Source: Verrucomicrobiota bacterium (GTDB lineage: Bacteria > Verrucomicrobiota > Verrucomicrobiia > Opitutales > Coraliomargaritaceae). From it: a DNA stretch of 64,000 bases. The notes under the pieces are model-generated. The model saw nothing but the letters and a program-made list of their open reading frames with translations. It did not search any database and had not been told where the DNA came from. The stretch lies in the NCBI GenBank assembly GCA_039815375.1, contig JBCBZJ010000018.1, positions 1 to 64,000 of the forward strand. The letters are read 5' to 3'. The position numbers were made by a program, and so were the translations under genes. Of the stretch, positions 1-64,000 are shown in pieces (position 1 is the stretch's first letter; each line of letters opens with the position of its first letter).

Positions 1-522
<522 letters not shown>

Positions 523-585
523 TTAATTTAGTAAACATTGCTCTTATCTTACTTTGTTAATCATTAAATGCATTTTGCGAATGCT

Positions 586-1488
586 TTACTCGCTCTCTAA
601 GCTCTTAACATAAGTGCTAGTAATAACGCCGTCTTGAGAGCGAAGGCATGGAATTTTTTGAATTTTCGGATAGGCTCGCAGGCTGCCGTCAGAATACAGA
701 GAATCGCCAAAATCATCTAGGAGATTTCGGTAGCGCGGGCATGCTAGTTTTGGAATTGCTGTAGGTGCATTCGGGTTCTTAGCTATGACTGTTATTGCAG
801 TTGGATTTAACGGGTTGGCTATATATGGAAAGATCTCATGTTTTATGACGCTCATTCCTAAAGACTCTGCGTGATCAACAAGGCCTGAGCAATAACCCAA
901 TCGCCTCATTCGTGCGCGCGCCTCGTTGTTTGCCAGTTCGTAAGCAGGTTCGAGCAGTATAAGAAAACGAGAGGCGACTCTGTATAACTCTTCTATAATC
1001 TTTTTTTCGTTTCCTCCATTCGGCTCAATTGTGTGGGATGTATACACCACATCGAAGGAATCATTCATGTAGGGGGCCTCTAGGATGCTGGCCGTAGAAA
1101 GATGAGTGCCTGGGCAATTCTGATTGCTTAACCAAGACCGGCAATGCGCAATTCGCGACCATGAAATGTCAAAGCCGTGAATGTGCTCAGGTTGCTTGTC
1201 GAATGATTGAATAACGAAAGACAGAGTGGTTCCTTCTCCAACTCCCGGCTCAAGGATACTATTTGCTTGGGTTAGGCTTGAAATTTTCGCAGCGATTGCG
1301 TTGCCGTAATCCAGCTTATGTTGAAACATTTCAGGAGACTCGAGGGCCTTTATGTATGAACCGGTCTGCAGATCATACGCGGTCTCAATTATTTCTTCTG
1401 TGTTTTGCTTTGAATTGGATGCTCGACGGAGTAATTCCGTTATGTTCTCTCCGCGGAGAAAAGCTTCCTTTATTTCATTTGGTTTCAT
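586..1488 (-). CDS. class I SAM-dependent methyltransferase
   Basis: Track ORF 586..1524. It has an LEPGVGEGT glycine-rich SAM motif I and downstream acidic motifs. I place the start at the internal Met (MKPNEIKE) to remove the long overlap-free leader. It lies in the glycan operon. Confidence 0.6.
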   Translation of the reverse strand: MKPNEIKEAFLRGENITELLRRASNSKQNTEEIIETAYDLQTGSYIKALESPEMFQHKLDYGNAIAAKISSLTQANSILEPGVGEGTTLSFVIQSFDKQPEHIHGFDISWSRIAHCRSWLSNQNCPGTHLSTASILEAPYMNDSFDVVYTSHTIEPNGGNEKKIIEELYRVASRFLILLEPAYELANNEARARMRRLGYCSGLVDHAESLGMSVIKHEIFPYIANPLNPTAITVIAKNPNAPTAIPKLACPRYRNLLDDFGDSLYSDGSLRAYPKIQKIPCLRSQDGVITSTYVKSLESE

Positions 1489-1652
1489 TATGTTCTTTTC
1501 AAGATGAAGCTTCAGGACAAACAAAGTTGATGTGCAACCAAGAATATAAAACTCAGATACGTTATATTCGTTATCACGATTTTAAAGCTATGGATAACTT
1601 TGGCTTTTTTTGTCTATGTATTGAATGAATCCTGCGAAATTAGTTATAATTT

Positions 1653-2999
1653 TTAATCAGAGATCTCCGCTATTCGTTTTCGTGCCTCAGTCACATCGCT
1701 AGGTCGAATTGCTTTTAGGTAGTCGCGATAGCGAATTGACATGTTGGCATGCTCTCCTGCGAATTTACGCATAAACATGTGTTTGAACTTCGTGTGCCCC
1801 GGTTCGTCGAATTTTCGGAAAAACTTAACTTTGGCTCCCCTTCTGTAACCCGATATCGAAAATGGGAGTTTTGGTTTTGGTTTTTTTTCTTCAATGACAC
1901 GGTGGATCTCTTCAGCTGCACGAATTGCTGATTTCCCGTCAGATTTGAAGAACCAGCGATCTAGGTAGTCTTTTCTTACTTCCCTAAAGTCCTCCTGTCG
2001 TGGCTCTTTGATTTCTCTTTCAATTAAGGACACGAGCTTATCCGGGTCTTCTAGGTTAGGGGAGCATTTCTTGTAGAACTCGGTGAAAAAAGCTGGATTT
2101 TTCTCGAAGAGTAGAGTCACCGTCGGTTTTCCAGCAATCCAGGATTCGGCTGAGGTCGTGCAATCCTCACAGTTGAGTGTTATGTCGCTATTTAGAATTG
2201 CACTAAAGATTGGTTTGTTTGGTTCAACTTTTATCAGATTCCTATGATTCTCACTGAGACCACCAACAAGGTCTTCGTAATACGAGGCGTCTTCGCGAGG
2301 ATGTGGTCGAAGCGAAATCTGAAACTTATCTGATTCGAGCAGCGGTCGGAGATAATCTATCATCCTTTCTCGGCCGCGAAAATGATCGTCAATCATTTTA
2401 TCGTAGTCGAGTGCTACTGGAATTTTCCCCTCTCCTAAGGACCTGTAAAGAGACTTTCTTTCTTCAGAACTGCGGTGATAGAAGTGTGAGAGACCAAATG
2501 TTGTGTTAAGAAGAACACGGATTCGATCAGATTTGCGAGGTTCTTCGTAATAAGCAGACCAAGGTTCATGGTAGAAATCAAATCGAGGAATTCCGATTGC
2601 AACAGCATTCTCCCGTGGACTTGTAAATTTGTAGTCTCTCAGCATTTCCTCGTGGGGCTTGTTCCATGCTAGAAAAAGGTCACAGTGAACATCTGGGTAT
2701 TGGGGCTCAGAAAAATACCTTCTCGAGTCTTCACTGAATGCTAGGCCCTCATTTAATAGACAGCCAACAAGGACATTCCATTCCTTAAGCTTTGAGGAGA
2801 GCTCCGTAACATGGCTATGCAGTAAATGGTTGAATATGACCATGTCAGGTTTCCATGCATAAATGCACGAACGCCAAGATTCTATTGGCTCAAGACGGGT
2901 TTGAACGCCAAGTTTTTCCAGATGATGTCCTATCAAAGCTGCTCCAAGAAGGTCGCGTTTTTTGAGGTCAATCAAGATGACGACGGATCGTTTTGGCAT
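1653..2999 (-). CDS. uncharacterised 448-aa polysaccharide-biosynthesis-associated protein (possible GT-B-like or capsule-biosynthesis-type transferase)
   Basis: Long intact ORF within a co-directional glycan operon. It has no signal peptide or TM segment. I could not assign a family from sequence alone. Confidence 0.45.
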   Translation of the reverse strand: MPKRSVVILIDLKKRDLLGAALIGHHLEKLGVQTRLEPIESWRSCIYAWKPDMVIFNHLLHSHVTELSSKLKEWNVLVGCLLNEGLAFSEDSRRYFSEPQYPDVHCDLFLAWNKPHEEMLRDYKFTSPRENAVAIGIPRFDFYHEPWSAYYEEPRKSDRIRVLLNTTFGLSHFYHRSSEERKSLYRSLGEGKIPVALDYDKMIDDHFRGRERMIDYLRPLLESDKFQISLRPHPREDASYYEDLVGGLSENHRNLIKVEPNKPIFSAILNSDITLNCEDCTTSAESWIAGKPTVTLLFEKNPAFFTEFYKKCSPNLEDPDKLVSLIEREIKEPRQEDFREVRKDYLDRWFFKSDGKSAIRAAEEIHRVIEEKKPKPKLPFSISGYRRGAKVKFFRKFDEPGHTKFKHMFMRKFAGEHANMSIRYRDYLKAIRPSDVTEARKRIAEISD

Positions 3000-3440
3000 A
3001 GATTTGGTTTTTTAGATAGGCTGTTAGTCGCGCAGACTTCCTTATATGTTAATCGCACTATTTGTTAGTGCTCTCGACAAGTATTTTCGCAATTCGCATT
3101 TTGCAGTGTATCTCAATGCAAGTCTATGCGTCGCGAGTGTGGACTGAAGCGCAACCCCTGAATTCTACGTGTATTTAGGTTAGTCTACCGCATTTAAGGA
3201 GAAATAATGCGCTACCCTACAAATGTTTTTTGCATTGTAATGCGAATCTCTGATTCCGGCGTCTTCCGGAAGGCCCATACTTCTAGATTATTGGTGGGAT
3301 ATTGTGACCACGAGTCTGTGTGGCTAATAAAAAAAGGTTTGTATCGGTGATCATACACCGTACCACCGACATAAAAAGCGGCGCAGACTAAGCCTCGTGA
3401 AGTGGGCAGGAAGTCTGATTCCGAATTGCGGCTCTCGAAT

Positions 3441-4061
3441 CTAGGTTTTTTTCCGTAGTAAAAACCAAGTAGTGTCATCCTGTGGAAAGATCGGGTCGCG
3501 ACGATAATTAAACCCATAAGAGACTAACTCTAGATCTGGAAAACGGTCTAAGATTTCACCTGCGAAGTCGCGTTTAAATAGCCGATCTTCGTGCCCTCGG
3601 TAACTTACTGAAACAGGAGTAGGATTGTAGTATTCGGAGACGAGAATCCACTTTTTACTGGTAGTGTAGAGGCGGTCATAGACATCGTTAAGCTTGTTCG
3701 GGTTGATGTGAATGAGAACGCCTCGAATTAAGGAAAGTTCGAAGGTCTCGGTCGGCGTAAAATCCAGAATAGATTGATGATGGACCGTAGTGTCAGGAAT
3801 AGATTTCAAATGGTCTACGGCCGATTGATTGATTTCAATGGCGTCGAGCGAAATTTTTGGAAGTAGCCGCTTGAGGGTAATGAGATTCAGCCCCCTATTG
3901 GCACCAAATTCAATTGCCGTATCAATTGGACCGGTATGTTTAAGTATCTCTGAGAAATTACTTAATAGTGATGCCTCGTAATGTGGTCCTGCGTTGCGAT
4001 CAGTATACTCGTCACCAAATGTGCCGGTCCAGAAAGCTTCCTGCGCTGTTTGATAGGCCAT
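3441..4061 (-). CDS. SAM-dependent methyltransferase resembling the pseudaminic-acid-biosynthesis-associated methylase family
   Basis: N-terminal WTGTFGDEYTDRN-type motif followed by a small Rossmann MTase core (IEFGANRG). It is small (206 aa) and sits in the same operon as the pseB-like gene. The family assignment rests on my recall of TIGR03587-like proteins. Confidence 0.5.
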   Translation of the reverse strand: MAYQTAQEAFWTGTFGDEYTDRNAGPHYEASLLSNFSEILKHTGPIDTAIEFGANRGLNLITLKRLLPKISLDAIEINQSAVDHLKSIPDTTVHHQSILDFTPTETFELSLIRGVLIHINPNKLNDVYDRLYTTSKKWILVSEYYNPTPVSVSYRGHEDRLFKRDFAGEILDRFPDLELVSYGFNYRRDPIFPQDDTTWFLLRKKT

Positions 4062-4176
4062 AGTGGATAAAGCTAGCCTTTGCCATTAGCCTAATGTCAA
4101 CGTTAAAGGCAATGGATCGAATGTCAGTCATGAAACAAAGGATGCTTGAACCGCAGATAACAAATTTTGTAATAAG

Positions 4177-4851
4177 TCACTGTAGTTCGTGAATCGATTC
4201 CTGCGTGTTCAGGCTTGGAAGAGCATCGCCTGACTTGCCCAAAATCGCAGTGAACATTGAATAGTATGTGGGGATGGGCTGTATCGAAACAAGAAATCGG
4301 TCCCGATCTCGCCGGCAGCTTAGTGGTCGAGCGTGAAATCGAACGCCGTCTAAGTCGATCAAGTGAGGTGTCCCGTCAGGCGCGATTAACAAGTTTCGGG
4401 CGTGAAAATCGCCATGTGTGAGACGATTTTGTTTCAGTTGATGAAGTAGCGAAAGAACGTTGGCTGGGACGGAGTCCGGTACATCTTCCCCATCTACCAG
4501 AGATTCTCTTAAGGCTTTATGGGGGCAGAATTCAGTGACTAAGACTTGGGATTTTCCCTGCTTAGATAGGAGTATTGGACGGGGTGTATTGATGCCAGCT
4601 TTCAGTAGATATAGACCTGCACGGTAGGATCGATCTGCTCTGGATCGCTTGAAAAACGCGGCGAGTTTTTGGCGCATACTTCGCATCTCGTAGAACTTTG
4701 CAATGAGATCGAGGTGATCGACCTGAAATCGAAAGATGGACTGATCTTTTGATTCGTAGATTGGGGATTCCGAATTCGGGAGTTCGGATAGTCGTTTTCT
4801 TATCTTCGCGAGTATTGCCGAACTTATGTTTTTCTGAGAATTTAGATCCAT
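4177..4851 (-). CDS. lipopolysaccharide kinase (Kdo/WaaP/InaA) family protein
   Basis: Catalytic-loop motif HGDFHARNLL followed by IDLDGVRF. It is a protein-kinase-like fold of the LPS core kinase family. Confidence 0.6.
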   Translation of the reverse strand: MDLNSQKNISSAILAKIRKRLSELPNSESPIYESKDQSIFRFQVDHLDLIAKFYEMRSMRQKLAAFFKRSRADRSYRAGLYLLKAGINTPRPILLSKQGKSQVLVTEFCPHKALRESLVDGEDVPDSVPANVLSLLHQLKQNRLTHGDFHARNLLIAPDGTPHLIDLDGVRFHARPLSCRRDRDRFLVSIQPIPTYYSMFTAILGKSGDALPSLNTQESIHELQ

Positions 4852-4852
4852 T

Positions 4853-5542
4853 CTATGCTATGCAGTCGTTGAGAATTGACGCCGCAATAGGGTTGTCTCT
4901 CCAATTCTTCTGAAAGCGGTATTGGTCGTAGTTTCGGGCACGCTTCCATGTGTAACCTTGGAGATTGAAGCGGGTGTCATCAAGGTCGATGAATGCAATT
5001 TCGTTTCTACTATTAACGATGATGTTGGTGTTTTTGAGGTCACCGTGGGCGACATGATGTTCAGCCATGGTTTGAAGGGCTGATTTTAGTGCAGGGGCAA
5101 TTGCTTTGTAGCGGTCTTGTTCGAGAAAGCGAAGTTGAATTCCCTCGATGTAATCAGTAGCGAGAAAGGACATAGAATTGATCAAGCCTAGACTGTGGAA
5201 TTCGGCCACAGCAAGAGGCTGTGGCGTTGGAATTTTCAGATAGGCAAAGCCATGGGCGGCGATCCAACTTCTTTTACAATGGGAACCGACAATTCTGTTA
5301 CGAATTTTTTTGGCGATATTTGTCGGGTAGTAGTATTTCAGAGTGACTTTCCTGCCGCTCGCAAGTCGGTAGGCTCCCACTTTTGACCGGGAGCCATCTT
5401 TTATAAGTTCTAGGTCATCAGGTCTTTGAGTGGACAGTTTGGTGAGTTCCTCTTCCTCTTCGGAATTGACGTTGGCAAAGGTCGTTCGGGCCGCCCGGGC
5501 GAGAGCCTGCTTCAAGGTTTCATTGCGTTCCCGTCTTGTCAT
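4853..5542 (-). CDS. lipopolysaccharide kinase (Kdo/WaaP/InaA) family protein, tandem paralog
   Basis: Motifs HGDLKNTNII and IDLDDTRF. It is separated from the downstream kinase by 1 nt. Confidence 0.6.
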   Translation of the reverse strand: MTRRERNETLKQALARAARTTFANVNSEEEEELTKLSTQRPDDLELIKDGSRSKVGAYRLASGRKVTLKYYYPTNIAKKIRNRIVGSHCKRSWIAAHGFAYLKIPTPQPLAVAEFHSLGLINSMSFLATDYIEGIQLRFLEQDRYKAIAPALKSALQTMAEHHVAHGDLKNTNIIVNSRNEIAFIDLDDTRFNLQGYTWKRARNYDQYRFQKNWRDNPIAASILNDCIA

Positions 5543-6642
5543 TGATTCAGTTGTTCCAGCATCATTTCAGCGTTTCTAGAAATAGTGTATTTTCTGGCAG
5601 TTTTCTGTGCCGCAGAGCGCATCTCCCGTCTTTTTTCGGCCGGGAGTTGCAGAAACCGAATGATTTTTTCGGCAATATCCTCAACCAAATGGTCGGTTGC
5701 GCCTTCAATAACATATCCGTTTTGCCCTTCATCAATAAGCTCCGATGAGCCATTGGTGGTAGTCGTGAGAACGGGCAGGCTGCAGGCCAGAGATTCAAGA
5801 ACGACATTGGCAAAGGGATCATAGAGCGAGGGGAAGATGAAAAGGTCAGAACTCTGGTAGTTTTTTTGGATTTCTTTAGTTGAGCCTTCGAAGTTGATGC
5901 GTTGAGAAATGCCCAGTTTTGTTGCCAACTTTTGGTAGGGCCCGGGTTTATTGGAGCCAATGACCCGTAATGTGCAGTCGTAACCTTTGTCGATCACCTT
6001 TGCGAAGGCTCGTATGACAGGACCTAATCCCTTACGTTTGAAGTCCTGGCCAACGAAAAGAAGCTTAATCAGGTCACCCTCAATATAGCCCGGATCCGGA
6101 GTAAACTGCTCGTGGTCGACGCCGTTGTAAATGACGTGGACTCTCTCTTGAGGATACCGGTAATATTTTGCAATGAGAGCCTTCGAAAGTTTTGAATTGG
6201 TTACAATGATCCGTGTGTTTACAGGATCCATGATGGCTCGTTCGATCTTAAATATGGCGCGGTGCCTGGGATTTAGGTTTTCGATAAAGCGGCGTATTTT
6301 GCCGGGATATCGCACGCCCATCCAATAGCAATGCAGAGGGTCAGAGACGCGGAAAACATCGGATGGGTAGGTTCGCGACAAAGCAATCTTTGTGTCCGGT
6401 TGGACCTTTGCCAGCGCGGCCTGAGCGTTGAGATGAAAGGACTGGCTACGCTGAGAGGATGAGATGCGCTTAACTGGAATGTGTAAATAGTTGATTGCTG
6501 GATGAACATTTTCCCCAAGCTTTTCTGCAAGAACCCATACCTCATGACCCATGTTACAAAGCTCGCGGCATAGACTCGCTGCGTAGCGTTCGGCACCACC
6601 CTTTGTGTAGGAAACTTCACGGCGAATGATGGCGATTTTCAT
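5539..6642 (-). CDS. glycosyltransferase family 4 (WaaG/RfaG-like)
   Basis: GT4 C-terminal signature (FPSLYDPFANVVLESLACSLPVLTT...GYV) and an N-terminal GT4 domain. It is the first gene of the minus-strand operon. Confidence 0.75.
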   Translation of the reverse strand: MKIAIIRREVSYTKGGAERYAASLCRELCNMGHEVWVLAEKLGENVHPAINYLHIPVKRISSSQRSQSFHLNAQAALAKVQPDTKIALSRTYPSDVFRVSDPLHCYWMGVRYPGKIRRFIENLNPRHRAIFKIERAIMDPVNTRIIVTNSKLSKALIAKYYRYPQERVHVIYNGVDHEQFTPDPGYIEGDLIKLLFVGQDFKRKGLGPVIRAFAKVIDKGYDCTLRVIGSNKPGPYQKLATKLGISQRINFEGSTKEIQKNYQSSDLFIFPSLYDPFANVVLESLACSLPVLTTTTNGSSELIDEGQNGYVIEGATDHLVEDIAEKIIRFLQLPAEKRREMRSAAQKTARKYTISRNAEMMLEQLNQ

Positions 6643-6999
6643 GCAGATTCGGTTTTAGGGAGAAGGTTAGAGTCTTCCAATAAATTCCATGAGAAAATCG
6701 TTTTCGATTCTGATTTTGCAATTTCTTATAAGCCTGCCTTGAAAGAATCGATAATGTGCGTGAAAAAATGTTGTTTCGTCTGCTGATATAACTCGGATCA
6801 AGAGCTCACAAGTGGCAAGGGAATCAGACTGAAAGTGTGAGTAGGATTCGTATCGAGCTGCGTCGCTCATCTTACAAAAACACGTCTATAGGTGAATTTT
6901 TGGCCATCAACAGTCTGTTTTAACACAAATTTTGGTATTAAATATCGCTTTGACGGATCGATGGCTTTCCCTTCTCATCCGCGCTTTTCGATTTGAGCC

Positions 7000-8274
7000 A
7001 TGATTGATATTAAGCTCCTCCGTGAGCAGCCGGAACAAACTAAGGCTGCCATCGCCAATAAGAAATTTTCCTGTGACATCGATGCTGTCTTGAAACTCGA
7101 TGAGACTCGTCGTGCAAAAATCACTGAGGCTGAAACGGCTCGAGCTCAGCAGAAGGCCGCAAATCAGGAAATGGCCGGGCTTCAAAAAGGCTCGCCTGAG
7201 TTTCTTGAAAAAGTGCAGCAGATGAAGGCCATCGCAGCTGGTGCGAAGGATTTGGAAGCGTCGGCAAAAGAGGCAGACGAAGCCTTTCAGGCCGCTTTTC
7301 TGGAGATCCCGAATCTGCCGGATCCATCGGTTCCGCTTGGTAGGGGGGAGGACGAGAACGTGGTGGCCTCGACTTGGGGCGATGCGGACGCGGAGTTTCC
7401 AAATGCACTGCCGCACTTCGATATCCCTTGGTTTGAGTCGCGGATCGACTTTGCCCGTGGGGTTAAGGCGACGGGTGCTGGTTTTCCGTTCTATGTTGGC
7501 GAGATGTCGAGGTTGGTTCGTGCGCTGGTTAATTTCTTTTTACAGGAAGCGCAGTCCAATGGCTATGAAGAGGTGCTGCCCCCGATTGTGGTGAATGCAG
7601 AGAGCGCGACCGCGACCGGCCAACTTCCTGACAAAGAAGGCCAGATGTATGTCGACGAAAATGAAGGGCTTTACCTTGTCCCAACAGCGGAGGTCCCGGT
7701 GACCAACTTTTACCGAGACGAGATTCTCGATTCGAATCAGCTCCCCATTTATCGTTGTGCCTACACGCCTTGTTTCCGTCGTGAAGCAGGTAGTTGGGGC
7801 GCTCATGTGCGCGGCTTGAATCGGCTTCATCAGTTTGATAAAGTCGAATTGGTTAAATGGACCGATGCCGAAACCAGCATGGAAGAGCTCGAAAAGCTGC
7901 GGGACAATGTCGAAAGCACTTTGCAAAAGTTGGGTCTCCCTTACCGCGTGCTTCGGATGTGCACCGGTGATATTGGATTCCCTCATGCGAAGCAGTATGA
8001 CTTGGAAGTATTTGCTGCTGGGCAGAAACGCTGGCTGGAGGTTTCAAGTTGCTCCAACTTCACCGATTTCCAGGCACGGCGTGCTGGTATTCGTTATCGC
8101 GGTCCAGATGGAAAGCCTGTTACTGCGCACACCCTAAACGGGTCGGGCCTTGCTGTGCCGCGAGTGCTTGCGGCAATTCTCGAAAATAATCTTCAATCGG
8201 ATGGCAGGGTTAAGGTGCCGGATTGCCTTCAATACTGGATGCAGCAAGAGTTTATTGGTGAGATCATAAGCTGA
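7000..8274 (+). CDS. serS: seryl-tRNA synthetase
   Basis: N-terminal coiled-coil arm (MIDIKLLREQPE...) and class II core motifs (FRREAGSWGAHVRGLNRLHQFDKVE; GSGLAVPR). Confidence 0.95.
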   Translation: MIDIKLLREQPEQTKAAIANKKFSCDIDAVLKLDETRRAKITEAETARAQQKAANQEMAGLQKGSPEFLEKVQQMKAIAAGAKDLEASAKEADEAFQAAFLEIPNLPDPSVPLGRGEDENVVASTWGDADAEFPNALPHFDIPWFESRIDFARGVKATGAGFPFYVGEMSRLVRALVNFFLQEAQSNGYEEVLPPIVVNAESATATGQLPDKEGQMYVDENEGLYLVPTAEVPVTNFYRDEILDSNQLPIYRCAYTPCFRREAGSWGAHVRGLNRLHQFDKVELVKWTDAETSMEELEKLRDNVESTLQKLGLPYRVLRMCTGDIGFPHAKQYDLEVFAAGQKRWLEVSSCSNFTDFQARRAGIRYRGPDGKPVTAHTLNGSGLAVPRVLAAILENNLQSDGRVKVPDCLQYWMQQEFIGEIIS

Positions 8275-8319
8275 AGCCTTGGCTTGCCTTAGCGCCAGAC
8301 TTTTAAAGACTAAAGGCGA

Positions 8320-8559
8320 ATGGAACTAATTAAAGAAATGATCTATTCGGGTAATCTCATTGCCTGGATTATACTGGTTCTGCTTCTTATCATTTTTGTT
8401 AAGGTTTTGAAGAGTGCAGGGAAGGGTATCCTGCTCTTTGCTGCTTTCTGCGGATGCGTCTTTGTTATCGCAAAATTTTTCCCTGGTGTTGCTGAACCGA
8501 TTGCCGATTTTATCCGTGGCGGTTGGCTTGGTGAACACCGTCCGGATCGTCCTTGGTAG
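8320..8559 (+). CDS. small two-helix membrane protein (hypothetical)
   Basis: 79-aa ORF with an AAGG-type RBS and two hydrophobic helices. It lies in the serS-proS gap. Confidence 0.4.
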   Translation: MELIKEMIYSGNLIAWIILVLLLIIFVKVLKSAGKGILLFAAFCGCVFVIAKFFPGVAEPIADFIRGGWLGEHRPDRPW

Positions 8560-8704
8560 TCTTCCTGTTTCCTGCTGCTCAAGCTATACCCTGCATCTTG
8601 GCGCTTGGTTTGTTAGGGGGCTTCTTGCTTTCAAACGTGTTACCTGAATGCAGATGCGATTTGGCATTGCACGGCTCGTTTAGGCCATTTTGCTAGCCGT
8701 CCAT

Positions 8705-10225
<1,521 letters not shown>

Positions 10226-10388
10226 AGCTCCAGCCAAAGACTTATTATTGCATTAGAAAAAATACGTTTACCCCGAGTTGAGTTCGGGTTGGGTCTCGTA
10301 TCGGTTTCAGCGATTATTCGATCTCTTTACGCTAGAGTGTTCCTTGAGGAGGCTAAAGTCGTCAGCAACAAGCCTGTCTAAATGGGAA

Positions 10389-11405
10389 TTACCAAAGAGA
10401 CGGGCTAATCCATTGCTCTAGCGAGTTGCTTGCTTGCGATTCCAGTCCTGGTAAGAACTGCATACCGGTCTGATGCTCGATTTCTCCAATTGAAGAGATA
10501 TAGGGTTCTAGCTGATCTCCGCTCGCATCGGCCGGAATGATCAGACTGAGAGCTCGCAGGCCACCTGCCTCGGTCAGATCGAACACTATGATGTAAAACG
10601 CATTGGGAATTGTCACGCCTGAGGCCATTCTTTGGCCTTCAGCCTCATAGATAGGCCCCAGATAGAGCCAAACTTCCTCAAACCGCATCGGGTATCTGAG
10701 TGCAAACTCACGAATCACCTCTTGCCAAATACCCTGAGCGAAAGTCTCAGTCATCGGGACCAGATTTGTGAAAAGATTGGCTTCCTGCACGCCGATTTCG
10801 CCATGCTGCCTCTCCAATGGAATCACGGGCCCGAGATTGTAAGCGGCCCATTTGCCCAATCGCATTTCGGCAGGTTGCAAGTTCTTGATGCGCGGATCTC
10901 TGATAAAGGGAATCTTGATATTGGCGTCTCGTGGTTTCTGCTTAATCAGCCGGATAGCCACACACTGGGCCTGCTTATCTGAGGTGCTAAACAGGTTGAA
11001 GTAGGAGCGATTGCGAAGTAGTTGAACCTGCCGTCTGGAGCGCGGCTGTCCGGCAAGGAAATGTGATTCTTCCCGACCGATCTCACCGCCATCGACACTG
11101 AAGCCTTCGCTATCCGGGATTTTATCATAGATCCTGTCCAGTGCTGAAATGGCCGGTCCAGGGAGCCAACCACTTGACCGCAAAGCCTGCGTTGAGCTGA
11201 TTCCAATCTGATGATAATGCTCGCGAATCTCGAAAGAGCCGAAGAAGTAGGCCGCAGAAGCCAGGGCCAAAACAGCTAGAAACAGGACAAATCCGCCCTT
11301 TGCAAGCTTCCCGAAGCCGTTCTTATTAAGGCTCTTGGAGTGCTTTCGAGAGGCTTTCTTCGCCCGCCTTTTGTCAGTCTTTTTCTTGGTGCGCTTGGAT
11401 GGCAT
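10389..11405 (-). CDS. membrane-anchored protein of the DNA/RNA non-specific endonuclease (Endonuclease_NS)-like type, with a variant active site
   Basis: Lys/Arg-rich N-terminus followed by one TM helix. The segment TNLVPMTETFAQGIWQEVIRE resembles the N..PQ...N.G.W..E metal-site motif of Serratia-type nucleases. The canonical DRGH is replaced by an ERQH-like sequence. Confidence 0.4.
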   Translation of the reverse strand: MPSKRTKKKTDKRRAKKASRKHSKSLNKNGFGKLAKGGFVLFLAVLALASAAYFFGSFEIREHYHQIGISSTQALRSSGWLPGPAISALDRIYDKIPDSEGFSVDGGEIGREESHFLAGQPRSRRQVQLLRNRSYFNLFSTSDKQAQCVAIRLIKQKPRDANIKIPFIRDPRIKNLQPAEMRLGKWAAYNLGPVIPLERQHGEIGVQEANLFTNLVPMTETFAQGIWQEVIREFALRYPMRFEEVWLYLGPIYEAEGQRMASGVTIPNAFYIIVFDLTEAGGLRALSLIIPADASGDQLEPYISSIGEIEHQTGMQFLPGLESQASNSLEQWISPSLW

Positions 11406-11433
11406 CTAACCAGATACAAGCAGGGCGGAGCAC

Positions 11434-12063
11434 TTATTCAAGATCGAGCTTCTTTAGTTTCGGGCGGATGACGAATTGGCAATAGGGTGCGGATGGATTG
11501 ATCCGATAATAGTCTTGGTGATAGTTCTCAGCCACGTAGAACTCGGAAGCTTCTGTGATTTCGGTTACGATCGGTGAATTGAAAGAGCTCTGAGCTGCGG
11601 CTTTTGAAGTCTCAGCTATTTTCATCTGTTCCTCCGAATGATAAAAGATGGCCGAACGATACTGTGTGCCGACATCCGCGCCCTGGCGGTTTAGAGTTGT
11701 CGGATCGTGTGAACGCCAGAGCCAGTCGAGTAGCGTCTCATAGGAGATGGTTTCCGGGTCGAAATAGATTCGAGTGACTTCGGCGTGGCCTGTTCGGCCG
11801 GTGACAACCTCTCGGTAGTCCGGGTTTTCCACATGACCACCCATGTAGCCTGACTCGACAGCTTTGACGCCTTCCAAATTCTCGAAGACAGCTTCGACAC
11901 ACCAGAAACATCCGGCACCAAAGGTTGCTGTTTCAAGTGCGACTTTTTCTTCTTCAGTTAATGCGGGCATCGGTGGTTCTTTGGTTTGAGCGGTGCAAGA
12001 AGTTAATAAATTAAGGGTGAGCAACAGTAGTGCGATCGAGTTGAGTAAATTACCTTTCATCAC
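11434..12063 (-). CDS. msrA: peptide-methionine (S)-S-oxide reductase MsrA (lipoprotein-type signal peptide)
   Basis: GAGCFWCVEAVF active-site motif and GYMGGH...EVV motifs, with an N-terminal signal peptide and cysteine. Confidence 0.9.
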   Translation of the reverse strand: MMKGNLLNSIALLLLTLNLLTSCTAQTKEPPMPALTEEEKVALETATFGAGCFWCVEAVFENLEGVKAVESGYMGGHVENPDYREVVTGRTGHAEVTRIYFDPETISYETLLDWLWRSHDPTTLNRQGADVGTQYRSAIFYHSEEQMKIAETSKAAAQSSFNSPIVTEITEASEFYVAENYHQDYYRINPSAPYCQFVIRPKLKKLDLE

Positions 12064-12106
12064 TGCTAGGAGGCGTTAATTCTGTTTTTTGTTCCCGTGA
12101 ACTGGA

Positions 12107-12373
12107 CTAGAGCGAAATGACACCGGGGACTTGAGCGACTCTTTGGTAAATCGCGATTACTTCGTCACATGAGTGCACGTTCATTTCCATCGTGTATGCA
12201 ATGAAGCGTCCGCTGGAGGACTCATTGGCTTGAACCGGGTCATCCGCAAAGAGTTCCAACACAGTCTCAGCCTGATCCCTGGGAACGATGAACTTGAACG
12301 GATAGATCGAAGGCCAATCGTAGTTCGCATCCAATGAGGAACGAAATGAGTCTAGTGTGCCGTCTTTTAGCAT
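12107..12373 (-). CDS. DUF493 (YbeD-like) family protein
   Basis: YPFKFIVP motif typical of YbeD (FP..F..K.IG). 88 aa. Confidence 0.55.
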   Translation of the reverse strand: MLKDGTLDSFRSSLDANYDWPSIYPFKFIVPRDQAETVLELFADDPVQANESSSGRFIAYTMEMNVHSCDEVIAIYQRVAQVPGVISL

Positions 12374-12483
12374 TCGATTAAACTAATGAAATTCCTGCGG
12401 CTGTCCAAGCCCTAGCTTATTTTTTAACTGGTTCGGGACTTGCCAGTGAATTGGTCACTTGCTTGCCTCTTTGTTTCCTCATC

Positions 12484-12582
<99 letters not shown>

Positions 12583-12681
12583 ACCATTCAGTGAAGTTAA
12601 AAGAGTGATGGTAAGCTTTTAGCTATGTGGTCGGCTCGGCTGGCAGAGAAGAACCGAAGGTGAAGTATAAAAGTCCTTTAG

Positions 12682-13104
12682 CTATTCGCTTCCGAGAGAA
12701 CCCAGCAACCTAAGCAGATCTGCTTTTGATAGTTTCTCAATGTAGCCCATTTCTCGTCGTTTAAAGTAAAACAAGGCACCCTCCTTTTGGGGCTCTATGA
12801 AGAAACACTCCCATCTTTCGTTTCCTGCTTCATTAAGAAATTCGGTCAATTTCTCTGGATCTTTTCCTTTGATTTCTAGAACGAGATACCTCCAGTCGCC
12901 GATTTTTTCAAAGTCTTTTTGAGCGGCATCCTTCAACTGTGAGGGTATTTCTCTATCTTTTACTTTCTCATCATACAGCCGCTTCGCCTTGTCCCAGTAG
13001 GATTCCTCTACTTCAGCTGCTTTGATGACATTCACATCGGCATGTGAGAATGATTGTATGCCTGCTAGGAACAGAGTGGCTGCTAGAGCTATATTTGGGT
13101 TCAT
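12682..13104 (-). CDS. secreted hypothetical protein
   Basis: N-terminal signal peptide (MNPNIALAATLFLAGIQSFSHA). Last gene of a three-gene minus-strand unit inside the putative island. Confidence 0.5.
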   Translation of the reverse strand: MNPNIALAATLFLAGIQSFSHADVNVIKAAEVEESYWDKAKRLYDEKVKDREIPSQLKDAAQKDFEKIGDWRYLVLEIKGKDPEKLTEFLNEAGNERWECFFIEPQKEGALFYFKRREMGYIEKLSKADLLRLLGSLGSE

Positions 13105-13149
13105 GGTTGTTCGTGTCTGTGTGGATTCTCACGGCGGCGGCGCGGCTCG

Positions 13150-13551
13150 CTACTTCAATGCGCTTGTAACGGCTTCTCTAAAGGCATATTCGCGCGGGTC
13201 CTCACCATCGGATCTGAAGAGCTCTGTGACCGAGTTAAGTGCCTTTCGTTTGCCTGCTTCCGATGTGATGCGTGTACTCAGTGACTGAAGAAACTCATTC
13301 TGAAGATTCTCGTTTGCGATGGATTGCCGCACCTTGTCCGTAGCAGTATTGATATAAAGATCGACCGGCGTGCTCGAATTCCAATCCAGAAGCTCGATTT
13401 TGTTTTTCAGGACATTGTCCTCTGAGAAGGAAAGATGGTTGTCCATATAGATACCAAAGAGAAGAAGGTCTACAATCGCTTCTCGTTCTGTCTGATTTAG
13501 GCCATCAGCCGAATTTTTCTCTGGTTGGAATAATTTTTCTAATATTTTCAT
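13150..13551 (-). CDS. hypothetical protein
   Basis: 133-aa ORF, co-directional and spaced 45-47 nt from its neighbours. Confidence 0.45.
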   Translation of the reverse strand: MKILEKLFQPEKNSADGLNQTEREAIVDLLLFGIYMDNHLSFSEDNVLKNKIELLDWNSSTPVDLYINTATDKVRQSIANENLQNEFLQSLSTRITSEAGKRKALNSVTELFRSDGEDPREYAFREAVTSALK

Positions 13552-13598
13552 AGTAAAATCTTTATTTTTGTTTTCCAGGTATCGACTTTGACGAAGTC

Positions 13599-14066
13599 TT
13601 ACCGAAGGTTAATCTCTCGCATCTTATCGAAATCTCCGCGTTCACAGGCGTTTACGAATCCCTCAGCATAAGACTTTAACGTGTCCCAGCGCTTACGAAT
13701 TTGTTCAGCTTCTTCCTCTGTTATACGCTCGTCGATACCAGCGTTCGCGATTTCTCCAAGTAGAGAAGCGAACTGGCTGACCATTTCATGAGTTGCAGGG
13801 CTCAAGTTGTAAGCGTTTGAAGATAAGGGATCGTTGGAAACGAAGTAGCCACCTGACTTGGCAGCCAGCCATTTAACGAGTCGATTGTCCCCAGCTGCTT
13901 CGTTTAGAGCGGTAACGCGGTCTAGCGGGTTTCGCGATCCGCTCTGGTTCTCGCCTGCGGGTTGCGACCACTTGTAAATCAGAGATTGAGAGATCCCAAG
14001 ATCAGCTGCGATTGCCTTTGGAGGGCTATCCAAGAAGCAACTTTTTATTATTTCGTGTGATTGCAC
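13599..14066 (-). CDS. phage CII/CP76-like helix-turn-helix regulatory protein
   Basis: HTH AIAADLGISQSLIYKW followed by an AAGDNRLVKWLA segment resembling the GDN-L motif of P2-type CII (CP76) regulators. GTG start. It is transcribed divergently from the yqiJ-like operon. Confidence 0.5.
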   Translation of the reverse strand: MQSHEIIKSCFLDSPPKAIAADLGISQSLIYKWSQPAGENQSGSRNPLDRVTALNEAAGDNRLVKWLAAKSGGYFVSNDPLSSNAYNLSPATHEMVSQFASLLGEIANAGIDERITEEEAEQIRKRWDTLKSYAEGFVNACERGDFDKMREINLR

Positions 14067-14112
14067 ATGTAAGGATGTCTAAAAAATGCCCATCTGGGCA
14101 AGGTGATTATAG

Positions 14113-14142
14113 TTGGTTACAAAATCTCTCGCCTATTATAAT
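14113..14142 (+). promoter_or_regulatory. candidate sigma70-type promoter of the yqiJ-like operon (TTGGTT-18-TATAAT)
   Basis: Perfect TATAAT at 14137-14142, 41 nt upstream of the ATG at 14184. A TTG-containing -35 lies 18 nt upstream. Confidence 0.3.
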
Positions 14143-14183
14143 TTATCTAATCACGATGCTGAGCTAGTATCCTCAATGATCCC

Positions 14184-14861
14184 ATGTTAGAAGAACTCTT
14201 CAGTGAAGCTCTGCGCTGGTATAATTTACCATGGAGCATTTTGTTGGCACTAACGACGCTATATTGGCTCATCGCGATTGCCGGGATGATCGATTTCGAT
14301 TTTCTTGATTTTGACTTCGATTTTGATGCCGATGTGGATGTTGACGTCGATGCGGATGTTGATGTCGATGCAAACGTAGGAGGAGGCGCTTTTGCGGGTG
14401 TCCTTGAGTTTATACATTTAGGTAGTTTGCCGCTGATGGTGGTCGTTTCCGGTCTTGTAATCTGTGCATGGTCGCTCGCACTAATTGGAAATTTCTACTT
14501 GAACCCAATGAATATTGGCCTCATCGGCTTTGGGATATCCGTTGCGGTTGCCTTGCCCGGTATCGTGATCTCCTCTCTGGCACTTTGGCCGGTCGCGCAT
14601 TTTTACAAGCGCCTGGAGAAAGATACTGATGGCAACCTGACTATGATCGGGAGAACCTGCAAAGTCCGATCGGATCGTGTTGATAGTAGTTTTGGTCAAG
14701 CGGAGGTAAGCACTTCGGAGGGTCCTTTGGTCGTTAACGTGAGACTCGCTACTGAGAGTGGTCCTCTTGTTGAAGGCGATTCGGCGCTTATTATCAGCGA
14801 AGATACGAAGCACATGATCTACACAATCAGGAAAATTTCTAACGAATTAACAAAAATCTAA
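14184..14861 (+). CDS. YqiJ/NfeD-like inner-membrane protein (flotillin partner, C-terminal OB-fold)
   Basis: Architecture and several blocks align with E. coli YqiJ (IHLGSLPLMVVV; C-terminal GDSALII beta domain). The N-terminal loop carries a (DF)n/(DV)n acidic repeat. Confidence 0.7.
   Translation: MLEELFSEALRWYNLPWSILLALTTLYWLIAIAGMIDFDFLDFDFDFDADVDVDVDADVDVDANVGGGAFAGVLEFIHLGSLPLMVVVSGLVICAWSLALIGNFYLNPMNIGLIGFGISVAVALPGIVISSLALWPVAHFYKRLEKDTDGNLTMIGRTCKVRSDRVDSSFGQAEVSTSEGPLVVNVRLATESGPLVEGDSALIISEDTKHMIYTIRKISNELTKI
14292..14372 (+). repeat. in-frame hexanucleotide tandem repeat (GAT-TTY / GAT-GTN) encoding DFDFLDFDFDFDADVDVDVDADVDVDA
   Basis: Read directly: gat ttc gat ttt ctt gat ttt gac ttc gat ttt gat gcc gat gtg gat gtt gac gtc gat gcg gat gtt gat gtc gat gca. 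Confidence 0.8.
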
Positions 14862-14873
14862 CTATAGAAAGAT

Positions 14874-16946
14874 ATGACATACTCACTAGCAATAATTGAA
14901 TCCGTGGGGCTTGCGGTCATCCTAGGCATCGTTGCGGTGCTCATCGGACTGCTTGTAACCATTATCAAGATGTATCAAAAGGTTGACCAGGGCTATGCCC
15001 TTGTCAGGAATGGGGCAGGTGGGACTAGCGTTTCATTCGCTGGCATGGTCAGTGTCCCGATATTTCATAAACTGGAAATCATGGACTTGCGGGTTCAGCA
15101 CTTGCCGCTGGACCGCCGGGGTAAGGACGGTCTTATCTGTCGTGACAACGTGCGTGCCGACATTAGTGTTGGCTTCTACGTGCGGGTGAATCCTCACGAA
15201 AATGATGTGAAGGCGGTTGCGAAGGCTGTTGGTTGTGAGCGTGCCTCCGATCTCGACAAGATTCGCGAGCTCTTTGACGCCAAGTTCTCGGAAGCTCTAA
15301 AGACAGCAGGTAAGCAATTTGATTTCGAGAGTCTCTACACGGACCGTATTGATTTTCGGAATAAGATCATCGAAGTGATCGGCCAGGACCTGAACGGCTA
15401 TGCGCTCGAGGATGTGGCGATTGACTATCTTGAGCAAACACCGCTTGAAGCGATGAACCCGGATAACATTCTCGACTCTGAAGGTATAAAGAAGATTACC
15501 GAACGGACTGCGGCGCAGGCGATTCTCGAGAACGAGATTCAAAATAGACGTATCCGCACGATTAAGCAGAACGATGTTCAGCGCGTGGAGGCGGTCTTGG
15601 AGCTTGAAAAGCAGCAGGCTGAAGCGGAGGAGAAGCAGAAGCGCGAAGTGTCTGTGATTCGTTCTCGTGAGGAAGCTGAGGCCAAGCGGGTCGCTGAAGA
15701 ACAGCGTCTGCGTGCGGAGCAAGCTCACATTAACACCGAGGAAGAGCTCCAAATTGCGACGCAGAATATGGAACGCCAAGTTATTGTTGCTGAAAAAAGC
15801 AAGCAAAAGACCGAAGCTGTTGAAACAGAGCGTGTTGAGCGGGATCGCCAGTTAGAGGTCGTCGAACGTGACAAGGTAACAACGCTCGCCGATATCGAGA
15901 AGACGAAGGCTGTCGAAGTCGAGAAGCGTAACATTCAGGATGTGATCAAGGAACGCGTAATGGTCGAAAAGACTGTCGTGGTCGAACAGGAGAAGATTAA
16001 GGACACTGAAGCATTTGCGGGTGCAGATCGTCAAAAGCGTGTTGCGATCACGGATGCTGAAGAAAAGGCTGAGCAAGAGAAGCTCATTCGCCTGAAGCAG
16101 GCAGAAGCCAGTCAGGAAGCTGAAAAGCTTAAGGCTGATGAAGAGTTCTATAATGAAGTTCGTCGTGCTGAATCCAGCAAGCGAGCGACCGAGCTATCTT
16201 CCGAAGAAATGATTATCGCTGCCGAGGCTGAGGAGGCTTCTTCTGTGAAGCAAGCTGAAGCAAAGAAGAATATTGCCGAAGCCACCGCAGCTGAGACTGC
16301 AGCCATTGGATTGGGTGAAGCCCAGATCATGGAAGCCAAGGCGTCTGCTAGCCTGAAGCAAGGTGAGGCAGATGCGAAGTCTTCCGAACTTAAGTTCGAG
16401 GCAGACGCTAAGGGTATAACCGAGAAGGCGGCTGCGATGAAGCTCTTCAATGAGTCCGGTAAGGAGCATGAAGAGTTCAAACTCCGCCTCGAAAAGGACA
16501 AGGAGATCGAACTCGAGAGCATCCGCGTCGAAGAGGATATTGCTCGCCACCAGGCTCAAGTGCTCTCCGAATCGCTTAAGAATACTAAAGTCGATATTGT
16601 CGGTGGCAGTGCAGAATTCTACAATGACATTATAGGAGCCGTCACACGCGGTAAGTCTTTCGAGCGCACAATTAACAGTAGCCCAGCTTTGACGGATGTG
16701 AAGGAGACCTTCTTTAATGGAGATCCTGAGTATTTTCGCGCGCAGATTGCGAACTGGTTGAGCGACTTCAACATCAGTGTTGAAAGTGTAAAGGACCTTT
16801 CGGTTGCAAGCTTTATGCTAAAGTTAGCTTCAGAAACGAGCGACGAAGAGAAGCTAAACCACATCCGTGGGTTGTCAGGTATGGCTGAGAAGTTTGGGTT
16901 TGCGAATGAGACCATCCAGAATCTGCTCTCCCTCGGGCAGAAGTAG
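14874..16946 (+). CDS. flotillin family (SPFH/band 7) protein, YqiK/FloT-like, with an extended E/A/K-rich coiled coil
   Basis: The N-terminal TM and SPFH domain align closely with E. coli YqiK (VRNGAGG...VPIFHKLE...). It starts 12 nt after the yqiJ-like stop. Confidence 0.85.
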   Translation: MTYSLAIIESVGLAVILGIVAVLIGLLVTIIKMYQKVDQGYALVRNGAGGTSVSFAGMVSVPIFHKLEIMDLRVQHLPLDRRGKDGLICRDNVRADISVGFYVRVNPHENDVKAVAKAVGCERASDLDKIRELFDAKFSEALKTAGKQFDFESLYTDRIDFRNKIIEVIGQDLNGYALEDVAIDYLEQTPLEAMNPDNILDSEGIKKITERTAAQAILENEIQNRRIRTIKQNDVQRVEAVLELEKQQAEAEEKQKREVSVIRSREEAEAKRVAEEQRLRAEQAHINTEEELQIATQNMERQVIVAEKSKQKTEAVETERVERDRQLEVVERDKVTTLADIEKTKAVEVEKRNIQDVIKERVMVEKTVVVEQEKIKDTEAFAGADRQKRVAITDAEEKAEQEKLIRLKQAEASQEAEKLKADEEFYNEVRRAESSKRATELSSEEMIIAAEAEEASSVKQAEAKKNIAEATAAETAAIGLGEAQIMEAKASASLKQGEADAKSSELKFEADAKGITEKAAAMKLFNESGKEHEEFKLRLEKDKEIELESIRVEEDIARHQAQVLSESLKNTKVDIVGGSAEFYNDIIGAVTRGKSFERTINSSPALTDVKETFFNGDPEYFRAQIANWLSDFNISVESVKDLSVASFMLKLASETSDEEKLNHIRGLSGMAEKFGFANETIQNLLSLGQK

Positions 16947-17039
16947 ATTTGTGATTTTTCAGCATGATCCGGGCGGCAGCGTAATTTCTATGTGCTGTTT
17001 TGTACGAATCGGCTGCAACTTTTCGAGACTAGGATAACT

Positions 17040-20000
17040 ATGGGAAGCGAAAATTCAGCAGGAGATCAGAAACTAGAGGGTGGTGCCTACGAAGTGATTC
17101 GTAACCGACTCACCGCTCAAAGCTCTGAGCTCTTGAGCCGAGTGCAGAAGCTTGATCAGGAGCGGAAGAAAGTTTTTGGTGCGACGGATACGCAACTACT
17201 TGCGACTGATCGTATCCAAACGGCCAATAATTGTATCCCGCGAGGGATGATCGCACTTCCGGGTGGACGGTTCATCTTTGGTTACAACGTTCACATGGGG
17301 CTGAAGTCCCAGATAGAGGTGACTGATGTATTTGCCAAGTTCCGCTACGAGCCTGCAGACCATTCCTTTCATGAAGAGCCTCTAGTTGCGCTCCAGTCGA
17401 GTGAATTTCAGGCGGACTTTCAGTATCTCTATAAATACTACAAGAAGACCTTCTTTGCGAAGTTCATGATCAGTGGGCCTCACTTGCTGATGGTCTTTCA
17501 GGTCAGCGAAGACGTAAGAGATGTTAAGGTCTTTAAGTGGCTGATCGAAGGAGAGAGCCTGAGCTATCTCGGAAACCGGTTCGAGCATGAATATGCCTTT
17601 CCGGATCAGCATTCGTTTACTTGGATCCGTGCGCACCGCGACCTTCACCGGACAGGGAGTTTTCCTCATGTTTCGATCGATGACCGACTTTTCGTCGAGA
17701 CGACAGGCGGCGATCTCACCATTAAGATCGAAGACAACACTGATAGCGGTGAAGGTATCTACTCAGAGCCGGTCGAGAATTCCGATCAGACACTCGACGA
17801 TGCCGACATCCACTACGCTAGTGTGGACAGTCTTGTTTTCCTACGGATAAAGCCCTACCAGGAGAAGGAGACACGCTACTTCATTTACAATGAAAAGGTT
17901 AAGGAGGTGAAGCGTGTGGATTCCGTCGAGCATGCCTGCGTTCTTCTTCCCGAGGACCACGGCGTGATTTTTGCGAATGGTTACTATCTACACAATGGTG
18001 AGTTTAAGCGCTTCGGTGATTCCGAGGGCGAAATGACATTTGAGCGTGTGGTGAAGGCGCCAAATGGTGAAGACTACCTTTACGTTTTCTTCCAGCAGAA
18101 GGAGGGCCTGTATCAGCTCCTACCCTACAATATCATCGCGCAGCGGGTCGAAAATCCCATTGAGGCAAACGGCTATACGATTTTTGAGAATGGTTCGTTG
18201 ACCTATTTTAAGGCGCACGAGGAACCACAGAAGCATCATACCCTTCAGGTTTGGCAAACGCCATACTCTGCGGAGGAACAAGCTGTGGAAGCGACGGGAG
18301 ACAGCTTCTTGTTCAAAGTCGGCAATGCGAGTATCGTTCGCTGTATTTCGGAGTGTCACGCGATCTACAATCTACTCCAGCGCGAGGAGGCTTATGAGGG
18401 ATTGTATCTGGATTTGGTAAAGTCCTGCGTGACGACGATTGATAGCTATTTCTGGATTGGTTCAGAAGAGGCCTTCGATCTAAAGGATGTCATCTCTCAT
18501 ATTCGCGATACTGGGCAGTCGGCTATTGCTGAGTTCGATAAGGTTCAACGCATCCGAAAGTCGACACTCGATCAAACCAAGGAAGTTCAGGTTCAGGCTC
18601 GAAAGCTTTTTGCCGAGCTGGCTGGTGTGCAGCCCGAAAATGTTCGAGTCTTCGTTGATCATCTGGCAAACCTGCGGACTTTGCGTGGCGAAGTGATTGG
18701 TCTACGCGAACTGAGATATGTCGACCTGACTCTTTGTCAGGAGCTCGATGAGGGCGTTTCCAAACAGATGGATGAGCTGGCTAAAGCGACAGTTGAATTC
18801 TTGCTTAAGGAAGAGGCGCTTGTTCCATATCGGACGCAGCTTAGCGAGGCTGAAGCCTCAATTGTTGAGGTCAAAACCGCCGCGATGGCGAAGGAGCTTC
18901 TTGAGGAGCTCGATAAGACCGGCGACCAACTGGAGATGCTTATTGAAACGGTTTCGAATCTTAAGATCGAAGATGCTACCGAAACGACGCGCATTATCGA
19001 TAGTATATCCGAGCTCTTCACTGAATTGAACCGATTGAAAGCGGAGGTGAAACGGAACCGCCAGGAGCTCATGCGGAAAGAAGGCTCCGCTCAGTTTCAA
19101 GCACAGATTAAGCTGTTGGAGCAGTCTGTAGCAAATTATCTCGATATCGCCGATGAGCCTGAGCGTTGCGATGAGTTCTTAACCAAAGCGATTGTCCAGC
19201 TTGAGGAGCTTGAAGGGAAGTATGCCGAGTTCGATGAGTTCATTGACATTCTCGCGGACAAGCGGGCCGAGCTCTATAACACTTTCGAATCGAAGAAGAC
19301 GACGCTTCAAGAGGTTCGCAACCGTCGTGTGGGTAAGCTCGCTCAATCGGCTCAGCGCATTCTCGGAGGAATCGAAAATCGCTCGAAAGCTCTAAAAGAG
19401 ATCAATGAGATCAATGGCTATTTCGCGTCGGACCTGATGGTAGACAAGGTCCGTGACCTCGTTAAAGAGCTAAAGGATCTCGGTGAGGCCATGAAGGGTG
19501 ACGAGATCATTACTCGCTTGAAGACGATCCAAGGTGACGCTATACGACAGCTGAAGGATAAGCAGGACCTCTTCGTTGATGGGGAGAACCTCATCAAGTT
19601 CGGTAAGCATCAATTCACGGTAAACACTCAGGCGCTGGAGCTGACTTCGGTATTACGGGATGGTGACCTATATCTTCACCTTTCAGGCACTCAGTTCTAC
19701 GAGAAAGTGGAAGATGCAGAGTTGGTCGCTACGAAGTCTGTCTGGAACATGCATTGTTGCTCCGAGAATGAGACGGTCTATCGTGCTGAGTTCTTAGCGT
19801 ATAAGTTTCTAGAGTCGCAAGACGATGGCAATTATCTCGAACTAGCGGATGAAGAGCGGCTTGAGGCTATCCGCGAGTTTATGTCTCCCCGCTATCAGGA
19901 GGCCTATACGAAGGGCCTGCACGATCTGGATGCACGTTTGATTGTGGATCAGCTGATGACGACACACTTGCATATAGGACTGCTACGATACGGGCCAGAA

Positions 20001-22148
20001 GTTCGAGCGTGCGGGCTTGTCTTCTTGCATAGTCAGGCAGGGCAATGCCTAACCGATCACCTGCAGGAAAGGCTGGACGCTTTTGGCCATATGTTGAGAG
20101 CATTTCCTGATCATCATACGCAGAGGAAATACATTGAGGAGCTAAGCGATGCGATCTCCAAGTTCTGCCTTGAGACTGGGATCTTCGATGAAAAGCTGGC
20201 TCCTCAGGCTGCTGAATATCTGTTCTATGAGATTGTTCAAGATGAAGATATTTATAGTTCCAAGGAGGCCGCTGAGATTTTAGAGAACTTTCGAAAGGAG
20301 TTATCCATCAAGCGAGTGGAGAAGTTCTATCAGCAAGCAATCGAGCAGGTGTCGTCCGATGTTCTTAGCGAGTTCCGCGTAATTCTTGACTGGCTCGAAG
20401 GCTTTGCCACGACGCATTCTTTGAGCCAGGAAACGCGCGCGTTTCTTCCTGAGGCTGCGGCGCATTTTGTGAAGGGTGGGCTTGAGCGCCGCCGCATTCT
20501 CGATGTAGCAATTAAACATGATATCAAAGGGCTCAAGGGGACTCACGGTGCCGTGGGAGAGGGTGGTATCTACCATTTCAATTATCTGGAGTTTATGGAA
20601 CGTCTGCGGGCATTCGAATCCGGAGATCAGGCATTGTTTTTTTCTTACGAGGCCAGAAAAAAGCATGTGCTAGCAGAAAGTACTGAGGAGCTTCGACTGA
20701 GGGAGTTTAAGCCCCAGGTCTTGAGCGCTTTTGTTCGAAACCGCCTGCTAGATGAAGTTTATCTACCATTGATCGGGGACAATCTAGCGAAGCAAATTGG
20801 TAGCACCGGTGAAAATACGCGGACGGACCGTATGGGCCTTCTCCTCCTTATCTCGCCTCCGGGCTATGGTAAGACGACGCTGATGGAATACGTTGCGAAC
20901 CGCTTGGGTATAACATTTGTCAAGGTAAACGGGCCATCCCTTGGGCATGACGTCACGTCTCTAGATCCTTCGCAGTGCGCTAACTCTGCGGCTCGTCAGG
21001 AGGTCGAGAAAATTAATCTAGCCTTCGAGATGGGGGACAATGTGCTCATCTACCTTGACGATATTCAGCACACGAATCCTGAGCTGCTCCAAAAGTTCAT
21101 CTCGCTTTGTGATGGCACGCGAAGAATTGAGGGTGTCTACAAAGGCAAGTCCCGGACCTACGATTTCCGGGGTCGAAAGGTTGCTGTGGTTATGGCAGGT
21201 AATCCATATACCGAAACTGGTGGAAAGTTCCAAATTCCGGACATGTTGGCGAATCGCGCTGACACCTATAATCTGGGTGATATTATCGGCGAGAACAGCA
21301 AGTATTTCGAGGCGTCGTATGTAGAGAATTCACTAACATCGAATCGCACCTTGGGGATTCTTGCCGGTAAGTCCCGGAAGGATGTCTATGCAGTCATGCA
21401 GATTGCGGAGACGGGTCAACGCGAGGGAGTAAGCTTCGAATCGTCGTATTCTATGGAAGAGATCAACGATATGGTTTCTGTGATGAAGAAGATGATGCGT
21501 GTTCGAGATACCATTCTCCGTGTCAATCTTGAGTATGTGGGATCTGCCGCACAGGCGGATGACTATAGAACAGAGCCTTCGTTTAAGCTTCAGGGATCGT
21601 ATCGTAACATGAACCGGATCGCAGAGAAACTCTTGCCGATCATGACCGATGAGGAGGTTGAGCAATTGATCATCGACCACTACACAGGTGAAGCGCAGAC
21701 CTTGACCAACGGAGCCGAAGCCAATTTGCTCAAGTTCAAAGAAATTGAAGGCAAGTTGAGCGTTGAAGACCTGAGCCGCTGGAACGAGATCAAGAAACGC
21801 TTCAATCGTAAGAAATTACTCGGAGGAAGCGAGGGTGACCCCGTGAATCGTGTGGTGGCACAGCTAGCCGATTTCAATGAAGGGCTAAACGAGATCGGTA
21901 GCGAGATTGCGAAGGGCAACAGTTCGAATCAGGACGGTATTAGCCAAGCGCTGAATCATCTCGCGGAGACTATCCAGAGCCAGTCGGCCCTTCCGAAGGA
22001 TGGAATAGTTGATGTCGGGCCGGGCTCACGTGAGCTTAGCGTAAAACTGGATAAGTCCTCGGTTACGGTTTTGAATGCCTTACTCGGATCAATGCAATCG
22101 CTGCTGAGTCAGGTCTCCGTCGATAGTGGGAAGGAGGAAAAGAAATAG
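17040..22148 (+). CDS. 1,702-aa uncharacterised protein with a long central coiled coil and a C-terminal AAA+ ATPase domain (AAA_5/MoxR-dynein-like)
   Basis: Single P-loop LLLISPPGYGKTT at nt 20862-20879, a Walker-B-like VLIYLDDIQH (~21043-21072) and an arginine-containing sensor region. About residues 520-900 are heptad-rich (E/L/K/R). I place the start at ATG 17040, which has AGGA 6 nt upstream; the track used an upstream GTG at 16992. The gene lies 93 nt after flotillin with no terminator in the gap. Confidence 0.8.
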   Translation: MGSENSAGDQKLEGGAYEVIRNRLTAQSSELLSRVQKLDQERKKVFGATDTQLLATDRIQTANNCIPRGMIALPGGRFIFGYNVHMGLKSQIEVTDVFAKFRYEPADHSFHEEPLVALQSSEFQADFQYLYKYYKKTFFAKFMISGPHLLMVFQVSEDVRDVKVFKWLIEGESLSYLGNRFEHEYAFPDQHSFTWIRAHRDLHRTGSFPHVSIDDRLFVETTGGDLTIKIEDNTDSGEGIYSEPVENSDQTLDDADIHYASVDSLVFLRIKPYQEKETRYFIYNEKVKEVKRVDSVEHACVLLPEDHGVIFANGYYLHNGEFKRFGDSEGEMTFERVVKAPNGEDYLYVFFQQKEGLYQLLPYNIIAQRVENPIEANGYTIFENGSLTYFKAHEEPQKHHTLQVWQTPYSAEEQAVEATGDSFLFKVGNASIVRCISECHAIYNLLQREEAYEGLYLDLVKSCVTTIDSYFWIGSEEAFDLKDVISHIRDTGQSAIAEFDKVQRIRKSTLDQTKEVQVQARKLFAELAGVQPENVRVFVDHLANLRTLRGEVIGLRELRYVDLTLCQELDEGVSKQMDELAKATVEFLLKEEALVPYRTQLSEAEASIVEVKTAAMAKELLEELDKTGDQLEMLIETVSNLKIEDATETTRIIDSISELFTELNRLKAEVKRNRQELMRKEGSAQFQAQIKLLEQSVANYLDIADEPERCDEFLTKAIVQLEELEGKYAEFDEFIDILADKRAELYNTFESKKTTLQEVRNRRVGKLAQSAQRILGGIENRSKALKEINEINGYFASDLMVDKVRDLVKELKDLGEAMKGDEIITRLKTIQGDAIRQLKDKQDLFVDGENLIKFGKHQFTVNTQALELTSVLRDGDLYLHLSGTQFYEKVEDAELVATKSVWNMHCCSENETVYRAEFLAYKFLESQDDGNYLELADEERLEAIREFMSPRYQEAYTKGLHDLDARLIVDQLMTTHLHIGLLRYGPEVRACGLVFLHSQAGQCLTDHLQERLDAFGHMLRAFPDHHTQRKYIEELSDAISKFCLETGIFDEKLAPQAAEYLFYEIVQDEDIYSSKEAAEILENFRKELSIKRVEKFYQQAIEQVSSDVLSEFRVILDWLEGFATTHSLSQETRAFLPEAAAHFVKGGLERRRILDVAIKHDIKGLKGTHGAVGEGGIYHFNYLEFMERLRAFESGDQALFFSYEARKKHVLAESTEELRLREFKPQVLSAFVRNRLLDEVYLPLIGDNLAKQIGSTGENTRTDRMGLLLLISPPGYGKTTLMEYVANRLGITFVKVNGPSLGHDVTSLDPSQCANSAARQEVEKINLAFEMGDNVLIYLDDIQHTNPELLQKFISLCDGTRRIEGVYKGKSRTYDFRGRKVAVVMAGNPYTETGGKFQIPDMLANRADTYNLGDIIGENSKYFEASYVENSLTSNRTLGILAGKSRKDVYAVMQIAETGQREGVSFESSYSMEEINDMVSVMKKMMRVRDTILRVNLEYVGSAAQADDYRTEPSFKLQGSYRNMNRIAEKLLPIMTDEEVEQLIIDHYTGEAQTLTNGAEANLLKFKEIEGKLSVEDLSRWNEIKKRFNRKKLLGGSEGDPVNRVVAQLADFNEGLNEIGSEIAKGNSSNQDGISQALNHLAETIQSQSALPKDGIVDVGPGSRELSVKLDKSSVTVLNALLGSMQSLLSQVSVDSGKEEKK

Positions 22149-22168
22149 GCCAACCGAGTGGGTTGGCC
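22148..22168. terminator. perfect 8-bp stem hairpin GGCCAACC-gagtg-GGTTGGCC between convergent genes; likely terminator for pspA, possibly bidirectional
   Basis: Read directly. A T-rich tract lies on the minus strand immediately after the stem (complement of gaaaagaaatag). Confidence 0.4.
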
Positions 22169-22195
22169 TACTGTTAGACTAGTAGAGCCTAAAGC

Positions 22196-22945
22196 TCAGC
22201 TTGTCTTATCTTTTTCCTGCTCCTTCTCAGTGATGATGAGTGGAATCTCGTCACCTTCAGATTCAATACCAGTCGTAAATCCAAGCTCTCCGGAGAGGCT
22301 TTTGAGTGCTTCATGTGCGAGTGCTTTCTCTTCGGACTCACTTGGGATATCAAAAGTAGGCATCGCATCCTTCGCAACGCGCTCTCGGCCAGCAGCCTTT
22401 GCACGCGCATCTTCAACCATGTTCTCAAGTCGACTGAGTGTTTCACTAGCGCCACCCATATCGGCTGTCATGCTACTGGCCATTTCCGAGAGGTCTGCTG
22501 TCGCTTCCTTAACCTTAAGCTCGTTGATTTTGCTTTGAAGCGTTTCAATCTTCTTTTGTGCCTCTTTAACGCTCGCTTCCCGGTTTCGAGTCATCTCTTG
22601 GTAAGTCCGCTCTGAGGCTTCCAGTTGATCGCGGTTTGTCGCCAGCTCTGTGCGAACTTCGTTGAGTTTGAGTGCTTGCCTGCCCGCAAGCTCTTGATTG
22701 CCGGCTGTTACGTTTGACTTAATCTTTGTCAATAGTTGCGTCTCCTGTTCTTCCTGACCTTTGACCTGAGCAATCAACTTCTCAACCATTGCTGCATGGG
22801 CAGCAAGACCCTGATTATAACGTTGAATTTGCTTTCGAAGATTCTCCTTCTCTGCCCCTAGGAGCGCATCGGGGTTTGTTTTCTCTAGTTCTGTGATAGC
22901 AGAACCAAAGATGCTTTTGAAAAAATGTAAGATTCTTTTTATCAT
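22196..22945 (-). CDS. pspA: PspA/IM30 (Vipp1) family protein, bacterial ESCRT-III-like
   Basis: N-terminal amphipathic helix and the ELEKTNPDALL...ENLRKQIQRY...A block are similar to PspA/Vipp1 (KAEDPEKVL...). The protein is predicted coiled coil throughout. 249 aa. Confidence 0.7.
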   Translation of the reverse strand: MIKRILHFFKSIFGSAITELEKTNPDALLGAEKENLRKQIQRYNQGLAAHAAMVEKLIAQVKGQEEQETQLLTKIKSNVTAGNQELAGRQALKLNEVRTELATNRDQLEASERTYQEMTRNREASVKEAQKKIETLQSKINELKVKEATADLSEMASSMTADMGGASETLSRLENMVEDARAKAAGRERVAKDAMPTFDIPSESEEKALAHEALKSLSGELGFTTGIESEGDEIPLIITEKEQEKDKTS

Positions 22946-23128
22946 TTCACCAGCATACTAAGCCATTTTCTGCTTACCATTATAAATTTCTTCAATTTTT
23001 CTCCTCCATAGAGCAAATAGACATTACGAATCTGCCATACTAGTTTCAAAGGCTGAATCCCACTTTCGCAAGTGGCAGATAAACAAAGCTAAGTGAAATT
23101 AGGTGCAAATTTAGGAAAACTGAAAGCC

Positions 23129-23166
23129 GGTTCAAGTCCTGCCCAGAGCACTACTGCAATTGTATC
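23129..23166 (+). repeat. right copy of the imperfect 38-bp direct repeat of the tRNA-Leu 3' end; candidate attR remnant
   Basis: GGTTCAAGTCCTGCCCAGAGCACTACTGCAATTGTATC. The T-arm-like part cannot base-pair (CCGG/CCTG), so it is not a second tRNA. Confidence 0.45.
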
Positions 23167-23274
23167 TGTGATTATTCATGCGGATGTCTTTTTTGCGGGA
23201 TTTTTTGAACGGAGGACTAGTTTTCGCGTCTATCTATGCATAACACTTAGTTGTAGTTAGTTTGTTGTTTAGAA

Positions 23275-23305
23275 ATGCCGTCCATCCGGGCGGCATTTTT
23301 TTTTT
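23275..23305 (+). terminator. rho-independent terminator (ATGCCG...CGGCAT stem plus T10)
   Basis: atgccgtccatccgggcggcat followed by ten T. There is no same-strand CDS within 1.1 kb upstream. Confidence 0.6.
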
Positions 23306-23367
23306 GCAAAGCGGAAACTCTCTGAAACTGGGGTTGCCAGTCCGGATAATTTGTTTAATTTAGTGGC

Positions 23368-23820
23368 ATGCCCCTCAAAAAAGTTAGTGTTTCTGTTCTC
23401 CTGAAAGAGAAAAGCTCCTCGGTCTACTGTGTCTCCGAGGAGACCACGGTTGATGCCGCTGTTGCTGAGATGAATCGTTATCGCATCGGTTCGATCATGG
23501 TCAAGAAAGACGGCAAGATAGTCGGTATATTCACGGAACGTGACGTATTGACCAGATTGGTTTCTGCGGGGCGCGATCCCAAAACGACTGATGTTCGGGA
23601 AGTGATGACGCGGGATTTCAAGCAGATTCAACCCGATACATCCGTTGAGGACGCGATGCAGTTGATCACGGACAAACGCGTGCGGCACTTGCCGGTGCTG
23701 AATGGCGACGAGCTGGTTGGAATGATATCAATCGGCGATGTCACTCGCTGGCTACTGAAAGTGAACGAGATGGAGGCAGAGAACCTCCGCCGATATGTTT
23801 TTTCGGAGTATCCGGGCTGA
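23368..23820 (+). CDS. CBS domain pair protein
   Basis: Two CBS motifs (IGSIMVKKDGKIVGIFTERDV; RHLPVLNGDELVGMISIGDV). Confidence 0.8.
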   Translation: MPLKKVSVSVLLKEKSSSVYCVSEETTVDAAVAEMNRYRIGSIMVKKDGKIVGIFTERDVLTRLVSAGRDPKTTDVREVMTRDFKQIQPDTSVEDAMQLITDKRVRHLPVLNGDELVGMISIGDVTRWLLKVNEMEAENLRRYVFSEYPG

Positions 23821-23885
23821 TCCGTGACAAGTTTGTTTGATTGTTACGAAATAGAGTCTTTTTGCTTGCAAATCGTAACATAGGC

Positions 23886-24404
23886 ATGTGTCTAAAAAAT
23901 GTGCCTAATGTTTACACTAAGTTATTTCGCCGAAAAAAAAGTAGTCTCTTAGTTAATCGAATCGAAGCTTCGCAGGATTCGGAAAAGAACTCTGCTCATG
24001 ATGCCTCCGGAGATGGCTCAGATGACTCACGAGCGCTTCAGGTTTGGATCTATCCGGATACGCCGGAATTAAAAAAGCAGACACTTATGCGCCCGCGCCA
24101 GATACACGGTCCGGTATTTACAATCGGTCGACGTAAATCAAGCTCTACGATCAATAGCATGGAGTCGCTACCGGATTTGTGCATCAACGATCAACAGCCC
24201 TATTCGGTTTCTAGAAATCATTGTCAAATCGAGCTTCGTTCCGGTCGTGTCTTTTTGAAAGATCTGGATAGTCGTATAGGCACCCGATTGGGAGACAAGC
24301 GTCTGGGAGGTGGAAGCAGCTTCAGTGTGGGTGTAGGTGAGCACAAGTTGATTTTGGGCAGGCAGAGTAAAGGTTATTGTTTCCGGTTGGTCGTTTCTGA
24401 GTAG
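23886..24404 (+). CDS. FHA domain protein; start uncertain
   Basis: FHA core GPVFTIGR...SVSRNHCQIE...GRVFLKDLDSRIGTRL. The ATG at 23886 is the first ATG. ATG 24087 would give the domain alone. The track start at 23841 is a TTG. Confidence 0.6.
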   Translation: MCLKNVPNVYTKLFRRKKSSLLVNRIEASQDSEKNSAHDASGDGSDDSRALQVWIYPDTPELKKQTLMRPRQIHGPVFTIGRRKSSSTINSMESLPDLCINDQQPYSVSRNHCQIELRSGRVFLKDLDSRIGTRLGDKRLGGGSSFSVGVGEHKLILGRQSKGYCFRLVVSE

Positions 24405-24496
24405 AGCGGCGTTTTCTGCAATCGGCTTGACTCGTCGCATCGAGTGCGTCGACATTTCCGCTTTAAATCGCAATCTCTCAGTAGAAAGGAATTCAG

Positions 24497-24805
24497 ATGG
24501 CTGGTGTCGGAAAATTACTCAAACAAGCTCAAAAAATGCAGAAACAGATGGAGGCTATTCAGCAGGAGCTTGCTGAGACTGTCTTGGAGGTTTCCAGCGG
24601 TGGCGGTGCCATTACTATAAAAGTTAATGGGCAGGGCGAGTTTCAGAATTTTAAAATCGACCCGGAGTTTCTCAAAGAGGATGCCGAATTTGTCGAAGAA
24701 ACTCTGCTTTCGGCGGTTCAGGAAGCTGCGACAAAGGCTAAAGAAACCAGCGAAGAAGCCATGGGTGCTGTAACCGGTGGCATGGGAGGCTTTCCGGGCT
24801 TGTAG
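24497..24805 (+). CDS. ybaB: YbaB/EbfC nucleoid-associated protein
   Basis: LLKQAQKMQKQMEAIQQEL...GGGAITIKVNG signature. AAAGGA RBS. Confidence 0.9.
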   Translation: MAGVGKLLKQAQKMQKQMEAIQQELAETVLEVSSGGGAITIKVNGQGEFQNFKIDPEFLKEDAEFVEETLLSAVQEAATKAKETSEEAMGAVTGGMGGFPGL

Positions 24806-24817
24806 GATTCAGTCACT

Positions 24818-25414
24818 TTGACGCCTGCTTACGATAGCTTGTTGCAGCAGCTCAAGCGCTTGCCGGGTCTAGGCTATCGCTCGGCCGAGCGAATCGCTAT
24901 GCATCTCTTGGTTGAGAGTCCGGAAGAGTTATCCGAGCTGATTGATTCTTTAGGTAACGCGAGATCCGCAGTTGGCCGTTGCAGGATCTGTGGGAATATC
25001 GCTGAAGATGAGATCTGCGGGATTTGTGCTGATGAAAGGCGCGACAGAAATAAGGTCTGTGTTGTCGAGCATGTCCCGGATCTGCTTGCAATTGAGCGCT
25101 CGGCAGCCTGGAAGGGCACTTACCATGTGCTGCACGGCAAACTCTCGCCGATTCATGGTGTAGGTCCTGAGAAATTGAACTTCAAGGCACTCAAGCAGCG
25201 TATTGAGGCCGGTGAGATCGCGGAGTTTGTGCTCGCGTTGTCGAACGATATCGAAGGTCAAGCTACTTGCCACTACATCCAGGAAGAACTGGTGGGTGAT
25301 CGCCCTATTGAAGTGACTCGGATCGGGTTCGGCTTGCCCAGTGGGGGCGGTGTGACCTATGCGGACTCGGTAACTTTACGAAGTGCACTTGAGGGACGCA
25401 CAGCCTACGAATAG
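24818..25414 (+). CDS. recR: recombination protein RecR
   Basis: HhH motif LPGLGYRSAERIAMHLL, a C4 zinc finger CRICGNIAEDEICGIC and a Toprim domain. It has a TTG start in the track and is immediately downstream of ybaB. Confidence 0.9.
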   Translation: MTPAYDSLLQQLKRLPGLGYRSAERIAMHLLVESPEELSELIDSLGNARSAVGRCRICGNIAEDEICGICADERRDRNKVCVVEHVPDLLAIERSAAWKGTYHVLHGKLSPIHGVGPEKLNFKALKQRIEAGEIAEFVLALSNDIEGQATCHYIQEELVGDRPIEVTRIGFGLPSGGGVTYADSVTLRSALEGRTAYE

Positions 25415-25420
25415 AACCAA

Positions 25421-26812
25421 TTAAAGGGCAATTTCCTCAGCGATATCTTCAAGAGGATAGGTCCAGATTTCAGAAAGGGTGGGATGATACCAGTGCACTT
25501 TGAGGAGGTCGCTCACCTTTGCTTTCAAGCTCACCGCCACAGCCATTGCATGGATCAGTTCGCCGGCATCTTTACTGACGCATTCAGCGCCTAAGACGAC
25601 ACCACTACTTTTTTCGGCCAGAACCTTCACATATCCAGCCTTTGCTTCCATCAAAATCGATTTCCCATGGTCATCGAAGGGGAAGTCTGCACTCAAGTAG
25701 TCTATACCTTGCTCTTTCAGTTGCGCTTCGCTGAGTCCGACCTGCCCGATTTGAGGGTCAGTGAAGACAACACCGAGTAGGGTATCATAGTCGACGGGTT
25801 CTGCAGCTCGTCCTGTCGCGTGACGTGCGGCAAGTTCGCCCTGCAGGATGGCGACGTGCACAATTTCATGAGGCCCAGCGACATCACCGCAGGCATAGAC
25901 TTTTGGGTTCGTCGTCTGCTGGTTGACATCGCAGGCGATATGCCCACTGGGCAGAGTTTCTATGCCAGCGGCATCAAGTCCGAGCCCGTCTGATGCAGGC
26001 TTTCGTCCCAGTGCATTTAGCAAGTAGGGTGCAGAAACAGTGTGCCTTTCATCAGCCATCTTGAAATTGACCGTGAATATTCCTTCTGTGTGGCGAAGAT
26101 CTTCGAGTTGTGTCTCCGTGTAGAGTTCGATGTTCTCTTCTCTAAAGGTTGCCTCGATTACCTCGGCAGCCTCTGGAGAAGCTTCTTTGAGAATACGAGG
26201 GCTGCGTTGGATTTGGATAACTTCGCTTCCTGCGCGTTTAAGAAATTGTGCGAGTTCGCAGGCTACAATACCGCCACCCAGCACGATAATCTTTTCGGGA
26301 AGAAAATCCAATTCGAGTATGTCGTCGCTGGTCCAGTAGGGCACATCGGTTATTCCTTGTATTGATGGAACCGATACGACTGACCCCGTCGAAATCATAA
26401 ACTTATCAGCCGTGAGTAGCTTTCCATCGTCGAGTTTAATGGTATTCGTATCGACGAAGCGGGCCTGACTGCGAAATAGCGTAAAACGATCACTTTCAAG
26501 TTGTTCCTGACGGTAGCTGGCAAACTCTTCAATCGTATCGAGCTTTCGTTGATGGAGCGCTGGCATGTCGACTTTTGCATCCTTTATACTCAAGCCGAAA
26601 CGCTTTCCTTTCTGCGCAAGATGGAGCACTTCTGCAGAGTAGATAAGTGTTTTTGAAGGCATGCAGCCTCGAAGAATACACAGCCCTCCAAGTTCTTCAG
26701 CGCCGTCGACAATTGCGACGCGCTCACATACTTCTCGAGCCGTTCTGGCGGCTGCATACCCTCCGCTGCCTCCGCCGATGACAATAAAATCAAAGTGTTC
26801 TGGCTGGTTCAT
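25421..26812 (-). CDS. FAD-dependent pyridine nucleotide-disulfide oxidoreductase (dihydrolipoyl dehydrogenase/mercuric reductase class)
   Basis: GGGSGG FAD motif and a redox-active disulfide GGLCILRGCMPSK. 463 aa with a dimerisation domain. Confidence 0.75.
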   Translation of the reverse strand: MNQPEHFDFIVIGGGSGGYAAARTAREVCERVAIVDGAEELGGLCILRGCMPSKTLIYSAEVLHLAQKGKRFGLSIKDAKVDMPALHQRKLDTIEEFASYRQEQLESDRFTLFRSQARFVDTNTIKLDDGKLLTADKFMISTGSVVSVPSIQGITDVPYWTSDDILELDFLPEKIIVLGGGIVACELAQFLKRAGSEVIQIQRSPRILKEASPEAAEVIEATFREENIELYTETQLEDLRHTEGIFTVNFKMADERHTVSAPYLLNALGRKPASDGLGLDAAGIETLPSGHIACDVNQQTTNPKVYACGDVAGPHEIVHVAILQGELAARHATGRAAEPVDYDTLLGVVFTDPQIGQVGLSEAQLKEQGIDYLSADFPFDDHGKSILMEAKAGYVKVLAEKSSGVVLGAECVSKDAGELIHAMAVAVSLKAKVSDLLKVHWYHPTLSEIWTYPLEDIAEEIAL

Positions 26813-28270
26813 CTATTTGAATCGATATTCTGAAGCTTTGTTGTGAAAAGGCACGCGTCGCTTACTTGCCGGTGTAACAAGGGTAGGTCTCGGCGCATCA
26901 ACTTCATCGGCCCGATTGCGGGTGATGTCAGCCCACCGCAGAGCGATGAAAAGCGATGTAAAGAAGCTAAAGCAAACTGTGGGTGACATAAATGGAGTAT
27001 CGCCAAAGGATAAGCCGACGATAACGGCACATCCAATGAGTAAGTGGTTTGTCAGTTGTATGTCGTGGCGACCTCTGACATAACGAAAGATGAGGATGAG
27101 GATCAAAGTAATCGGAAACGCGACGCCGATTAAGCCTACTTCTGAAAGGAATTGGAAGAGGTCGTGCTCAGCACGCTCATAGTTTTGACCGACGAGGAGA
27201 TCGCTTCCGTAGAGAGGCAGGAGAATTTCGAAGCTATCAATTCCCCATCCGAAAAGCGGACTTTCCTTGAAGAGGTCAAGTGCTGCCTGCCGCAAGCTCT
27301 CGCGATCCATCGGGTGCACGGGTTTCTGGAAAATCGTGATTAGTGCGGATGCGAACATTGCCGAAGAAGCCAAGCCGGTAAGTATGCTGATGGGGCGTGA
27401 GTTGGGATCTTTGATCTTAATAAGAAAATTCATCGAGACTAACATCAGCATCGCCGACAGAGTCAGCATGAGTAGAGCCGCTGGCCATCGGGCTTCGACC
27501 AGATAAGCAGTTGAGCCGAGCAATATCCCACCACTTAGATACCACGGTCCGGTTGACTCGATAAACGGTGGGCTGTCATTGTAACGGCTCACAAGAAGCG
27601 ACATACTAATGTTGATACAGGTCCAAATAATCGCGAATGCGGCCCAGTGACCATCGTAAGGATAGCAACTGAAAAAGTCTAACTGGCCTGTTCCGTCAGT
27701 AAAGAGCGGAGCGGAAAGAGTCAGACCTTCTTGTATATAGCCAAAAATTGCGACCAGAACAGAACTGAGGCAGAGCCAAGGGAGCAGGCGCTCGAAGAAA
27801 GCACGTGACTTTGGCACAATGAAGAGGTTGATCGTTACAAGATAGACCGCACAATATCCGAGCATCGTTGTCCAAGTGCTCTGGCTTCCAGTGCTGATTG
27901 GCAGCCAGCTTGTGACCGGCTCAAGATGCATAAACTCTTCTTTACCTACACGGACCGTGCTGACCGGATCCTGAAATATGCCGACCAGATATTGCATAAG
28001 CAAGATCCACAAAGGCGCTGTGCAGAGCCAGAATTTTGGCCAGAGAAAGTTAACAAAAAAGGGGTGGGTGGCCTCGTGGGTCTTGAGAATGACTACGGTC
28101 ATGCCTCCGGCAATGAGGAAAAGCCCCAAGAGCCAGTAAGAGCGGGGGTCAGCGAGCCAGAAAGTCAGGTTCGCGGTAATGAGGATAGTCGTGAAAAGAA
28201 GATTCTCCGCCGGAGTGAAAGTATCACGAAGGAGTATATCACGAGGGAGTAGATTGACGTTTTGTCCCAT
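26813..28270 (-). CDS. O-antigen ligase/polymerase-like (Wzy_C) polytopic membrane protein
   Basis: About 10-12 TM helices with a large periplasmic loop. General Wzy_C-like organisation. Confidence 0.55.
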   Translation of the reverse strand: MGQNVNLLPRDILLRDTFTPAENLLFTTILITANLTFWLADPRSYWLLGLFLIAGGMTVVILKTHEATHPFFVNFLWPKFWLCTAPLWILLMQYLVGIFQDPVSTVRVGKEEFMHLEPVTSWLPISTGSQSTWTTMLGYCAVYLVTINLFIVPKSRAFFERLLPWLCLSSVLVAIFGYIQEGLTLSAPLFTDGTGQLDFFSCYPYDGHWAAFAIIWTCINISMSLLVSRYNDSPPFIESTGPWYLSGGILLGSTAYLVEARWPAALLMLTLSAMLMLVSMNFLIKIKDPNSRPISILTGLASSAMFASALITIFQKPVHPMDRESLRQAALDLFKESPLFGWGIDSFEILLPLYGSDLLVGQNYERAEHDLFQFLSEVGLIGVAFPITLILILIFRYVRGRHDIQLTNHLLIGCAVIVGLSFGDTPFMSPTVCFSFFTSLFIALRWADITRNRADEVDAPRPTLVTPASKRRVPFHNKASEYRFK

Positions 28271-28273
28271 GGT

Positions 28274-28825
28274 CTAGTCGTGTCGCCAGCAGATCGAATC
28301 TGCAATTCTATCGCGAGTTTCTCTGTCTTTGAGAGTTTCTATCAATGCGAGGCCGAATTCTGTTGCAGTGCCTGCACCTGCGGAGGTCAAAATGTTGCCG
28401 TCTAGAATGAAAGCCGTATTTTCAGCATTTGGGAGTTCTTTTCTTGCTGCCGGATGCGCCGTATAGCGCAGATCTTCAGCGATTCCGGCATCGAGCAGTA
28501 AAAGTGGAGCAGCACAAATGCAGGCGACCAATTTGCCGGCAGTATGATGCCTTTGAAATATTTTGCAGATATCCGTATGATTACGGATTTCATTGATACC
28601 TGGCCCTCCGGGTAGAATGACCGTATCGAAAAGTTGATTCTCCAATAAGTCCCCGAGACTGCAATCAGCCAATAAGGTCATTCCACTTTTGCCTTTGACG
28701 AGCCGTTCCGCTGTGAGACTGGCCTGTGTGACTTCAATATTCGCTCGAGCCAGCAGGTCGATTGGTGCGACTGCTTCCATCTCCTCAAAACCGGGATGCA
28801 GAATGACAAGGGCTGTAGTTTTCAT
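28274..28825 (-). CDS. DJ-1/PfpI family protein
   Basis: Nucleophile-elbow Cys motif (LVACICAAPLLL). I place the start at MKTTALV to avoid overlap with the upstream gene. Confidence 0.75.
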   Translation of the reverse strand: MKTTALVILHPGFEEMEAVAPIDLLARANIEVTQASLTAERLVKGKSGMTLLADCSLGDLLENQLFDTVILPGGPGINEIRNHTDICKIFQRHHTAGKLVACICAAPLLLLDAGIAEDLRYTAHPAARKELPNAENTAFILDGNILTSAGAGTATEFGLALIETLKDRETRDRIADSICWRHD

Positions 28826-28832
28826 TGAGCCA

Positions 28833-29669
28833 TTAACTCTCCCCATGAATAAAGCGAAGCACAAGCTTCCAGTATTCCTCTCCCATCACTTCGACTAAAT
28901 CGTTGTGCCCGGATTCGACCCATTCGGCCTCCTTCTTTTTTGCGCGGTCGTAGTTTTTCAGTGCGTGCGAAAAGGGAACCGTAGTGTCGCGCTTGCCATG
29001 CATGAGGAGGATTCTGGAGTCGATCTTTGAAATGCGCTTAAGGTTATCAAAAATATCCCAAGGGAGAAGCTTGATGTGCGTCATGACGCGAAAGGTCGAT
29101 GTGAAGGCACCATCCATGACAAGACCGTCGACTGGGTATCGCTCGGCCAGCCAACAGGATGGCCCACTGCCTAAGGATCGCCCGTAGAGGACGATTTTTT
29201 GAGGGGAAAAGTTTAACTCAGAAAGAGCATATTGATAGGCGGCTTCGGCTGCATTAAAGACGCCGGTCTCGCTAGGCCTGCCGGTGCTTGTGCCATATCC
29301 GGGATAATCATAGGCCAGCACCGAAATCCCCCGCCGTTGAAACTCCTCTAGAAAAGGCCTGATGTCTCCAAGGTCCTCGCCGTTGCCATGGCTGTAGAAG
29401 AGTAGTTTCTCCGAGCCGGGGGCTTCAAGGAAGTAGGCAGAGATGGTTTCCCCGTCGTCGGACTTTAGCTTTATAATTTCCGGTCCATCCTGGTAGTTCT
29501 TTGCTGGTGCTGGAAAAATCATGGAATCCGCCATGAGGTAGGCATAAACGCAGGCCCCCGCATAGATGACTGTCAGTGCTGCGGTAAGGAGAATCAGGAT
29601 GTTGGCAATCATATGCTTGAGCGCGTCGGTAACTGAGCTCACGTTCTGAGTTTCAAAAAGCTTTTTCAT
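28833..29669 (-). CDS. alpha/beta hydrolase (membrane-anchored)
   Basis: GRSLG nucleophile elbow with downstream Asp/His, and an N-terminal TM helix. I place the start at MKKLFETQ. Confidence 0.7.
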   Translation of the reverse strand: MKKLFETQNVSSVTDALKHMIANILILLTAALTVIYAGACVYAYLMADSMIFPAPAKNYQDGPEIIKLKSDDGETISAYFLEAPGSEKLLFYSHGNGEDLGDIRPFLEEFQRRGISVLAYDYPGYGTSTGRPSETGVFNAAEAAYQYALSELNFSPQKIVLYGRSLGSGPSCWLAERYPVDGLVMDGAFTSTFRVMTHIKLLPWDIFDNLKRISKIDSRILLMHGKRDTTVPFSHALKNYDRAKKKEAEWVESGHNDLVEVMGEEYWKLVLRFIHGES

Positions 29670-29729
29670 ACTTACTGCAAACCAAACTAACGAACCGTGC
29701 CTAACCTTCAAACGATCAATTTTTCCCGA

Positions 29730-30962
29730 ATGGGTGGCGAGATCGATACTCCCGTGATCGTTGACTTAATGGCGCGTGCTTTGGCAAACCCCGATCTGCT
29801 TTCTCTTGCAGCTGGATTTACCGATAATGTGGCTTTGCCTCGAGAACTCGTCGGGCGACTTGCGGGTGAAATCGCTGCAGGTTCGATTGACGGTGAGCCG
29901 CTACAGTATGGTCAGAATCAAGGGCGTGTGCGCCTGCGTGAGTTGGCCTGCGCCAATATTGCGTCGCATCCCGGTGAGGTGCCGAGTCGATTTGATCCGG
30001 ATAATCTATTTATTACCAATGGGTCGCAACAAGCTCTCTATCTTGCGGCTCAGACCTTGTGTGATCGCGGTGATATTGTGCTTGTGGAAGAACCGAGCTA
30101 TTTCGTTTGTCTTGAGATGCTAAAGGGGCTTGGAATTCGGCCAGTTGGTATTCCCTGTGACCCAAGTGGAGTTATTCTACCGAACGCTTTGTCTGCTAAA
30201 CTAGCGGAGCTCGATGCAGCTGGTGAGCGTTCACGTATCAAAGCGATCTACCTGGTCAGCTATTTCTGCAATCCCAGCAGTCGTTCATTGGAGCTTCCTG
30301 AGAAGGAGGCAGTTGCTCGTGTCTTGCTTGATGCGGACCTGCGGATACCGGTCATCGAAGACGCAGCTTATCGTGATCTCTACTTTGAGCAGCCGCACCC
30401 GGTCCCCTCGATTATCAGTCTGGCGGCCTTTGACAACTTTCCGTTACTCTACCTTGGCACCTTTACCAAACCCTTCGCGACGGGTCTGAAAACAGGATAC
30501 GGCTATTGCACGCATCCGGTATGGTTGGAAAAGATGCTTTGCATCAAGGGGCATCAAGACTTCGGCTCTGCTCATTTCAATCAGTGCATCATTGAACGCG
30601 CCCTAGAGACGGGTGATTACGAAAACCACTTGGAGAGAATTCGGCCCCACTATGCGGCTAAAGCTCAGCTGATGGAGGATGCCCTCCAAGCCGGTGGCCT
30701 GAGGCAATCCGGCTGGCTGTGGAAGCAGCCAAAAGGCGGTTTGATTTTCTGGTTGCGAGGACCTGAGGGCGCGGATTTTCGTATGGACAGCGATTTCTGC
30801 AAAGGCTGCATCGACAATGGTGTGCTCTACGTGCCGGGTGATTTGTGCTTTGCTACCGGCCAGCCTTGGAATTGCATTCGTCTATCCTGTGGTGCGATCT
30901 CAGAGGATAGGCTGGATGAAGCTGTCCAGCGTTTTGCCTTCCAGGCTTCCAAGCTTGGCTGA
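29730..30962 (+). CDS. PLP-dependent aminotransferase (class I/II fold, MocR-type catalytic domain without HTH)
   Basis: Aminotransferase fold motifs, with a lysine-containing FTKPFATGLK segment. Confidence 0.65.
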   Translation: MGGEIDTPVIVDLMARALANPDLLSLAAGFTDNVALPRELVGRLAGEIAAGSIDGEPLQYGQNQGRVRLRELACANIASHPGEVPSRFDPDNLFITNGSQQALYLAAQTLCDRGDIVLVEEPSYFVCLEMLKGLGIRPVGIPCDPSGVILPNALSAKLAELDAAGERSRIKAIYLVSYFCNPSSRSLELPEKEAVARVLLDADLRIPVIEDAAYRDLYFEQPHPVPSIISLAAFDNFPLLYLGTFTKPFATGLKTGYGYCTHPVWLEKMLCIKGHQDFGSAHFNQCIIERALETGDYENHLERIRPHYAAKAQLMEDALQAGGLRQSGWLWKQPKGGLIFWLRGPEGADFRMDSDFCKGCIDNGVLYVPGDLCFATGQPWNCIRLSCGAISEDRLDEAVQRFAFQASKLG

Positions 30963-31007
30963 TTGAGAGCTTTACTCGGAAGGCCCTCTTTTGTATCCCG
31001 CTTCAAC

Positions 31008-32366
31008 ATGGTCGACGAAACCAAAGAGGATAATGCCAAGATCAAGCAGCTGATCGGATCCGGTCAACTAAAGGCGCTCTCGGAGGAACTCGCGAATCTA
31101 GCCATTCCTGAGGTTGCCGATCTCTTGCTACAGCTGGACAAACCGCATCAGATCCTCGTCTATCGTGCTCTGGCGCGGCCACGTGCTGCAGATGTGTTTG
31201 CCCTTCTCGAAGCTGATGAGCAGGACCAGATTCTCGAAGCATTGACGGATCAGGATACGCGGCACCTTCTGGCTAACTTAAGCCCCGACGATCGGACTGC
31301 CATGCTCGAAGAGCTTCCAGCCACAGTGCAGCGGCGCTTAATGCAGCTGCTTTCGCCGGAAGATTTGGCGGAATCGCGGCAACTGCTTGGCTACCCGGAG
31401 GAGAGTGTAGGGCGTCTGATGACGCCGGACTATATCCGTATCCGAGCTGAGTGGACTTGTGATCAGGCCCTTGCCCATATCCGTAAATACGGCCGGGACA
31501 GTGAAGTATTCAATATTCTCTATGTGACTGACGGAAATGGCCTGTTAATCGACATTGTTCGGATGCGTCGACTCATCATGGCAAATCCATCCACCCTGAT
31601 TAAGGACATGCTTAACTACAGCTTTGTCTGTATTTCGGCTTATGATGACCGTGAAGTCGCTGTGGAGATGATTCAGCGCTACGACGTGAACGCCTTGCCC
31701 GTAGTCGATTCCGAGGGCGTCATCGTCGGAATCGTTACGGTTGACGATATCATGGACGTGGCGGAAGAAGAAGCCACTGAGGATATCCAGCTCGGTGCTG
31801 CAGTTGCCCCTCTGGAGTCCCGCTACAGCGCGACCGGTCCTTTTGAGCTCTTCCGAAAACGCATCGTCTGGTTGTTAGTCTTGATTTTCGTCAACCTTAT
31901 CTCCGCTGCGGTTATCTCGAGCTACGAGGATTACCTTCTCGAATTCATTACTCTGGCACTCTTCATGCCTTTAGTTATTGCGAGCGGCGGAAACAGTGGT
32001 GCTCAGTCAGCAACGCTGATGGTCCGAGCGATCGCGACAGGTGACCTCGACGCAGGCGATTGGCTGCGTGCAGTTGTGAAAGAGGTTTCGGTTGGAATAC
32101 TGCTTGGTCTGGCCATGGGTGTTATCGCTTATGGGGTAGGTGCTTTGTATGGCCGTGACGGTAGCATCGCACTTATTATTGGCCTAAGTATGGTTTCTAT
32201 TGTTCTGGTGGCCAATACTTTTGGAGCCTTGCTTCCGTTTGCGCTCGAGCGAGTGAAGATTGATCCTGCGGTGGCCAGCAGTCCGCTCATTACATCAGTT
32301 ATGGACGTGCTTGGTTTGATCATCTATTTCTCCATCGCAGTGCTGGTTTTGAGTCCGTCTCTGTAG
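31008..32366 (+). CDS. mgtE: magnesium transporter MgtE
   Basis: N-terminal domain, a CBS pair and a C-terminal 5-TM MgtE domain ([17 protein letters not shown]). Confidence 0.85.
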
Positions 32367-32369
32367 CTT

Positions 32370-34031
32370 GTGATGCAGCTTTTCCCGAAGCCAAGGATCT
32401 TTCGTGACCTTGGATTAGGCTGTTCCAGAGCCGTAAAGCCCGTATTGAAAATGGGTGATAGCTCGCTGCCGCCTCAGGGCTTTCGCATCGAGATTTCCGG
32501 GAATGGGATACGAATTGATGCGATCGATGAAAAGGGCGCTTTTTATGCCAAGCAGTTGCTCAATCAGATCTTAGAAGAGACAGAGGGTGGCACTTTGCCG
32601 GGGTTATTGATCGAGGATTGGCCCGATTTTATACAGCGTGGCTACATGCTTGATGTTTCGCGGGACCGTGTGCCGACGATGGAGCACCTGTTTCACTTAG
32701 TTGATTATCTTTCGCTACTTCGCTATAACCAGTTGCAGCTCTACACCGAACACGCCTTTGCTTTTGGCCAGCACGAGAAGGTCTGGAAAAATGCTTCGCC
32801 GATGACGGCTGCTGAAATTCGTCAGCTCGATCAATATTGCCGGGATCGGCATATTGATCTGGTTCCGAATCAAAACTCTTTCGGCCACATGGAGCGCTGG
32901 CTGAAACATGAGGAATACAAACATCTCGCCGAATGTCCTGAAGGGTTCGAGCATCCGATTTCAAAGAAATGGCTACCTCAGGGGAGCGTCTTGAAGCCCG
33001 ATGAGCAGAGTCTTTGTTTTATTGAGGGTCTTTACGCTGAATTACTCCCGAACTTCAGCAGCCGACAATTCAATATTGGCGGCGATGAGCCTTGGGAGCT
33101 TGGTTGGGGCGCGAGCAAAGAACGTGTGGAGCAAGAGGGTAAACACGCCGTCTATCTCGATTTCCTCAAAGAGCTCTGCAAGTTGGCGGAGCAGCATGGG
33201 GTAGAGCCGATGTGTTGGGCCGATGTGCTTTTGGAGAACCCTGAGTCAATGAAGCAGTTACCGGATAATATCACTTCAGTTCTCTGGGGCTACGAGGCAG
33301 ACCATCCCTTCGAAGAACAGTGCGCTATTCTTGGTAAGCTCCAACGTCCTTTCTATGTCGCTCCCGGAGATTCCACCTGGAGTAGTTTCCTCGGTCGACA
33401 CGAGACGATGCTGGCAAGTGTTAGAGCTGCAGCACAAAATGGGAAAACACATGGAGCGAGTGGATTTCTCATGACGCACTGGGGTGACAATGGGCACCCA
33501 CAGACCTGGCCGATTGCTTTGCCCGGTATGATTTGGGCGGGTCTCCAATGCTGGAATGGTTCGCGTACACCTGCCGAATTAAGACAGGCTATTCAGAACA
33601 TCTTACAGGATTTCGACGGGGCCTACTCCGAGCTCCTTCATGCCGTCGGGTCCTTCGAAGATCTTCTTGATATCAAATTGACCAATCGCAGCTATCTTGC
33701 CAGCACGATGCTGATCGATAGAGACGAACTGCTGATCTTCAACCCAAAGCCCGAGAGCGATCATTTACACGCGTTTGTTGAGCGATGTGCATCGACTATT
33801 CAGCGACTGGATAAAACTAGTCCCGACACAAACGATATGAATTGGCTGGTTGACGAATTAACTCTGGCTCTCGAAATGAGCCGTTGGGCGGCAACCCGTT
33901 GCCTGGGCCTTGATCAGAACGAGTCTGATCGGATCGACCTGATTGATCGCTATCGAATTTGTTGGTTGCGACGGAGTCGTCCAGGGGGATTGGAGGACAG
34001 CCTGGCTAAGCTCAGAGGCCTTTCTTCTTAA
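32370..34031 (+). CDS. glycoside hydrolase family 20 (beta-N-acetylhexosaminidase-like)
   Basis: TIM-barrel GH20 core (IEDWPDFIQRGYMLDVSR...NQNSFGHMERW). Confidence 0.75.
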   Translation: MMQLFPKPRIFRDLGLGCSRAVKPVLKMGDSSLPPQGFRIEISGNGIRIDAIDEKGAFYAKQLLNQILEETEGGTLPGLLIEDWPDFIQRGYMLDVSRDRVPTMEHLFHLVDYLSLLRYNQLQLYTEHAFAFGQHEKVWKNASPMTAAEIRQLDQYCRDRHIDLVPNQNSFGHMERWLKHEEYKHLAECPEGFEHPISKKWLPQGSVLKPDEQSLCFIEGLYAELLPNFSSRQFNIGGDEPWELGWGASKERVEQEGKHAVYLDFLKELCKLAEQHGVEPMCWADVLLENPESMKQLPDNITSVLWGYEADHPFEEQCAILGKLQRPFYVAPGDSTWSSFLGRHETMLASVRAAAQNGKTHGASGFLMTHWGDNGHPQTWPIALPGMIWAGLQCWNGSRTPAELRQAIQNILQDFDGAYSELLHAVGSFEDLLDIKLTNRSYLASTMLIDRDELLIFNPKPESDHLHAFVERCASTIQRLDKTSPDTNDMNWLVDELTLALEMSRWAATRCLGLDQNESDRIDLIDRYRICWLRRSRPGGLEDSLAKLRGLSS

Positions 34032-34960
34032 GTATTGAAGTCCTCCGTAATAAGCAGTTCGGAGGCTTCTGTTGCAGTAAACTCGAAACTGCTTGAGGCC
34101 GGAAGTAAGGCATTAACGCTCTTCTTCAATTCAGAGCCGTCGTTGCCGTTGAGCTTGCCTAGCACAACACTTAATATGCGGGGGGAGCCCGCCTCGAAAG
34201 AGATTGTCTCACCTTCTGCGAGCACCACTTTGCGAAGATTGAATACATCGCTTTCGGCAAGAAGTTGAGAATCTCCGGTTGGTTTCAGCGTGTCGGGCTC
34301 GAAATCGTCAAAGTCCGTGCTCTTTAGCGATTCTTCAATGTGGAGTTGCCGTGGCTGTCCATCAAGCCCGACACGGCCCCAGTCGTAAACACGATAAGTA
34401 GTGTCGGAGTTCTGCTGAATCTCAAGAATCAGATTGCCTCCACCGATGGCGTGGAGCCGTCCGCTGGGGATGAAAATGGATTCACCGGCTTTGACCGGGA
34501 TACTATGGACCAGCGGTTCGAGCGCATTGTTTTGAAGGCCAGCTTCGAAGTCTTCCCGGGATACACCTTCCTTGAGTCCGGCCATGAGTGCGGCATGTGG
34601 TTCGGCCTCCGCAATATACCAGTTTTCGGTCTTGGGCTCCCCGCCGAGTTCGGGTGCGATGTTTGCGGGTGGGTGAACCTGCAGACTGAGCTTTTCCTGA
34701 CAATCGAGCCATTTCACGAGAATCGGGAAGGGGCGATCGGCCGGCCAGTCTGCACCCATGATACCCATAGGGTCTTTCTCAATCAGTTCTCGGATTGAAT
34801 TGCCTGAAGTGGTTGTGGATTGGGCCTCTGGTCGATCGACGATCTCCCAGCTTTCGCCGATGACTTTGCCTGCAGGCAGAGTGCGACCGAGTTTTTGTTC
34901 CAGATCGCGACCACCCCAGACGCGTTCCTGATAAATGGGTACAAAGACAATTGCTTTCAT
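34028..34960 (-). CDS. manA: mannose-6-phosphate isomerase, class I
   Basis: Cupin motifs LSLQVHP, HAIGGGNLILEIQQNSD and YRVYDWGR. Confidence 0.8.
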   Translation of the reverse strand: MKAIVFVPIYQERVWGGRDLEQKLGRTLPAGKVIGESWEIVDRPEAQSTTTSGNSIRELIEKDPMGIMGADWPADRPFPILVKWLDCQEKLSLQVHPPANIAPELGGEPKTENWYIAEAEPHAALMAGLKEGVSREDFEAGLQNNALEPLVHSIPVKAGESIFIPSGRLHAIGGGNLILEIQQNSDTTYRVYDWGRVGLDGQPRQLHIEESLKSTDFDDFEPDTLKPTGDSQLLAESDVFNLRKVVLAEGETISFEAGSPRILSVVLGKLNGNDGSELKKSVNALLPASSSFEFTATEASELLITEDFNT

Positions 34961-35221
34961 AAACTGGCGATATTTTTCTTTCCGAGCGCTTTGTCGATAA
35001 AGAGTTTGGGATTCGCGTCATTTCTAACTGAGTTCAGGATTAATCAAAATGTAGATAGTCTACAGCCTTGAGGTCTTAAATGAAGCGATTAACCTCTAAA
35101 GGAACCTAACTAATTGAGGAAAAAGAGCGTTTTTTATAAATTACTCTATTTAACCCCTTGACGGCCCTAATCCTAGCGCCATGTTTATTATTTTAAACAT
35201 AAGATTTCAAATAATAAACGG

Positions 35222-36580
35222 ATGGCCTCGATAAATCTCAAGACAGAAATTCCTGGACCAAAGAGCCGAGCACTTATGGAGCGTCGCTCTGCAGCAGTGC
35301 CGCAAGGACCTTTCCACATTACACCGGTTTTTGCGGCAAAGGCGCAAGGACCGACCGTTGAGGATGTTGATGGAAATCGCTTTCTCGATTTCGCCAATGG
35401 AATCGGCGTGACCAATACAGGGCACAATCATCCTGAAGTCGTCGCTGCGGTAAAAGAGCAAACCGATCAATACATTCACACGAGCTTCAACGTCATGCCA
35501 TACGAGCCATACGTTGAAGTTGCGGAACGTTTGAATCAACTCGCGCCTGGAGACTTTCCAAAAAAGACCTTTCTCGTGAATTCAGGAGCTGAAGCGGTAG
35601 AAAACGCGGTCAAATTTGCACGTGCTTTCACGAAGCGCCAAGGAATCATCTGTTTTGACCATGCCTACCATGGTCGCACCTACATGGCGATGACCATGAC
35701 TGCGAAAACGAAGCCGTATAAACATGGCTTCGCACCGTTTAATCCAGAGGTCTACCGGGCGCCCCTACCTTACAACTACCGTTGGCCGGGTCAGCAGGGC
35801 AAAGGTGATGAGCCGACGGTTGTTGCAGAAGCATTTCGGGCATTTATCGATGTCGTCGAAGGTCAGGTAGGACCTGACCAAGTAGCGGCAGTTGTTATCG
35901 AGCCGGTAGTGGGTGAGGGCGGCTTCATTCCGGTTCCGCTTCAGTTCATGAAAAAACTGGATCATTACTGCAAGGAGCATGGCATCCTTCTGATTCTTGA
36001 TGAGATTCAAACTGGCTTCGGACGCACCGCAAAAATGTTTGCAGCGAATCACTACGGCCTCGAGCCGGATATGCTGATTCTAGCGAAGGGGCTTGCAGGA
36101 GGAATGCCGCTCTCTGCTGTGGTCGGCCGCGCCGATGTTTTGGAGGGAACTCCGGTCGGTGGAGCCGGAGGCACATACAGTGGAAACCCCGTAGCCTGTG
36201 CGGCAGCTCTCGCTGCTTTGGACCATTACGAGAATCCCGAAACTTTCGCCCACGCAAGAGTTCTTGGGGATGTCATGATCAAAACGCTCAATGAGTGGTT
36301 TGAACAATATCCAATCATTGGAGACCATCGAGGTCTTGGGCCGATGCGTGCTATCGAACTTGTCACTGATCGGGAAAGCAAAACTCCAAACAAAGATGCG
36401 GTTGGGGCGATTCTCAAGCACAGCTATGAGAACGGCGTTATCTGCATAGGAGCGGGAACCTATGGCAATGTTCTCCGTTTCCTCATTCCGCTCACTGCTA
36501 CGGTGAAAGAACTGGAAGAGGGGCTATCGATTGTTGAAGAAGGTATTCGTCGTTTATGCCCAGTTCCCGCCGATGTATAA
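35222..36580 (+). CDS. gabT: 4-aminobutyrate/class-III aminotransferase
   Basis: Class III AT signature and a PLP lysine region (LDEIQTGFGRTAKMFA). Confidence 0.8.
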   Translation: MASINLKTEIPGPKSRALMERRSAAVPQGPFHITPVFAAKAQGPTVEDVDGNRFLDFANGIGVTNTGHNHPEVVAAVKEQTDQYIHTSFNVMPYEPYVEVAERLNQLAPGDFPKKTFLVNSGAEAVENAVKFARAFTKRQGIICFDHAYHGRTYMAMTMTAKTKPYKHGFAPFNPEVYRAPLPYNYRWPGQQGKGDEPTVVAEAFRAFIDVVEGQVGPDQVAAVVIEPVVGEGGFIPVPLQFMKKLDHYCKEHGILLILDEIQTGFGRTAKMFAANHYGLEPDMLILAKGLAGGMPLSAVVGRADVLEGTPVGGAGGTYSGNPVACAAALAALDHYENPETFAHARVLGDVMIKTLNEWFEQYPIIGDHRGLGPMRAIELVTDRESKTPNKDAVGAILKHSYENGVICIGAGTYGNVLRFLIPLTATVKELEEGLSIVEEGIRRLCPVPADV

Positions 36581-36598
36581 ATTTGCTAACTAACTGAT

Positions 36599-38128
36599 AT
36601 GAAACAACAGATCCTAATCATTTCACTCGCATTAGTGTTTACTACCAGCACTTTTGCGGATGAATCGGCAGAGATGGCCGAACTCAGAGCGCTTGTGAAG
36701 GCTCTCTCTGAAGAAAACAGTAGTCTGAAGCAGCAGCTTTCTGCCCGTGAGACGAAGCTAGAGAAACAGGAAGAAGAGCTAGAGGTGATGAAAGCAGATC
36801 AGCGCGAGGCCCGTCGAGAACAGCGCGAGTTCAGTGGTAGCGCAAACGGACGCGAGCGTGGTCCCGGCGGTCTCATTCAGCTCGGACCCGTTTCAATTGG
36901 AGGTGCACTACGCGCCAATTACACTGTTGGGGATTACGACAACCCGGCACTCGATGGCGATATTCTGGGGCCGGGGCGTGATGGCGATGGAGGAACTTTT
37001 ACGCTGGATACATTTTATGTGAATGCTTCGCTCGAAGAAGGCAATTTCATCGGACAAGCAGAGTATCGTTTTTATGATCAGTTGGACGAGCTTGGCGGCT
37101 ATAACTTCATTCACACGCTCTGGGGTGGCTACCGATTCAATGACGGTTCTGAATTAAAGGTTGGCGTTGTTGAGGTTCCTTTCGGACTGGAACGTTTTGG
37201 TAACTCATACGGTTTCTTCAACTCCCTTGAGAATATTGTTGGCCTTTCCGATGACCGTGATCTCGGCGCCGTGTATTCCTTGTCCTGGAAAGACTTCGAT
37301 ATCGACTTGGGCTATTTTTACGGCGAAGAACCAAATGGAAATGGTCAAAGCGCAAACAGTGCACGTGGTTCGTATGACATTATCAATACATCGAATGCAA
37401 ATCTGCTGGCCCAAAACAATTTCCTTAACGGGAACTTTTCTCCTTTCCGTGAGCGCGACCAATTTAACGTCCGGGTAAAATACAACTTTTACTGGGGCGA
37501 CTTTGAAAACGTGGTCGGTGCGTCCCTTCAATATGGAAATCTTGAGGCCACTGATGACCGCTTCGACGACGGAGACGCAACCGCTGGAAGTATATTTCTA
37601 AAGTCTACCTATGGTAACTGGCAGTTAAAGGCCGGTGTGACAAAATATCATTATGATACGGATACACTGAAAGACCCACTAGTTCCGCTTATCGGATTCA
37701 ACCCGGACCAGATTGTCGTTGGGGCCTTTGATATTCCCATCTTTATCGCATCCGAGGGCACGATTCCCTCGTTTGGTTTGAGCTATACTCACATACCTCG
37801 GAACATTGACTTCATCGACTGGATTGTTCCATACATCGACTACTCGATTATTCTCAAGGATGGTGAAACCAATGGCCAATACTACTTCCAGCAATTCGTT
37901 GGAACTGAGTTTCAGGATAGTGAGCAATTCACGCTCGGTGCCATCGTTGGTATGGGTGATTTTATCATCTATATCGATACGGTCTTTGGTAAAGGTTCTC
38001 CATTGATTGGGAACGAAACCGGGCAGCTTCTCTTTGGAGGCGCTCTCAACGACAGCCTTTCTGCTGTGGTGCCATTCGATGACAGCTGGCAAACAAGGTT
38101 TAATATTAATGTTGGTTACTACTTCTAG
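36599..38128 (+). CDS. outer-membrane porin with an N-terminal coiled coil (OprO/P-like beta-barrel)
   Basis: Signal peptide, a ~60-aa heptad coiled coil, an alternating-hydrophobic beta-strand pattern and a C-terminal aromatic (YYF). Confidence 0.6.
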   Translation: MKQQILIISLALVFTTSTFADESAEMAELRALVKALSEENSSLKQQLSARETKLEKQEEELEVMKADQREARREQREFSGSANGRERGPGGLIQLGPVSIGGALRANYTVGDYDNPALDGDILGPGRDGDGGTFTLDTFYVNASLEEGNFIGQAEYRFYDQLDELGGYNFIHTLWGGYRFNDGSELKVGVVEVPFGLERFGNSYGFFNSLENIVGLSDDRDLGAVYSLSWKDFDIDLGYFYGEEPNGNGQSANSARGSYDIINTSNANLLAQNNFLNGNFSPFRERDQFNVRVKYNFYWGDFENVVGASLQYGNLEATDDRFDDGDATAGSIFLKSTYGNWQLKAGVTKYHYDTDTLKDPLVPLIGFNPDQIVVGAFDIPIFIASEGTIPSFGLSYTHIPRNIDFIDWIVPYIDYSIILKDGETNGQYYFQQFVGTEFQDSEQFTLGAIVGMGDFIIYIDTVFGKGSPLIGNETGQLLFGGALNDSLSAVVPFDDSWQTRFNINVGYYF

Positions 38129-39500
38129 TCTGGAGAATTACTGCGTCATCGATCCGAGCACCGGGGATGCTCTCGAGTCCTATTCGAACCATTCGGCTGC
38201 AGAGATCGACAAGGCTCTCGAAGCCTCCACGCTGGCATTTGAATCCTGGAAACGAACCTCATATGGAGCACGCGCCGAGCTTCTTAATAAAGTAGCGTCC
38301 AAACTGCGTGAGGAGAAGTCCGTGCTGGCAGGGGCTATGGCAATTGAGATGGGCAAGCCCATCGGTATCGGTGAGGCCGAGGCAGAGAAGTGCGCCTTCG
38401 TTCTCGAATACTATGCCGAGAACGGAGAATCCTTTCTTCAGTCTTATACTGCTGAGGCAGGCTTTAGAGAGAGCTATGTGACCTATCGGCCGCTGGGACC
38501 GATTTTCGGTATCATGCCATGGAATTTTCCACTCTGGCAGGTTTTCCGTGCTTGTGCTCCCATCCTGATGGCGGGCAATACATTTGTTTTAAAGCACGCG
38601 CCACGAGTGCCTCGAACTGCTTTGGCAATCGAGCGTATTTTCCTCGAGGCCGGGTTCCCAGCGGGTGTCGTCCGCAATGTCTTTGCCGATAACCAGCAGG
38701 CAGCCGACATTATTGCATCACCTGCAATCAAAGGTGTCTGCCTGACAGGTAGTGAGCGGGCGGGAAGTGCTGTCGCTTCGACTGCAGGAAGGCATCTTAA
38801 GAAGGTGCTCCTTGAGCTCGGAGGTAGTGACCCTTATATCGTTTTGGAAGATGCGGATTTGGACCTTGCGGCCAACAAGACCGCCACCAGTCGGATGTTG
38901 AACAACGGTCAGACCTGTATTTCGGCGAAGCGCTTCATTGTTGTCGATGCTGTTGCAGATGCTTTTGCAGATAAGATGATCGCTGAACTGAAAGCTTACA
39001 AGATGGGTCACCCAACTGAAGAAGGTGTGAATCAAGGACCAGTCTCCCGCGAAGATCTTCGGAGACAGCTTTCCGATCAGGTGGATCGAAGTGTCGAGGC
39101 CGGCGCGGGTGTGCTGCTTGGCGGCAAGCCTCATGATGGCGATGGTTTCTTCTACCCGGCGACTCTGCTTGATGAAGTTGGAGTGGACTCACCTGCATTC
39201 AATGAGGAGTTGTTTGGTCCGGTCGGTTCAATCATTCGCGTCCGCGATGAAAAGGAGGCGATTCAACTCTCGAATGCGACTTCTCTTGGATTGGGAGGTG
39301 CTGTGTTTACTCAAGACATTGATCGGGGGAAACGGATCGCCGAAGAAGAGATCGAGGTGGGGACATGTGTGGTGAATGACTTTGTTCGCTCTGATCCGCG
39401 GCTCCCATTCGGTGGCATCAACCGCTCCGGCTTCGGTCGTGAACTCGGTGCTGAAGGAATTCGCGAATTTGTAAATATCAAGACGGTTTGCGTCGGTTAG
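38112..39500 (+). CDS. gabD: NAD(P)-dependent aldehyde dehydrogenase (succinate-semialdehyde dehydrogenase-like); start uncertain
   Basis: ALDH catalytic Cys (GQTCISAKR), Glu (LELGGSDP) and a Rossmann segment. The first ATG (38007) overlaps the porin by 122 nt. An in-frame TTG at 38112 or CTG at 38130 precedes the conserved N-terminus (NYCVIDPSTGD). Confidence 0.75.
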   Translation: MVTTSSLENYCVIDPSTGDALESYSNHSAAEIDKALEASTLAFESWKRTSYGARAELLNKVASKLREEKSVLAGAMAIEMGKPIGIGEAEAEKCAFVLEYYAENGESFLQSYTAEAGFRESYVTYRPLGPIFGIMPWNFPLWQVFRACAPILMAGNTFVLKHAPRVPRTALAIERIFLEAGFPAGVVRNVFADNQQAADIIASPAIKGVCLTGSERAGSAVASTAGRHLKKVLLELGGSDPYIVLEDADLDLAANKTATSRMLNNGQTCISAKRFIVVDAVADAFADKMIAELKAYKMGHPTEEGVNQGPVSREDLRRQLSDQVDRSVEAGAGVLLGGKPHDGDGFFYPATLLDEVGVDSPAFNEELFGPVGSIIRVRDEKEAIQLSNATSLGLGGAVFTQDIDRGKRIAEEEIEVGTCVVNDFVRSDPRLPFGGINRSGFGRELGAEGIREFVNIKTVCVG

Positions 39501-39518
39501 TCATCTGCATCTTTTGCT

Positions 39519-40580
39519 ATGCGTTACCTAGGTCTCAAAATCGGTCTGTTCACGGCTGTTCCATTTTTTGGACTGCAGGCCGCTGACGTGGCCGTTTATT
39601 TTCAGGCGCCGTGGCCGGACGGAGGTGCTTATCCCCCGCTTGCAGTCGCTGCTTTCGAATTGATGGAAGACCTTAATTACGAGGTTGAATACATCGATGC
39701 GGCAGACGTGAACGCGAACCGGCTTGGAGAGTATCGCATGCTCTTCTTCCCCGGCGGCTGGGCCGGAGGTTATAACGACTTCATCTCGGAAACGGGGAAG
39801 CAGAATATCCGCGACTTTGTTTCCAGTGGTGGCTCCTACATGGGTATGTGTGCCGGGTCTTTCTTTATTTCTGAAAGAGTGTTTTGGCGTGAAGGTCCCG
39901 GTGAGGATACCGAGCAGAATATCTATAACACGCGGGCCGGTTATACTTTGGACATGTGGAATGGTGTCTCCGACGGTGCAATATTTGACTTCCAGCCATG
40001 GAATACATCCGCAATCGGTTGCAACTTATTTCCCGGTGCGCGTATGGTCGACCTCACGATCGACCAAGAGCTCGTTCCGGAAGCTGAAGCTTCAGTAAAT
40101 GTTCTTTACTGGGGCGGACCAATCTACCGTCCTCCTGGAGGGAAGTGGAGCAATGAGAAGATCATTGCACGCTATGATATGGATGGTTTCTCGGGACATG
40201 AAGAGCCTGCAATTGTTACTTTTCCTTACGGTGAAGGGCGTATACTGATGAGTGCCGTGCACCCTGAGCTTTCCATCAACGAGAGCACTTGCGAGTTTTT
40301 TGATGATGACGAGCCAATTGTCGGCGCCCGCGTTTTTTTGAGCCATCTGGTTCAACGAATGATGGTTCCTGTTGAAAAGCCGGAACTGGCTGCTGTCTCC
40401 GGCGTGCGCCTTTTGACCTTTGAGACGCTTCTTGGCATGCGCTATCAGGTCCAGAGTTCTGTCAACGGATCGGATTGGACGGATTACGGCGAAGTGGTTG
40501 CAGCAGATTCCTTTGATTACCTGATCGAAATCCCAGTGGCTGACTCCGAACTTCAGTTCCGGATTACGATGATCGACTAA
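39519..40580 (+). CDS. secreted BPL_N-like / class I glutamine-amidotransferase-like domain protein
   Basis: Signal peptide. The GGSYMGMCAG nucleophile-elbow-like motif is typical of the biotin-protein-ligase N-terminal domain fold. Confidence 0.5.
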   Translation: MRYLGLKIGLFTAVPFFGLQAADVAVYFQAPWPDGGAYPPLAVAAFELMEDLNYEVEYIDAADVNANRLGEYRMLFFPGGWAGGYNDFISETGKQNIRDFVSSGGSYMGMCAGSFFISERVFWREGPGEDTEQNIYNTRAGYTLDMWNGVSDGAIFDFQPWNTSAIGCNLFPGARMVDLTIDQELVPEAEASVNVLYWGGPIYRPPGGKWSNEKIIARYDMDGFSGHEEPAIVTFPYGEGRILMSAVHPELSINESTCEFFDDDEPIVGARVFLSHLVQRMMVPVEKPELAAVSGVRLLTFETLLGMRYQVQSSVNGSDWTDYGEVVAADSFDYLIEIPVADSELQFRITMID

Positions 40581-41428
40581 GTTTTTGCACCAGGTTTCTG
40601 AAGCGGCCCGAGATCGGGGAAAGTCTTCACCGCAGCACCCGGCTGATACTGTGGAAAATCACGCCAGTGATCGCGAAAGCTCTTTAATGGCTGGCCCAGA
40701 TTCATGAGGCCTTTTTCCCTGGTCTCACGAAGATGGTTGAGGTCGATTTTCACGGGTATGATTTCACGGCCTGAGCCAGCCTGGTGAATGACATTTCCCT
40801 CCGAACCGATGACCACAGAGCGGCCGTTGCCAATCGATCCTGCGCCATTGATGTCAAAGAAGTAGACTTGGTTTGTGATTGCGCTCGCGCGTGCAATTGA
40901 GAGTTCGGCATCGCGATCGAGCGTTCCGGTCATGGTGGGGTGAAGGATGACCTCCGCCCCTAACCAGGTAAGCGCTCGGGTCGTCTCGGGAAACCACATG
41001 TCGTAACAAATCGAAACACCAAAGCGGCCGACATCTTCGATATCAAAAATACAAAATGCCTGTCCCGGCGTGATGCCTGCTTCGTAGGGTTCGAATGGGT
41101 ACATCTTGGCATAGCGGGCGATTTCTTTTCCCTCGGGGCTATAAACTAACGTGAGGTTGAGAATATCATCACCGTCCTTGGCAAAGATCGAGCCAGCGAC
41201 AAGGTAAAGTCCGGTTTCTCTGGCAAGTGCTGCGAAGAACTCTGAAGCCTCGCCGGGAATTGCCTGAGCATTGGCCTTGTCCGGGCCGTAAACGCAGAGT
41301 TCACTGAGAAGGACCATATCAACCCAGGGGTAGACGGCCTTTGTGAAGCGGACTTCATTCGCGATTTTATCGAGATTGTTTCCGGGTTTCAGATCAAGCT
41401 GTAGTCCTGCAATGGAAAAATGGCTCAT
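40577..41428 (-). CDS. carbon-nitrogen hydrolase (nitrilase superfamily)
   Basis: E-K-C triad context (ICYDMWFPE with the catalytic Cys). Confidence 0.8.
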   Translation of the reverse strand: MSHFSIAGLQLDLKPGNNLDKIANEVRFTKAVYPWVDMVLLSELCVYGPDKANAQAIPGEASEFFAALARETGLYLVAGSIFAKDGDDILNLTLVYSPEGKEIARYAKMYPFEPYEAGITPGQAFCIFDIEDVGRFGVSICYDMWFPETTRALTWLGAEVILHPTMTGTLDRDAELSIARASAITNQVYFFDINGAGSIGNGRSVVIGSEGNVIHQAGSGREIIPVKIDLNHLRETREKGLMNLGQPLKSFRDHWRDFPQYQPGAAVKTFPDLGPLQKPGAKT

Positions 41429-41445
41429 AAGTGCTTACTTTGATT

Positions 41446-43059
41446 CTAAACTCTTTCGAATCTTGGTGTGCTTTGCAATAACCGCTCGGTGTATTCGTGT
41501 TCGGGCTCCTTAAAGACTTTCGATACCGGGCCGCGCTCTACGATCTGGCCTTTGTAAAGAACGATTACGCGGTTAGCGACCTGTTCGACCAAAGCGAGAT
41601 CGTGAGTAATGAAAAGGAAGGCGGCATTGGTGCGTTCGCGGAGCTCGTTGAGCAGTTCCACGACACTCGCCTGAACCGATACATCCAGTGCGGCGGTCGG
41701 TTCGTCGAGTATAATGAGCTTCGGCTCCAGGACGAAGGCGCGCGCGAGTGCAATACGTTGCCGTTGACCACCGGAGAAGGCGTGAGGGAAACGCGAAAGG
41801 TGTTCATGAGAGAGGCCAACAGACTCGAGAGCACTTAGCACGCGCTGTTTGATTTCTTGATTATCCAGATCGGTCAACACACGGAGCGGTTCGCTTACGA
41901 TGTCGATCACACGCATGCGTGGGTTGAGAGAGGAGTAGGGGTTTTGAAAGACCACGCTGATATTCCGCCGCGCCTCTTTCAGTGTGTTGCCCGTGGCTTT
42001 GGAGATTTCTTTTCCTTCAAAGCGGATGACGCCGCCGCTGGGTTTCAGCAAATGTAGTAAAGACATTGCGAGTGTGGTTTTTCCTGATCCAGATTCACCA
42101 ACCAGCGCGGTGCACTCGCCGGGTAGAATTTGAAAGTCCACCTCATCAAGTGCTTTCACTGGTCCTGCCTTGGAAGGATAGACTTTAGTGAGCCCTCTGA
42201 CGCGCAAAATAGCTGGTGCATTGTCGCGGCCATCTTCGGATATGCTATCGGGGACAGGTGGTGTGATTTTTCCGGCTCCGAGGATGGGAACTGCGTCCAT
42301 CAATTGCTGTGTATACTCATGTTGTGGATTGCGGGTGACATCCTCCAGTGTGCCGCGTTCAACGATTTCGCCCTGGCGCATAACGGCGACTCGGTCAGCA
42401 AGAGAAGTAACCGCTCCGATGTCGTGAGTAATGAAGAGGAGAGCGATTTGATGTTCGTCCACCAGTTTGCGTAGTAGTTCGAGAATCTGCGCTTGCGTGG
42501 TCATGTCGAGCGCGGTCGTCGGTTCGTCCGCAATCAGGACTTTCGCTCGGCAGGACACCGCCAGCGCGATCATGATACGTTGTAACTGTCCGCCGGAGAA
42601 TTGGTGAGGGAAGCGGTCAATGGCACCTTCCGGATTGGGCAGTGCGACCTCCTTGAAGGCTTCGAGGATACGAGCACGAGCCTCAGATGGATCCAGATCG
42701 TGATGCGCTCGAAGAATTTCGCAAAGCTGGTCGCCGACCCTGAAGAACGGGTTCAGCGCAGTCATCGGATTCTGCGAGATCATCGCAATCGCCGAGCCGC
42801 GCATTTGTCGAATCACTTCCCTGGGCTTTCCCACGATCTCCTCGCTGCCCAGACAAATGCTACCCGTTACTTCACCGTTGCCCGGCGTCAGTCCGAGGCA
42901 GGCCAGTGAGAGCTGTGATTTTCCACTGCCGGATTCGCCGACGAGGCTGAGCACTTCGCCGGAATGAATTTTAATCGAGCATCCACGCACCGCTTCGACC
43001 TGACTCCGGCGTTGCCTGAAAGTAACTTTCAAGTCTTTGACTGTGAGTGCTGCAGGCAT
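41446..43059 (-). CDS. ABC transporter ATP-binding protein, duplicated ATPase (DppD/DppF fusion type)
   Basis: Two Walker A motifs (GESGSGKS; GESGSGKT), two LSGGQ signatures and two oligopeptide C-terminal regions. Confidence 0.9.
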   Translation of the reverse strand: MPAALTVKDLKVTFRQRRSQVEAVRGCSIKIHSGEVLSLVGESGSGKSQLSLACLGLTPGNGEVTGSICLGSEEIVGKPREVIRQMRGSAIAMISQNPMTALNPFFRVGDQLCEILRAHHDLDPSEARARILEAFKEVALPNPEGAIDRFPHQFSGGQLQRIMIALAVSCRAKVLIADEPTTALDMTTQAQILELLRKLVDEHQIALLFITHDIGAVTSLADRVAVMRQGEIVERGTLEDVTRNPQHEYTQQLMDAVPILGAGKITPPVPDSISEDGRDNAPAILRVRGLTKVYPSKAGPVKALDEVDFQILPGECTALVGESGSGKTTLAMSLLHLLKPSGGVIRFEGKEISKATGNTLKEARRNISVVFQNPYSSLNPRMRVIDIVSEPLRVLTDLDNQEIKQRVLSALESVGLSHEHLSRFPHAFSGGQRQRIALARAFVLEPKLIILDEPTAALDVSVQASVVELLNELRERTNAAFLFITHDLALVEQVANRVIVLYKGQIVERGPVSKVFKEPEHEYTERLLQSTPRFERV

Positions 43060-43925
43060 TAACGTTTATCGGTATAGTGAGGATCAAGCAGATCGCGTAT
43101 GCCGTCACCGAGGAGGTTGACACCCCAAACCAGAATGAAAATGGCGAGGCCCGGGAAGAAGGCGGTCCACCAGTATTCGAGAAAGATCGAACGGGAGTTC
43201 GAGATCATTAGACCCCACTCAATTGTTGGTGGGCGCGCACCCATACCGATAAAACTGAGCGAGGCTGCCGCCAGAATCGTATAGCCAAAGTCCATTGAGC
43301 CTTGAACGATGACCGGGGTCGTTGCATTCGGCAGAACGTGGCGGAGCATTATCCTAACAGGATGTGTGCCCATGGCCTGAGACGACTTCACGAAAAGTTC
43401 TTCTTTCACCGATATGACCGAAGCGCGGACAATACGTGCATACCAGGGAAACCATGAGATAGCCAGCGCCATGAGTGCATTGTAGAGGCCTGGTCCCAAG
43501 GCAGCAGTGATTGCAATCGGTAGTAGCAGGGGCGGGAAGGCCAGAAAGATATCGGCGACACGCATCAGGATCATATCGATACGACCGCCGAAGTAACCCG
43601 CCATCAAGCCAACAGGAAGTCCGATCAAGAGGGCGACCGACACGACCAGTAAACCAGTCATCAAGGAAGTGCGTGCACCATAGAGCACACGCGAAAAGAT
43701 GTCGCGGCCAAGAACATCCGTTCCGAAAAGATGCTCTATACTTGGTGTCATCAGTTTCGCATCGAAGTTGACCGCTAGTGGATCCTTGGGAGCAATCAAG
43801 GGAGCCGCTAGAGCGATGAGGATGAAGGCCAGAGCGATGCCGAGCCCGACGACGAAAAGACGGTTGTGCTTTAACAGGTCAGTCGCCTTTTCGCGGAATG
43901 TGATTTTATCGCCCTCCGCGCTCAT
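43059..43925 (-). CDS. ABC transporter permease (DppC/OppC-like)
   Basis: EAA-type motif and 6 TM helices. Confidence 0.85.
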   Translation of the reverse strand: MSAEGDKITFREKATDLLKHNRLFVVGLGIALAFILIALAAPLIAPKDPLAVNFDAKLMTPSIEHLFGTDVLGRDIFSRVLYGARTSLMTGLLVVSVALLIGLPVGLMAGYFGGRIDMILMRVADIFLAFPPLLLPIAITAALGPGLYNALMALAISWFPWYARIVRASVISVKEELFVKSSQAMGTHPVRIMLRHVLPNATTPVIVQGSMDFGYTILAAASLSFIGMGARPPTIEWGLMISNSRSIFLEYWWTAFFPGLAIFILVWGVNLLGDGIRDLLDPHYTDKR

Positions 43926-44938
43926 GATTTCCGCAGGCGTGGGTCCAGCACATGATAGAGCAGGTCCACGATTAGGTTGATGGATAGGTAGGCAAAAGCC
44001 ACGAAGAAAGTAACTCCGATGACGGCTGGGAAATCATTGTTCAGCAACGCTTGGACCATGTAACCGCCGACACCCGGCCAATCGAAAACATATTCGACGA
44101 TGATACTGCCACCGAGCATGAAGCCATAGGTTAGGCCGACAACGGTTAGCAGCGGAATGAGTGTGGCTTTGAGTGCATAGCGATAATGAATATCGGTTTG
44201 CTCTATGCCATAAGCACGGACGGTCTGAATGTAGTCTTGTTGCATTGCCTCAATCATGGTGCTGCGCGTGATGCGAACGATCGAAGCGGTTGAGGCCAGC
44301 GAGAGGGTGATGACCGGTAGCAGTAAATGCCTGACTGTGCTTGCAAAGGCGCCGAATTCTCCTGCGACCAATGTATCAATTAAGTAGAAGCCGGTCACCC
44401 TTTGGAAGGGACTGTCGAGCAATACGCCGCTGTCGATCCGTCCCTGAAGTGGTAACAGGTTAAGCACGCCGGCGAAGAAAATCTGCAGAAGTAAACCGAG
44501 AAAGAAGACGGGAATGGCTACCGCTGCGACAGAGCCCATGCGAACGCTGTGATCCAAAAGAGTTTCCTTTTTGACTGCAGCCTTCACACCGAGAGGAAGC
44601 CCAACCATAAGAGCCAGCATAAGAGCCAGTGTCACGAGTTCGAGTGTCGCGGTGGCACGTAGATAAACATCCTCTGTGACTGGCCGTCCCGTAATCAAAC
44701 TATCTCCGAAATTACCCTGAGCAGCTTTTTTTAGAAAGATGCCGTATTGCTGCACCAGCGGTTTATTGAGACCGAGCTCTTCTTCGGCCTTCGCGATTTG
44801 TTCCGCGGTTGGCTTTGCACCAAGCATCATTTCCACCGGCGATCCCGGCAGCACACGGCTAAGAAAGAAGGTGACTGTGATGACCCCAATAAGAATGAGG
44901 CCCATCAGTAGAACGCGTTGGACAATAATCCTAACCAT
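43922..44938 (-). CDS. ABC transporter permease (DppB/OppB-like)
   Basis: 6 TM helices with the BPD_transp_1 pattern. Confidence 0.85.
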   Translation of the reverse strand: MVRIIVQRVLLMGLILIGVITVTFFLSRVLPGSPVEMMLGAKPTAEQIAKAEEELGLNKPLVQQYGIFLKKAAQGNFGDSLITGRPVTEDVYLRATATLELVTLALMLALMVGLPLGVKAAVKKETLLDHSVRMGSVAAVAIPVFFLGLLLQIFFAGVLNLLPLQGRIDSGVLLDSPFQRVTGFYLIDTLVAGEFGAFASTVRHLLLPVITLSLASTASIVRITRSTMIEAMQQDYIQTVRAYGIEQTDIHYRYALKATLIPLLTVVGLTYGFMLGGSIIVEYVFDWPGVGGYMVQALLNNDFPAVIGVTFFVAFAYLSINLIVDLLYHVLDPRLRKS

Positions 44939-46499
44939 CTTTGCGACGGACCTCGCGGAAGAAGATCGCGTTGTATGCTGGGTTAGGATTTACCCCTGAG
45001 AGACCGGCACTGTGGACGATGCGTTCTTTGAGGTCGGCATAGAAGACGGCAACAGCGTCTTTGATTAGCATACGTTGCGCAGCTTGATACTTCTCAATTG
45101 CAGCAGCTCGGTCCATTGCTTCCAAACGAAGGCCGGCTTGAACGAGTTCGTCGTAGGCGGGGTTGGCATAGTAGGAGAGATTGAAATTGGCAGGTTCCTC
45201 TGTCTGGAAGAGCCCGGTAAGCCAGTCCGAGGGGGTGGCGTAGGTCGGCCACCAGGTCATTGAGATAGCGTTAGGTGCTGAGTTTGGATTCTTGGCAGCG
45301 TCCCAAATGGTGCCCCATGGGCCAGGGCGTAGCTCCACTTCGACGCCGATTTTGGATAGATTGCGCTGAAAGAGCTCGGCTGCGTTTTGGTAAGCTTCCG
45401 AGGATGAAATGTAGGCGATGGAGATTTTACGGTCTTCTTGCGGGACTCCGGATGCATCGAGAAGCTGTTGTGCTTTTTCCAAATCGAAGCCCGGTGTTTC
45501 CAGTGCTGCATCGTGTCCCCAAAGACTGGCCGGGATAATGCCGCGGGCAGTCTCGGCACTTCCGGCGTAGATGTTCTCAGTAACGGACTGATAGTCCCAG
45601 GCATAGGTGAGGGCCCTTCTGAAGTTCACATCGCTGGTCGGCCACTGTTGGGTGTTGATGAGAAACTGTGAGTTCTTCCAAGACGGTATGTATTCGACTG
45701 TGATGTCCGGGTTTTCTTCAAATGCGCTAACTAGATCGACTGAGATTAGAGAGATAAAGTCGGTTTCGCCAGCCAGCAGCAGCTGCACTTGGGTCGCACT
45801 CTCGCGGACGATCTTGTAGATTACTCTATCGATGGAGTCGTCGGACCAGCCCGCCCAGTGTTCTTCGTTGCGCTCAAGCACGACTTGCTGATTTCGATCC
45901 CATTGGCGTAGGTAGTAAGGGCCGGTTCCGGCGGCATTGCCTTCATCGAACCAATCTGTTCCAGCATTCGCAGCCGCAGGGGAGTAGATGTAGGCTGCAT
46001 ATTGTGATGAAGCAATTAAGTCGATGGGGGCAGGATATTTGGTCTCAATCTCCAGTCTCAGGTTGTCGATTGCACGGATTTCTTTGACTGCGTCCCAGAT
46101 ATAGAAGCCACCTTTGGCGAGCTCGATAGTGCGCGTCAGAGACAGCCGTGCAGCTTCTGCAGTAAGCGGCTCACCATCGTGGAAGTAGACGCCTTCGCGC
46201 AGTTTAAAAGTCCAAGTTAAACCGTCTTCGCTGACCGACCAGCTTTCAGCTAAGGCTGGTTCGAGAGGATCGTCTTTGCGGGTATGATCGTAGTAGACAA
46301 GCGGCTCGTAGATGTTAGCGAGCACCATCACTTCGAGTGAGAAGGCGACAGCGGGGTCCCAGTCCTTGATATCGCCATAGGTGGCGTAGATAACCGTGTT
46401 TGGATCACGGACGCGATCCGGAGCTAGAGCGACCGACAGGCAGACGATAACGATTGCCAAGAATCCGGCTATCCAGAATGCCTTCAGCAAACGCCCCAT
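44931..46499 (-). CDS. ABC transporter substrate-binding protein, family 5 (peptide/nickel)
   Basis: Signal peptide and SBP_bac_5 organisation. Confidence 0.85.
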   Translation of the reverse strand: MGRLLKAFWIAGFLAIVIVCLSVALAPDRVRDPNTVIYATYGDIKDWDPAVAFSLEVMVLANIYEPLVYYDHTRKDDPLEPALAESWSVSEDGLTWTFKLREGVYFHDGEPLTAEAARLSLTRTIELAKGGFYIWDAVKEIRAIDNLRLEIETKYPAPIDLIASSQYAAYIYSPAAANAGTDWFDEGNAAGTGPYYLRQWDRNQQVVLERNEEHWAGWSDDSIDRVIYKIVRESATQVQLLLAGETDFISLISVDLVSAFEENPDITVEYIPSWKNSQFLINTQQWPTSDVNFRRALTYAWDYQSVTENIYAGSAETARGIIPASLWGHDAALETPGFDLEKAQQLLDASGVPQEDRKISIAYISSSEAYQNAAELFQRNLSKIGVEVELRPGPWGTIWDAAKNPNSAPNAISMTWWPTYATPSDWLTGLFQTEEPANFNLSYYANPAYDELVQAGLRLEAMDRAAAIEKYQAAQRMLIKDAVAVFYADLKERIVHSAGLSGVNPNPAYNAIFFREVRRKDG

Positions 46500-47498
46500 C
46501 TATTCGTCGAAGATGCTCAGTGTGGCATCCCATGCGAGTTCGGAGGCGATAACACCAAGACCGGTTGCACCGATTTGGTCGTTACTGACCTCGTTTGTTG
46601 AAACGGCGTAAGTGATGTCTCCATCGTCAAAGGCAGCCAAAGGTTGTATGGCGCGCCCCTGAGCGGCATTGACCTGGCGTGCGAGTGAGCGCAGCTCGCG
46701 GTGATCCAGCTTTTGGTTTGTTACGATAAGTGTCAGAGTCGTGCGGCCGGAGGAGGTGATAACTTTGCCGCCTTTTTCGAGTTGTTCGTCGACGTATTCG
46801 GCTACGGTGAAGGTCTTGCCTGTCTTTTTGTCGCGGTTGCCAGCAACGACTTTTCCATCGCGCCCATGGATTGCGCCCAGAGCATTACAGACGACGAAGA
46901 CGGCGACCTTAGTCGGCCCGACTTGGCGGAAAGCACCACCCTGGCCGCCCCATTCTGCGAATTTCGGATCGAATCCAACACCCACCGAGGTGTGACTGCC
47001 AGCCCCGTGGCGACCTATGTAGAAAGTGTTGGGTTTTGCCGCCTCGAAAGCGGCTTTGCCTAAATGCACGTCAGGGTAGACAAGATTATTGCGAGGCAGG
47101 AAATCGTATACGATCGCACCGCGCACAACGGGCACATCATACCAGGAACCGCTCTTGCGCCGGTTAAAAAGCCCCTTGGCCACACCGGCAGAAGCTTCAA
47201 TACCCATCAGGGATCCCCCCGCGAAGCAGATCGCATCGACGTAACCGTCTCCCATCAAATAGGTGCCGGAGAAACCACCGCGCTGGTCGACCGCTGCCTG
47301 TGCACCTTTGGGAAAGTAGAAGATGGTGCAGCCTGTCGGACCTTCGGGATACTCAGCAGTGCCGATGCGGACACTGCGAAAATCCATCTCGAGTTTACGT
47401 GCGTCTTCAAAATCCGTATTGATTTCCCAGTCCTGGCCTTGGAGCAGAGCTACGAACGAAGACAGAACGGCAATGAGAGAGAGGAGTCGTTTTTTCAT
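46500..47498 (-). CDS. P1/S58 (DmpA-like) family peptidase, secreted
   Basis: Signal peptide. Motifs typical of L-aminopeptidase D-Ala-esterase/amidase (DmpA): GPTGCTIF..., GGS...TLTLIVTN. Confidence 0.7.
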   Translation of the reverse strand: MKKRLLSLIAVLSSFVALLQGQDWEINTDFEDARKLEMDFRSVRIGTAEYPEGPTGCTIFYFPKGAQAAVDQRGGFSGTYLMGDGYVDAICFAGGSLMGIEASAGVAKGLFNRRKSGSWYDVPVVRGAIVYDFLPRNNLVYPDVHLGKAAFEAAKPNTFYIGRHGAGSHTSVGVGFDPKFAEWGGQGGAFRQVGPTKVAVFVVCNALGAIHGRDGKVVAGNRDKKTGKTFTVAEYVDEQLEKGGKVITSSGRTTLTLIVTNQKLDHRELRSLARQVNAAQGRAIQPLAAFDDGDITYAVSTNEVSNDQIGATGLGVIASELAWDATLSIFDE

Positions 47499-47510
47499 AA
47501 AGTCTGCTAT

Positions 47511-48266
47511 CTATTTTGTTTCGACTGAGAGTGAAAGGACCTGTGCTTCGCCTTCGAACACACTCAAATTTTCGGAGTATCCGTAGATATAGACGAGTAG
47601 TTTTTCGCTGCTACGCATACGCCAATTTGTATTGCCGGTTTCGCCTCCTTTGCCGCCGACTCCGAAGCTGCCGACTTTCATCCACTCAACTTCTTCGCCT
47701 TGATCCGAATCGTAGAAAGTGGTGAAGACGCGACTTTTCGAGTCGTAGGAAAGCTTAATCGTGACTTCGGGAGGGAGCCTCAGATCTTCGGAATAAGTGC
47801 TTTCGACGGGTTTGCCACCCTGAACGATTTGGGTGAAAGCAGTCCGCGAGAAGTAGTTGTAGAGGCGGGCAACGCTTACGGTAGCGCTGACACGATTACT
47901 CAAATCAGTGGCCTGATAGACCTCGATGCCCACGCTTGCCAACTCTTCCGGGAGTTCGGGTATGGTGTCGTTGATGAAGGTTCCGATGATCTCGAAGTCT
48001 TGACTGGCACGAAGGCGCGCCGGCTGAAACATCTGATACTCAAAGTCTTTTGCCGATGCCTTATCGACCGAATACTCGAGTGCGCCTTCTTTAACTGTAA
48101 GCTTGCCGGCCCCGTTTTGGAAGGATGGCTTCAGTGCTTTTCTAGCCGCCTCGATATCGCTTAAGTTGAGCGACTCGATCTTTGCTGCCAGCGTTCCTGT
48201 AAAAAGAGAAATGGTGAGAACGCAGCCTATTAGACTACGGAGAGACAATTTTGTAGAATGCTTCAT
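47511..48266 (-). CDS. secreted protein, paralog 1 of a three-gene family
   Basis: Signal peptide after the MKHSTKLSL start. It shares a C-terminal block (VFTTFYD...W...G.FG) with the two downstream genes. Confidence 0.5.
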   Translation of the reverse strand: MKHSTKLSLRSLIGCVLTISLFTGTLAAKIESLNLSDIEAARKALKPSFQNGAGKLTVKEGALEYSVDKASAKDFEYQMFQPARLRASQDFEIIGTFINDTIPELPEELASVGIEVYQATDLSNRVSATVSVARLYNYFSRTAFTQIVQGGKPVESTYSEDLRLPPEVTIKLSYDSKSRVFTTFYDSDQGEEVEWMKVGSFGVGGKGGETGNTNWRMRSSEKLLVYIYGYSENLSVFEGEAQVLSLSVETK

Positions 48267-49236
48267 CGTCGGATATGGTTGTGTCGATAAGTATAATTTT
48301 GTCACCGTTACCTGTAAATGTCGATGTTCCTTCTCCGGAGGGGACGAGACGGAATGTCTCTCCGTTGCCAACCACGTCCATCGCTGTGAAAGTAGATGCA
48401 AGATTTGTGCTCCGTTTTACTGTATAGGCTTTGCCTAGCTGAGTTTCGACTTTGATTGTGAAGCCGTCTACCAGAGCAGCCGTCGGAGCAGTTGCCGGCC
48501 CTGAAACGGCCTGAAAGTCGTCGATCAGCAGCTCGCCCGCGTCGACATCGACATTGTTTGAAAGGCCGTAAACAAAAACGTCGAAGAAATCGCCTTGTGC
48601 CATTCCGAAGTCTAGAACCGAGTCAGCATTGGCACCGGTTTCGACGCCGTAGGTTCCGAGTAATGTCCAGGTAATCCCGTCTGTTGGTACGTCGTCGTAG
48701 TATATCGAGAAGACTTTCGTTGAGCTATCGAAAGAGATGCGTATGGCCGCTGCCTTTGGAAAATTGGTTTCGGGCTGGCGGGCCGAGTTAGTGACGATTG
48801 CACTGTTGAGAAAGAAGCTGGATAGGACGTCTCGAGAAGCGCCGACATAGTTGTTGTTACTAACAAAATAGGAACCATGGCGAGCATTCAGCCAAATGGT
48901 GTTAGAGCCACTAGGGTAGATTTCTATACCGATGGCCGCAAAGTCGCCACTACTTTCAGGGAAGGTTGAGTTCGCCGTTCTGAAAAAGATATCGAAATTG
49001 CTATCATAGCTTGGACTGCCCCAAGTTAGATATTGCAGGCTGAATCCTTCGTCCTCTGCCGTAAATTCCAAGCGCTGGTCCGTTTCGGTGAAAACCGCGC
49101 TACCGGTTTGGACGAGGTTGGTCCAGAGTGATGAATTCAGGCTGTTGTCGTCGAAATTGTCTTTTCCAGTAAACTGTGCGTTTAAACTGGAAGCCAACAA
49201 GGCTCCTGCAGCAAAAGACGGAAGTCGTGATTTCAT
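48235..49236 (-). CDS. secreted protein, paralog 2
   Basis: Signal peptide. Shared block FGMAQGDFFDVFVYGLSNN / VFSIYYDD. Confidence 0.55.
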   Translation of the reverse strand: MKSRLPSFAAGALLASSLNAQFTGKDNFDDNSLNSSLWTNLVQTGSAVFTETDQRLEFTAEDEGFSLQYLTWGSPSYDSNFDIFFRTANSTFPESSGDFAAIGIEIYPSGSNTIWLNARHGSYFVSNNNYVGASRDVLSSFFLNSAIVTNSARQPETNFPKAAAIRISFDSSTKVFSIYYDDVPTDGITWTLLGTYGVETGANADSVLDFGMAQGDFFDVFVYGLSNNVDVDAGELLIDDFQAVSGPATAPTAALVDGFTIKVETQLGKAYTVKRSTNLASTFTAMDVVGNGETFRLVPSGEGTSTFTGNGDKIILIDTTISDDEAFYKIVSP

Positions 49237-49304
49237 TTATTGTTATGAAAAAGCCCTGCCCGGACAGAGGCAGGGCTTACCTGATGATTCAATTGGCTAA
49301 AAGG

Positions 49305-50270
49305 TTATTTCCGACGACGAACTGCTGTAAACGCCAGCGCGAGTGCACCTGCGATCATGGCATATGAAGAAGGCTCGGGCACATTGCTGCCTATGCTGAA
49401 GTTATCAGCGTTTATGTAACCCAAACCGAGGCCGAAATCTCCGATTACAAGATTACTTGATGCAAACAGTGAGACGTCAAACTCGTCACCCTCTGCCATT
49501 CCCCAGTCCTCAACAATATCTGTCCCGGATGAAGTTCCAACACCATCGATACGAAGTGTTGCATATGGTGTGAATAATGAGCCTGTAACGGAAGAGGCAT
49601 AACTTAAAGTGAAGGTCTGGTTTAATTCAGTGAACTCGACGAGAAATGACTTGGCCGGGACGATGCTGAACACGTCGAAGTCAAGTGGCTGGGCGAAGCC
49701 GCCATTGTAGGAGAAAATGGCATCCGAAGAGGCAAACTGACCAAGTCCACCCGGGTCATCGACGTAGTAGGCGTTGTTCGACCAGCCAAAGCTGTTACCG
49801 CCTCCGCCTATCGATAGACCAATGTTTACAAACTCATCAGACACAGCGCCCGAAAGTGAGGTCACCAGTGGAAAACCTGATGAAGATGAGAAGTTAGAGG
49901 TATCAACAGACGCTGCCCAATCTGTAGAATTTGTCGGTGTTGCCGGAACGCCGGGGCCGGAACCAGTGTAGGTCAGGAAAATTGAGCTCGCACCTGTTGG
50001 CACTCCAGCCACATCAGGGCCGGGAGCTTCTGCACTGTTTGGATTTAGGCCCTGCGTGTTGAAGCTGACGTAGTCGTTTGAAGTGTCTACCGGTTCAGGT
50101 CCTGGATTGTCGATTTCTTGTGCGAAATTTGAATCAGGTGTGGTTGTGACGCTGAGTAGACTTCCGTCGAATCCTTCTGTGAAATTTTCAGTAAACACAA
50201 AGGAGTATTGTGCGACTGCCGTGGTGCTAATTCCTGCGGCAAGTATTACGTTTAGGATGCTCTTTTTCAT
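49305..50270 (-). CDS. PEP-CTERM sorting-domain protein, paralog 3
   Basis: C-terminus VPEPSSYAMIAGALALAFTAVRRRK (PEP motif, TM helix, basic tail) and an N-terminal signal peptide. Confidence 0.7.
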   Translation of the reverse strand: MKKSILNVILAAGISTTAVAQYSFVFTENFTEGFDGSLLSVTTTPDSNFAQEIDNPGPEPVDTSNDYVSFNTQGLNPNSAEAPGPDVAGVPTGASSIFLTYTGSGPGVPATPTNSTDWAASVDTSNFSSSSGFPLVTSLSGAVSDEFVNIGLSIGGGGNSFGWSNNAYYVDDPGGLGQFASSDAIFSYNGGFAQPLDFDVFSIVPAKSFLVEFTELNQTFTLSYASSVTGSLFTPYATLRIDGVGTSSGTDIVEDWGMAEGDEFDVSLFASSNLVIGDFGLGLGYINADNFSIGSNVPEPSSYAMIAGALALAFTAVRRRK

Positions 50271-50443
50271 AGTCTTATCGTCTATAAGTATCAGTTAGTG
50301 TTAAGTTGCCAAGCGCTAATGTATAAAATATTAAACATTATTTCGAAATAATGAAATAGCAAAGGCCATGCCAGCGACTAGAATCGGCTAATTTTGTTTA
50401 ATTTTATGATACATTTTATCTTTTTTGTTTTAATTTTTAAAAC

Positions 50444-50462
50444 AAATGACGATTGGTCATTT
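50444..50462. promoter_or_regulatory. perfect inverted repeat AAATGAC-gattg-GTCATTT upstream of the XRE-cupin regulator (candidate operator)
   Basis: Read directly. It lies 33 nt upstream of the ATG at 50495, within an AT-rich 220-bp intergenic region. Confidence 0.3.
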
Positions 50463-50494
50463 ACGTCATGTGATTCTATGTTTCCCTTTCGATC

Positions 50495-51046
50495 ATGCTT
50501 ATAGGCGCTAAATTAAAGAGTTATCGAAAAGCTAAAGGCTTCTCCCTTAGGGCTGTAGCGGAGTTATCCGAAGTGACGGTGGGAACTCTGTCTCAGATCG
50601 AGAACGATAAAACATCGCCTTCCGTCGGCACTTTGAAGCGGGTGCTGAAAGCACTCGATCTCTCAATGGGCCAGTTTTTCAGTGTTGTGGAAGACGGTGA
50701 TGCTTCCGGACAGGTGATTTTTAAGGCAGAAGACCGAGTCAACGTTTCCCCTCTCGATGGTTTGCGTTTGTTTGCACTGCCCAAATTCGCAGGAGAGCGG
50801 AAGATACAGATGCTTTTTGAGGTTTATGAAGTGGGTGGCAGCACCGGCAACGAGTATTACTCTCACGAGGGAGAGGAGTGCGGGGTCTGTCTTGAGGGCC
50901 TGATTGATCTCCATGTTGACGGTAAGAACCACCGCCTCGAACCTGGAGATATGTATTACTTCGATTCCACGAAGCAGCATCGCTTTACCAACGTGGGGGA
51001 AACGCAGGCTCGGGTCATCTCTGCCTGCACGCCCGCTTCTTTCTAG
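50495..51046 (+). CDS. XRE-family HTH regulator with a C-terminal cupin domain
   Basis: HTH_3 (LRAVAELSEVTVGTLSQIEN) plus a cupin_2 domain. Confidence 0.8.
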   Translation: MLIGAKLKSYRKAKGFSLRAVAELSEVTVGTLSQIENDKTSPSVGTLKRVLKALDLSMGQFFSVVEDGDASGQVIFKAEDRVNVSPLDGLRLFALPKFAGERKIQMLFEVYEVGGSTGNEYYSHEGEECGVCLEGLIDLHVDGKNHRLEPGDMYYFDSTKQHRFTNVGETQARVISACTPASF

Positions 51047-51070
51047 CTCATATGATAGGGCTCTCGCAGC

Positions 51071-51436
51071 ATGAATGATCAAGAAACTCGTCTAGAAGAG
51101 CTGAAAGAAAAGATTCTCGCTTTTGCGCGTGAGCGGGACTGGGAGCAGTTTCATTCGCCGAAAAATCTCTCGATGGCGATTGCGGCGGAAGCGGCCGAGC
51201 TGATGGAGCATTTTCTCTGGCATACACCAGAGCAATCGCATGAGGACATGAAAGCAGAGAAGCTGCGGGCAAAGGTGGAGGAGGAGATTGCTGATGTCTT
51301 TATCTTTGCTATCGAGTTCGCAAACATGACAGGAATCGACCTTTCGGCTGCAATTGAATCGAAAATGAGTAAGAACGCAGAAAAATACCCAGTCGAAAAG
51401 GCCAAGGGCCGCAGTGATAAGTATACTGAACTATAG
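51071..51436 (+). CDS. MazG-like nucleotide pyrophosphohydrolase domain protein
   Basis: EEAAELMEH...EEIADVFIF motifs of the small MazG family. Confidence 0.75.
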   Translation: MNDQETRLEELKEKILAFARERDWEQFHSPKNLSMAIAAEAAELMEHFLWHTPEQSHEDMKAEKLRAKVEEEIADVFIFAIEFANMTGIDLSAAIESKMSKNAEKYPVEKAKGRSDKYTEL

Positions 51437-51572
51437 AGATTTAGGTAATTCGCAGGGTTTTTTACTGAATTAATCGCGAAAATCTCCGTATTTTTTGAAC
51501 GTCGAAGGCCTTGTTGCGTCTATAACTACAAATACAGTTTATTCAGTAGTTTTAAAGTTTGTTGTTTGTTGA

Positions 51573-51603
51573 GCGTCGTCCTACCAAGGACGGCGCTTTT
51601 TTT
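51573..51603 (+). terminator. rho-independent terminator (GCGTCGTCC-tacca-GGACGGCGC plus T7)
   Basis: Read directly. It lies 137 nt downstream of the mazG-like gene. Confidence 0.6.
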
Positions 51604-51757
51604 GTGGTAGCTTTGTTCTATTCTCCTGCCGCTTTTTGAGTCACTTCATTGTTACGCGTTTTGCGCTCTATAATGCACCCGTGCTACCCAGTGCATGTTT
51701 CTTTCTTAAGCTGGATTAGGCCTTATCCTGAATCAGCCCTCCATTCTATCTGGAGAC

Positions 51758-52063
51758 TTAAGCTTCCTCGAAGCGTCTTTCAAAAAGTGCAGTCATTTCT
51801 TCGAGCATCCTAATGCCTTCTTCAGTCGGGCCTTCTGCTTTGACCTTGAGTTTGGAGCCCTTTCCTGCGGCCAGCATCATGAGTCCCATGATGCTCTTGC
51901 CGTTGACTTGCTCATCGTCCTTTTCGACCCAAACCTCGCCAGCATATGTGTTGGCGACGCGGACAATCATGGCAGCAGGACGGGCATGGATGCCCATCTT
52001 GTTTTGCACGACGAGTTCCTTTTGAAGGGTGTCGCTGGAGTCGCTGGTGCCGGATGCTGTCAT
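51758..52063 (-). CDS. ptsH: HPr phosphocarrier protein
   Basis: GIHARPAA His-15 motif and GKSIMGLMMLAAGKGS Ser-46 region. I trimmed the start to an internal Met to give the usual ~100-aa length. Confidence 0.75.
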   Translation of the reverse strand: MTASGTSDSSDTLQKELVVQNKMGIHARPAAMIVRVANTYAGEVWVEKDDEQVNGKSIMGLMMLAAGKGSKLKVKAEGPTEEGIRMLEEMTALFERRFEEA

Positions 52064-52214
52064 GAATTTTTTGCCTGCTAAAAAGAATTGTCCCTTATAA
52101 AGCAAGAAATAATCCATTTCCTGCCATTGGTGCGCCAATCCTGTGGGGTCTTTAAATTAAGTCGGCCAAGAAAAAGAGCGTCAAGGGGGAATCTCGTTTC
52201 CGTCCCGGCGCAGG

Positions 52215-53981
52215 CTAGGAATATTCCGGGATCAGGTCACTTTGGTGGCGCCAGAGATTCGCATAATGCCCGTCGAGCTCAATGAGTTCCTGATGATTTC
52301 CGCTTTCAATGATTTTACCCTTTTCCATGACGACGATTTTGTTGGCGCGCTGCACGGTTGAGAGGCGGTGAGCGATGACGAGAACAGTGCGGTTGGTCAT
52401 AAGCTGCTCAAGCGCCGACTGGATCTTACGCTCTGTGATGGTGTCAACGCTGGCGGTTGCCTCGTCGAGGATGACGAAAGGCGGATTTTTCAGAAGGACC
52501 CGGGCAATGGTCAGGCGCTGCTTTTCACCCTGACTGAGGCGGATGCCTTTTTCGCCAATGTTTGTGTCGAGCTGGTCAGGTAGTTCGCTGACAAACTCCC
52601 AGGCGCAGGCCTGCTCAAGTGCATAAATGATTTCGGCTTCGCTGGCGTCAGCTTTTGCGAGCTCCATGTTGTCGCGAACACTGCCCTCGAATAGGAACGG
52701 GTCCTGTGCAACATGGCCGACCGTATCATGCAGCTCGGCGAGAGGGATTTTGCGAATGTCTACTCCAGATAGCCGTAACGTGCCTTCCGTTACGTCATGA
52801 GTGCGCATAGCGAGGTTTGCAGCGGTAGATTTGCCCGCTCCGGTGTGTCCGACCAGAGCAGTGACTTGGTTTGGCTCGAGCCTGAGTTTGAAATTTTCTA
52901 ACACGGCGCTTCGCCCTGTGTATTCGAAGGACACGTCATCAAAATCGACTTGGACTGGCTCATCCGGTAGAGTTTGCGGCTCCGTCGGTTCGTCGACGTC
53001 GATCTGCGTATCCAGCACCTCGAAGACGCGCTCGCCGGATGCACGCCCTGCAGCGATCAGATGGTTTAAACCATGTAGTTGCGAGATCGGCATATAGAGC
53101 ATGTTTGCTAAAATAAAGAATGCGATAAGCTCACCCATGCTGAAGTCGGCAGTGTCTTGTAGAACAAGCCAGCCACCTAGTGCCACGATACTGAGAAAGC
53201 CCATCTTTGTGACAAGAGTGGTTGCTGGATGATAGAAGGCCCATCGATACATGGCGCGTAAGGTTTTGTCGCGCAGTGTGTTGGCGCGGACCTCGAATCG
53301 AGCGTTTTCTCGCTTTTGCAGGCCGAAGGTCTGGATCAATCGGTTGCCTTGTATGTCTTCGACGAGAAGGCTGTTGAGCTCACCGGCGCTTTCCCGAACA
53401 CCCTTCCAAATTTTACGTGAGCCTTTGGAGTAAAAGATTCCGACGAGAATTAGGATGGGGACGGGTAGAAAGACGAACCACGCTAGAAAGGGTTGCATTT
53501 GAAAGAGTGCAATGGTGATCGCGACGATGCGTATGAGGGCGCTGGTGCCTTGTTCGGTGCCGTCGAGAAGTGCGCGTTCAACCGCAGCGACGTCTTCGAT
53601 CACACGTGAGGAAATTTCGCCGCTTTTGCGTTGATCATAAAAGGAAACCGGGAGTCGTAGGAGTTTGCTGTGGAGATCGCGTCGCATTTCGAGCAGTACG
53701 CGTTGTTCCAACGTGTTGTTCACACGAATACGCAGACTATTGAAGATTTCGCTGCCGATGTAAAAAGCCGCGATAAGTGCAACACCCGAGATCAGCCCTG
53801 AGTAGCCTCGGGTTGCTTCGATCTGGTCAAAGATGTTCTTGATTTGCAGGGGAACGGCAATCTCAAGCAGCGCCACGCCTGCCGCCAATCCAATGGTTAG
53901 CCAAAATAAGGCTTTGTATCGGAACAAGTAGGCCGATACTCGGAGTATTGTGTTTTGTTTGTCTTTGGTATTCGAGCTCAC
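52215..53981 (-). CDS. ABC exporter, fused permease/ATPase (MsbA-like type I exporter)
   Basis: 6-TM N-terminal domain plus a C-terminal NBD (GHTGAGKST; LSQGEKQR; ILDEATASVD). Confidence 0.85.
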   Translation of the reverse strand: MSSNTKDKQNTILRVSAYLFRYKALFWLTIGLAAGVALLEIAVPLQIKNIFDQIEATRGYSGLISGVALIAAFYIGSEIFNSLRIRVNNTLEQRVLLEMRRDLHSKLLRLPVSFYDQRKSGEISSRVIEDVAAVERALLDGTEQGTSALIRIVAITIALFQMQPFLAWFVFLPVPILILVGIFYSKGSRKIWKGVRESAGELNSLLVEDIQGNRLIQTFGLQKRENARFEVRANTLRDKTLRAMYRWAFYHPATTLVTKMGFLSIVALGGWLVLQDTADFSMGELIAFFILANMLYMPISQLHGLNHLIAAGRASGERVFEVLDTQIDVDEPTEPQTLPDEPVQVDFDDVSFEYTGRSAVLENFKLRLEPNQVTALVGHTGAGKSTAANLAMRTHDVTEGTLRLSGVDIRKIPLAELHDTVGHVAQDPFLFEGSVRDNMELAKADASEAEIIYALEQACAWEFVSELPDQLDTNIGEKGIRLSQGEKQRLTIARVLLKNPPFVILDEATASVDTITERKIQSALEQLMTNRTVLVIAHRLSTVQRANKIVVMEKGKIIESGNHQELIELDGHYANLWRHQSDLIPEYS

Positions 53982-54124
53982 GAAAAGTCTGTCTTAGACA
54001 CAACCGAAGTCTCAGGCCTTGGAATTAGCAAATCCGAAAGAGAAAATTAGGGTTGTCAGATTTGTGTCTGAGCCGCTTTCTGGTGTGTTTTATCATTTTC
54101 ATTTTCAAAGATTTATTCGATTTC

Positions 54125-54388
54125 ATGTCTGTTCGACTCTACGTAGGAAACCTTTCTTTTGATGCCACCGGTGACGATCTCCGCGAAATTTTCTCGGAAA
54201 CTGGAACGGTGGAAGATGCAATTATCGTTACACGTGCCGGGGGTGGGCGCCCTCGAGGATTCGGTTTTGTGACAATGGCTACCGAATCGGAGGCCGACGA
54301 AGCGATTCGTCAGCTTGACGGTCAGGAAGTGGCTGGACGTGCCCTCAAGGTCAACGTTGCCAAAGAGCGTGAAGGAGCCGAGTCCTAG
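54125..54388 (+). CDS. RRM-type RNA-binding protein
   Basis: RNP2 LYVGNL and RNP1 RGFGFVTM. I trimmed the start to ATG 54125; the track used a TTG. Confidence 0.8.
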   Translation: MSVRLYVGNLSFDATGDDLREIFSETGTVEDAIIVTRAGGGRPRGFGFVTMATESEADEAIRQLDGQEVAGRALKVNVAKEREGAES

Positions 54389-54422
54389 GCTCACTCTGTT
54401 TCGACGAGGGATTTCGTAGCGG

Positions 54423-55664
54423 ATGAATGCCGTTTTGATCATTTTTGTTGTCCTGCTTTTGGCCAAGCTGGTCTCAGGCATCGTGCTCGATACGATCAAT
54501 TTAAGGCATGCGCAGGCCCAGTCTGAAGAGGTGCCTGAAGCCTTCCGCGACTTTATCGATCTGCCAGAATACCAGAAGTCGATCGAATACACTACGGCTA
54601 AGACTCGGTTTGGCATCGTAAGCGATCTATACGATGCGCTCGTTCTCGGAATAGTGTTACTTTGCGGTCTTTTAGCGTGGATCTATGGTCTCTTCTCAGG
54701 ATGGTTCGGTTATGGCGTGTGGGGGCAGGCTCTTGTGCTCTTTGTTTCCGGTCTCGTGCTTGGCTTGCCCGGACTTCCGTTCGATTGGTGGAGCACTTTT
54801 AAGCTCGAGGAACGTTTCGGCTTCAACAAGAGCAGTCTGCAACTTTGGATCGTCGATAAGATCAAAGGTCTGATGATCGCTTTCATTATCGGATATCCTT
54901 TGCTCGCGCTCCTCATCTTTTTGGTCGGTGCGGCTGGCTCGCTTTGGTGGATCTGGGGCTTTGCCATTTTTTTCGCATTTCAACTTGTTATGGTGGTCGC
55001 CTATCCGATGTTCATCATGCCGCTCTTTAATAAATTAGAGCCGATGGAAGAGGGTGATTTAAAGTCGCGACTTTTCGCGCTTGCGGACCGGACTGGTTTT
55101 AAGGCGCAGACCATTCTGGTGATGGATGGCAGTAGGCGCTCGGGACACTCGAACGCTTTTTTCTCGGGCTTTGGGCGCTTTCGTCGCATCGTTCTATTTG
55201 ATACCTTGATTGAGCAAATGGATGAACAGCAACTTGAGGCAGTGCTGGCTCATGAAATCGGCCACTACAAGCTCGGACATATCCCAAAGATGATTGCGCT
55301 TTCAGCATTAAGCTCACTTGCGATGTTTGCTGTTCTTGGGTGGTTGGCGAATGCGGGTTGGTTTACCGCGGCTTTCGGATTTACCAGTGAAGGTCAAATC
55401 GTTCCGGTTCTGCTCCTATTCATGCTCTCAAGTGGTCTACTCTCCTTCTGGCTCTCTCCATTTACCAGTCGCTGGTCACGCAAGCACGAGTATGAGGCCG
55501 ATGCCTTTGCAAGTGATGCAATGGGGGGATACCAGCCGCTTTCACAGGCGCTTCGAAAGCTTCATCGGGAGAACTTAAGTAATTTGACGCCGCACCCATT
55601 GTATAGTAGTTTTCATTATTCTCATCCTACCTTGGTAGAGCGTGAAGCAGCGCTTCGCGGATAA
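54423..55664 (+). CDS. M48 family zinc metallopeptidase (Ste24/HtpX-like), polytopic
   Basis: [10 protein letters not shown] zinc motif with a downstream Glu, and multiple TM helices. Confidence 0.85.
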
Positions 55665-55681
55665 ATCCTAACTATATTCTC

Positions 55682-56638
55682 ATGATTATGCGGATCGCAC
55701 TGTGCTGTCTCAGCTTGTTTGGTGCTTTGTCGCTTACATCGTCCCTTTACGCTGGCGAGAGTCTTCGTGTCGCTACCTATAACTTGAATAATTACCTGGT
55801 GATGGACCGCCACGTTGATAATCGTTGGCGGCCTTCCTATCCGAAGCCTGAGAACGAAAAGGTTATTGTTCGCCAGAATATTCTTCGTCACGCCCCTGAT
55901 ATCCTGGCGCTCCAGGAGATCGGTCCGCTGGAATTTTTAGAAGAACTCCGTGCCGATCTGGCCCGTGAAGGCCTTCATTACACCTATGCGGTTCATTTAG
56001 AAGGTCCGGATCCGGACCGCCATTTGGCTCTACTTTCAAAGCTACCACCAAAGGATGTTAAGAAGCACACTGATCTGGACTTCAAATACCTCGAAGGGCG
56101 GGAGAGGGTAAAGCGAGGAATGCTTGAAGTGGCATTCGATCCCGGAAACGGAGATGTATTCAAAGTTTTTGTCGTTCATCTAAAAAGTAGATATACCGTC
56201 CATAAGGAGGACCCTGATTCCGAACTTCGCCGACTGCGTGAAGCGGAAGCCTGTCGGAATCGTATTGTCGAAAGGACACGCGAAATAGGTAAAGACCGTT
56301 TCATGGTGGTAGGTGATTTCAACGATCATCCGGATAGCGCGACCATGCGTCGATTTTACCGCCGTGGAGACCTTGATATTGGTAGTCTGTTGCCGGCTTC
56401 TGACAGTCGCGGTGATGTGTGGACTTATTATTACAAGAAACATGGACAATATTCGCTCGTCGACGGGTTCGTTCTATCTGACGAGCTGTTTAGCGATGTG
56501 AATACCGGACGTGCGCATATTGTAGACACTCCCGGAACGATGATCGGGAGTGACCACCGAATGATTTATCTGGATCTGGATCGCGGGAACAGTCTGCAGA
56601 CTGCGGGTCATGGCTCGGAATCCTCTTCAACCAATTAA
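55682..56638 (+). CDS. endonuclease/exonuclease/phosphatase (EEP) family protein, secreted
   Basis: Signal peptide. Motifs LRVATYNL...E and VVGDFN...D...SDH. Confidence 0.75.
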   Translation: MIMRIALCCLSLFGALSLTSSLYAGESLRVATYNLNNYLVMDRHVDNRWRPSYPKPENEKVIVRQNILRHAPDILALQEIGPLEFLEELRADLAREGLHYTYAVHLEGPDPDRHLALLSKLPPKDVKKHTDLDFKYLEGRERVKRGMLEVAFDPGNGDVFKVFVVHLKSRYTVHKEDPDSELRRLREAEACRNRIVERTREIGKDRFMVVGDFNDHPDSATMRRFYRRGDLDIGSLLPASDSRGDVWTYYYKKHGQYSLVDGFVLSDELFSDVNTGRAHIVDTPGTMIGSDHRMIYLDLDRGNSLQTAGHGSESSSTN

Positions 56639-56700
56639 AATATCCAGCATCGGCAGATCGTGAGTTGCCAGCTCATGTTGTCCCGGCAATGTGAAATCCA

Positions 56701-57480
56701 ATGGAGTTGGTATTTCTAGGCACAGGCACTTCTCAAGGCGTCCCTATGATCGCGCAGCCGGAGTCCGGTTGTGATTTGAACAATCCGAAGAACTGGCGCA
56801 CACGCACATCGATTCATGTTGAGATGGGTGGGCATCATATCCAAGTCGACGCCGCACCTGAGTTTCGTATGCAATGCATTAACAACGGGATTGAGCAAAT
56901 TGATACGTTCATTCTCACGCATGGCCATGCGGACCATGTGCTTGGAATGGATGACCTGCGCCGGTTCTGCGATCTGAACGGTGGTGTCGGTCTGCCTGTC
57001 TATGGAAGTGAAGAAGGTTTAAGTCGGGTCAAGGCGATCTTTCCCTATGCAATCATGGATAAGCCGATTGTAAAAGGCTATCCAGCTTTCAAGACGGCGA
57101 TCATGCCAAAGGAGCTGGAGTTGCCTGGTGGAACGGTAGAGTCCGTTTGCCTGCCGCATGGAAAGATCGAGGTGCTGGGTCTGGTATTCACCGAAGCAGA
57201 AACCGGCAAGAAGCTAACCTACTATACCGACTGCAAAGAGGTAGGCGAAGAGGCGCGGCTTATTGCGGAGGACTCGGATGTTGTCGTTCTGGATGGTTTA
57301 CGCCCACACTCACACCCCTCGCATATGACGATTGATGAAGCGACGAAGACAGCTCTGGAGATGGGCGCACAGATGTCTTTCCTCACGCATATGACCTACA
57401 TGGTAGATCATGAAACAACTGAGGCTGAGCTCCCCGGTAACATCCACCTTGCCTACGATGGCCTTCGGGTCAGCTGGTAA
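56701..57480 (+). CDS. MBL-fold metallo-hydrolase
   Basis: HxHxDH motif (LTHGHADHVLG). Confidence 0.75.
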   Translation: MELVFLGTGTSQGVPMIAQPESGCDLNNPKNWRTRTSIHVEMGGHHIQVDAAPEFRMQCINNGIEQIDTFILTHGHADHVLGMDDLRRFCDLNGGVGLPVYGSEEGLSRVKAIFPYAIMDKPIVKGYPAFKTAIMPKELELPGGTVESVCLPHGKIEVLGLVFTEAETGKKLTYYTDCKEVGEEARLIAEDSDVVVLDGLRPHSHPSHMTIDEATKTALEMGAQMSFLTHMTYMVDHETTEAELPGNIHLAYDGLRVSW

Positions 57481-57667
57481 ATAGATCAGGCATTTCGAGA
57501 GACTTCCTTCCTAATCGCTTTACCAACGCATCTACACTGCGAACCGAACAGGTAGCTAACAGATGATGGGCTAAAGAATACCTGTGCGATAAACAATGGG
57601 TTCTACACGATCAATTTTGATCGGCACAGGCCTCTACTGAAGCTGTTCTGTCACTGCACGGATTCAT

Positions 57668-58729
57668 TTAAAGCAAAACCAGATTGTCCCGATGTATGAC
57701 AGGGTGTGGCTCAGGCTTTGTGCTAAGTTGTTCCATGTCCATGTCGACAATACCCTGAGCGATGGGCTCTCCCGCTAAGTTGCAGATCTGGACGAGGTCG
57801 CCCGCGTGAAAATCGCCGGAGCTAGTGGTGATGCCTGCGGCCAAGAGACTCTTGCCGTTCCGCAGGATTGCCTTGGCAGCTCCCTCATCAACTGTGAGTG
57901 TGCCATGGGTATGGTCTTGGATCGCGATCCAGCGTTTGTGCGATTTGACCGGTTCTTCACTTGGCAGGAAATAGGTGCCAACAGATTCGCCTTCGAGGAG
58001 ACGATGGAAGAGTGTTTCATCTTTGCCGCTGCCAATGATAACTCCGCAGCCAGCACGGTGTGCAATTTTCGCAGCGGAAAGTTTACTGACCATGCCCCCA
58101 ACTGAAGTTTCTGTGTTGGTGCCCTGTGCCATTGCTTCAATTTCCGCTGTAATCGCTTCGACCTGAGGGACGACTTTGCCGCTTCCTGCCATGTCGATAA
58201 GCCCCGGGATATTCGAGAGTATAAAGAGCAAGTCCGAGTTCGTGACGCTGGCGAGGAGGGCAGAAAGCGTGTCGTTGTCGCCAAATTTAATTTCGGCTGC
58301 ACTGACGGTGTCGTTCTCGTTAACGATCGGCACGGTGCCTTTGGCCAGAAGTCGCTCGACAGTGTTGAAGACTGCATTGTGCCGATTGCGGTCACGAAGA
58401 TCCTCTCTCGTGAGCAGTATCTGTGCTACGGTTAGGCCATGCGGGTCAAAGTTCTTTTGCCACGTGTTAATTAGAATGCTCTGCCCAATCGCAGCGCAGG
58501 CTTGAAGACTCGCGAGATCTTTGGGGCGTTTCTCGAGCCCGAGTTTACCCATCCCGAGGCCGATAGCTCCCGAACTTACAAGGATTAGCTCGATGCCACG
58601 CTGACGAAGCATCGCGACCTGTCCACAGAGCACTGAAATACGATCAGTATCCAGATTTCCGATGCCGGAGGTCAGTACTCCGGTCCCTATTTTGATGACA
58701 ATTCGCTTGGCCTGTGTGAGAGGGTTCAA
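57668..58729 (-). CDS. proB: glutamate 5-kinase (with PUA domain)
   Basis: RIVIKIGTGVLT and VPIVNENDTV motifs, with a C-terminal PUA domain. Confidence 0.9.
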   Translation of the reverse strand: MNPLTQAKRIVIKIGTGVLTSGIGNLDTDRISVLCGQVAMLRQRGIELILVSSGAIGLGMGKLGLEKRPKDLASLQACAAIGQSILINTWQKNFDPHGLTVAQILLTREDLRDRNRHNAVFNTVERLLAKGTVPIVNENDTVSAAEIKFGDNDTLSALLASVTNSDLLFILSNIPGLIDMAGSGKVVPQVEAITAEIEAMAQGTNTETSVGGMVSKLSAAKIAHRAGCGVIIGSGKDETLFHRLLEGESVGTYFLPSEEPVKSHKRWIAIQDHTHGTLTVDEGAAKAILRNGKSLLAAGITTSSGDFHAGDLVQICNLAGEPIAQGIVDMDMEQLSTKPEPHPVIHRDNLVLL

Positions 58730-59283
58730 ACCTTCTTGAGGTCCGCTTCCTTGTGGGCAAGGTGCTCGTTTATTTCGGCGATTGCATCGTCGTGTGCTTT
58801 TTGCACATCCTTCTCATGGCGTTTAAAATCGTCCTCGGGAAGGCCATCGTCTTTTGCAGACTTGAGAAGATCGAGTCCATCGCGGCGCGCTTGGCGGACA
58901 CGGACACGACCATCCTCGGCCATGGAGCCTGCGGTCTTAGCGAGCTCCTGGCGACGTTCTCCAGTGAGCTCGGGGACAGGGACGCGAAGGATACCTCCGT
59001 CGACGAGGGGATTAAGACCGAGATTGGCTTCCTGAATCGCTTTTTCTATATCCCGAACGACGCTCTTGTCCCAGGGCTGGACCATGATGGTTCGCGCATC
59101 GGGAGTTGTGACGGCAGCAACTTCCTTCATTGTGACAGTGCTGCCATAGGCGTTGACGCGGACACCGTCAAGCATGGCAGGAGTTGCCTTGCCAGTGTGT
59201 AGGCTACTGAACTCGTGGAGCGTATGATCGACGGCTTTCTTAAGGTCGTCGCTGAGAGACTTGAGGATTTCTTTCGGTTCCAT
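58726..59283 (-). CDS. frr: ribosome recycling factor
   Basis: Typical RRF length and motifs (VRVRQARRD). Confidence 0.9.
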   Translation of the reverse strand: MEPKEILKSLSDDLKKAVDHTLHEFSSLHTGKATPAMLDGVRVNAYGSTVTMKEVAAVTTPDARTIMVQPWDKSVVRDIEKAIQEANLGLNPLVDGGILRVPVPELTGERRQELAKTAGSMAEDGRVRVRQARRDGLDLLKSAKDDGLPEDDFKRHEKDVQKAHDDAIAEINEHLAHKEADLKKV

Positions 59284-59325
59284 TTGGATGAATTTAGAGC
59301 AGTGGAGTGATAAGATGGAAGAAAA

Positions 59326-60066
59326 CTATTCGACCAGCGTGCCGATTTCTTCACCCATAACGGCGCGGTAGATTGAGCCAGGCTCTTTCATACTGAAGAC
59401 AAGAATCGGTAGTTGGTTTTCCATGCAGAGTGAAAATGCAGTTGAATCCATCACCTTGAGGCGTTCACGAAGAGCATCGATATAGGCGATATGGTCATAT
59501 TTTACAGCATCCTCGTGCTTGGCAGGATCTTTGTCGTAGATGCCCTCCACCTTCGTCGCTTTCATCAGCATGTCAGCTCCGATTTCGCTAGCACGAAGTG
59601 CTGCAGTGGTGTCAGTCGAAAAGTAGGGGTTACCGGTGCCGCCAGCGAAGATGACGACTCGGCCCCGCTCAAGGTGGCGCGTTGCCCGGCGCACGATAAA
59701 TGGTTCAGCCAGTTTATCCATCGGTATTGCGCTCTGTAGCCGGACCGTTACGCCGAGTTTCTCGAGGCAGTCCATAAGAGCAAGGCCGTTGATGACGGTT
59801 GCCAGCATGCCCATGTAGTCGCCTGTGGTCCGATCGACACCTTTCATTTCCGCACCGCTGAGGCCGCGGAAGATGTTGCCGCCACCGATAACGAGGCCGA
59901 CTTGCACGCCTATATCATAAACTTCCTTAACCTCTTCGCAGATCGATTTGAGCGTCCTCGCGTCGATGGGTTCACCATCTTCGGCGTTGCGCAGCACTTC
60001 GCCGCTCAACTTGAGAACGATGCGCTTATATTTCGGTTCTTTGCCCGATTCGTTTGATGCCTCCAT
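59326..60066 (-). CDS. pyrH: UMP kinase
   Basis: [10 protein letters not shown]...GGGNIFRG motifs. Confidence 0.9.
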
Positions 60067-60198
60067 TAAAGCTCGGTTAAACGCTTTTGTGAGCGGTTCG
60101 TCAATCCATGTTATTGGTAGTGTGGTTCTAAAAAGCGAGGAAGTCTTGCCTTGAAACTTGCCCCCGCTCCTATTGCCTCCCTTTTTCGCTTTTTCCTA

Positions 60199-61413
60199 AT
60201 GTCACTTATTGTCCAAAAATATGGCGGCACCTCCGTTGGAGATGTCGAGCGCATCAAGAACGTTGCAAGTCGCGTCAAGGAAACCTACGACGCGGGTAAT
60301 CAGGTCGTCGTTGTGGTATCTGCGCGCTCGGGCGTAACGAATGATTTGATCGCTCGTGCGAAGGCGCTGAATCCGAATCCGAACGAGCGTGAGATGGATA
60401 TGCTGCTGGCAGTTGGCGAGCAGGAGACGATCGCCCTGACTGCCATGGCGCTTCACGCCATCGGCGTGCCGGCAGTGTCTCGCACCGGTCGGCAGGCAGG
60501 TATCATAACAGACCCCTCCCATACCCGTGCCAGAATTATGAGTATTTCAGGCGGTGATATAAAGGATCAACTCAATGATGGGAAGGTCGTCATCCTCGCT
60601 GGTTTCCAAGGTCAATCATCCGACGGCCAAGTCACCACACTTGGTCGTGGTGGTTCAGACCTCAGCGCCATCGCAATTGCTGCAGCGATCAAGGCTGATC
60701 TGTGCCAGATTTGTACTGACGTAGACGGTGTTTACACTGCAGATCCACGAGTTGTGCCGGATGCGACCAAACTCGACGAAATCTCCTATGAAGAGATGCT
60801 TGAACTCGCAAGCTCCGGTTCGAAGGTAATGCAGAATCGTGCCGTCGAGTTTGCTCAAAAGTTCGATGTGGTCTTTGAGGTCCGCTCCAGTTTTAACAAA
60901 AACCCAGGAACTATCGTGAAAGAAGAAGTTGCTTCCATGGAAGACGTCGTCGTGAGTGGCGTCGCACTTGATAAGAATCAGGCCAAGATCGTTGTCAGCG
61001 ATCTCCCGGATCGTCCGGGCGCAGCCGCCAAGCTCTTCAAGGCACTCGCCGACGCAGGCATCAGCGTTGATATGATTGTGCAAAACCCTGGAACAGAGGG
61101 CCGTGCACGCATCACTTTTACGGTGCCGCGCGATGATGTCTACCGAGCTGAAAAGGCGGTCAGTAAATCCTTTCCTGACGAATCCAGTGGTAAGATCTTC
61201 GAAGCCAGCGATATTGCCAAGTTATCTGTCGTCGGTGTGGGTATGCGCTCGCACGCTGGAGTAGCGGCTACGCTTTTCGAAGCGCTGGCTGAGGCCAGTG
61301 TGAATATCCAGCTGGTGAGCACGTCAGAGATCAAAATTTCTGTCGGCGTCGACCTGGGCGATGCAGAAGAGGCCGCTCGTGTCGTGCATTCCGCTTTTCG
61401 ACTCGGTCAATAG
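60199..61413 (+). CDS. lysC: aspartate kinase
   Basis: VQKYGGTSV N-terminus followed by two ACT domains. I place the start at the Met preceding this motif. Confidence 0.9.
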   Translation: MSLIVQKYGGTSVGDVERIKNVASRVKETYDAGNQVVVVVSARSGVTNDLIARAKALNPNPNEREMDMLLAVGEQETIALTAMALHAIGVPAVSRTGRQAGIITDPSHTRARIMSISGGDIKDQLNDGKVVILAGFQGQSSDGQVTTLGRGGSDLSAIAIAAAIKADLCQICTDVDGVYTADPRVVPDATKLDEISYEEMLELASSGSKVMQNRAVEFAQKFDVVFEVRSSFNKNPGTIVKEEVASMEDVVVSGVALDKNQAKIVVSDLPDRPGAAAKLFKALADAGISVDMIVQNPGTEGRARITFTVPRDDVYRAEKAVSKSFPDESSGKIFEASDIAKLSVVGVGMRSHAGVAATLFEALAEASVNIQLVSTSEIKISVGVDLGDAEEAARVVHSAFRLGQ

Positions 61414-61422
61414 ACGTTTACC

Positions 61423-62775
61423 ATGCAATTCATCAGCACACGCGGACAGGTGCCGCCGGTCTCTTTTTCGACTGCGGTGGCGCAGGGTTTGGCACCGGAC
61501 GGTGGGCTTTACCTTCCTGAGGAGCTGCCGGATTTGAGCCCCTATCTCGACGATTGGTCGGGGCTGAGTTATGCAGAACTATGCGAGGCTTTTTTTGCGA
61601 TCTTCGCGACTGATATCAATCGCTCTGAATTGAAGGCTATCGTCGAGCGTTCTTATGACAAGTTCGATGATATCGAGATCGCCCCGATCCGTAAGCTCTC
61701 ATCGCAGCTCTATGTGCTTGAGCTCTTTCACGGACCTACGCTTGCCTTCAAGGACTTTGCACTGCAACTCTTAGGCAACATTTATCAGGCCCAGATCGCT
61801 CGGACCGGCCGACCGATTTCGGTTCTGGGTGCCACTTCAGGAGATACCGGCGCGGCTGCAATCCATGGCTTGCTTGGCAAGAAGGGTGTGAAGACCTTTA
61901 TCCTTTACCCTGATGGCCGTATTTCCCCGTTGCAGGAACGCCAGATGACTTGCACCGGCGCAGAAAATGTATTCCCCCTTGCGATCAAAGGTAGTTTTGA
62001 TGACGCGCAGACAGCGATGAAGACAGTCTTTGAGGACCGAGAGTTTGCCGATGAGGTAGGTCTGTCTGCAGTGAACTCGATTAACTTGGCCCGCATTCTC
62101 GCCCAGTGTGTCTATTATCTTTCGGCCTTCTTCCGTTTGCCAGAGGACATTCGCGAAGAGGCGACGTTCGTTGTGCCGACAGGAAACTTCGGTAATGTGC
62201 TTGCGGGTTGGCTGGTCCAACGCATGGGTGTTCCACTCAAGGGCTTTCGCGTTGCGACCAACCAAAACGACATTCTTCACCGACTCTTCGAGACTGGCAT
62301 CTACGAACTGGAATCTGTTGCTCCAAGCGTTGCTCCGTCTATGGACATTCAGGTAGCCTCCAACTTCGAGCGCTTCATTTACTATGCGGAAGATCGAGAT
62401 CAGTCGAAGGTGCGTGACATTATCCAGACCTTCAAGTCGACGGGTAAATACGTATTCGAACACTTCAATACGGATACTTTTTCTAGTTCGCGCACAGACG
62501 ATTCCGGGATTGCTGAGATCATTCGCGACGTCTACGACAAATACGATTACGTGGTCGATCCGCACACCGCCTGTGGTTTCACTGGAATAGGCAAAGGGCC
62601 CGAAGTCATCCTTGCGACTGCCCATCCTGCAAAGTTCCCGGACACTATCTCGCATTCAATCGGTTTTGATTCGACACACTCGTCACTGGAAGCGCTCAAG
62701 CCAAAGGAGATCGTGAAGCATCACGTCGAACCGACTCCTGCAGGTATCAAGGCCTTCATGCGCGAGAGAGTTTAG
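61423..62775 (+). CDS. thrC: threonine synthase
   Basis: MQFISTRG...GGLYLP N-terminus and a PLP-lysine region FHGPTLAFKD. Confidence 0.9.
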   Translation: MQFISTRGQVPPVSFSTAVAQGLAPDGGLYLPEELPDLSPYLDDWSGLSYAELCEAFFAIFATDINRSELKAIVERSYDKFDDIEIAPIRKLSSQLYVLELFHGPTLAFKDFALQLLGNIYQAQIARTGRPISVLGATSGDTGAAAIHGLLGKKGVKTFILYPDGRISPLQERQMTCTGAENVFPLAIKGSFDDAQTAMKTVFEDREFADEVGLSAVNSINLARILAQCVYYLSAFFRLPEDIREEATFVVPTGNFGNVLAGWLVQRMGVPLKGFRVATNQNDILHRLFETGIYELESVAPSVAPSMDIQVASNFERFIYYAEDRDQSKVRDIIQTFKSTGKYVFEHFNTDTFSSSRTDDSGIAEIIRDVYDKYDYVVDPHTACGFTGIGKGPEVILATAHPAKFPDTISHSIGFDSTHSSLEALKPKEIVKHHVEPTPAGIKAFMRERV

Positions 62776-63404
62776 AGCTTGCGATAGATACAGATATCCT
62801 GGTCGCCATAGTAGGTAATGAGGATGGCGTCGATTCCTGCGACGGCGTCAAAGAGCTTGAGCATCATTTCCTGTTCGCCCGGCCAGGGGTAGACAAAGAA
62901 AATATCGATTTCTTCTATATCGATTTCTTTTTCGCCATCCACATAGCTGGCTGAGCCGACCTCGTGACCGAAGCTATCGTCAGGCACGATATCATTGCCG
63001 CCCATGGTTTCATAAGTGATAAATCCATCGGGGATGTAACTGGTGCAAAGGAAGTCGACATCGAGTAGTTGGCTATCTGCCAATTCACGTGCGATCGCGA
63101 TCAGGCCCTCGCGTAACTCAATTCCGATCGCTTGTAGGCCAAGAAGACTGGCCATGCCCGTCGCGACGCCAAAGCCACTGCCCCATTCGACGAAATTGTT
63201 ACCTACCGCGAGTTGTTCTTCATTTACCCATTTGATGGCAGCGTAAACTTGATCCGGCTCACTCCCGATGTAGCGCGGGTAGCGCTTATTGAGTCCTTGC
63301 GCGTGGAAAGCATCGAAACGTTCTTCTGCAGCATCGACCAGAGCTTGAATCTTGCCGGGCATCTCGCAGCCAGTGGGCTCATATTCGATTTCCTCGTAGG
63401 CCAT
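62772..63404 (-). CDS. hypothetical protein with a glycine-rich SAM-MTase-like motif
   Basis: VEWGSGFGVATG motif. Acidic C-terminus. Confidence 0.4.
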   Translation of the reverse strand: MAYEEIEYEPTGCEMPGKIQALVDAAEERFDAFHAQGLNKRYPRYIGSEPDQVYAAIKWVNEEQLAVGNNFVEWGSGFGVATGMASLLGLQAIGIELREGLIAIARELADSQLLDVDFLCTSYIPDGFITYETMGGNDIVPDDSFGHEVGSASYVDGEKEIDIEEIDIFFVYPWPGEQEMMLKLFDAVAGIDAILITYYGDQDICIYRKL

Positions 63405-63406
63405 TT

Positions 63407-63796
63407 CTAAAAGTCTGGGCCGATCAACTTTTCGATGTCACGGCGATCTTTCTTTGTCGGGCGTCCTTTGCTTTCATGTCCTCGGTAGGCAAAAAGCCGA
63501 GCATTGTTTCGTTTTTCCTGCGCGGCATCGTATTCGCTCTGCGGTGTTTTGTCTTCTAAAAACTCGGGGACCCGGGGAGCACCAATGCGCTTCTCCGTTA
63601 GTCCAAGCACATGGAGTGTGCGGGTGAGTGTTTTGGTGCGAGCGACTGCTGTATCACCGATCCGAATCTTCGCTGATGGCTTGGCTATGGTTCCATTTAC
63701 CCGAACGGCTGAGCCACGGCATGCATCTGCAGCATCGGTTCGGGTCTTATAAACACGGACTGCCCATAGCCATTTATCCAATCGGACGGAATTCAT
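63407..63796 (-). CDS. S4-domain RNA-binding protein, Hsp15 (HslR)-like
   Basis: VRLDKWLWAVRV...RT...A S4 motif and a basic C-terminus. Confidence 0.7.
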   Translation of the reverse strand: MNSVRLDKWLWAVRVYKTRTDAADACRGSAVRVNGTIAKPSAKIRIGDTAVARTKTLTRTLHVLGLTEKRIGAPRVPEFLEDKTPQSEYDAAQEKRNNARLFAYRGHESKGRPTKKDRRDIEKLIGPDF

Positions 63797-63801
63797 TAAA
63801 G

Positions 63802-64000
63802 TTAAAGCGAGTTGACAGCGTTCTTTATTCTTTCAAGGCCTTCTTCGAGTTGTGCACGTGAGCAGCCAAAGTTTAGCCGGACATGCTGTTTCCCGTCGAA
63901 CGGCACGCCGTCGGATAAGCCCACGCCGTGTTTTTCGAAAAACTGTGCCGGATTTTCAAGGCCGAGTGCGCTGACGTCGAGCCAAGCGAGGTAAGTGGCT
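63802..64000 (-). CDS. C-terminal fragment of a PLP-dependent class I/II aminotransferase (MalY/PatB-like); the gene continues beyond the window end
   Basis: The reverse-strand frame ends ...GVPFDGKQHVRLNFGCSRAQLEEGLERIKNAVNSL with a stop at 63802-63804. This is a typical C-terminus of this fold. Confidence 0.55.
   Translation of the reverse strand, partial: ATYLAWLDVSALGLENPAQFFEKHGVGLSDGVPFDGKQHVRLNFGCSRAQLEEGLERIKNAVNSL

Follow-up and report, generated by a model that had tools for sequence, protein, structure and literature searches.

The AAA+ gene of the window, by which we mean the whole 64,000-nucleotide stretch of DNA analysed, closes an operon of three genes that is deeply conserved; ahead of it come the genes for a YqiJ/NfeD-like protein and a YqiK-type flotillin. 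The gene occupies positions 17040..22148 of the + strand and encodes a DUF3686-DUF7902-AAA+ protein of 1,702 aa, which is one more ordinary copy of a family whose operon and likely role are already in print. Given its position next to the flotillin gene, remodelling of the scaffold with ATP is the most likely function, and on balance we favour a role for the protein as an ATP-using remodeller, built as a MoxR-like ring, at the flotillin/NfeD scaffold and at membrane-stress assemblies. A giant conserved ATPase encoded right after a flotillin gene offers a handle on how SPFH assemblies are built and dismantled, and some members of the family are found in tractable organisms.

The open reading frame covers 16992/17040..22148 (+), and the ATG at 17040 was taken as the start because it lines up with M1, which is invariant in 18 homologues. 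The frame is intact in all relatives, and the collinear, full-length homologues that share M1 bear out the 1,702-aa ORF and rule out its origin as a frameshift artefact or a fusion of two genes, a concern raised in the first-pass annotation. As that annotation had stated, the protein has no TM segment (maximum 19-residue Kyte-Doolittle value 1.22), and it is best read as soluble and cytoplasmic.

Profile searches, which had been suggested as a check, overturned the earlier view that the protein fits no nameable family. Over its full length it belongs to the Pfam DUF3686 (PF12458)/DUF7902 (PF25472)/AAA family, which carries the NCBI name 'DNA repair ATPase'. More than 4,600 full-length homologues were found in at least 10 phyla at 44-80% identity, and more than 4,695 homologues have the same Pfam set; the best 120 of these are 50-79% identical, and all but one (119/120) span 94% or more of the query. 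Aligned across phyla, the sequences show almost no gaps over residues 1-1600. Family members of approximately 1,600-1,900 aa share the three domains in collinear order over their full length, and the window protein shows no structural difference from them. The family is present in Proteus mirabilis, Vibrio campbellii, Streptomyces, Hymenobacter and the Pseudomonas fluorescens SBW25 plasmid pQBR103. The DUF3686/DUF7902/AAA family is experimentally uncharacterised, and the match is therefore not the one to a characterised family that the first-pass annotation had named as refuting its view. Full-text literature searches returned nothing on DUF3686, PF12458 or 'DNA repair ATPase' together with flotillin, and the ATPase is not mentioned in the P. 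aeruginosa SPFH survey or in the 2009 paper on SPFH evolution. The neighbourhood, too, had been described as fitting no known family; both the operon and the architecture had in fact been published by Ravi et al. (2024, mSystems, PMC11237479), who described an operon with a 'beta-propeller + coiled-coil + AAA-ATPase' protein and independently proposed a role for it in membrane dynamics.

The first gene of the operon (14184..14861, +) encodes a YqiJ/YuaF (NfeD-like) membrane protein of 225 aa, in which hydrophobic segments are followed by a beta-rich C-terminal part. Its match to YqiJ_N (E 2.7e-4) falls just under the cut-off, and its BLASTP similarity to E. coli YqiJ (E 0.002) is weak and consistent with this assignment. 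Of 84 loci, 55 have a YqiJ-like homologue ahead of the flotillin gene. The second gene (14874..16946, +) encodes the YqiK-type flotillin, comprising an N-terminal TM, a diverged SPFH/band-7 domain and an E/A-rich coiled coil. The flotillin family profile aligns with E. coli YqiK over 404 columns (hhalign probability 99.96%, E 7e-39), while Pfam Band_7 is reached by two of 16 family members (2.5e-12) and not by the window copy. A module at approximately residues 520-690 is conserved and specific to the family, and the C-terminal 196 residues have no match to YqiK. Across phyla the flotillin is 44-89% identical. Literature titles and abstracts on YqiK/YqiJ yielded nothing relevant.

The AAA+ gene had earlier been described as co-transcribed with the flotillin gene. 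The two share one orientation, with 93 nt from the flotillin stop to the AAA+ start and no terminator-like site in this gap. Of the 63 loci whose upstream DNA extends to 3.2 kb or more, 60 have a flotillin homologue ahead of the ATPase gene and in its orientation; the other three carry unrelated genes there, with no flotillin gene in the 7 kb upstream. The same flotillin-ATPase order is seen in Pseudomonas pQBR103, Vibrio, Proteus and Streptomyces, and in two Clostridia loci the two genes overlap by 11 nt, the ATPase start lying ahead of the flotillin stop. Gene adjacency of this kind establishes a functional link; it does not give the direction of action, that is, which partner acts on which.

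Divergent from the operon is a gene (13599..14066, -) for a CII/Phage_CP76-like HTH protein (Pfam Phage_CP76, E 9e-8). Homologues occupy the same divergent position in L004, L005, L009, L011 and L042 and also in L088, and in L036 a homologue lies upstream on the other strand. The gene is conserved only in relatives from Verrucomicrobiota and Kiritimatiellota, and its product is a candidate regulator. At the other end, a GC-rich, terminator-like hairpin of 12 pairs lies between convergent stop codons (22144..22172); this is a consensus match only, and the hairpin is likely a bidirectional terminator. Sigma-70 and terminator scans were overall at chance level, as was a sigma-54 promoter search, which gave no site upstream of the operon. 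The genes recR and ybaB are also found within the window, 2-3 kb away, and the proximity of recR is not conserved in related loci.

The earlier outline of the AAA+ protein was correct in its anatomy: the N-terminal region is large, the middle is helical, and the C-terminal part carries one MoxR-like AAA+ module whose Walker B is DD. DUF3686 (17127..18452, +; residues 30-471) matches positions 1-448 of the 448-position Pfam profile at E 2.1e-176. In the AF2 model it contains approximately 26 strands at residues 52-406, with helices on both flanks and pLDDT mostly 80-93, and this beta-rich domain, probably a propeller, is consistent with six or seven blades. Foldseek gave weak propeller matches only (CyRPA, paraoxonase and the Vps11 WD40 domain; target-normalised TM 0.30-0.35), and the domain packing of the N-terminal model is uncertain (pTM 0.50). 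A helical arm follows (18306..19568, +; residues 423-843), with long helices bundled in the manner of spectrin repeats or three-helix bundles, and DUF7902 lies inside it (18813-19067, +; residues 592-676; Pfam E 1.5e-25). The first-pass annotation had described a coiled coil of approximately 400 aa (residues ~520-900), which is borne out only in part. Residues 423-843 are predicted to be all-helical in the AF2 model, but the helices are no longer than 58 residues and are broken by short loops, and heptad-type periodicity rises above the 99th percentile of shuffled sequences in two stretches only, residues 456-518 and 617-804.

Beyond the arm, the AF2 model places a small beta domain (19593..19706, +; residues 852-889) with the invariant residues G855, F859, L866, L868, H880, L881 and G883, and a helical domain follows (19782..20705, +; residues 915-1222). 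The latter is the least conserved of the structured parts, with 31-36% identity over residues 1001-1200. The AAA+ module (20712..21419, +) extends over residues 1225-1460 or thereabouts. The post-AAA region (21420..22145, +) consists of a conserved helical domain at approximately 1461-1600 and a variable, partly disordered tail at 1601-1702; it had been put at roughly 270 residues past the ATPase core, and we count approximately 240 past the AAA+ core plus lid.

The protein was confirmed to have a single P-loop and a non-canonical Walker B, YLDDIQH. By eye, the sole P-loop is the Walker A SPPGYGKTT (residues 1272-1280, nt 20853-20879); the strict pattern [AG]xxxxGK[ST] has no match anywhere in the protein because position 1 of this motif is Ser. 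The Walker B reads LIYLDDIQH (residues 1336-1344, nt 21045-21071), within which LIYLDD (1336-1341) is the sole hhhhD[DE] motif. It departs from the canonical hhhhDE, and neither Asp varies among 54 sequences; a DD-IQ Walker B is found in E. coli DnaA too. The core nucleotide-binding residues of the module are all invariant across the family alignment. A beta-hairpin (1362-1375) precedes the sensor-1 strand, lid helices occupy 1420-1458, and N1388 and R1406 are the candidate sensor-1 and Arg finger. The replacement of the catalytic Glu by Asp could point to a nucleotide-dependent switch instead of a motor.

Assignment of the module to the MoxR clade draws on its fold. The closest folds are those of NorQ and CbbQ, with a sequence identity of only approximately 13%, and lower scores were obtained for Vps4 and other AAA+ proteins of the classical clade than for MoxR proteins. 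The AAA_5/MoxR-like call made earlier is therefore supported by fold, but sequence cannot separate the alternatives: Pfam scores PF00004 (AAA) at 37.5 bits (E 3.9e-9) and AAA_5 at 25.8 bits (cut-off 22; E 1e-5), and AAA_3 reaches E 0.2 only. Searched against PDB sequences, the single protein and the family profile both hit the P-loop region only (approximately 38 residues for the profile), and NCBIfam gave P-loop-level matches far under the cut-offs.

Three other types of ATPase were considered. A dynein/midasin-type AAA protein would carry several concatenated modules, and here the 1,702-residue chain has one P-loop and a single Walker B. A Vps4-like classical AAA protein would have an N-terminal MIT domain and the classical-clade fold, both of which are absent. 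An SMC/Rad50/SbcC-type repair ATPase is rejected, because both Walker motifs lie within 1272-1341, the N-terminus is beta-rich and there is no SMC/AAA_23 match. The first-pass annotation had proposed a Vps4-like or dynein-like mechanoenzyme acting on flotillin or PspA assemblies. Its specific identities are not supported (no MIT domain, one AAA module, best folds MoxR), and the gene-neighbourhood evidence points the same way as its general idea.

The PspA part of this idea can be made into an explanation of its own, in which the protein is a Vps4-like remodeller of PspA, the bacterial ESCRT-III, and the flotillin is a membrane platform only. In the full operons of the class described by Ravi et al. 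(PMC11237479), who discussed AAA+/PspA pairs as ESCRT-like, a CesT/Tir-PspA dyad stands at the head of the operon. CesT_Tir_1 and PspA_IM30 genes stand ahead of the operon in 13-17 Bacteroidota loci, and a PspA gene heads the extended operon of pQBR103. In the window, a gene for a PspA/IM30-like coiled-coil protein of 249 aa adjoins the operon (22196..22945, -; Pfam PspA_IM30 E 6.8e-8, 32.8 bits against a cut-off of 33.9). It is, however, convergent with the AAA+ gene, its synteny holds only in close relatives, and in the closest of these, a Puniceicoccaceae MAG, the 82%-identical orthologue (with a recorded PF04012 match) lies 3.5 kb downstream with three genes between. The PspA-like protein of the window is neither similar nor orthologous to the Bacteroidota operon PspA, and its gene was left out of the conserved operon because an HMM built from the latter does not detect it. 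No homologue of it was found in loci L001-L084, and Pfam searches of the window ORFs showed no CesT/Tir-PspA dyad upstream of the operon. PspA is missing near most loci, including all non-Bacteroidota among L001-L084, whereas the flotillin is nearly invariant. No such ATPase is mentioned in the passages searched on the P. aeruginosa bac operon, which is a CesT/PspA operon. Together with the missing MIT domain and the lower scores of Vps4-type classical folds, these observations make PspA an unlikely principal substrate.

We hold it to be similarly improbable that the protein is a MoxR-type chaperone that matures, inserts cofactors into, or extracts clients in flotillin microdomains while leaving the scaffold itself alone. 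NorQ and CbbQ, its closest folds, are client-enzyme remodellers, and modules of the propeller and helical-arm kind typically bind substrates or adaptors. MoxR proteins usually operate with a VWA partner, but no VWA/MIDAS gene was present among the neighbouring ORFs of the window or the called genes of related loci. There is likewise no conserved gene for a client enzyme; conservation in the neighbourhood is limited to the flotillin gene and the yqiJ-like gene.

An anti-phage or other conflict system acting at the membrane is much less probable still. A large NTPase in a small operon would suit such a role, as would the occurrence of the family on a megaplasmid and the variable small genes (DUF559 endonuclease-like, DMP19) inserted in Bacteroidota operons. 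Against this, PADLOC gave no significant match (only IetA over the P-loop, E 0.004), relatives are absent from phage records, the operon is flanked by housekeeping genes, and conservation across phyla appears unusually high compared with fast-evolving defence genes. That the protein is a DNA repair ATPase can practically be dismissed: the idea draws only on the Pfam title, the propagated NCBI name and the recR and ybaB genes 2-3 kb off in the window, and against it stand Pfam and NCBIfam profile searches that found no nuclease, DNA-binding or SMC/Rad50-type domain, a single AAA+ module with no split ABC head, and conserved neighbours that are membrane proteins in every phylum sampled, with recR close by in the window and not in related loci. 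The database name is without support and probably misleads thousands of annotations.

Remodelling of the flotillin scaffold, the reading we favour, would proceed as follows. The AAA+ modules would assemble into a ring, as in other MoxR proteins, and the propeller and helical arms would bind the cytoplasmic flotillin/NfeD scaffold, possibly via the family-specific C-terminal module of the flotillin. ATP binding and hydrolysis, the latter probably slow or regulated because the Walker B is DD, would then power the assembly or dismantling of flotillin structures, or the handling of clients there. The system would work within a membrane-stress response and, in other phyla, would be wired to PspA (ESCRT-III-like) and CesT/Tir genes. 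Points against this reading are the missing VWA partner usual for MoxR proteins, a DD Walker B that might serve a switch, the uncertain packing of the N-terminal model, and the three of 63 loci with no flotillin gene upstream. More tentatively, and with the odds somewhat against it, the protein might be a dedicated ATP-driven machine of the bacterial flotillin cage, for assembly and disassembly or for client extraction, with six propeller-tipped arms docked on the conserved C-terminal module that is peculiar to operon-type flotillins. If so, it would be the first SPFH-specific AAA+ remodeller, spread over at least 10 bacterial phyla and misnamed in every database.

Among known systems, the E. 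coli YqiJ-YqiK pair is homologous to operon genes 1 and 2 and keeps their order, but it has no third gene, and the C-terminal module of the operon-type flotillin is not detectable in YqiK. The window corresponds to the 'abbreviated operon' of the PspA-CesT/Tir-band-7/flotillin-YqiJ/YuaF-AAA+ class (Ravi et al.); it is without the CesT/Tir-PspA dyad of the full operon and has instead a diverged PspA-like gene convergent downstream. The operon can also be set beside other membrane machines as a functional analogy only. In both FtsH-HflK/C and Vps4-ESCRT-III, an AAA+ ring is coupled genetically or physically to an oligomeric membrane scaffold. FtsH is a membrane-anchored protease of the classical clade and Vps4 a classical-clade protein with an MIT domain, whereas the AAA+ protein has a MoxR-like fold and carries no protease domain, TM or MIT domain. 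With the MoxR proteins NorQ and CbbQ it shares the fold of the AAA+ module; it differs from them in having no VWA/MIDAS partner gene, in a Walker B that is DD and not DE, and in its added N-terminal extension of approximately 1,220 residues and C-terminal helical domain of approximately 140 residues.

The ATPase gene lies in an open frame called at 16992..22148 (+), and translation from the ATG at 17040, which aligns with the invariant first methionine of 18 homologues, gives a protein of 1,702 residues. The first-pass annotation had described the sequence correctly: the ORF, the single P-loop, YLDDIQH, the lack of a TM helix and the flotillin gene upstream on the same strand all agree with our results. 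By eye, SPPGYGKTT (residues 1272-1280, nt 20853-20879) is the sole P-loop; a scan of the protein with the strict pattern [AG]xxxxGK[ST] gave no match because position 1 of the P-loop is Ser. LIYLDD, in the YLDDIQH region (1336-1344), was the only hhhhD[DE] motif found by pattern scan, and no stretch of the ATPase is sufficiently hydrophobic for a TM helix.

The claim that the family could not be named proved wrong, as the protein is a full-length DUF3686/DUF7902/AAA member. Pfam places DUF3686 ('ATPase involved in DNA repair') at residues 30-471 over the whole profile (E 2e-176) and DUF7902 at 592-676 (E 1.5e-25), while at residues 1268-1391 AAA (PF00004, 4e-9) scores better than AAA_5 (1e-5). 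Among 5.8 billion proteins searched there are more than 4,695 relatives, which is a lower bound, and where the source names them they are usually called 'DNA repair ATPase'. The best 120 of these carry the same Pfam set at 50-79% identity, and 119 of the 120 are 1,627-1,978 aa long with query coverage of at least 94%. The nearest among the matches listed are from a Puniceicoccaceae MAG (78%) and Coraliomargarita algicola (77%), which assigns the window to a verrucomicrobium in the Opitutales/Puniceicoccaceae group. Family membership and domain order are thus established, and the window ATPase is one more member of a known, experimentally uncharacterised family, to which it adds nothing new. 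Some family members (the Desulfobacterales relatives P0072 and P0108) have ankyrin repeats in addition, according to the Pfam Ank families in their precomputed domain lists.

Scanning one genome per species revealed at least 568 ATPase loci, with Verrucomicrobiota, Planctomycetota, Bacteroidota, Desulfobacterota, Clostridia, Kiritimatiellota and Omnitrophota represented. Further copies at 35-41% identity occur in Acidobacteriota, Pseudomonas, Proteus, Vibrio, Photobacterium, Halomonas, Streptomyces, Nonomuraea and Deinococcus. Across phyla, residues 1-1600 align practically without gaps, and together with the collinear full-length homologues this excludes a fusion or frameshift artefact. The AAA+ core averages 83-85% identity to the window protein and the N-terminal domain 50-73%, against 31-36% for residues 1001-1200 and below 30% for the last 100 residues.

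Two AlphaFold2 models of the ATPase, built from 54-sequence alignments (mean pLDDT about 80), predict a helix at residues 14-46, followed by a beta-rich domain of about 26 strands (52-406) consistent with a six- or seven-bladed propeller. An all-helical stretch at 423-843, with helices of up to 58 residues separated by short loops, a small beta domain (852-889) and a helical domain (915-1222) lead to the AAA+ alpha/beta core and lid (about 1225-1460); a conserved helical domain then extends to about residue 1600, and the tail beyond it is variable and partly disordered. Foldseek with the model gave weak matches to six- and seven-bladed propellers and propeller-plus-solenoid proteins (target-normalised TM of at most 0.35), from which we draw no homology. 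Sequence searches of solved structures found no member of the DUF3686 family, and with both the single sequence and the family profile the match was limited to about 40-90 residues around the P-loop.

At the nucleotide site, K1278, D1340, D1341, N1388 and R1406 are the same in every sequence of both sets compared (19 and 54); from their positions, N1388 is a candidate sensor 1 and R1406 a candidate arginine finger. A beta-hairpin (1362-1375) precedes the sensor-1 strand in the AlphaFold2 model. The earlier MoxR/AAA_5 assignment is borne out by the MoxR-like fold of the predicted model; sequence profiles alone cannot separate the protein from other AAA+ clades. Its DD Walker B is unusual for a MoxR protein, and E. 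coli DnaA, which reads LLIDDIQFF, provides a precedent. Binding of ATP by DnaA is tight and its hydrolysis slow and regulated, and by this analogy the DD would point to an ATPase that is regulated, not dead.

Of the 63 ATPase loci with at least 3.2 kb of upstream DNA, 60 have a flotillin homologue, located by tblastn, ahead of the ATPase gene and on its strand; the other three carry unrelated genes at that place. A YqiJ-like gene clusters with the operon in 55 loci, and the flotillin-ATPase pair or the trio with YqiJ is also present in Symmachiella, Sulfidibacter, Coraliomargarita, Pseudomonas pQBR103, Vibrio, Proteus and Streptomyces, the last annotated as 'flotillin family protein' and 'DNA repair ATPase'. 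Across many phyla, the ATPase is linked near-obligately to a flotillin of the YqiK type and to a YqiJ-like protein. The window flotillin gene (14874..16946) ends 93 nt before the ATPase gene on the same strand, and a terminator scan found no terminator-like site between them. Across loci this gap is typically about 100 nt, and in two Clostridia loci (L064 and L076) the end of the flotillin gene and the start of the ATPase gene share 11 nt, an arrangement suggestive of translational coupling. In Bacteroidota, unrelated and variable small genes are sometimes inserted between the two, which opens gaps of up to 2.4 kb in an operon that is otherwise tight (DUF559 endonuclease-like, DMP19-like, DUF3997 and DUF3592 genes; L046 6524-6946, L023 5612-6698, L077 4838-6738).

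The 690-residue window flotillin had no Pfam match, and 2 of 16 orthologues reached Pfam Band_7. A profile of these 16 matched E. coli YqiK by hhalign (probability 99.96%, E 7e-39, 404 columns) over the TM, SPFH and coiled-coil parts, and flotillin identity across phyla is 44-89% in most loci. Since positive charges follow the single TM helix, the positive-inside rule predicts a cytoplasmic SPFH domain, which would share its compartment with the soluble ATPase. In the orthologue alignment, a C-terminal module of about 170 residues (window 16434-16943, +; residues about 520-690) is strongly conserved, with G529, H532, E533, E534, F535, K536, G577, G578 and others invariant. In YqiK of E. coli, a flotillin that lacks an ATPase partner, hhalign did not detect it, whereas the first 431 columns of the family alignment match at 99.96%; as this comparison uses a single template sequence, it gives weak evidence for the module as a possible ATPase docking site. 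The YqiJ-like protein (225 residues) encoded upstream of the flotillin bears a weak likeness to YqiJ. Between its first two hydrophobic segments (residues about 36-64) it has a strongly acidic loop, DFDFDFDADVDVDVDADVDVDA.

Other neighbours are less constant. A phage CII/CP76-like HTH gene (13599-14066, -) is divergent from the operon, and homologues are likewise divergent in five further Verrucomicrobiota loci (L004, L005, L009, L011 and L042), lie upstream on the other strand in L036 (Kiritimatiellota), and recur in L088; given this recurrence, it is a possible regulator of the operon in this lineage. CBS-pair, FHA, YbaB/EbfC and RecR genes (23368-25414, +) lie downstream of the ATPase. Proximity to RecR is not kept in relatives and could feed the 'DNA repair' label.

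A terminator scan placed a GC-rich hairpin (22144-22172), likely a bidirectional terminator, between the ATPase stop codon and the convergent gene 22196..22945 (-), whose PspA_IM30 score is just under the Pfam cut-off. The Puniceicoccaceae MAG has an orthologue (82% identity, PF04012 match on record) 3.5 kb downstream of its ATPase gene, and three genes separate the two. In the window, a 126-aa ORF (22158-22538, +) that overlaps the PspA-like gene is probably a shadow of this conserved minus-strand gene, as the stretch where it seems conserved in L088 is that of the PspA orthologue. The window PspA-like gene has no homologue in L001-L084 and is unrelated to the Bacteroidota operon PspA at the BLAST and HMM level; judged from such comparisons, it is local synteny outside the conserved operon. 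Ahead of the YqiJ-like gene, 13-17 Bacteroidota loci carry genes for CesT_Tir_1 (3e-53) and PspA_IM30 (7e-39). An extended operon (L086, 1-12214) on pQBR103, a 425-kb megaplasmid of Pseudomonas fluorescens SBW25, has PspA at its head, with rhomboid, DUF2491, DUF350, DUF1190, glutathionylspermidine synthase, YqiJ-like, SPFH and 'DNA repair ATPase' genes, and thus ties the ATPase to polyamine-linked PspA operons. Linkage to PspA and CesT/Tir is recurrent, not universal.

We propose that the ATPase would form a ring, bind the flotillin scaffold and use ATP to remodel it, or proteins held by it, during membrane stress. Less probably, PspA could instead be the true substrate, as its recurrent linkage would allow, though that linkage is not universal. 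With similarly low probability, the MoxR-like model could fit a client-directed MoxR-type chaperone; no VWA partner gene was found among the neighbouring ORFs in the window or at the Symmachiella, Sulfidibacter and Coraliomargarita loci. Membership of a conflict system is less likely still. A role in DNA repair, the least likely reading, has the database name as its sole point in favour, whereas the conserved partners are membrane proteins and neither Pfam nor further profile searches found a DNA-related domain in the ATPase; that name is misleading for the family.

The earlier idea of a mechanoenzyme acting on flotillin or PspA assemblies agrees with our evidence and with a published proposal. 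The DUF3686 family is very widespread and, as a putative partner of bacterial flotillins, strikingly well conserved. Our literature search on the family found no paper besides Ravi et al. 2024 (mSystems, PMC11237479), and the part of its supplementary text available to us does not mention DUF3686. Ravi et al. already describe exactly this operon, as a proposal without experiment, and report widely distributed 'abbreviated operons' without the CesT/Tir-PspA dyad, operons that they suggest could cooperate with a PspA whose gene lies elsewhere. In their supplement, the row for Dokdonia has 'Betapropeller+Coiled-coil+AAA-ATPase' following the flotillin.

Follow-up and report, generated by a model that had tools for sequence, protein, structure and literature searches.

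The window analysed here is a stretch of 64,000 nucleotides from a Verrucomicrobiota bacterium (GCA_039815375.1, JBCBZJ010000018.1:1-64000). It carries an intact tRNA-Leu(taa) gene and, 10.6 kb downstream of this gene, a degenerate same-strand copy of its 3′ end. The two copies enclose a densely coding segment (12568-23126) in which intergenic gaps do not exceed 200 nt, the longest being about 180 nt. Three of the enclosed genes form an operon (14184..22148, plus strand), and on either side of the segment lie gene blocks that are syntenic in relatives. The features of the region, in window coordinates, are as follows.

12107..12373, minus strand: DUF493 gene, followed by MsrA, Endonuclease_NS and ProRS, the left core flank (Pfam; synteny)
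12484..12567, plus strand: intact tRNA-Leu(taa), the only tRNA in the window (ARAGORN; Rfam tRNA model, 58.2 bits at 12484-12566)
12543-12582, plus strand: proximal, attL-type repeat copy, made up of the last 25 nt of tRNA-Leu(taa) and 15 nt of flank
12682..13104, minus strand: 140-aa ORF with a signal-peptide-like N-terminus and no significant family, absent from every locus compared
13150..13551, minus strand: TerB-like small protein of 133 aa (Pfam TerB PF05099, via homologues)
13599..14066, minus strand: CP76/CII-like regulator, divergent from the module operon (Pfam PF06892, 9e-08; PHROG 101)
14184-14861, plus strand: YqiJ_N-like membrane protein, operon gene 1 (Pfam)
14874-16946, plus strand: 690-aa protein without a Pfam domain, operon gene 2 (Pfam scan)
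16992-22148, plus strand: 1718-aa DUF3686-DUF7902-AAA+ ATPase, operon gene 3 (Pfam)
22196..22945, minus strand: PspA/IM30-like coiled-coil protein, the last enclosed gene (PF04012, 6.8e-08, just under the gathering score)
23127..23166, plus strand: decayed partial tRNA-Leu 3′ end, putative attR-type scar (alignment; 31/40 identical, 11-nt core GGTTCAAGTCC)
23201..23310, plus strand: conserved non-coding block with a strong intrinsic terminator at its end (terminator scan; conserved with L293 6130-6251, L294 and L295)
23368..25414, plus strand: CBS, FHA, YbaB and RecR genes, the right core flank (Pfam; synteny)

Aligning 12545-12582 with 23129-23166 gives 30 identical positions out of 38 on the same strand, with an exact 11-mer (GGTTCAAGTCC), as the first-pass annotation of this DNA had read the pair. 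The repeat can be extended 5′ by two bases (GC) past one mismatch, so that 12543-12582 is matched by 23127-23166 at 31 of 40 positions. It reaches 15-16 nt beyond the 3′ end of tRNA-Leu(taa), in agreement with the 16 nt first reported. The distal copy spans the 5′ strand of the T-stem, the T-loop, the 3′ strand of the T-stem, the 3′ acceptor strand, the discriminator base and the 15-nt flank. Similarity sets in abruptly with the 5′ strand of the T-stem, the exact core covers the T-loop, and alignment of the sequence upstream of the distal copy showed no resemblance to the 5′ half of tRNA-Leu or to its upstream flank. Mismatches are distributed as 4 in the 25 tRNA-derived positions (16%) and 5 in the 15 positions of the flank (33%), a pattern that fits one constrained copy in the tRNA part and two free copies in the flank.

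When the tRNA region was compared with 400-nt tiles of the window, the distal copy reached a local alignment score of 42, and all other places on both strands scored 26 or less. In 150 first-order Markov simulations of the window, best scores averaged 25.9 (sd 2.0) with a maximum of 34, and the match is beyond chance because its score lies above that maximum. The 11-mer might have turned out to be a common intergenic motif, which would have spoken against the att reading; it is not one, since GGTTCAAGTCC occurs exactly twice within the 64 kb. A second exact repeat, the 13-mer TTCTTCAATTTTT at 12568-12580 and 22986-22998, was considered as an alternative att site and set aside, as its score of 26 equals the window background and the repeat is probably due to chance. 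This 13-mer sits directly after tRNA-Leu and again 141 nt upstream of the distal copy, and one Logan contig of the source run starts at 22998, the end of its second occurrence.

The distal copy is neither a tRNA nor a tRNA pseudogene in the cloverleaf sense, as had been claimed from the first reading; ARAGORN detects no tRNA at 23.1 kb, nor does the Rfam tRNA model at E<=1. Its T-arm forms a weak hairpin with a C.U mismatch at −2.8 kcal/mol, no better than that of shuffled sequences (z −0.5), compared with −8.8 kcal/mol for the real T-arm.

The closest species representatives belong to Puniceicoccaceae, Thalassobacterium and Coraliomargarita, with CBS proteins of 73-81% identity. Nothing closer than about 81% protein identity was found, whether for CBS in species-representative genomes and a collection of 5.8 billion proteins or for MsrA in JGI metagenomes. 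The order ProRS-EndoNS-MsrA-DUF493 is syntenic in about 15 metagenome contigs, and CBS-FHA-YbaB-RecR is syntenic in loci L004-L006 and L293-L298. Among the relatives' loci compared, none joins DUF493-tRNA-Leu to CBS, that is, none presents an empty site. In a tRNA scan of L083-L098, tRNA-Leu(taa) adjoins DUF493(-MsrA) in five relatives, with the orientation of the window in L093 and L094 and the inverted orientation in L089, L095 and L098, and the DNA after tRNA-Leu differs in each of the five. A small inversion or repeated rearrangement at tRNA-Leu is suggested, because the tRNA stays beside DUF493 in both orientations, and the three inverted cases indicate that rearrangement besides simple insertion occurs at this locus. 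Downstream of tRNA-Leu(taa) in L093 (524-3697) there are genes for a Tn5-like DDE transposase and an IS200-like Y1 transposase, consistent with a variable hotspot. Farther out in the window, positions 1-7000 have a low GC content of 42-47% and carry genes for a GT4 glycosyltransferase and a Kdo/RIO1-like kinase (Logan gene calls on the identical contig), and a Wzy_C O-antigen-ligase-like gene lies at 26813-28270. Cell-envelope glycan loci are thereby suggested on both sides of the region.

The sites at which elements integrate into tRNA genes include T-loop and anticodon-loop sublocation classes, with crossover sublocations at the anticodon loop, the T-loop and the 3′ end (10.1101/2020.11.02.365908). 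The repeat of the window, with its sudden onset at the T-stem and its end some 15 nt beyond the gene, has the geometry expected of the T-loop class. Partial tRNA-Leu ends that start at such points are present in the nearest relative, which is represented by the Tara scaffolds L293 (TARA_SAMEA6030669 scaffold_8185), L294 and L295 and has a CBS protein 81% identical to that of the window. Upstream of CBS-FHA-YbaB-RecR, L293 5865-6014 (also L294 1-110) holds two partial tRNA-Leu(taa) 3′ ends on the same strand, separated by a 76-nt spacer, and no full tRNA is found upstream of CBS in L293. The first fragment is 55 nt long, runs from the anticodon loop onward and matches the tRNA of the window at 51 of 55 positions; the second is 19 nt long, identical throughout (19/19), and extends from the T-loop up to the 3′ end plus CA. 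L294 and L295, which are independent assemblies, both include the T-loop fragment and the right flank, and L294 begins with the last bases of the first fragment. Since the two fragment starts coincide with the anticodon loop and the T-loop, two canonical crossover sublocations, L293 looks like the product of two successive integrations, putatively by integrases that belong to different sublocation classes. Before the L293 fragments, the DNA encodes a rhamnosidase and an FG-GAP protein and has no integrase. A 108-aa ORF beside the first fragment was considered as an integrase N-terminus and rejected, having no Pfam or PHROG match and no homologue, and the similarity of the sequence upstream of the fragments to the 5′ flank of the window's tRNA is at chance level, being equalled by 384 of 2000 random pieces.

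A second instance of duplication is offered by L095, where the 21 nt of the tRNA-Leu 3′ end that begin at the T-loop are exactly duplicated and bound an insert of about 130 nt. The sister locus L098 is without the insert and represents the uninterrupted state, with the tRNA-Leu 3′ end about 8 nt from the DUF493 start codon. The L095 insert (9487-9640, ~130 nt) and the L293 spacer (5920-5995, 76 nt) share GGTGGTCCGGTTCGCTT and TCGCGCCCGGTCTTGTCG, followed by CGGAA, and these common blocks are absent from the window. Judged by these shared blocks, the two inserts may represent a miniature element, or else an end that is conserved in a family of tRNA-Leu-targeting elements in Puniceicoccaceae. 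A 17-mer of the mini-insert was matched in viral contigs by unrelated coding sequences only. The tRNA-Leu end itself is well represented in viral DNA: at least 97 among the 120 IMG/VR viral contigs listed contain the identical 23-nt end as a partial fragment, and in this listing the fragments are often no more than about 100 nt away from where the retrieved stretch ends. Genes for tyrosine integrases, verified by Pfam on three representatives, are located at most 1.5 kb from such fragments. The attL junction of the window was not found in viral contigs.

The segment between the two copies was searched for traces of mobility. Scans of its seven main ORFs against Pfam, PHROGs, NCBIfam and PADLOC gave no recombinase, transposase or phage structural gene. 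For a tblastn search we used as queries 119 ORFs that lie no farther than 1.5 kb from a tRNA-Leu fragment on a viral contig, and whose representatives (from the two largest groups and a P4-like form) were verified as PF00589 integrases. The search for recombinase remnants that had been proposed in the first-pass annotation was thereby carried out, and no match below E 0.07 appeared in 12.5-23.2 kb. A weak cluster of matches at 57.7 kb proved to be a glutamate-5-kinase gene (AA_kinase and PUA) and not an integrase. Family scans and tblastn thus bear out the original remark that no integrase is recognisable inside: 12568-23126 contains no integrase, excisionase, transposase or remnant of these, and there is no room for an integrase pseudogene because the intergenic gaps are so short. 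The segment is probably now fixed and immobile, as it holds no recombinase. Logan contigs of SRR22824269 are identical to the window, with breaks at 12513, ~12538, ~16040 and ~23000, and they show no evidence of excision or polymorphism; the assembly is merely fragmented.

The composition of the segment was compared with that of other blocks of its size in the window. Its tetranucleotide distance is 13.5, against 9.9 +/- 1.2 (maximum 13.0) for the other blocks, which overlap one another, and its RSCU distance in codon usage is 0.086, against 0.052 +/- 0.010 (maximum 0.080) for the same kind of overlapping control blocks. By both measures it deviates more than any other block of equal size in the window, and the comparison is dominated by a single 5-kb gene. 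The GC content is 48.5% in the segment and 50.4% in the comparison, with GC and GC3 both in the normal range. Codon and tetranucleotide usage in the segment is mildly atypical, and counts as weak support at most.

Most of the enclosed DNA is made up of a five-gene module (13599-22945, ~9.4 of the 10.6 kb) that comprises the CP76-like regulator, the YqiJ-like protein, the 690-aa protein, the DUF3686-AAA ATPase and the PspA-like protein. Orthologues of the module occur in the same order in relatives at 72-89% identity, to be compared with 73-91% for core proteins. The CP76-like orthologue (74-78% identity) holds the same position in the module in L163-L168, PspA-like orthologues (81-82%) lie close to the module in L164-L168, so that the PspA linkage is kept in some relatives, and the divergent promoter region between the CP76-like regulator and the operon is also conserved in relatives. 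The CII-like gene is therefore not a prophage remnant: it belongs to a conserved chromosomal module, with a regulator orthologue and a kept divergent promoter in relatives, and its reading as a phage relic can be ruled out. Homologues of the DUF3686 ATPase number more than 5000 at E<=1e-10, in Verrucomicrobiota, Planctomycetota and other phyla, and relatives of the ATPase and of the CP76-like regulator were not found in IMG/VR viral contigs. For the TerB-like 133-aa protein outside the module, the representative library holds 307 homologues, with PF05099 matched by 13 of 26 aligned homologues; this ORF is not beside the module in the relatives L163-L168.

The neighbourhood of the module differs between relatives. 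It stands beside rpsL-rpsG-fusA-rpsJ in Coraliomargarita algicola, a Puniceicoccaceae MAG and a JGI contig (the rpsJ-adjacent loci are L163-L168), beside ftsK in an Opitutales MAG (L169) and beside a glucokinase gene in Cerasicoccus (L170). In the six other contexts examined no integrase or tRNA is next to the module, no repeats were found flanking it in relatives, and its neighbours there are not present within the window. Its position in the window is derived, because relatives hold it at other loci. Extra module genes were observed in two cases, Band_7 in L170 and SHOCT in L169, and a role as a membrane-stress system is suggested because such genes are added in some versions. No PADLOC defence model matches the module, and no paper mentioning DUF3686 was found in the literature searched. 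Taken with its core-like divergence and its presence elsewhere without integrase or tRNA, the conserved chromosomal nature of these ~9.4 kb weakens the initial suggestion that 12.6-23.1 kb may be one decayed mobile element, which is at most partly supported.

On its other side the distal copy is followed by the conserved non-coding block, which lies between it and the CBS gene and anchors the homology of its right flank with the nearest relative. Within the block, a promoter-like TTGAAC-N18-TCTATC is followed by CATAACAC..GTAGTTAGTTTGTTGTTT and finally by an intrinsic terminator of 13 pairs with a T10 tail, and the pairing of the terminator stem is kept through swapped G-U positions. This arrangement makes the block, which lies immediately before the CBS gene, a candidate for a small RNA with a length of ~65-75 nt. 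No Rfam family covers it, the best match being ctRNA_p42d at 24.7 bits, under the gathering score. The terminator at 23271-23310 is possibly the old tRNA-Leu terminator; it may belong to the small RNA instead, because the relative has kept the block, which includes a promoter-like site of its own.

We consider it probable that 23127-23166 once formed the 3′ end of tRNA-Leu(taa) and, after displacement, was left behind as an attR-type scar. The att-type duplication proposed in the first reading is in this respect upheld, with the sharp T-arm edge, the fragments in L293-L295, the L095/L098 pair and the ends in IMG/VR contigs all in agreement. In the ancestor, tRNA-Leu would have lain between the DUF493-MsrA-ProRS and CBS-FHA-YbaB-RecR genes; we infer the order DUF493 ← / tRNA-Leu → / CBS → because the left flank is tied to tRNA-Leu and CBS is tied to fragments of it. 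This order would have been interrupted at the tRNA in both the window and the L293 lineages. In the window lineage, a circular DNA with its own copy of the tRNA 3′ end (attP) would have recombined in the T-arm/T-loop by way of a tyrosine-type integrase. The incoming copy would have restored a working tRNA-Leu at 12484-12567, whose present 3′ end pairs perfectly with the 5′ acceptor strand, and the old 3′ end would have been pushed to the far side of the insert at 23127-23166, where it could decay free of selection. On this course the old end would have taken on its four changes in the 25 tRNA-derived bases, and the 15-nt flank, free in both copies, its five differences. What remains at the insertion site, 12568-23126, would then be two small genes and the PspA/DUF3686-ATPase stress-type module. 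Whether this present content came in that one insertion event, as cargo of the integrating element, is a separate matter, and we rate it at slightly under an even chance.

A rather unlikely course of events, though the strongest of the rivals, is that the distal copy is indeed an att scar but was left by an earlier, now lost element, and that the 10.6 kb with its module came later by chromosomal rearrangement and not as cargo, through a translocation or inversion for which the island, the tRNA or other repeats were used. The module itself speaks for this, being chromosomal, core-like and integrase-free and yet in a new neighbourhood in nearly every lineage, as do the inversion of the tRNA relative to DUF493 in L089, L095 and L098, the equally ordinary, integrase-free DNA before the L293 fragments and the lack of any mobility-gene trace in the segment of the window. 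Rearrangement would, however, need more events than a single insertion, and it has to accommodate the fact that the two repeat copies bound the segment exactly, with no leftover foreign DNA besides two small ORFs, and that the whole block is compositionally the most deviant in the window. A further hypothesis in which the module moves would make the att-bounded segment a cis-mobilisable, integrase-less cassette, carrying the PspA/DUF3686-ATPase module. Other elements, through their tRNA-Leu-specific integrases, would move this cassette in trans from one chromosomal site to another and from one Puniceicoccaceae genome to another; we regard this hypothesis as improbable.

Explanations that dispense with a recombinase fare worse still. 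A partial tandem or segmental duplication of the tRNA-Leu region, by slippage or unequal crossing-over and with later loss of the 5′ half, is very improbable. Duplicated tRNA genes and pseudogenes do occur in many genomes, and the fragment includes 15 nt of the lineage's own 3′ flank, but the similarity ends abruptly at the T-stem, beyond which neither the 5′ half nor the upstream flank is matched, partial copies in relatives start exactly at the anticodon loop and the T-loop, and 10.6 kb of unrelated genes separate the two copies here. We give the least credence, and very little indeed, to chance similarity or to a functional tRNA-like or T-loop-like motif between the PspA and CBS genes, such as a signal for processing or regulation. 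The core GGTTCAAGTCC corresponds to the generic T-loop consensus and the fragment is situated in a divergent promoter region, as such a motif might be; against this stand the score of 42 over the simulated maximum of 34, the continuation of the match into genome-specific flank outside the tRNA, a T-arm fold no better than shuffles with no Rfam match, and the presence in the nearest relative of copies that match tRNA-Leu (19/19 and 51/55) at this place instead of a conserved variant motif.

Integration into tRNA genes by tyrosine integrases of P4-like and related elements reportedly leaves direct repeats of the 3′ part of the tRNA. The displaced tRNA-Leu end of the window resembles tRNA-integrated islands and prophages in that an intact tRNA forms one end and a partial 3′ copy on the same strand forms the other, in a repeat that starts in the T-arm and has a typical length of ~40 nt, in enclosed genes that relatives do not have at this position, and in the use of a tRNA-Leu(taa) end that serves many proviruses. 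It departs from them in that mobility genes, an integrase included, are lacking from the segment, the distal repeat has diverged by 22%, and the cargo is a lineage-typical chromosomal module and not foreign DNA. Of the marks by which integrative elements are recognised, the locus thus shows the 3′-part repeat and the canonical crossover start, and lacks a recombinase and cargo from a mobile context. CIMEs, described from Streptococcus thermophilus, are att-flanked remnants of integrative elements without recombination and transfer genes, whose att sites are functional and which can be mobilised by an incoming related element. Like them, the segment is flanked by att-type repeats at a tRNA 3′-end target and has no integrase of its own; in contrast to their functional att sites, the distal site here keeps only an 11-nt exact core. 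The L095 insert and the L293 spacer share with the window the same tRNA, a duplicated part that runs from the T-loop onward and the same family of organisms, but are only 76-130 nt long and have exact repeats, which points to recent or maintained insertions.

The locus is best regarded as an ordinary, old and immobile tRNA-associated insertion scar, of a common kind; only the host group, uncultured Puniceicoccaceae-like Verrucomicrobiota, makes this instance new. In annotation, the scar fragment should not be named a tRNA, the CII-like gene should not be named a prophage, and the segment should not be named an active island. The scar dates an old insertion that placed the stress-type module at this site, or left it there. 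If the hypothesis of a cis-mobilisable cassette were true, it would explain why the module has a different neighbourhood in almost every lineage. Beyond the annotation points and the hotspot described below, the scar is a routine feature of a bacterial genome, and the more unusual biology near it is that of the widespread and unstudied module, together with the candidate small RNA. For the group, the scar marks tRNA-Leu(taa) as a recurrent hotspot of integration and rearrangement in marine Puniceicoccaceae-like Verrucomicrobiota, in which few mobile elements have been described.
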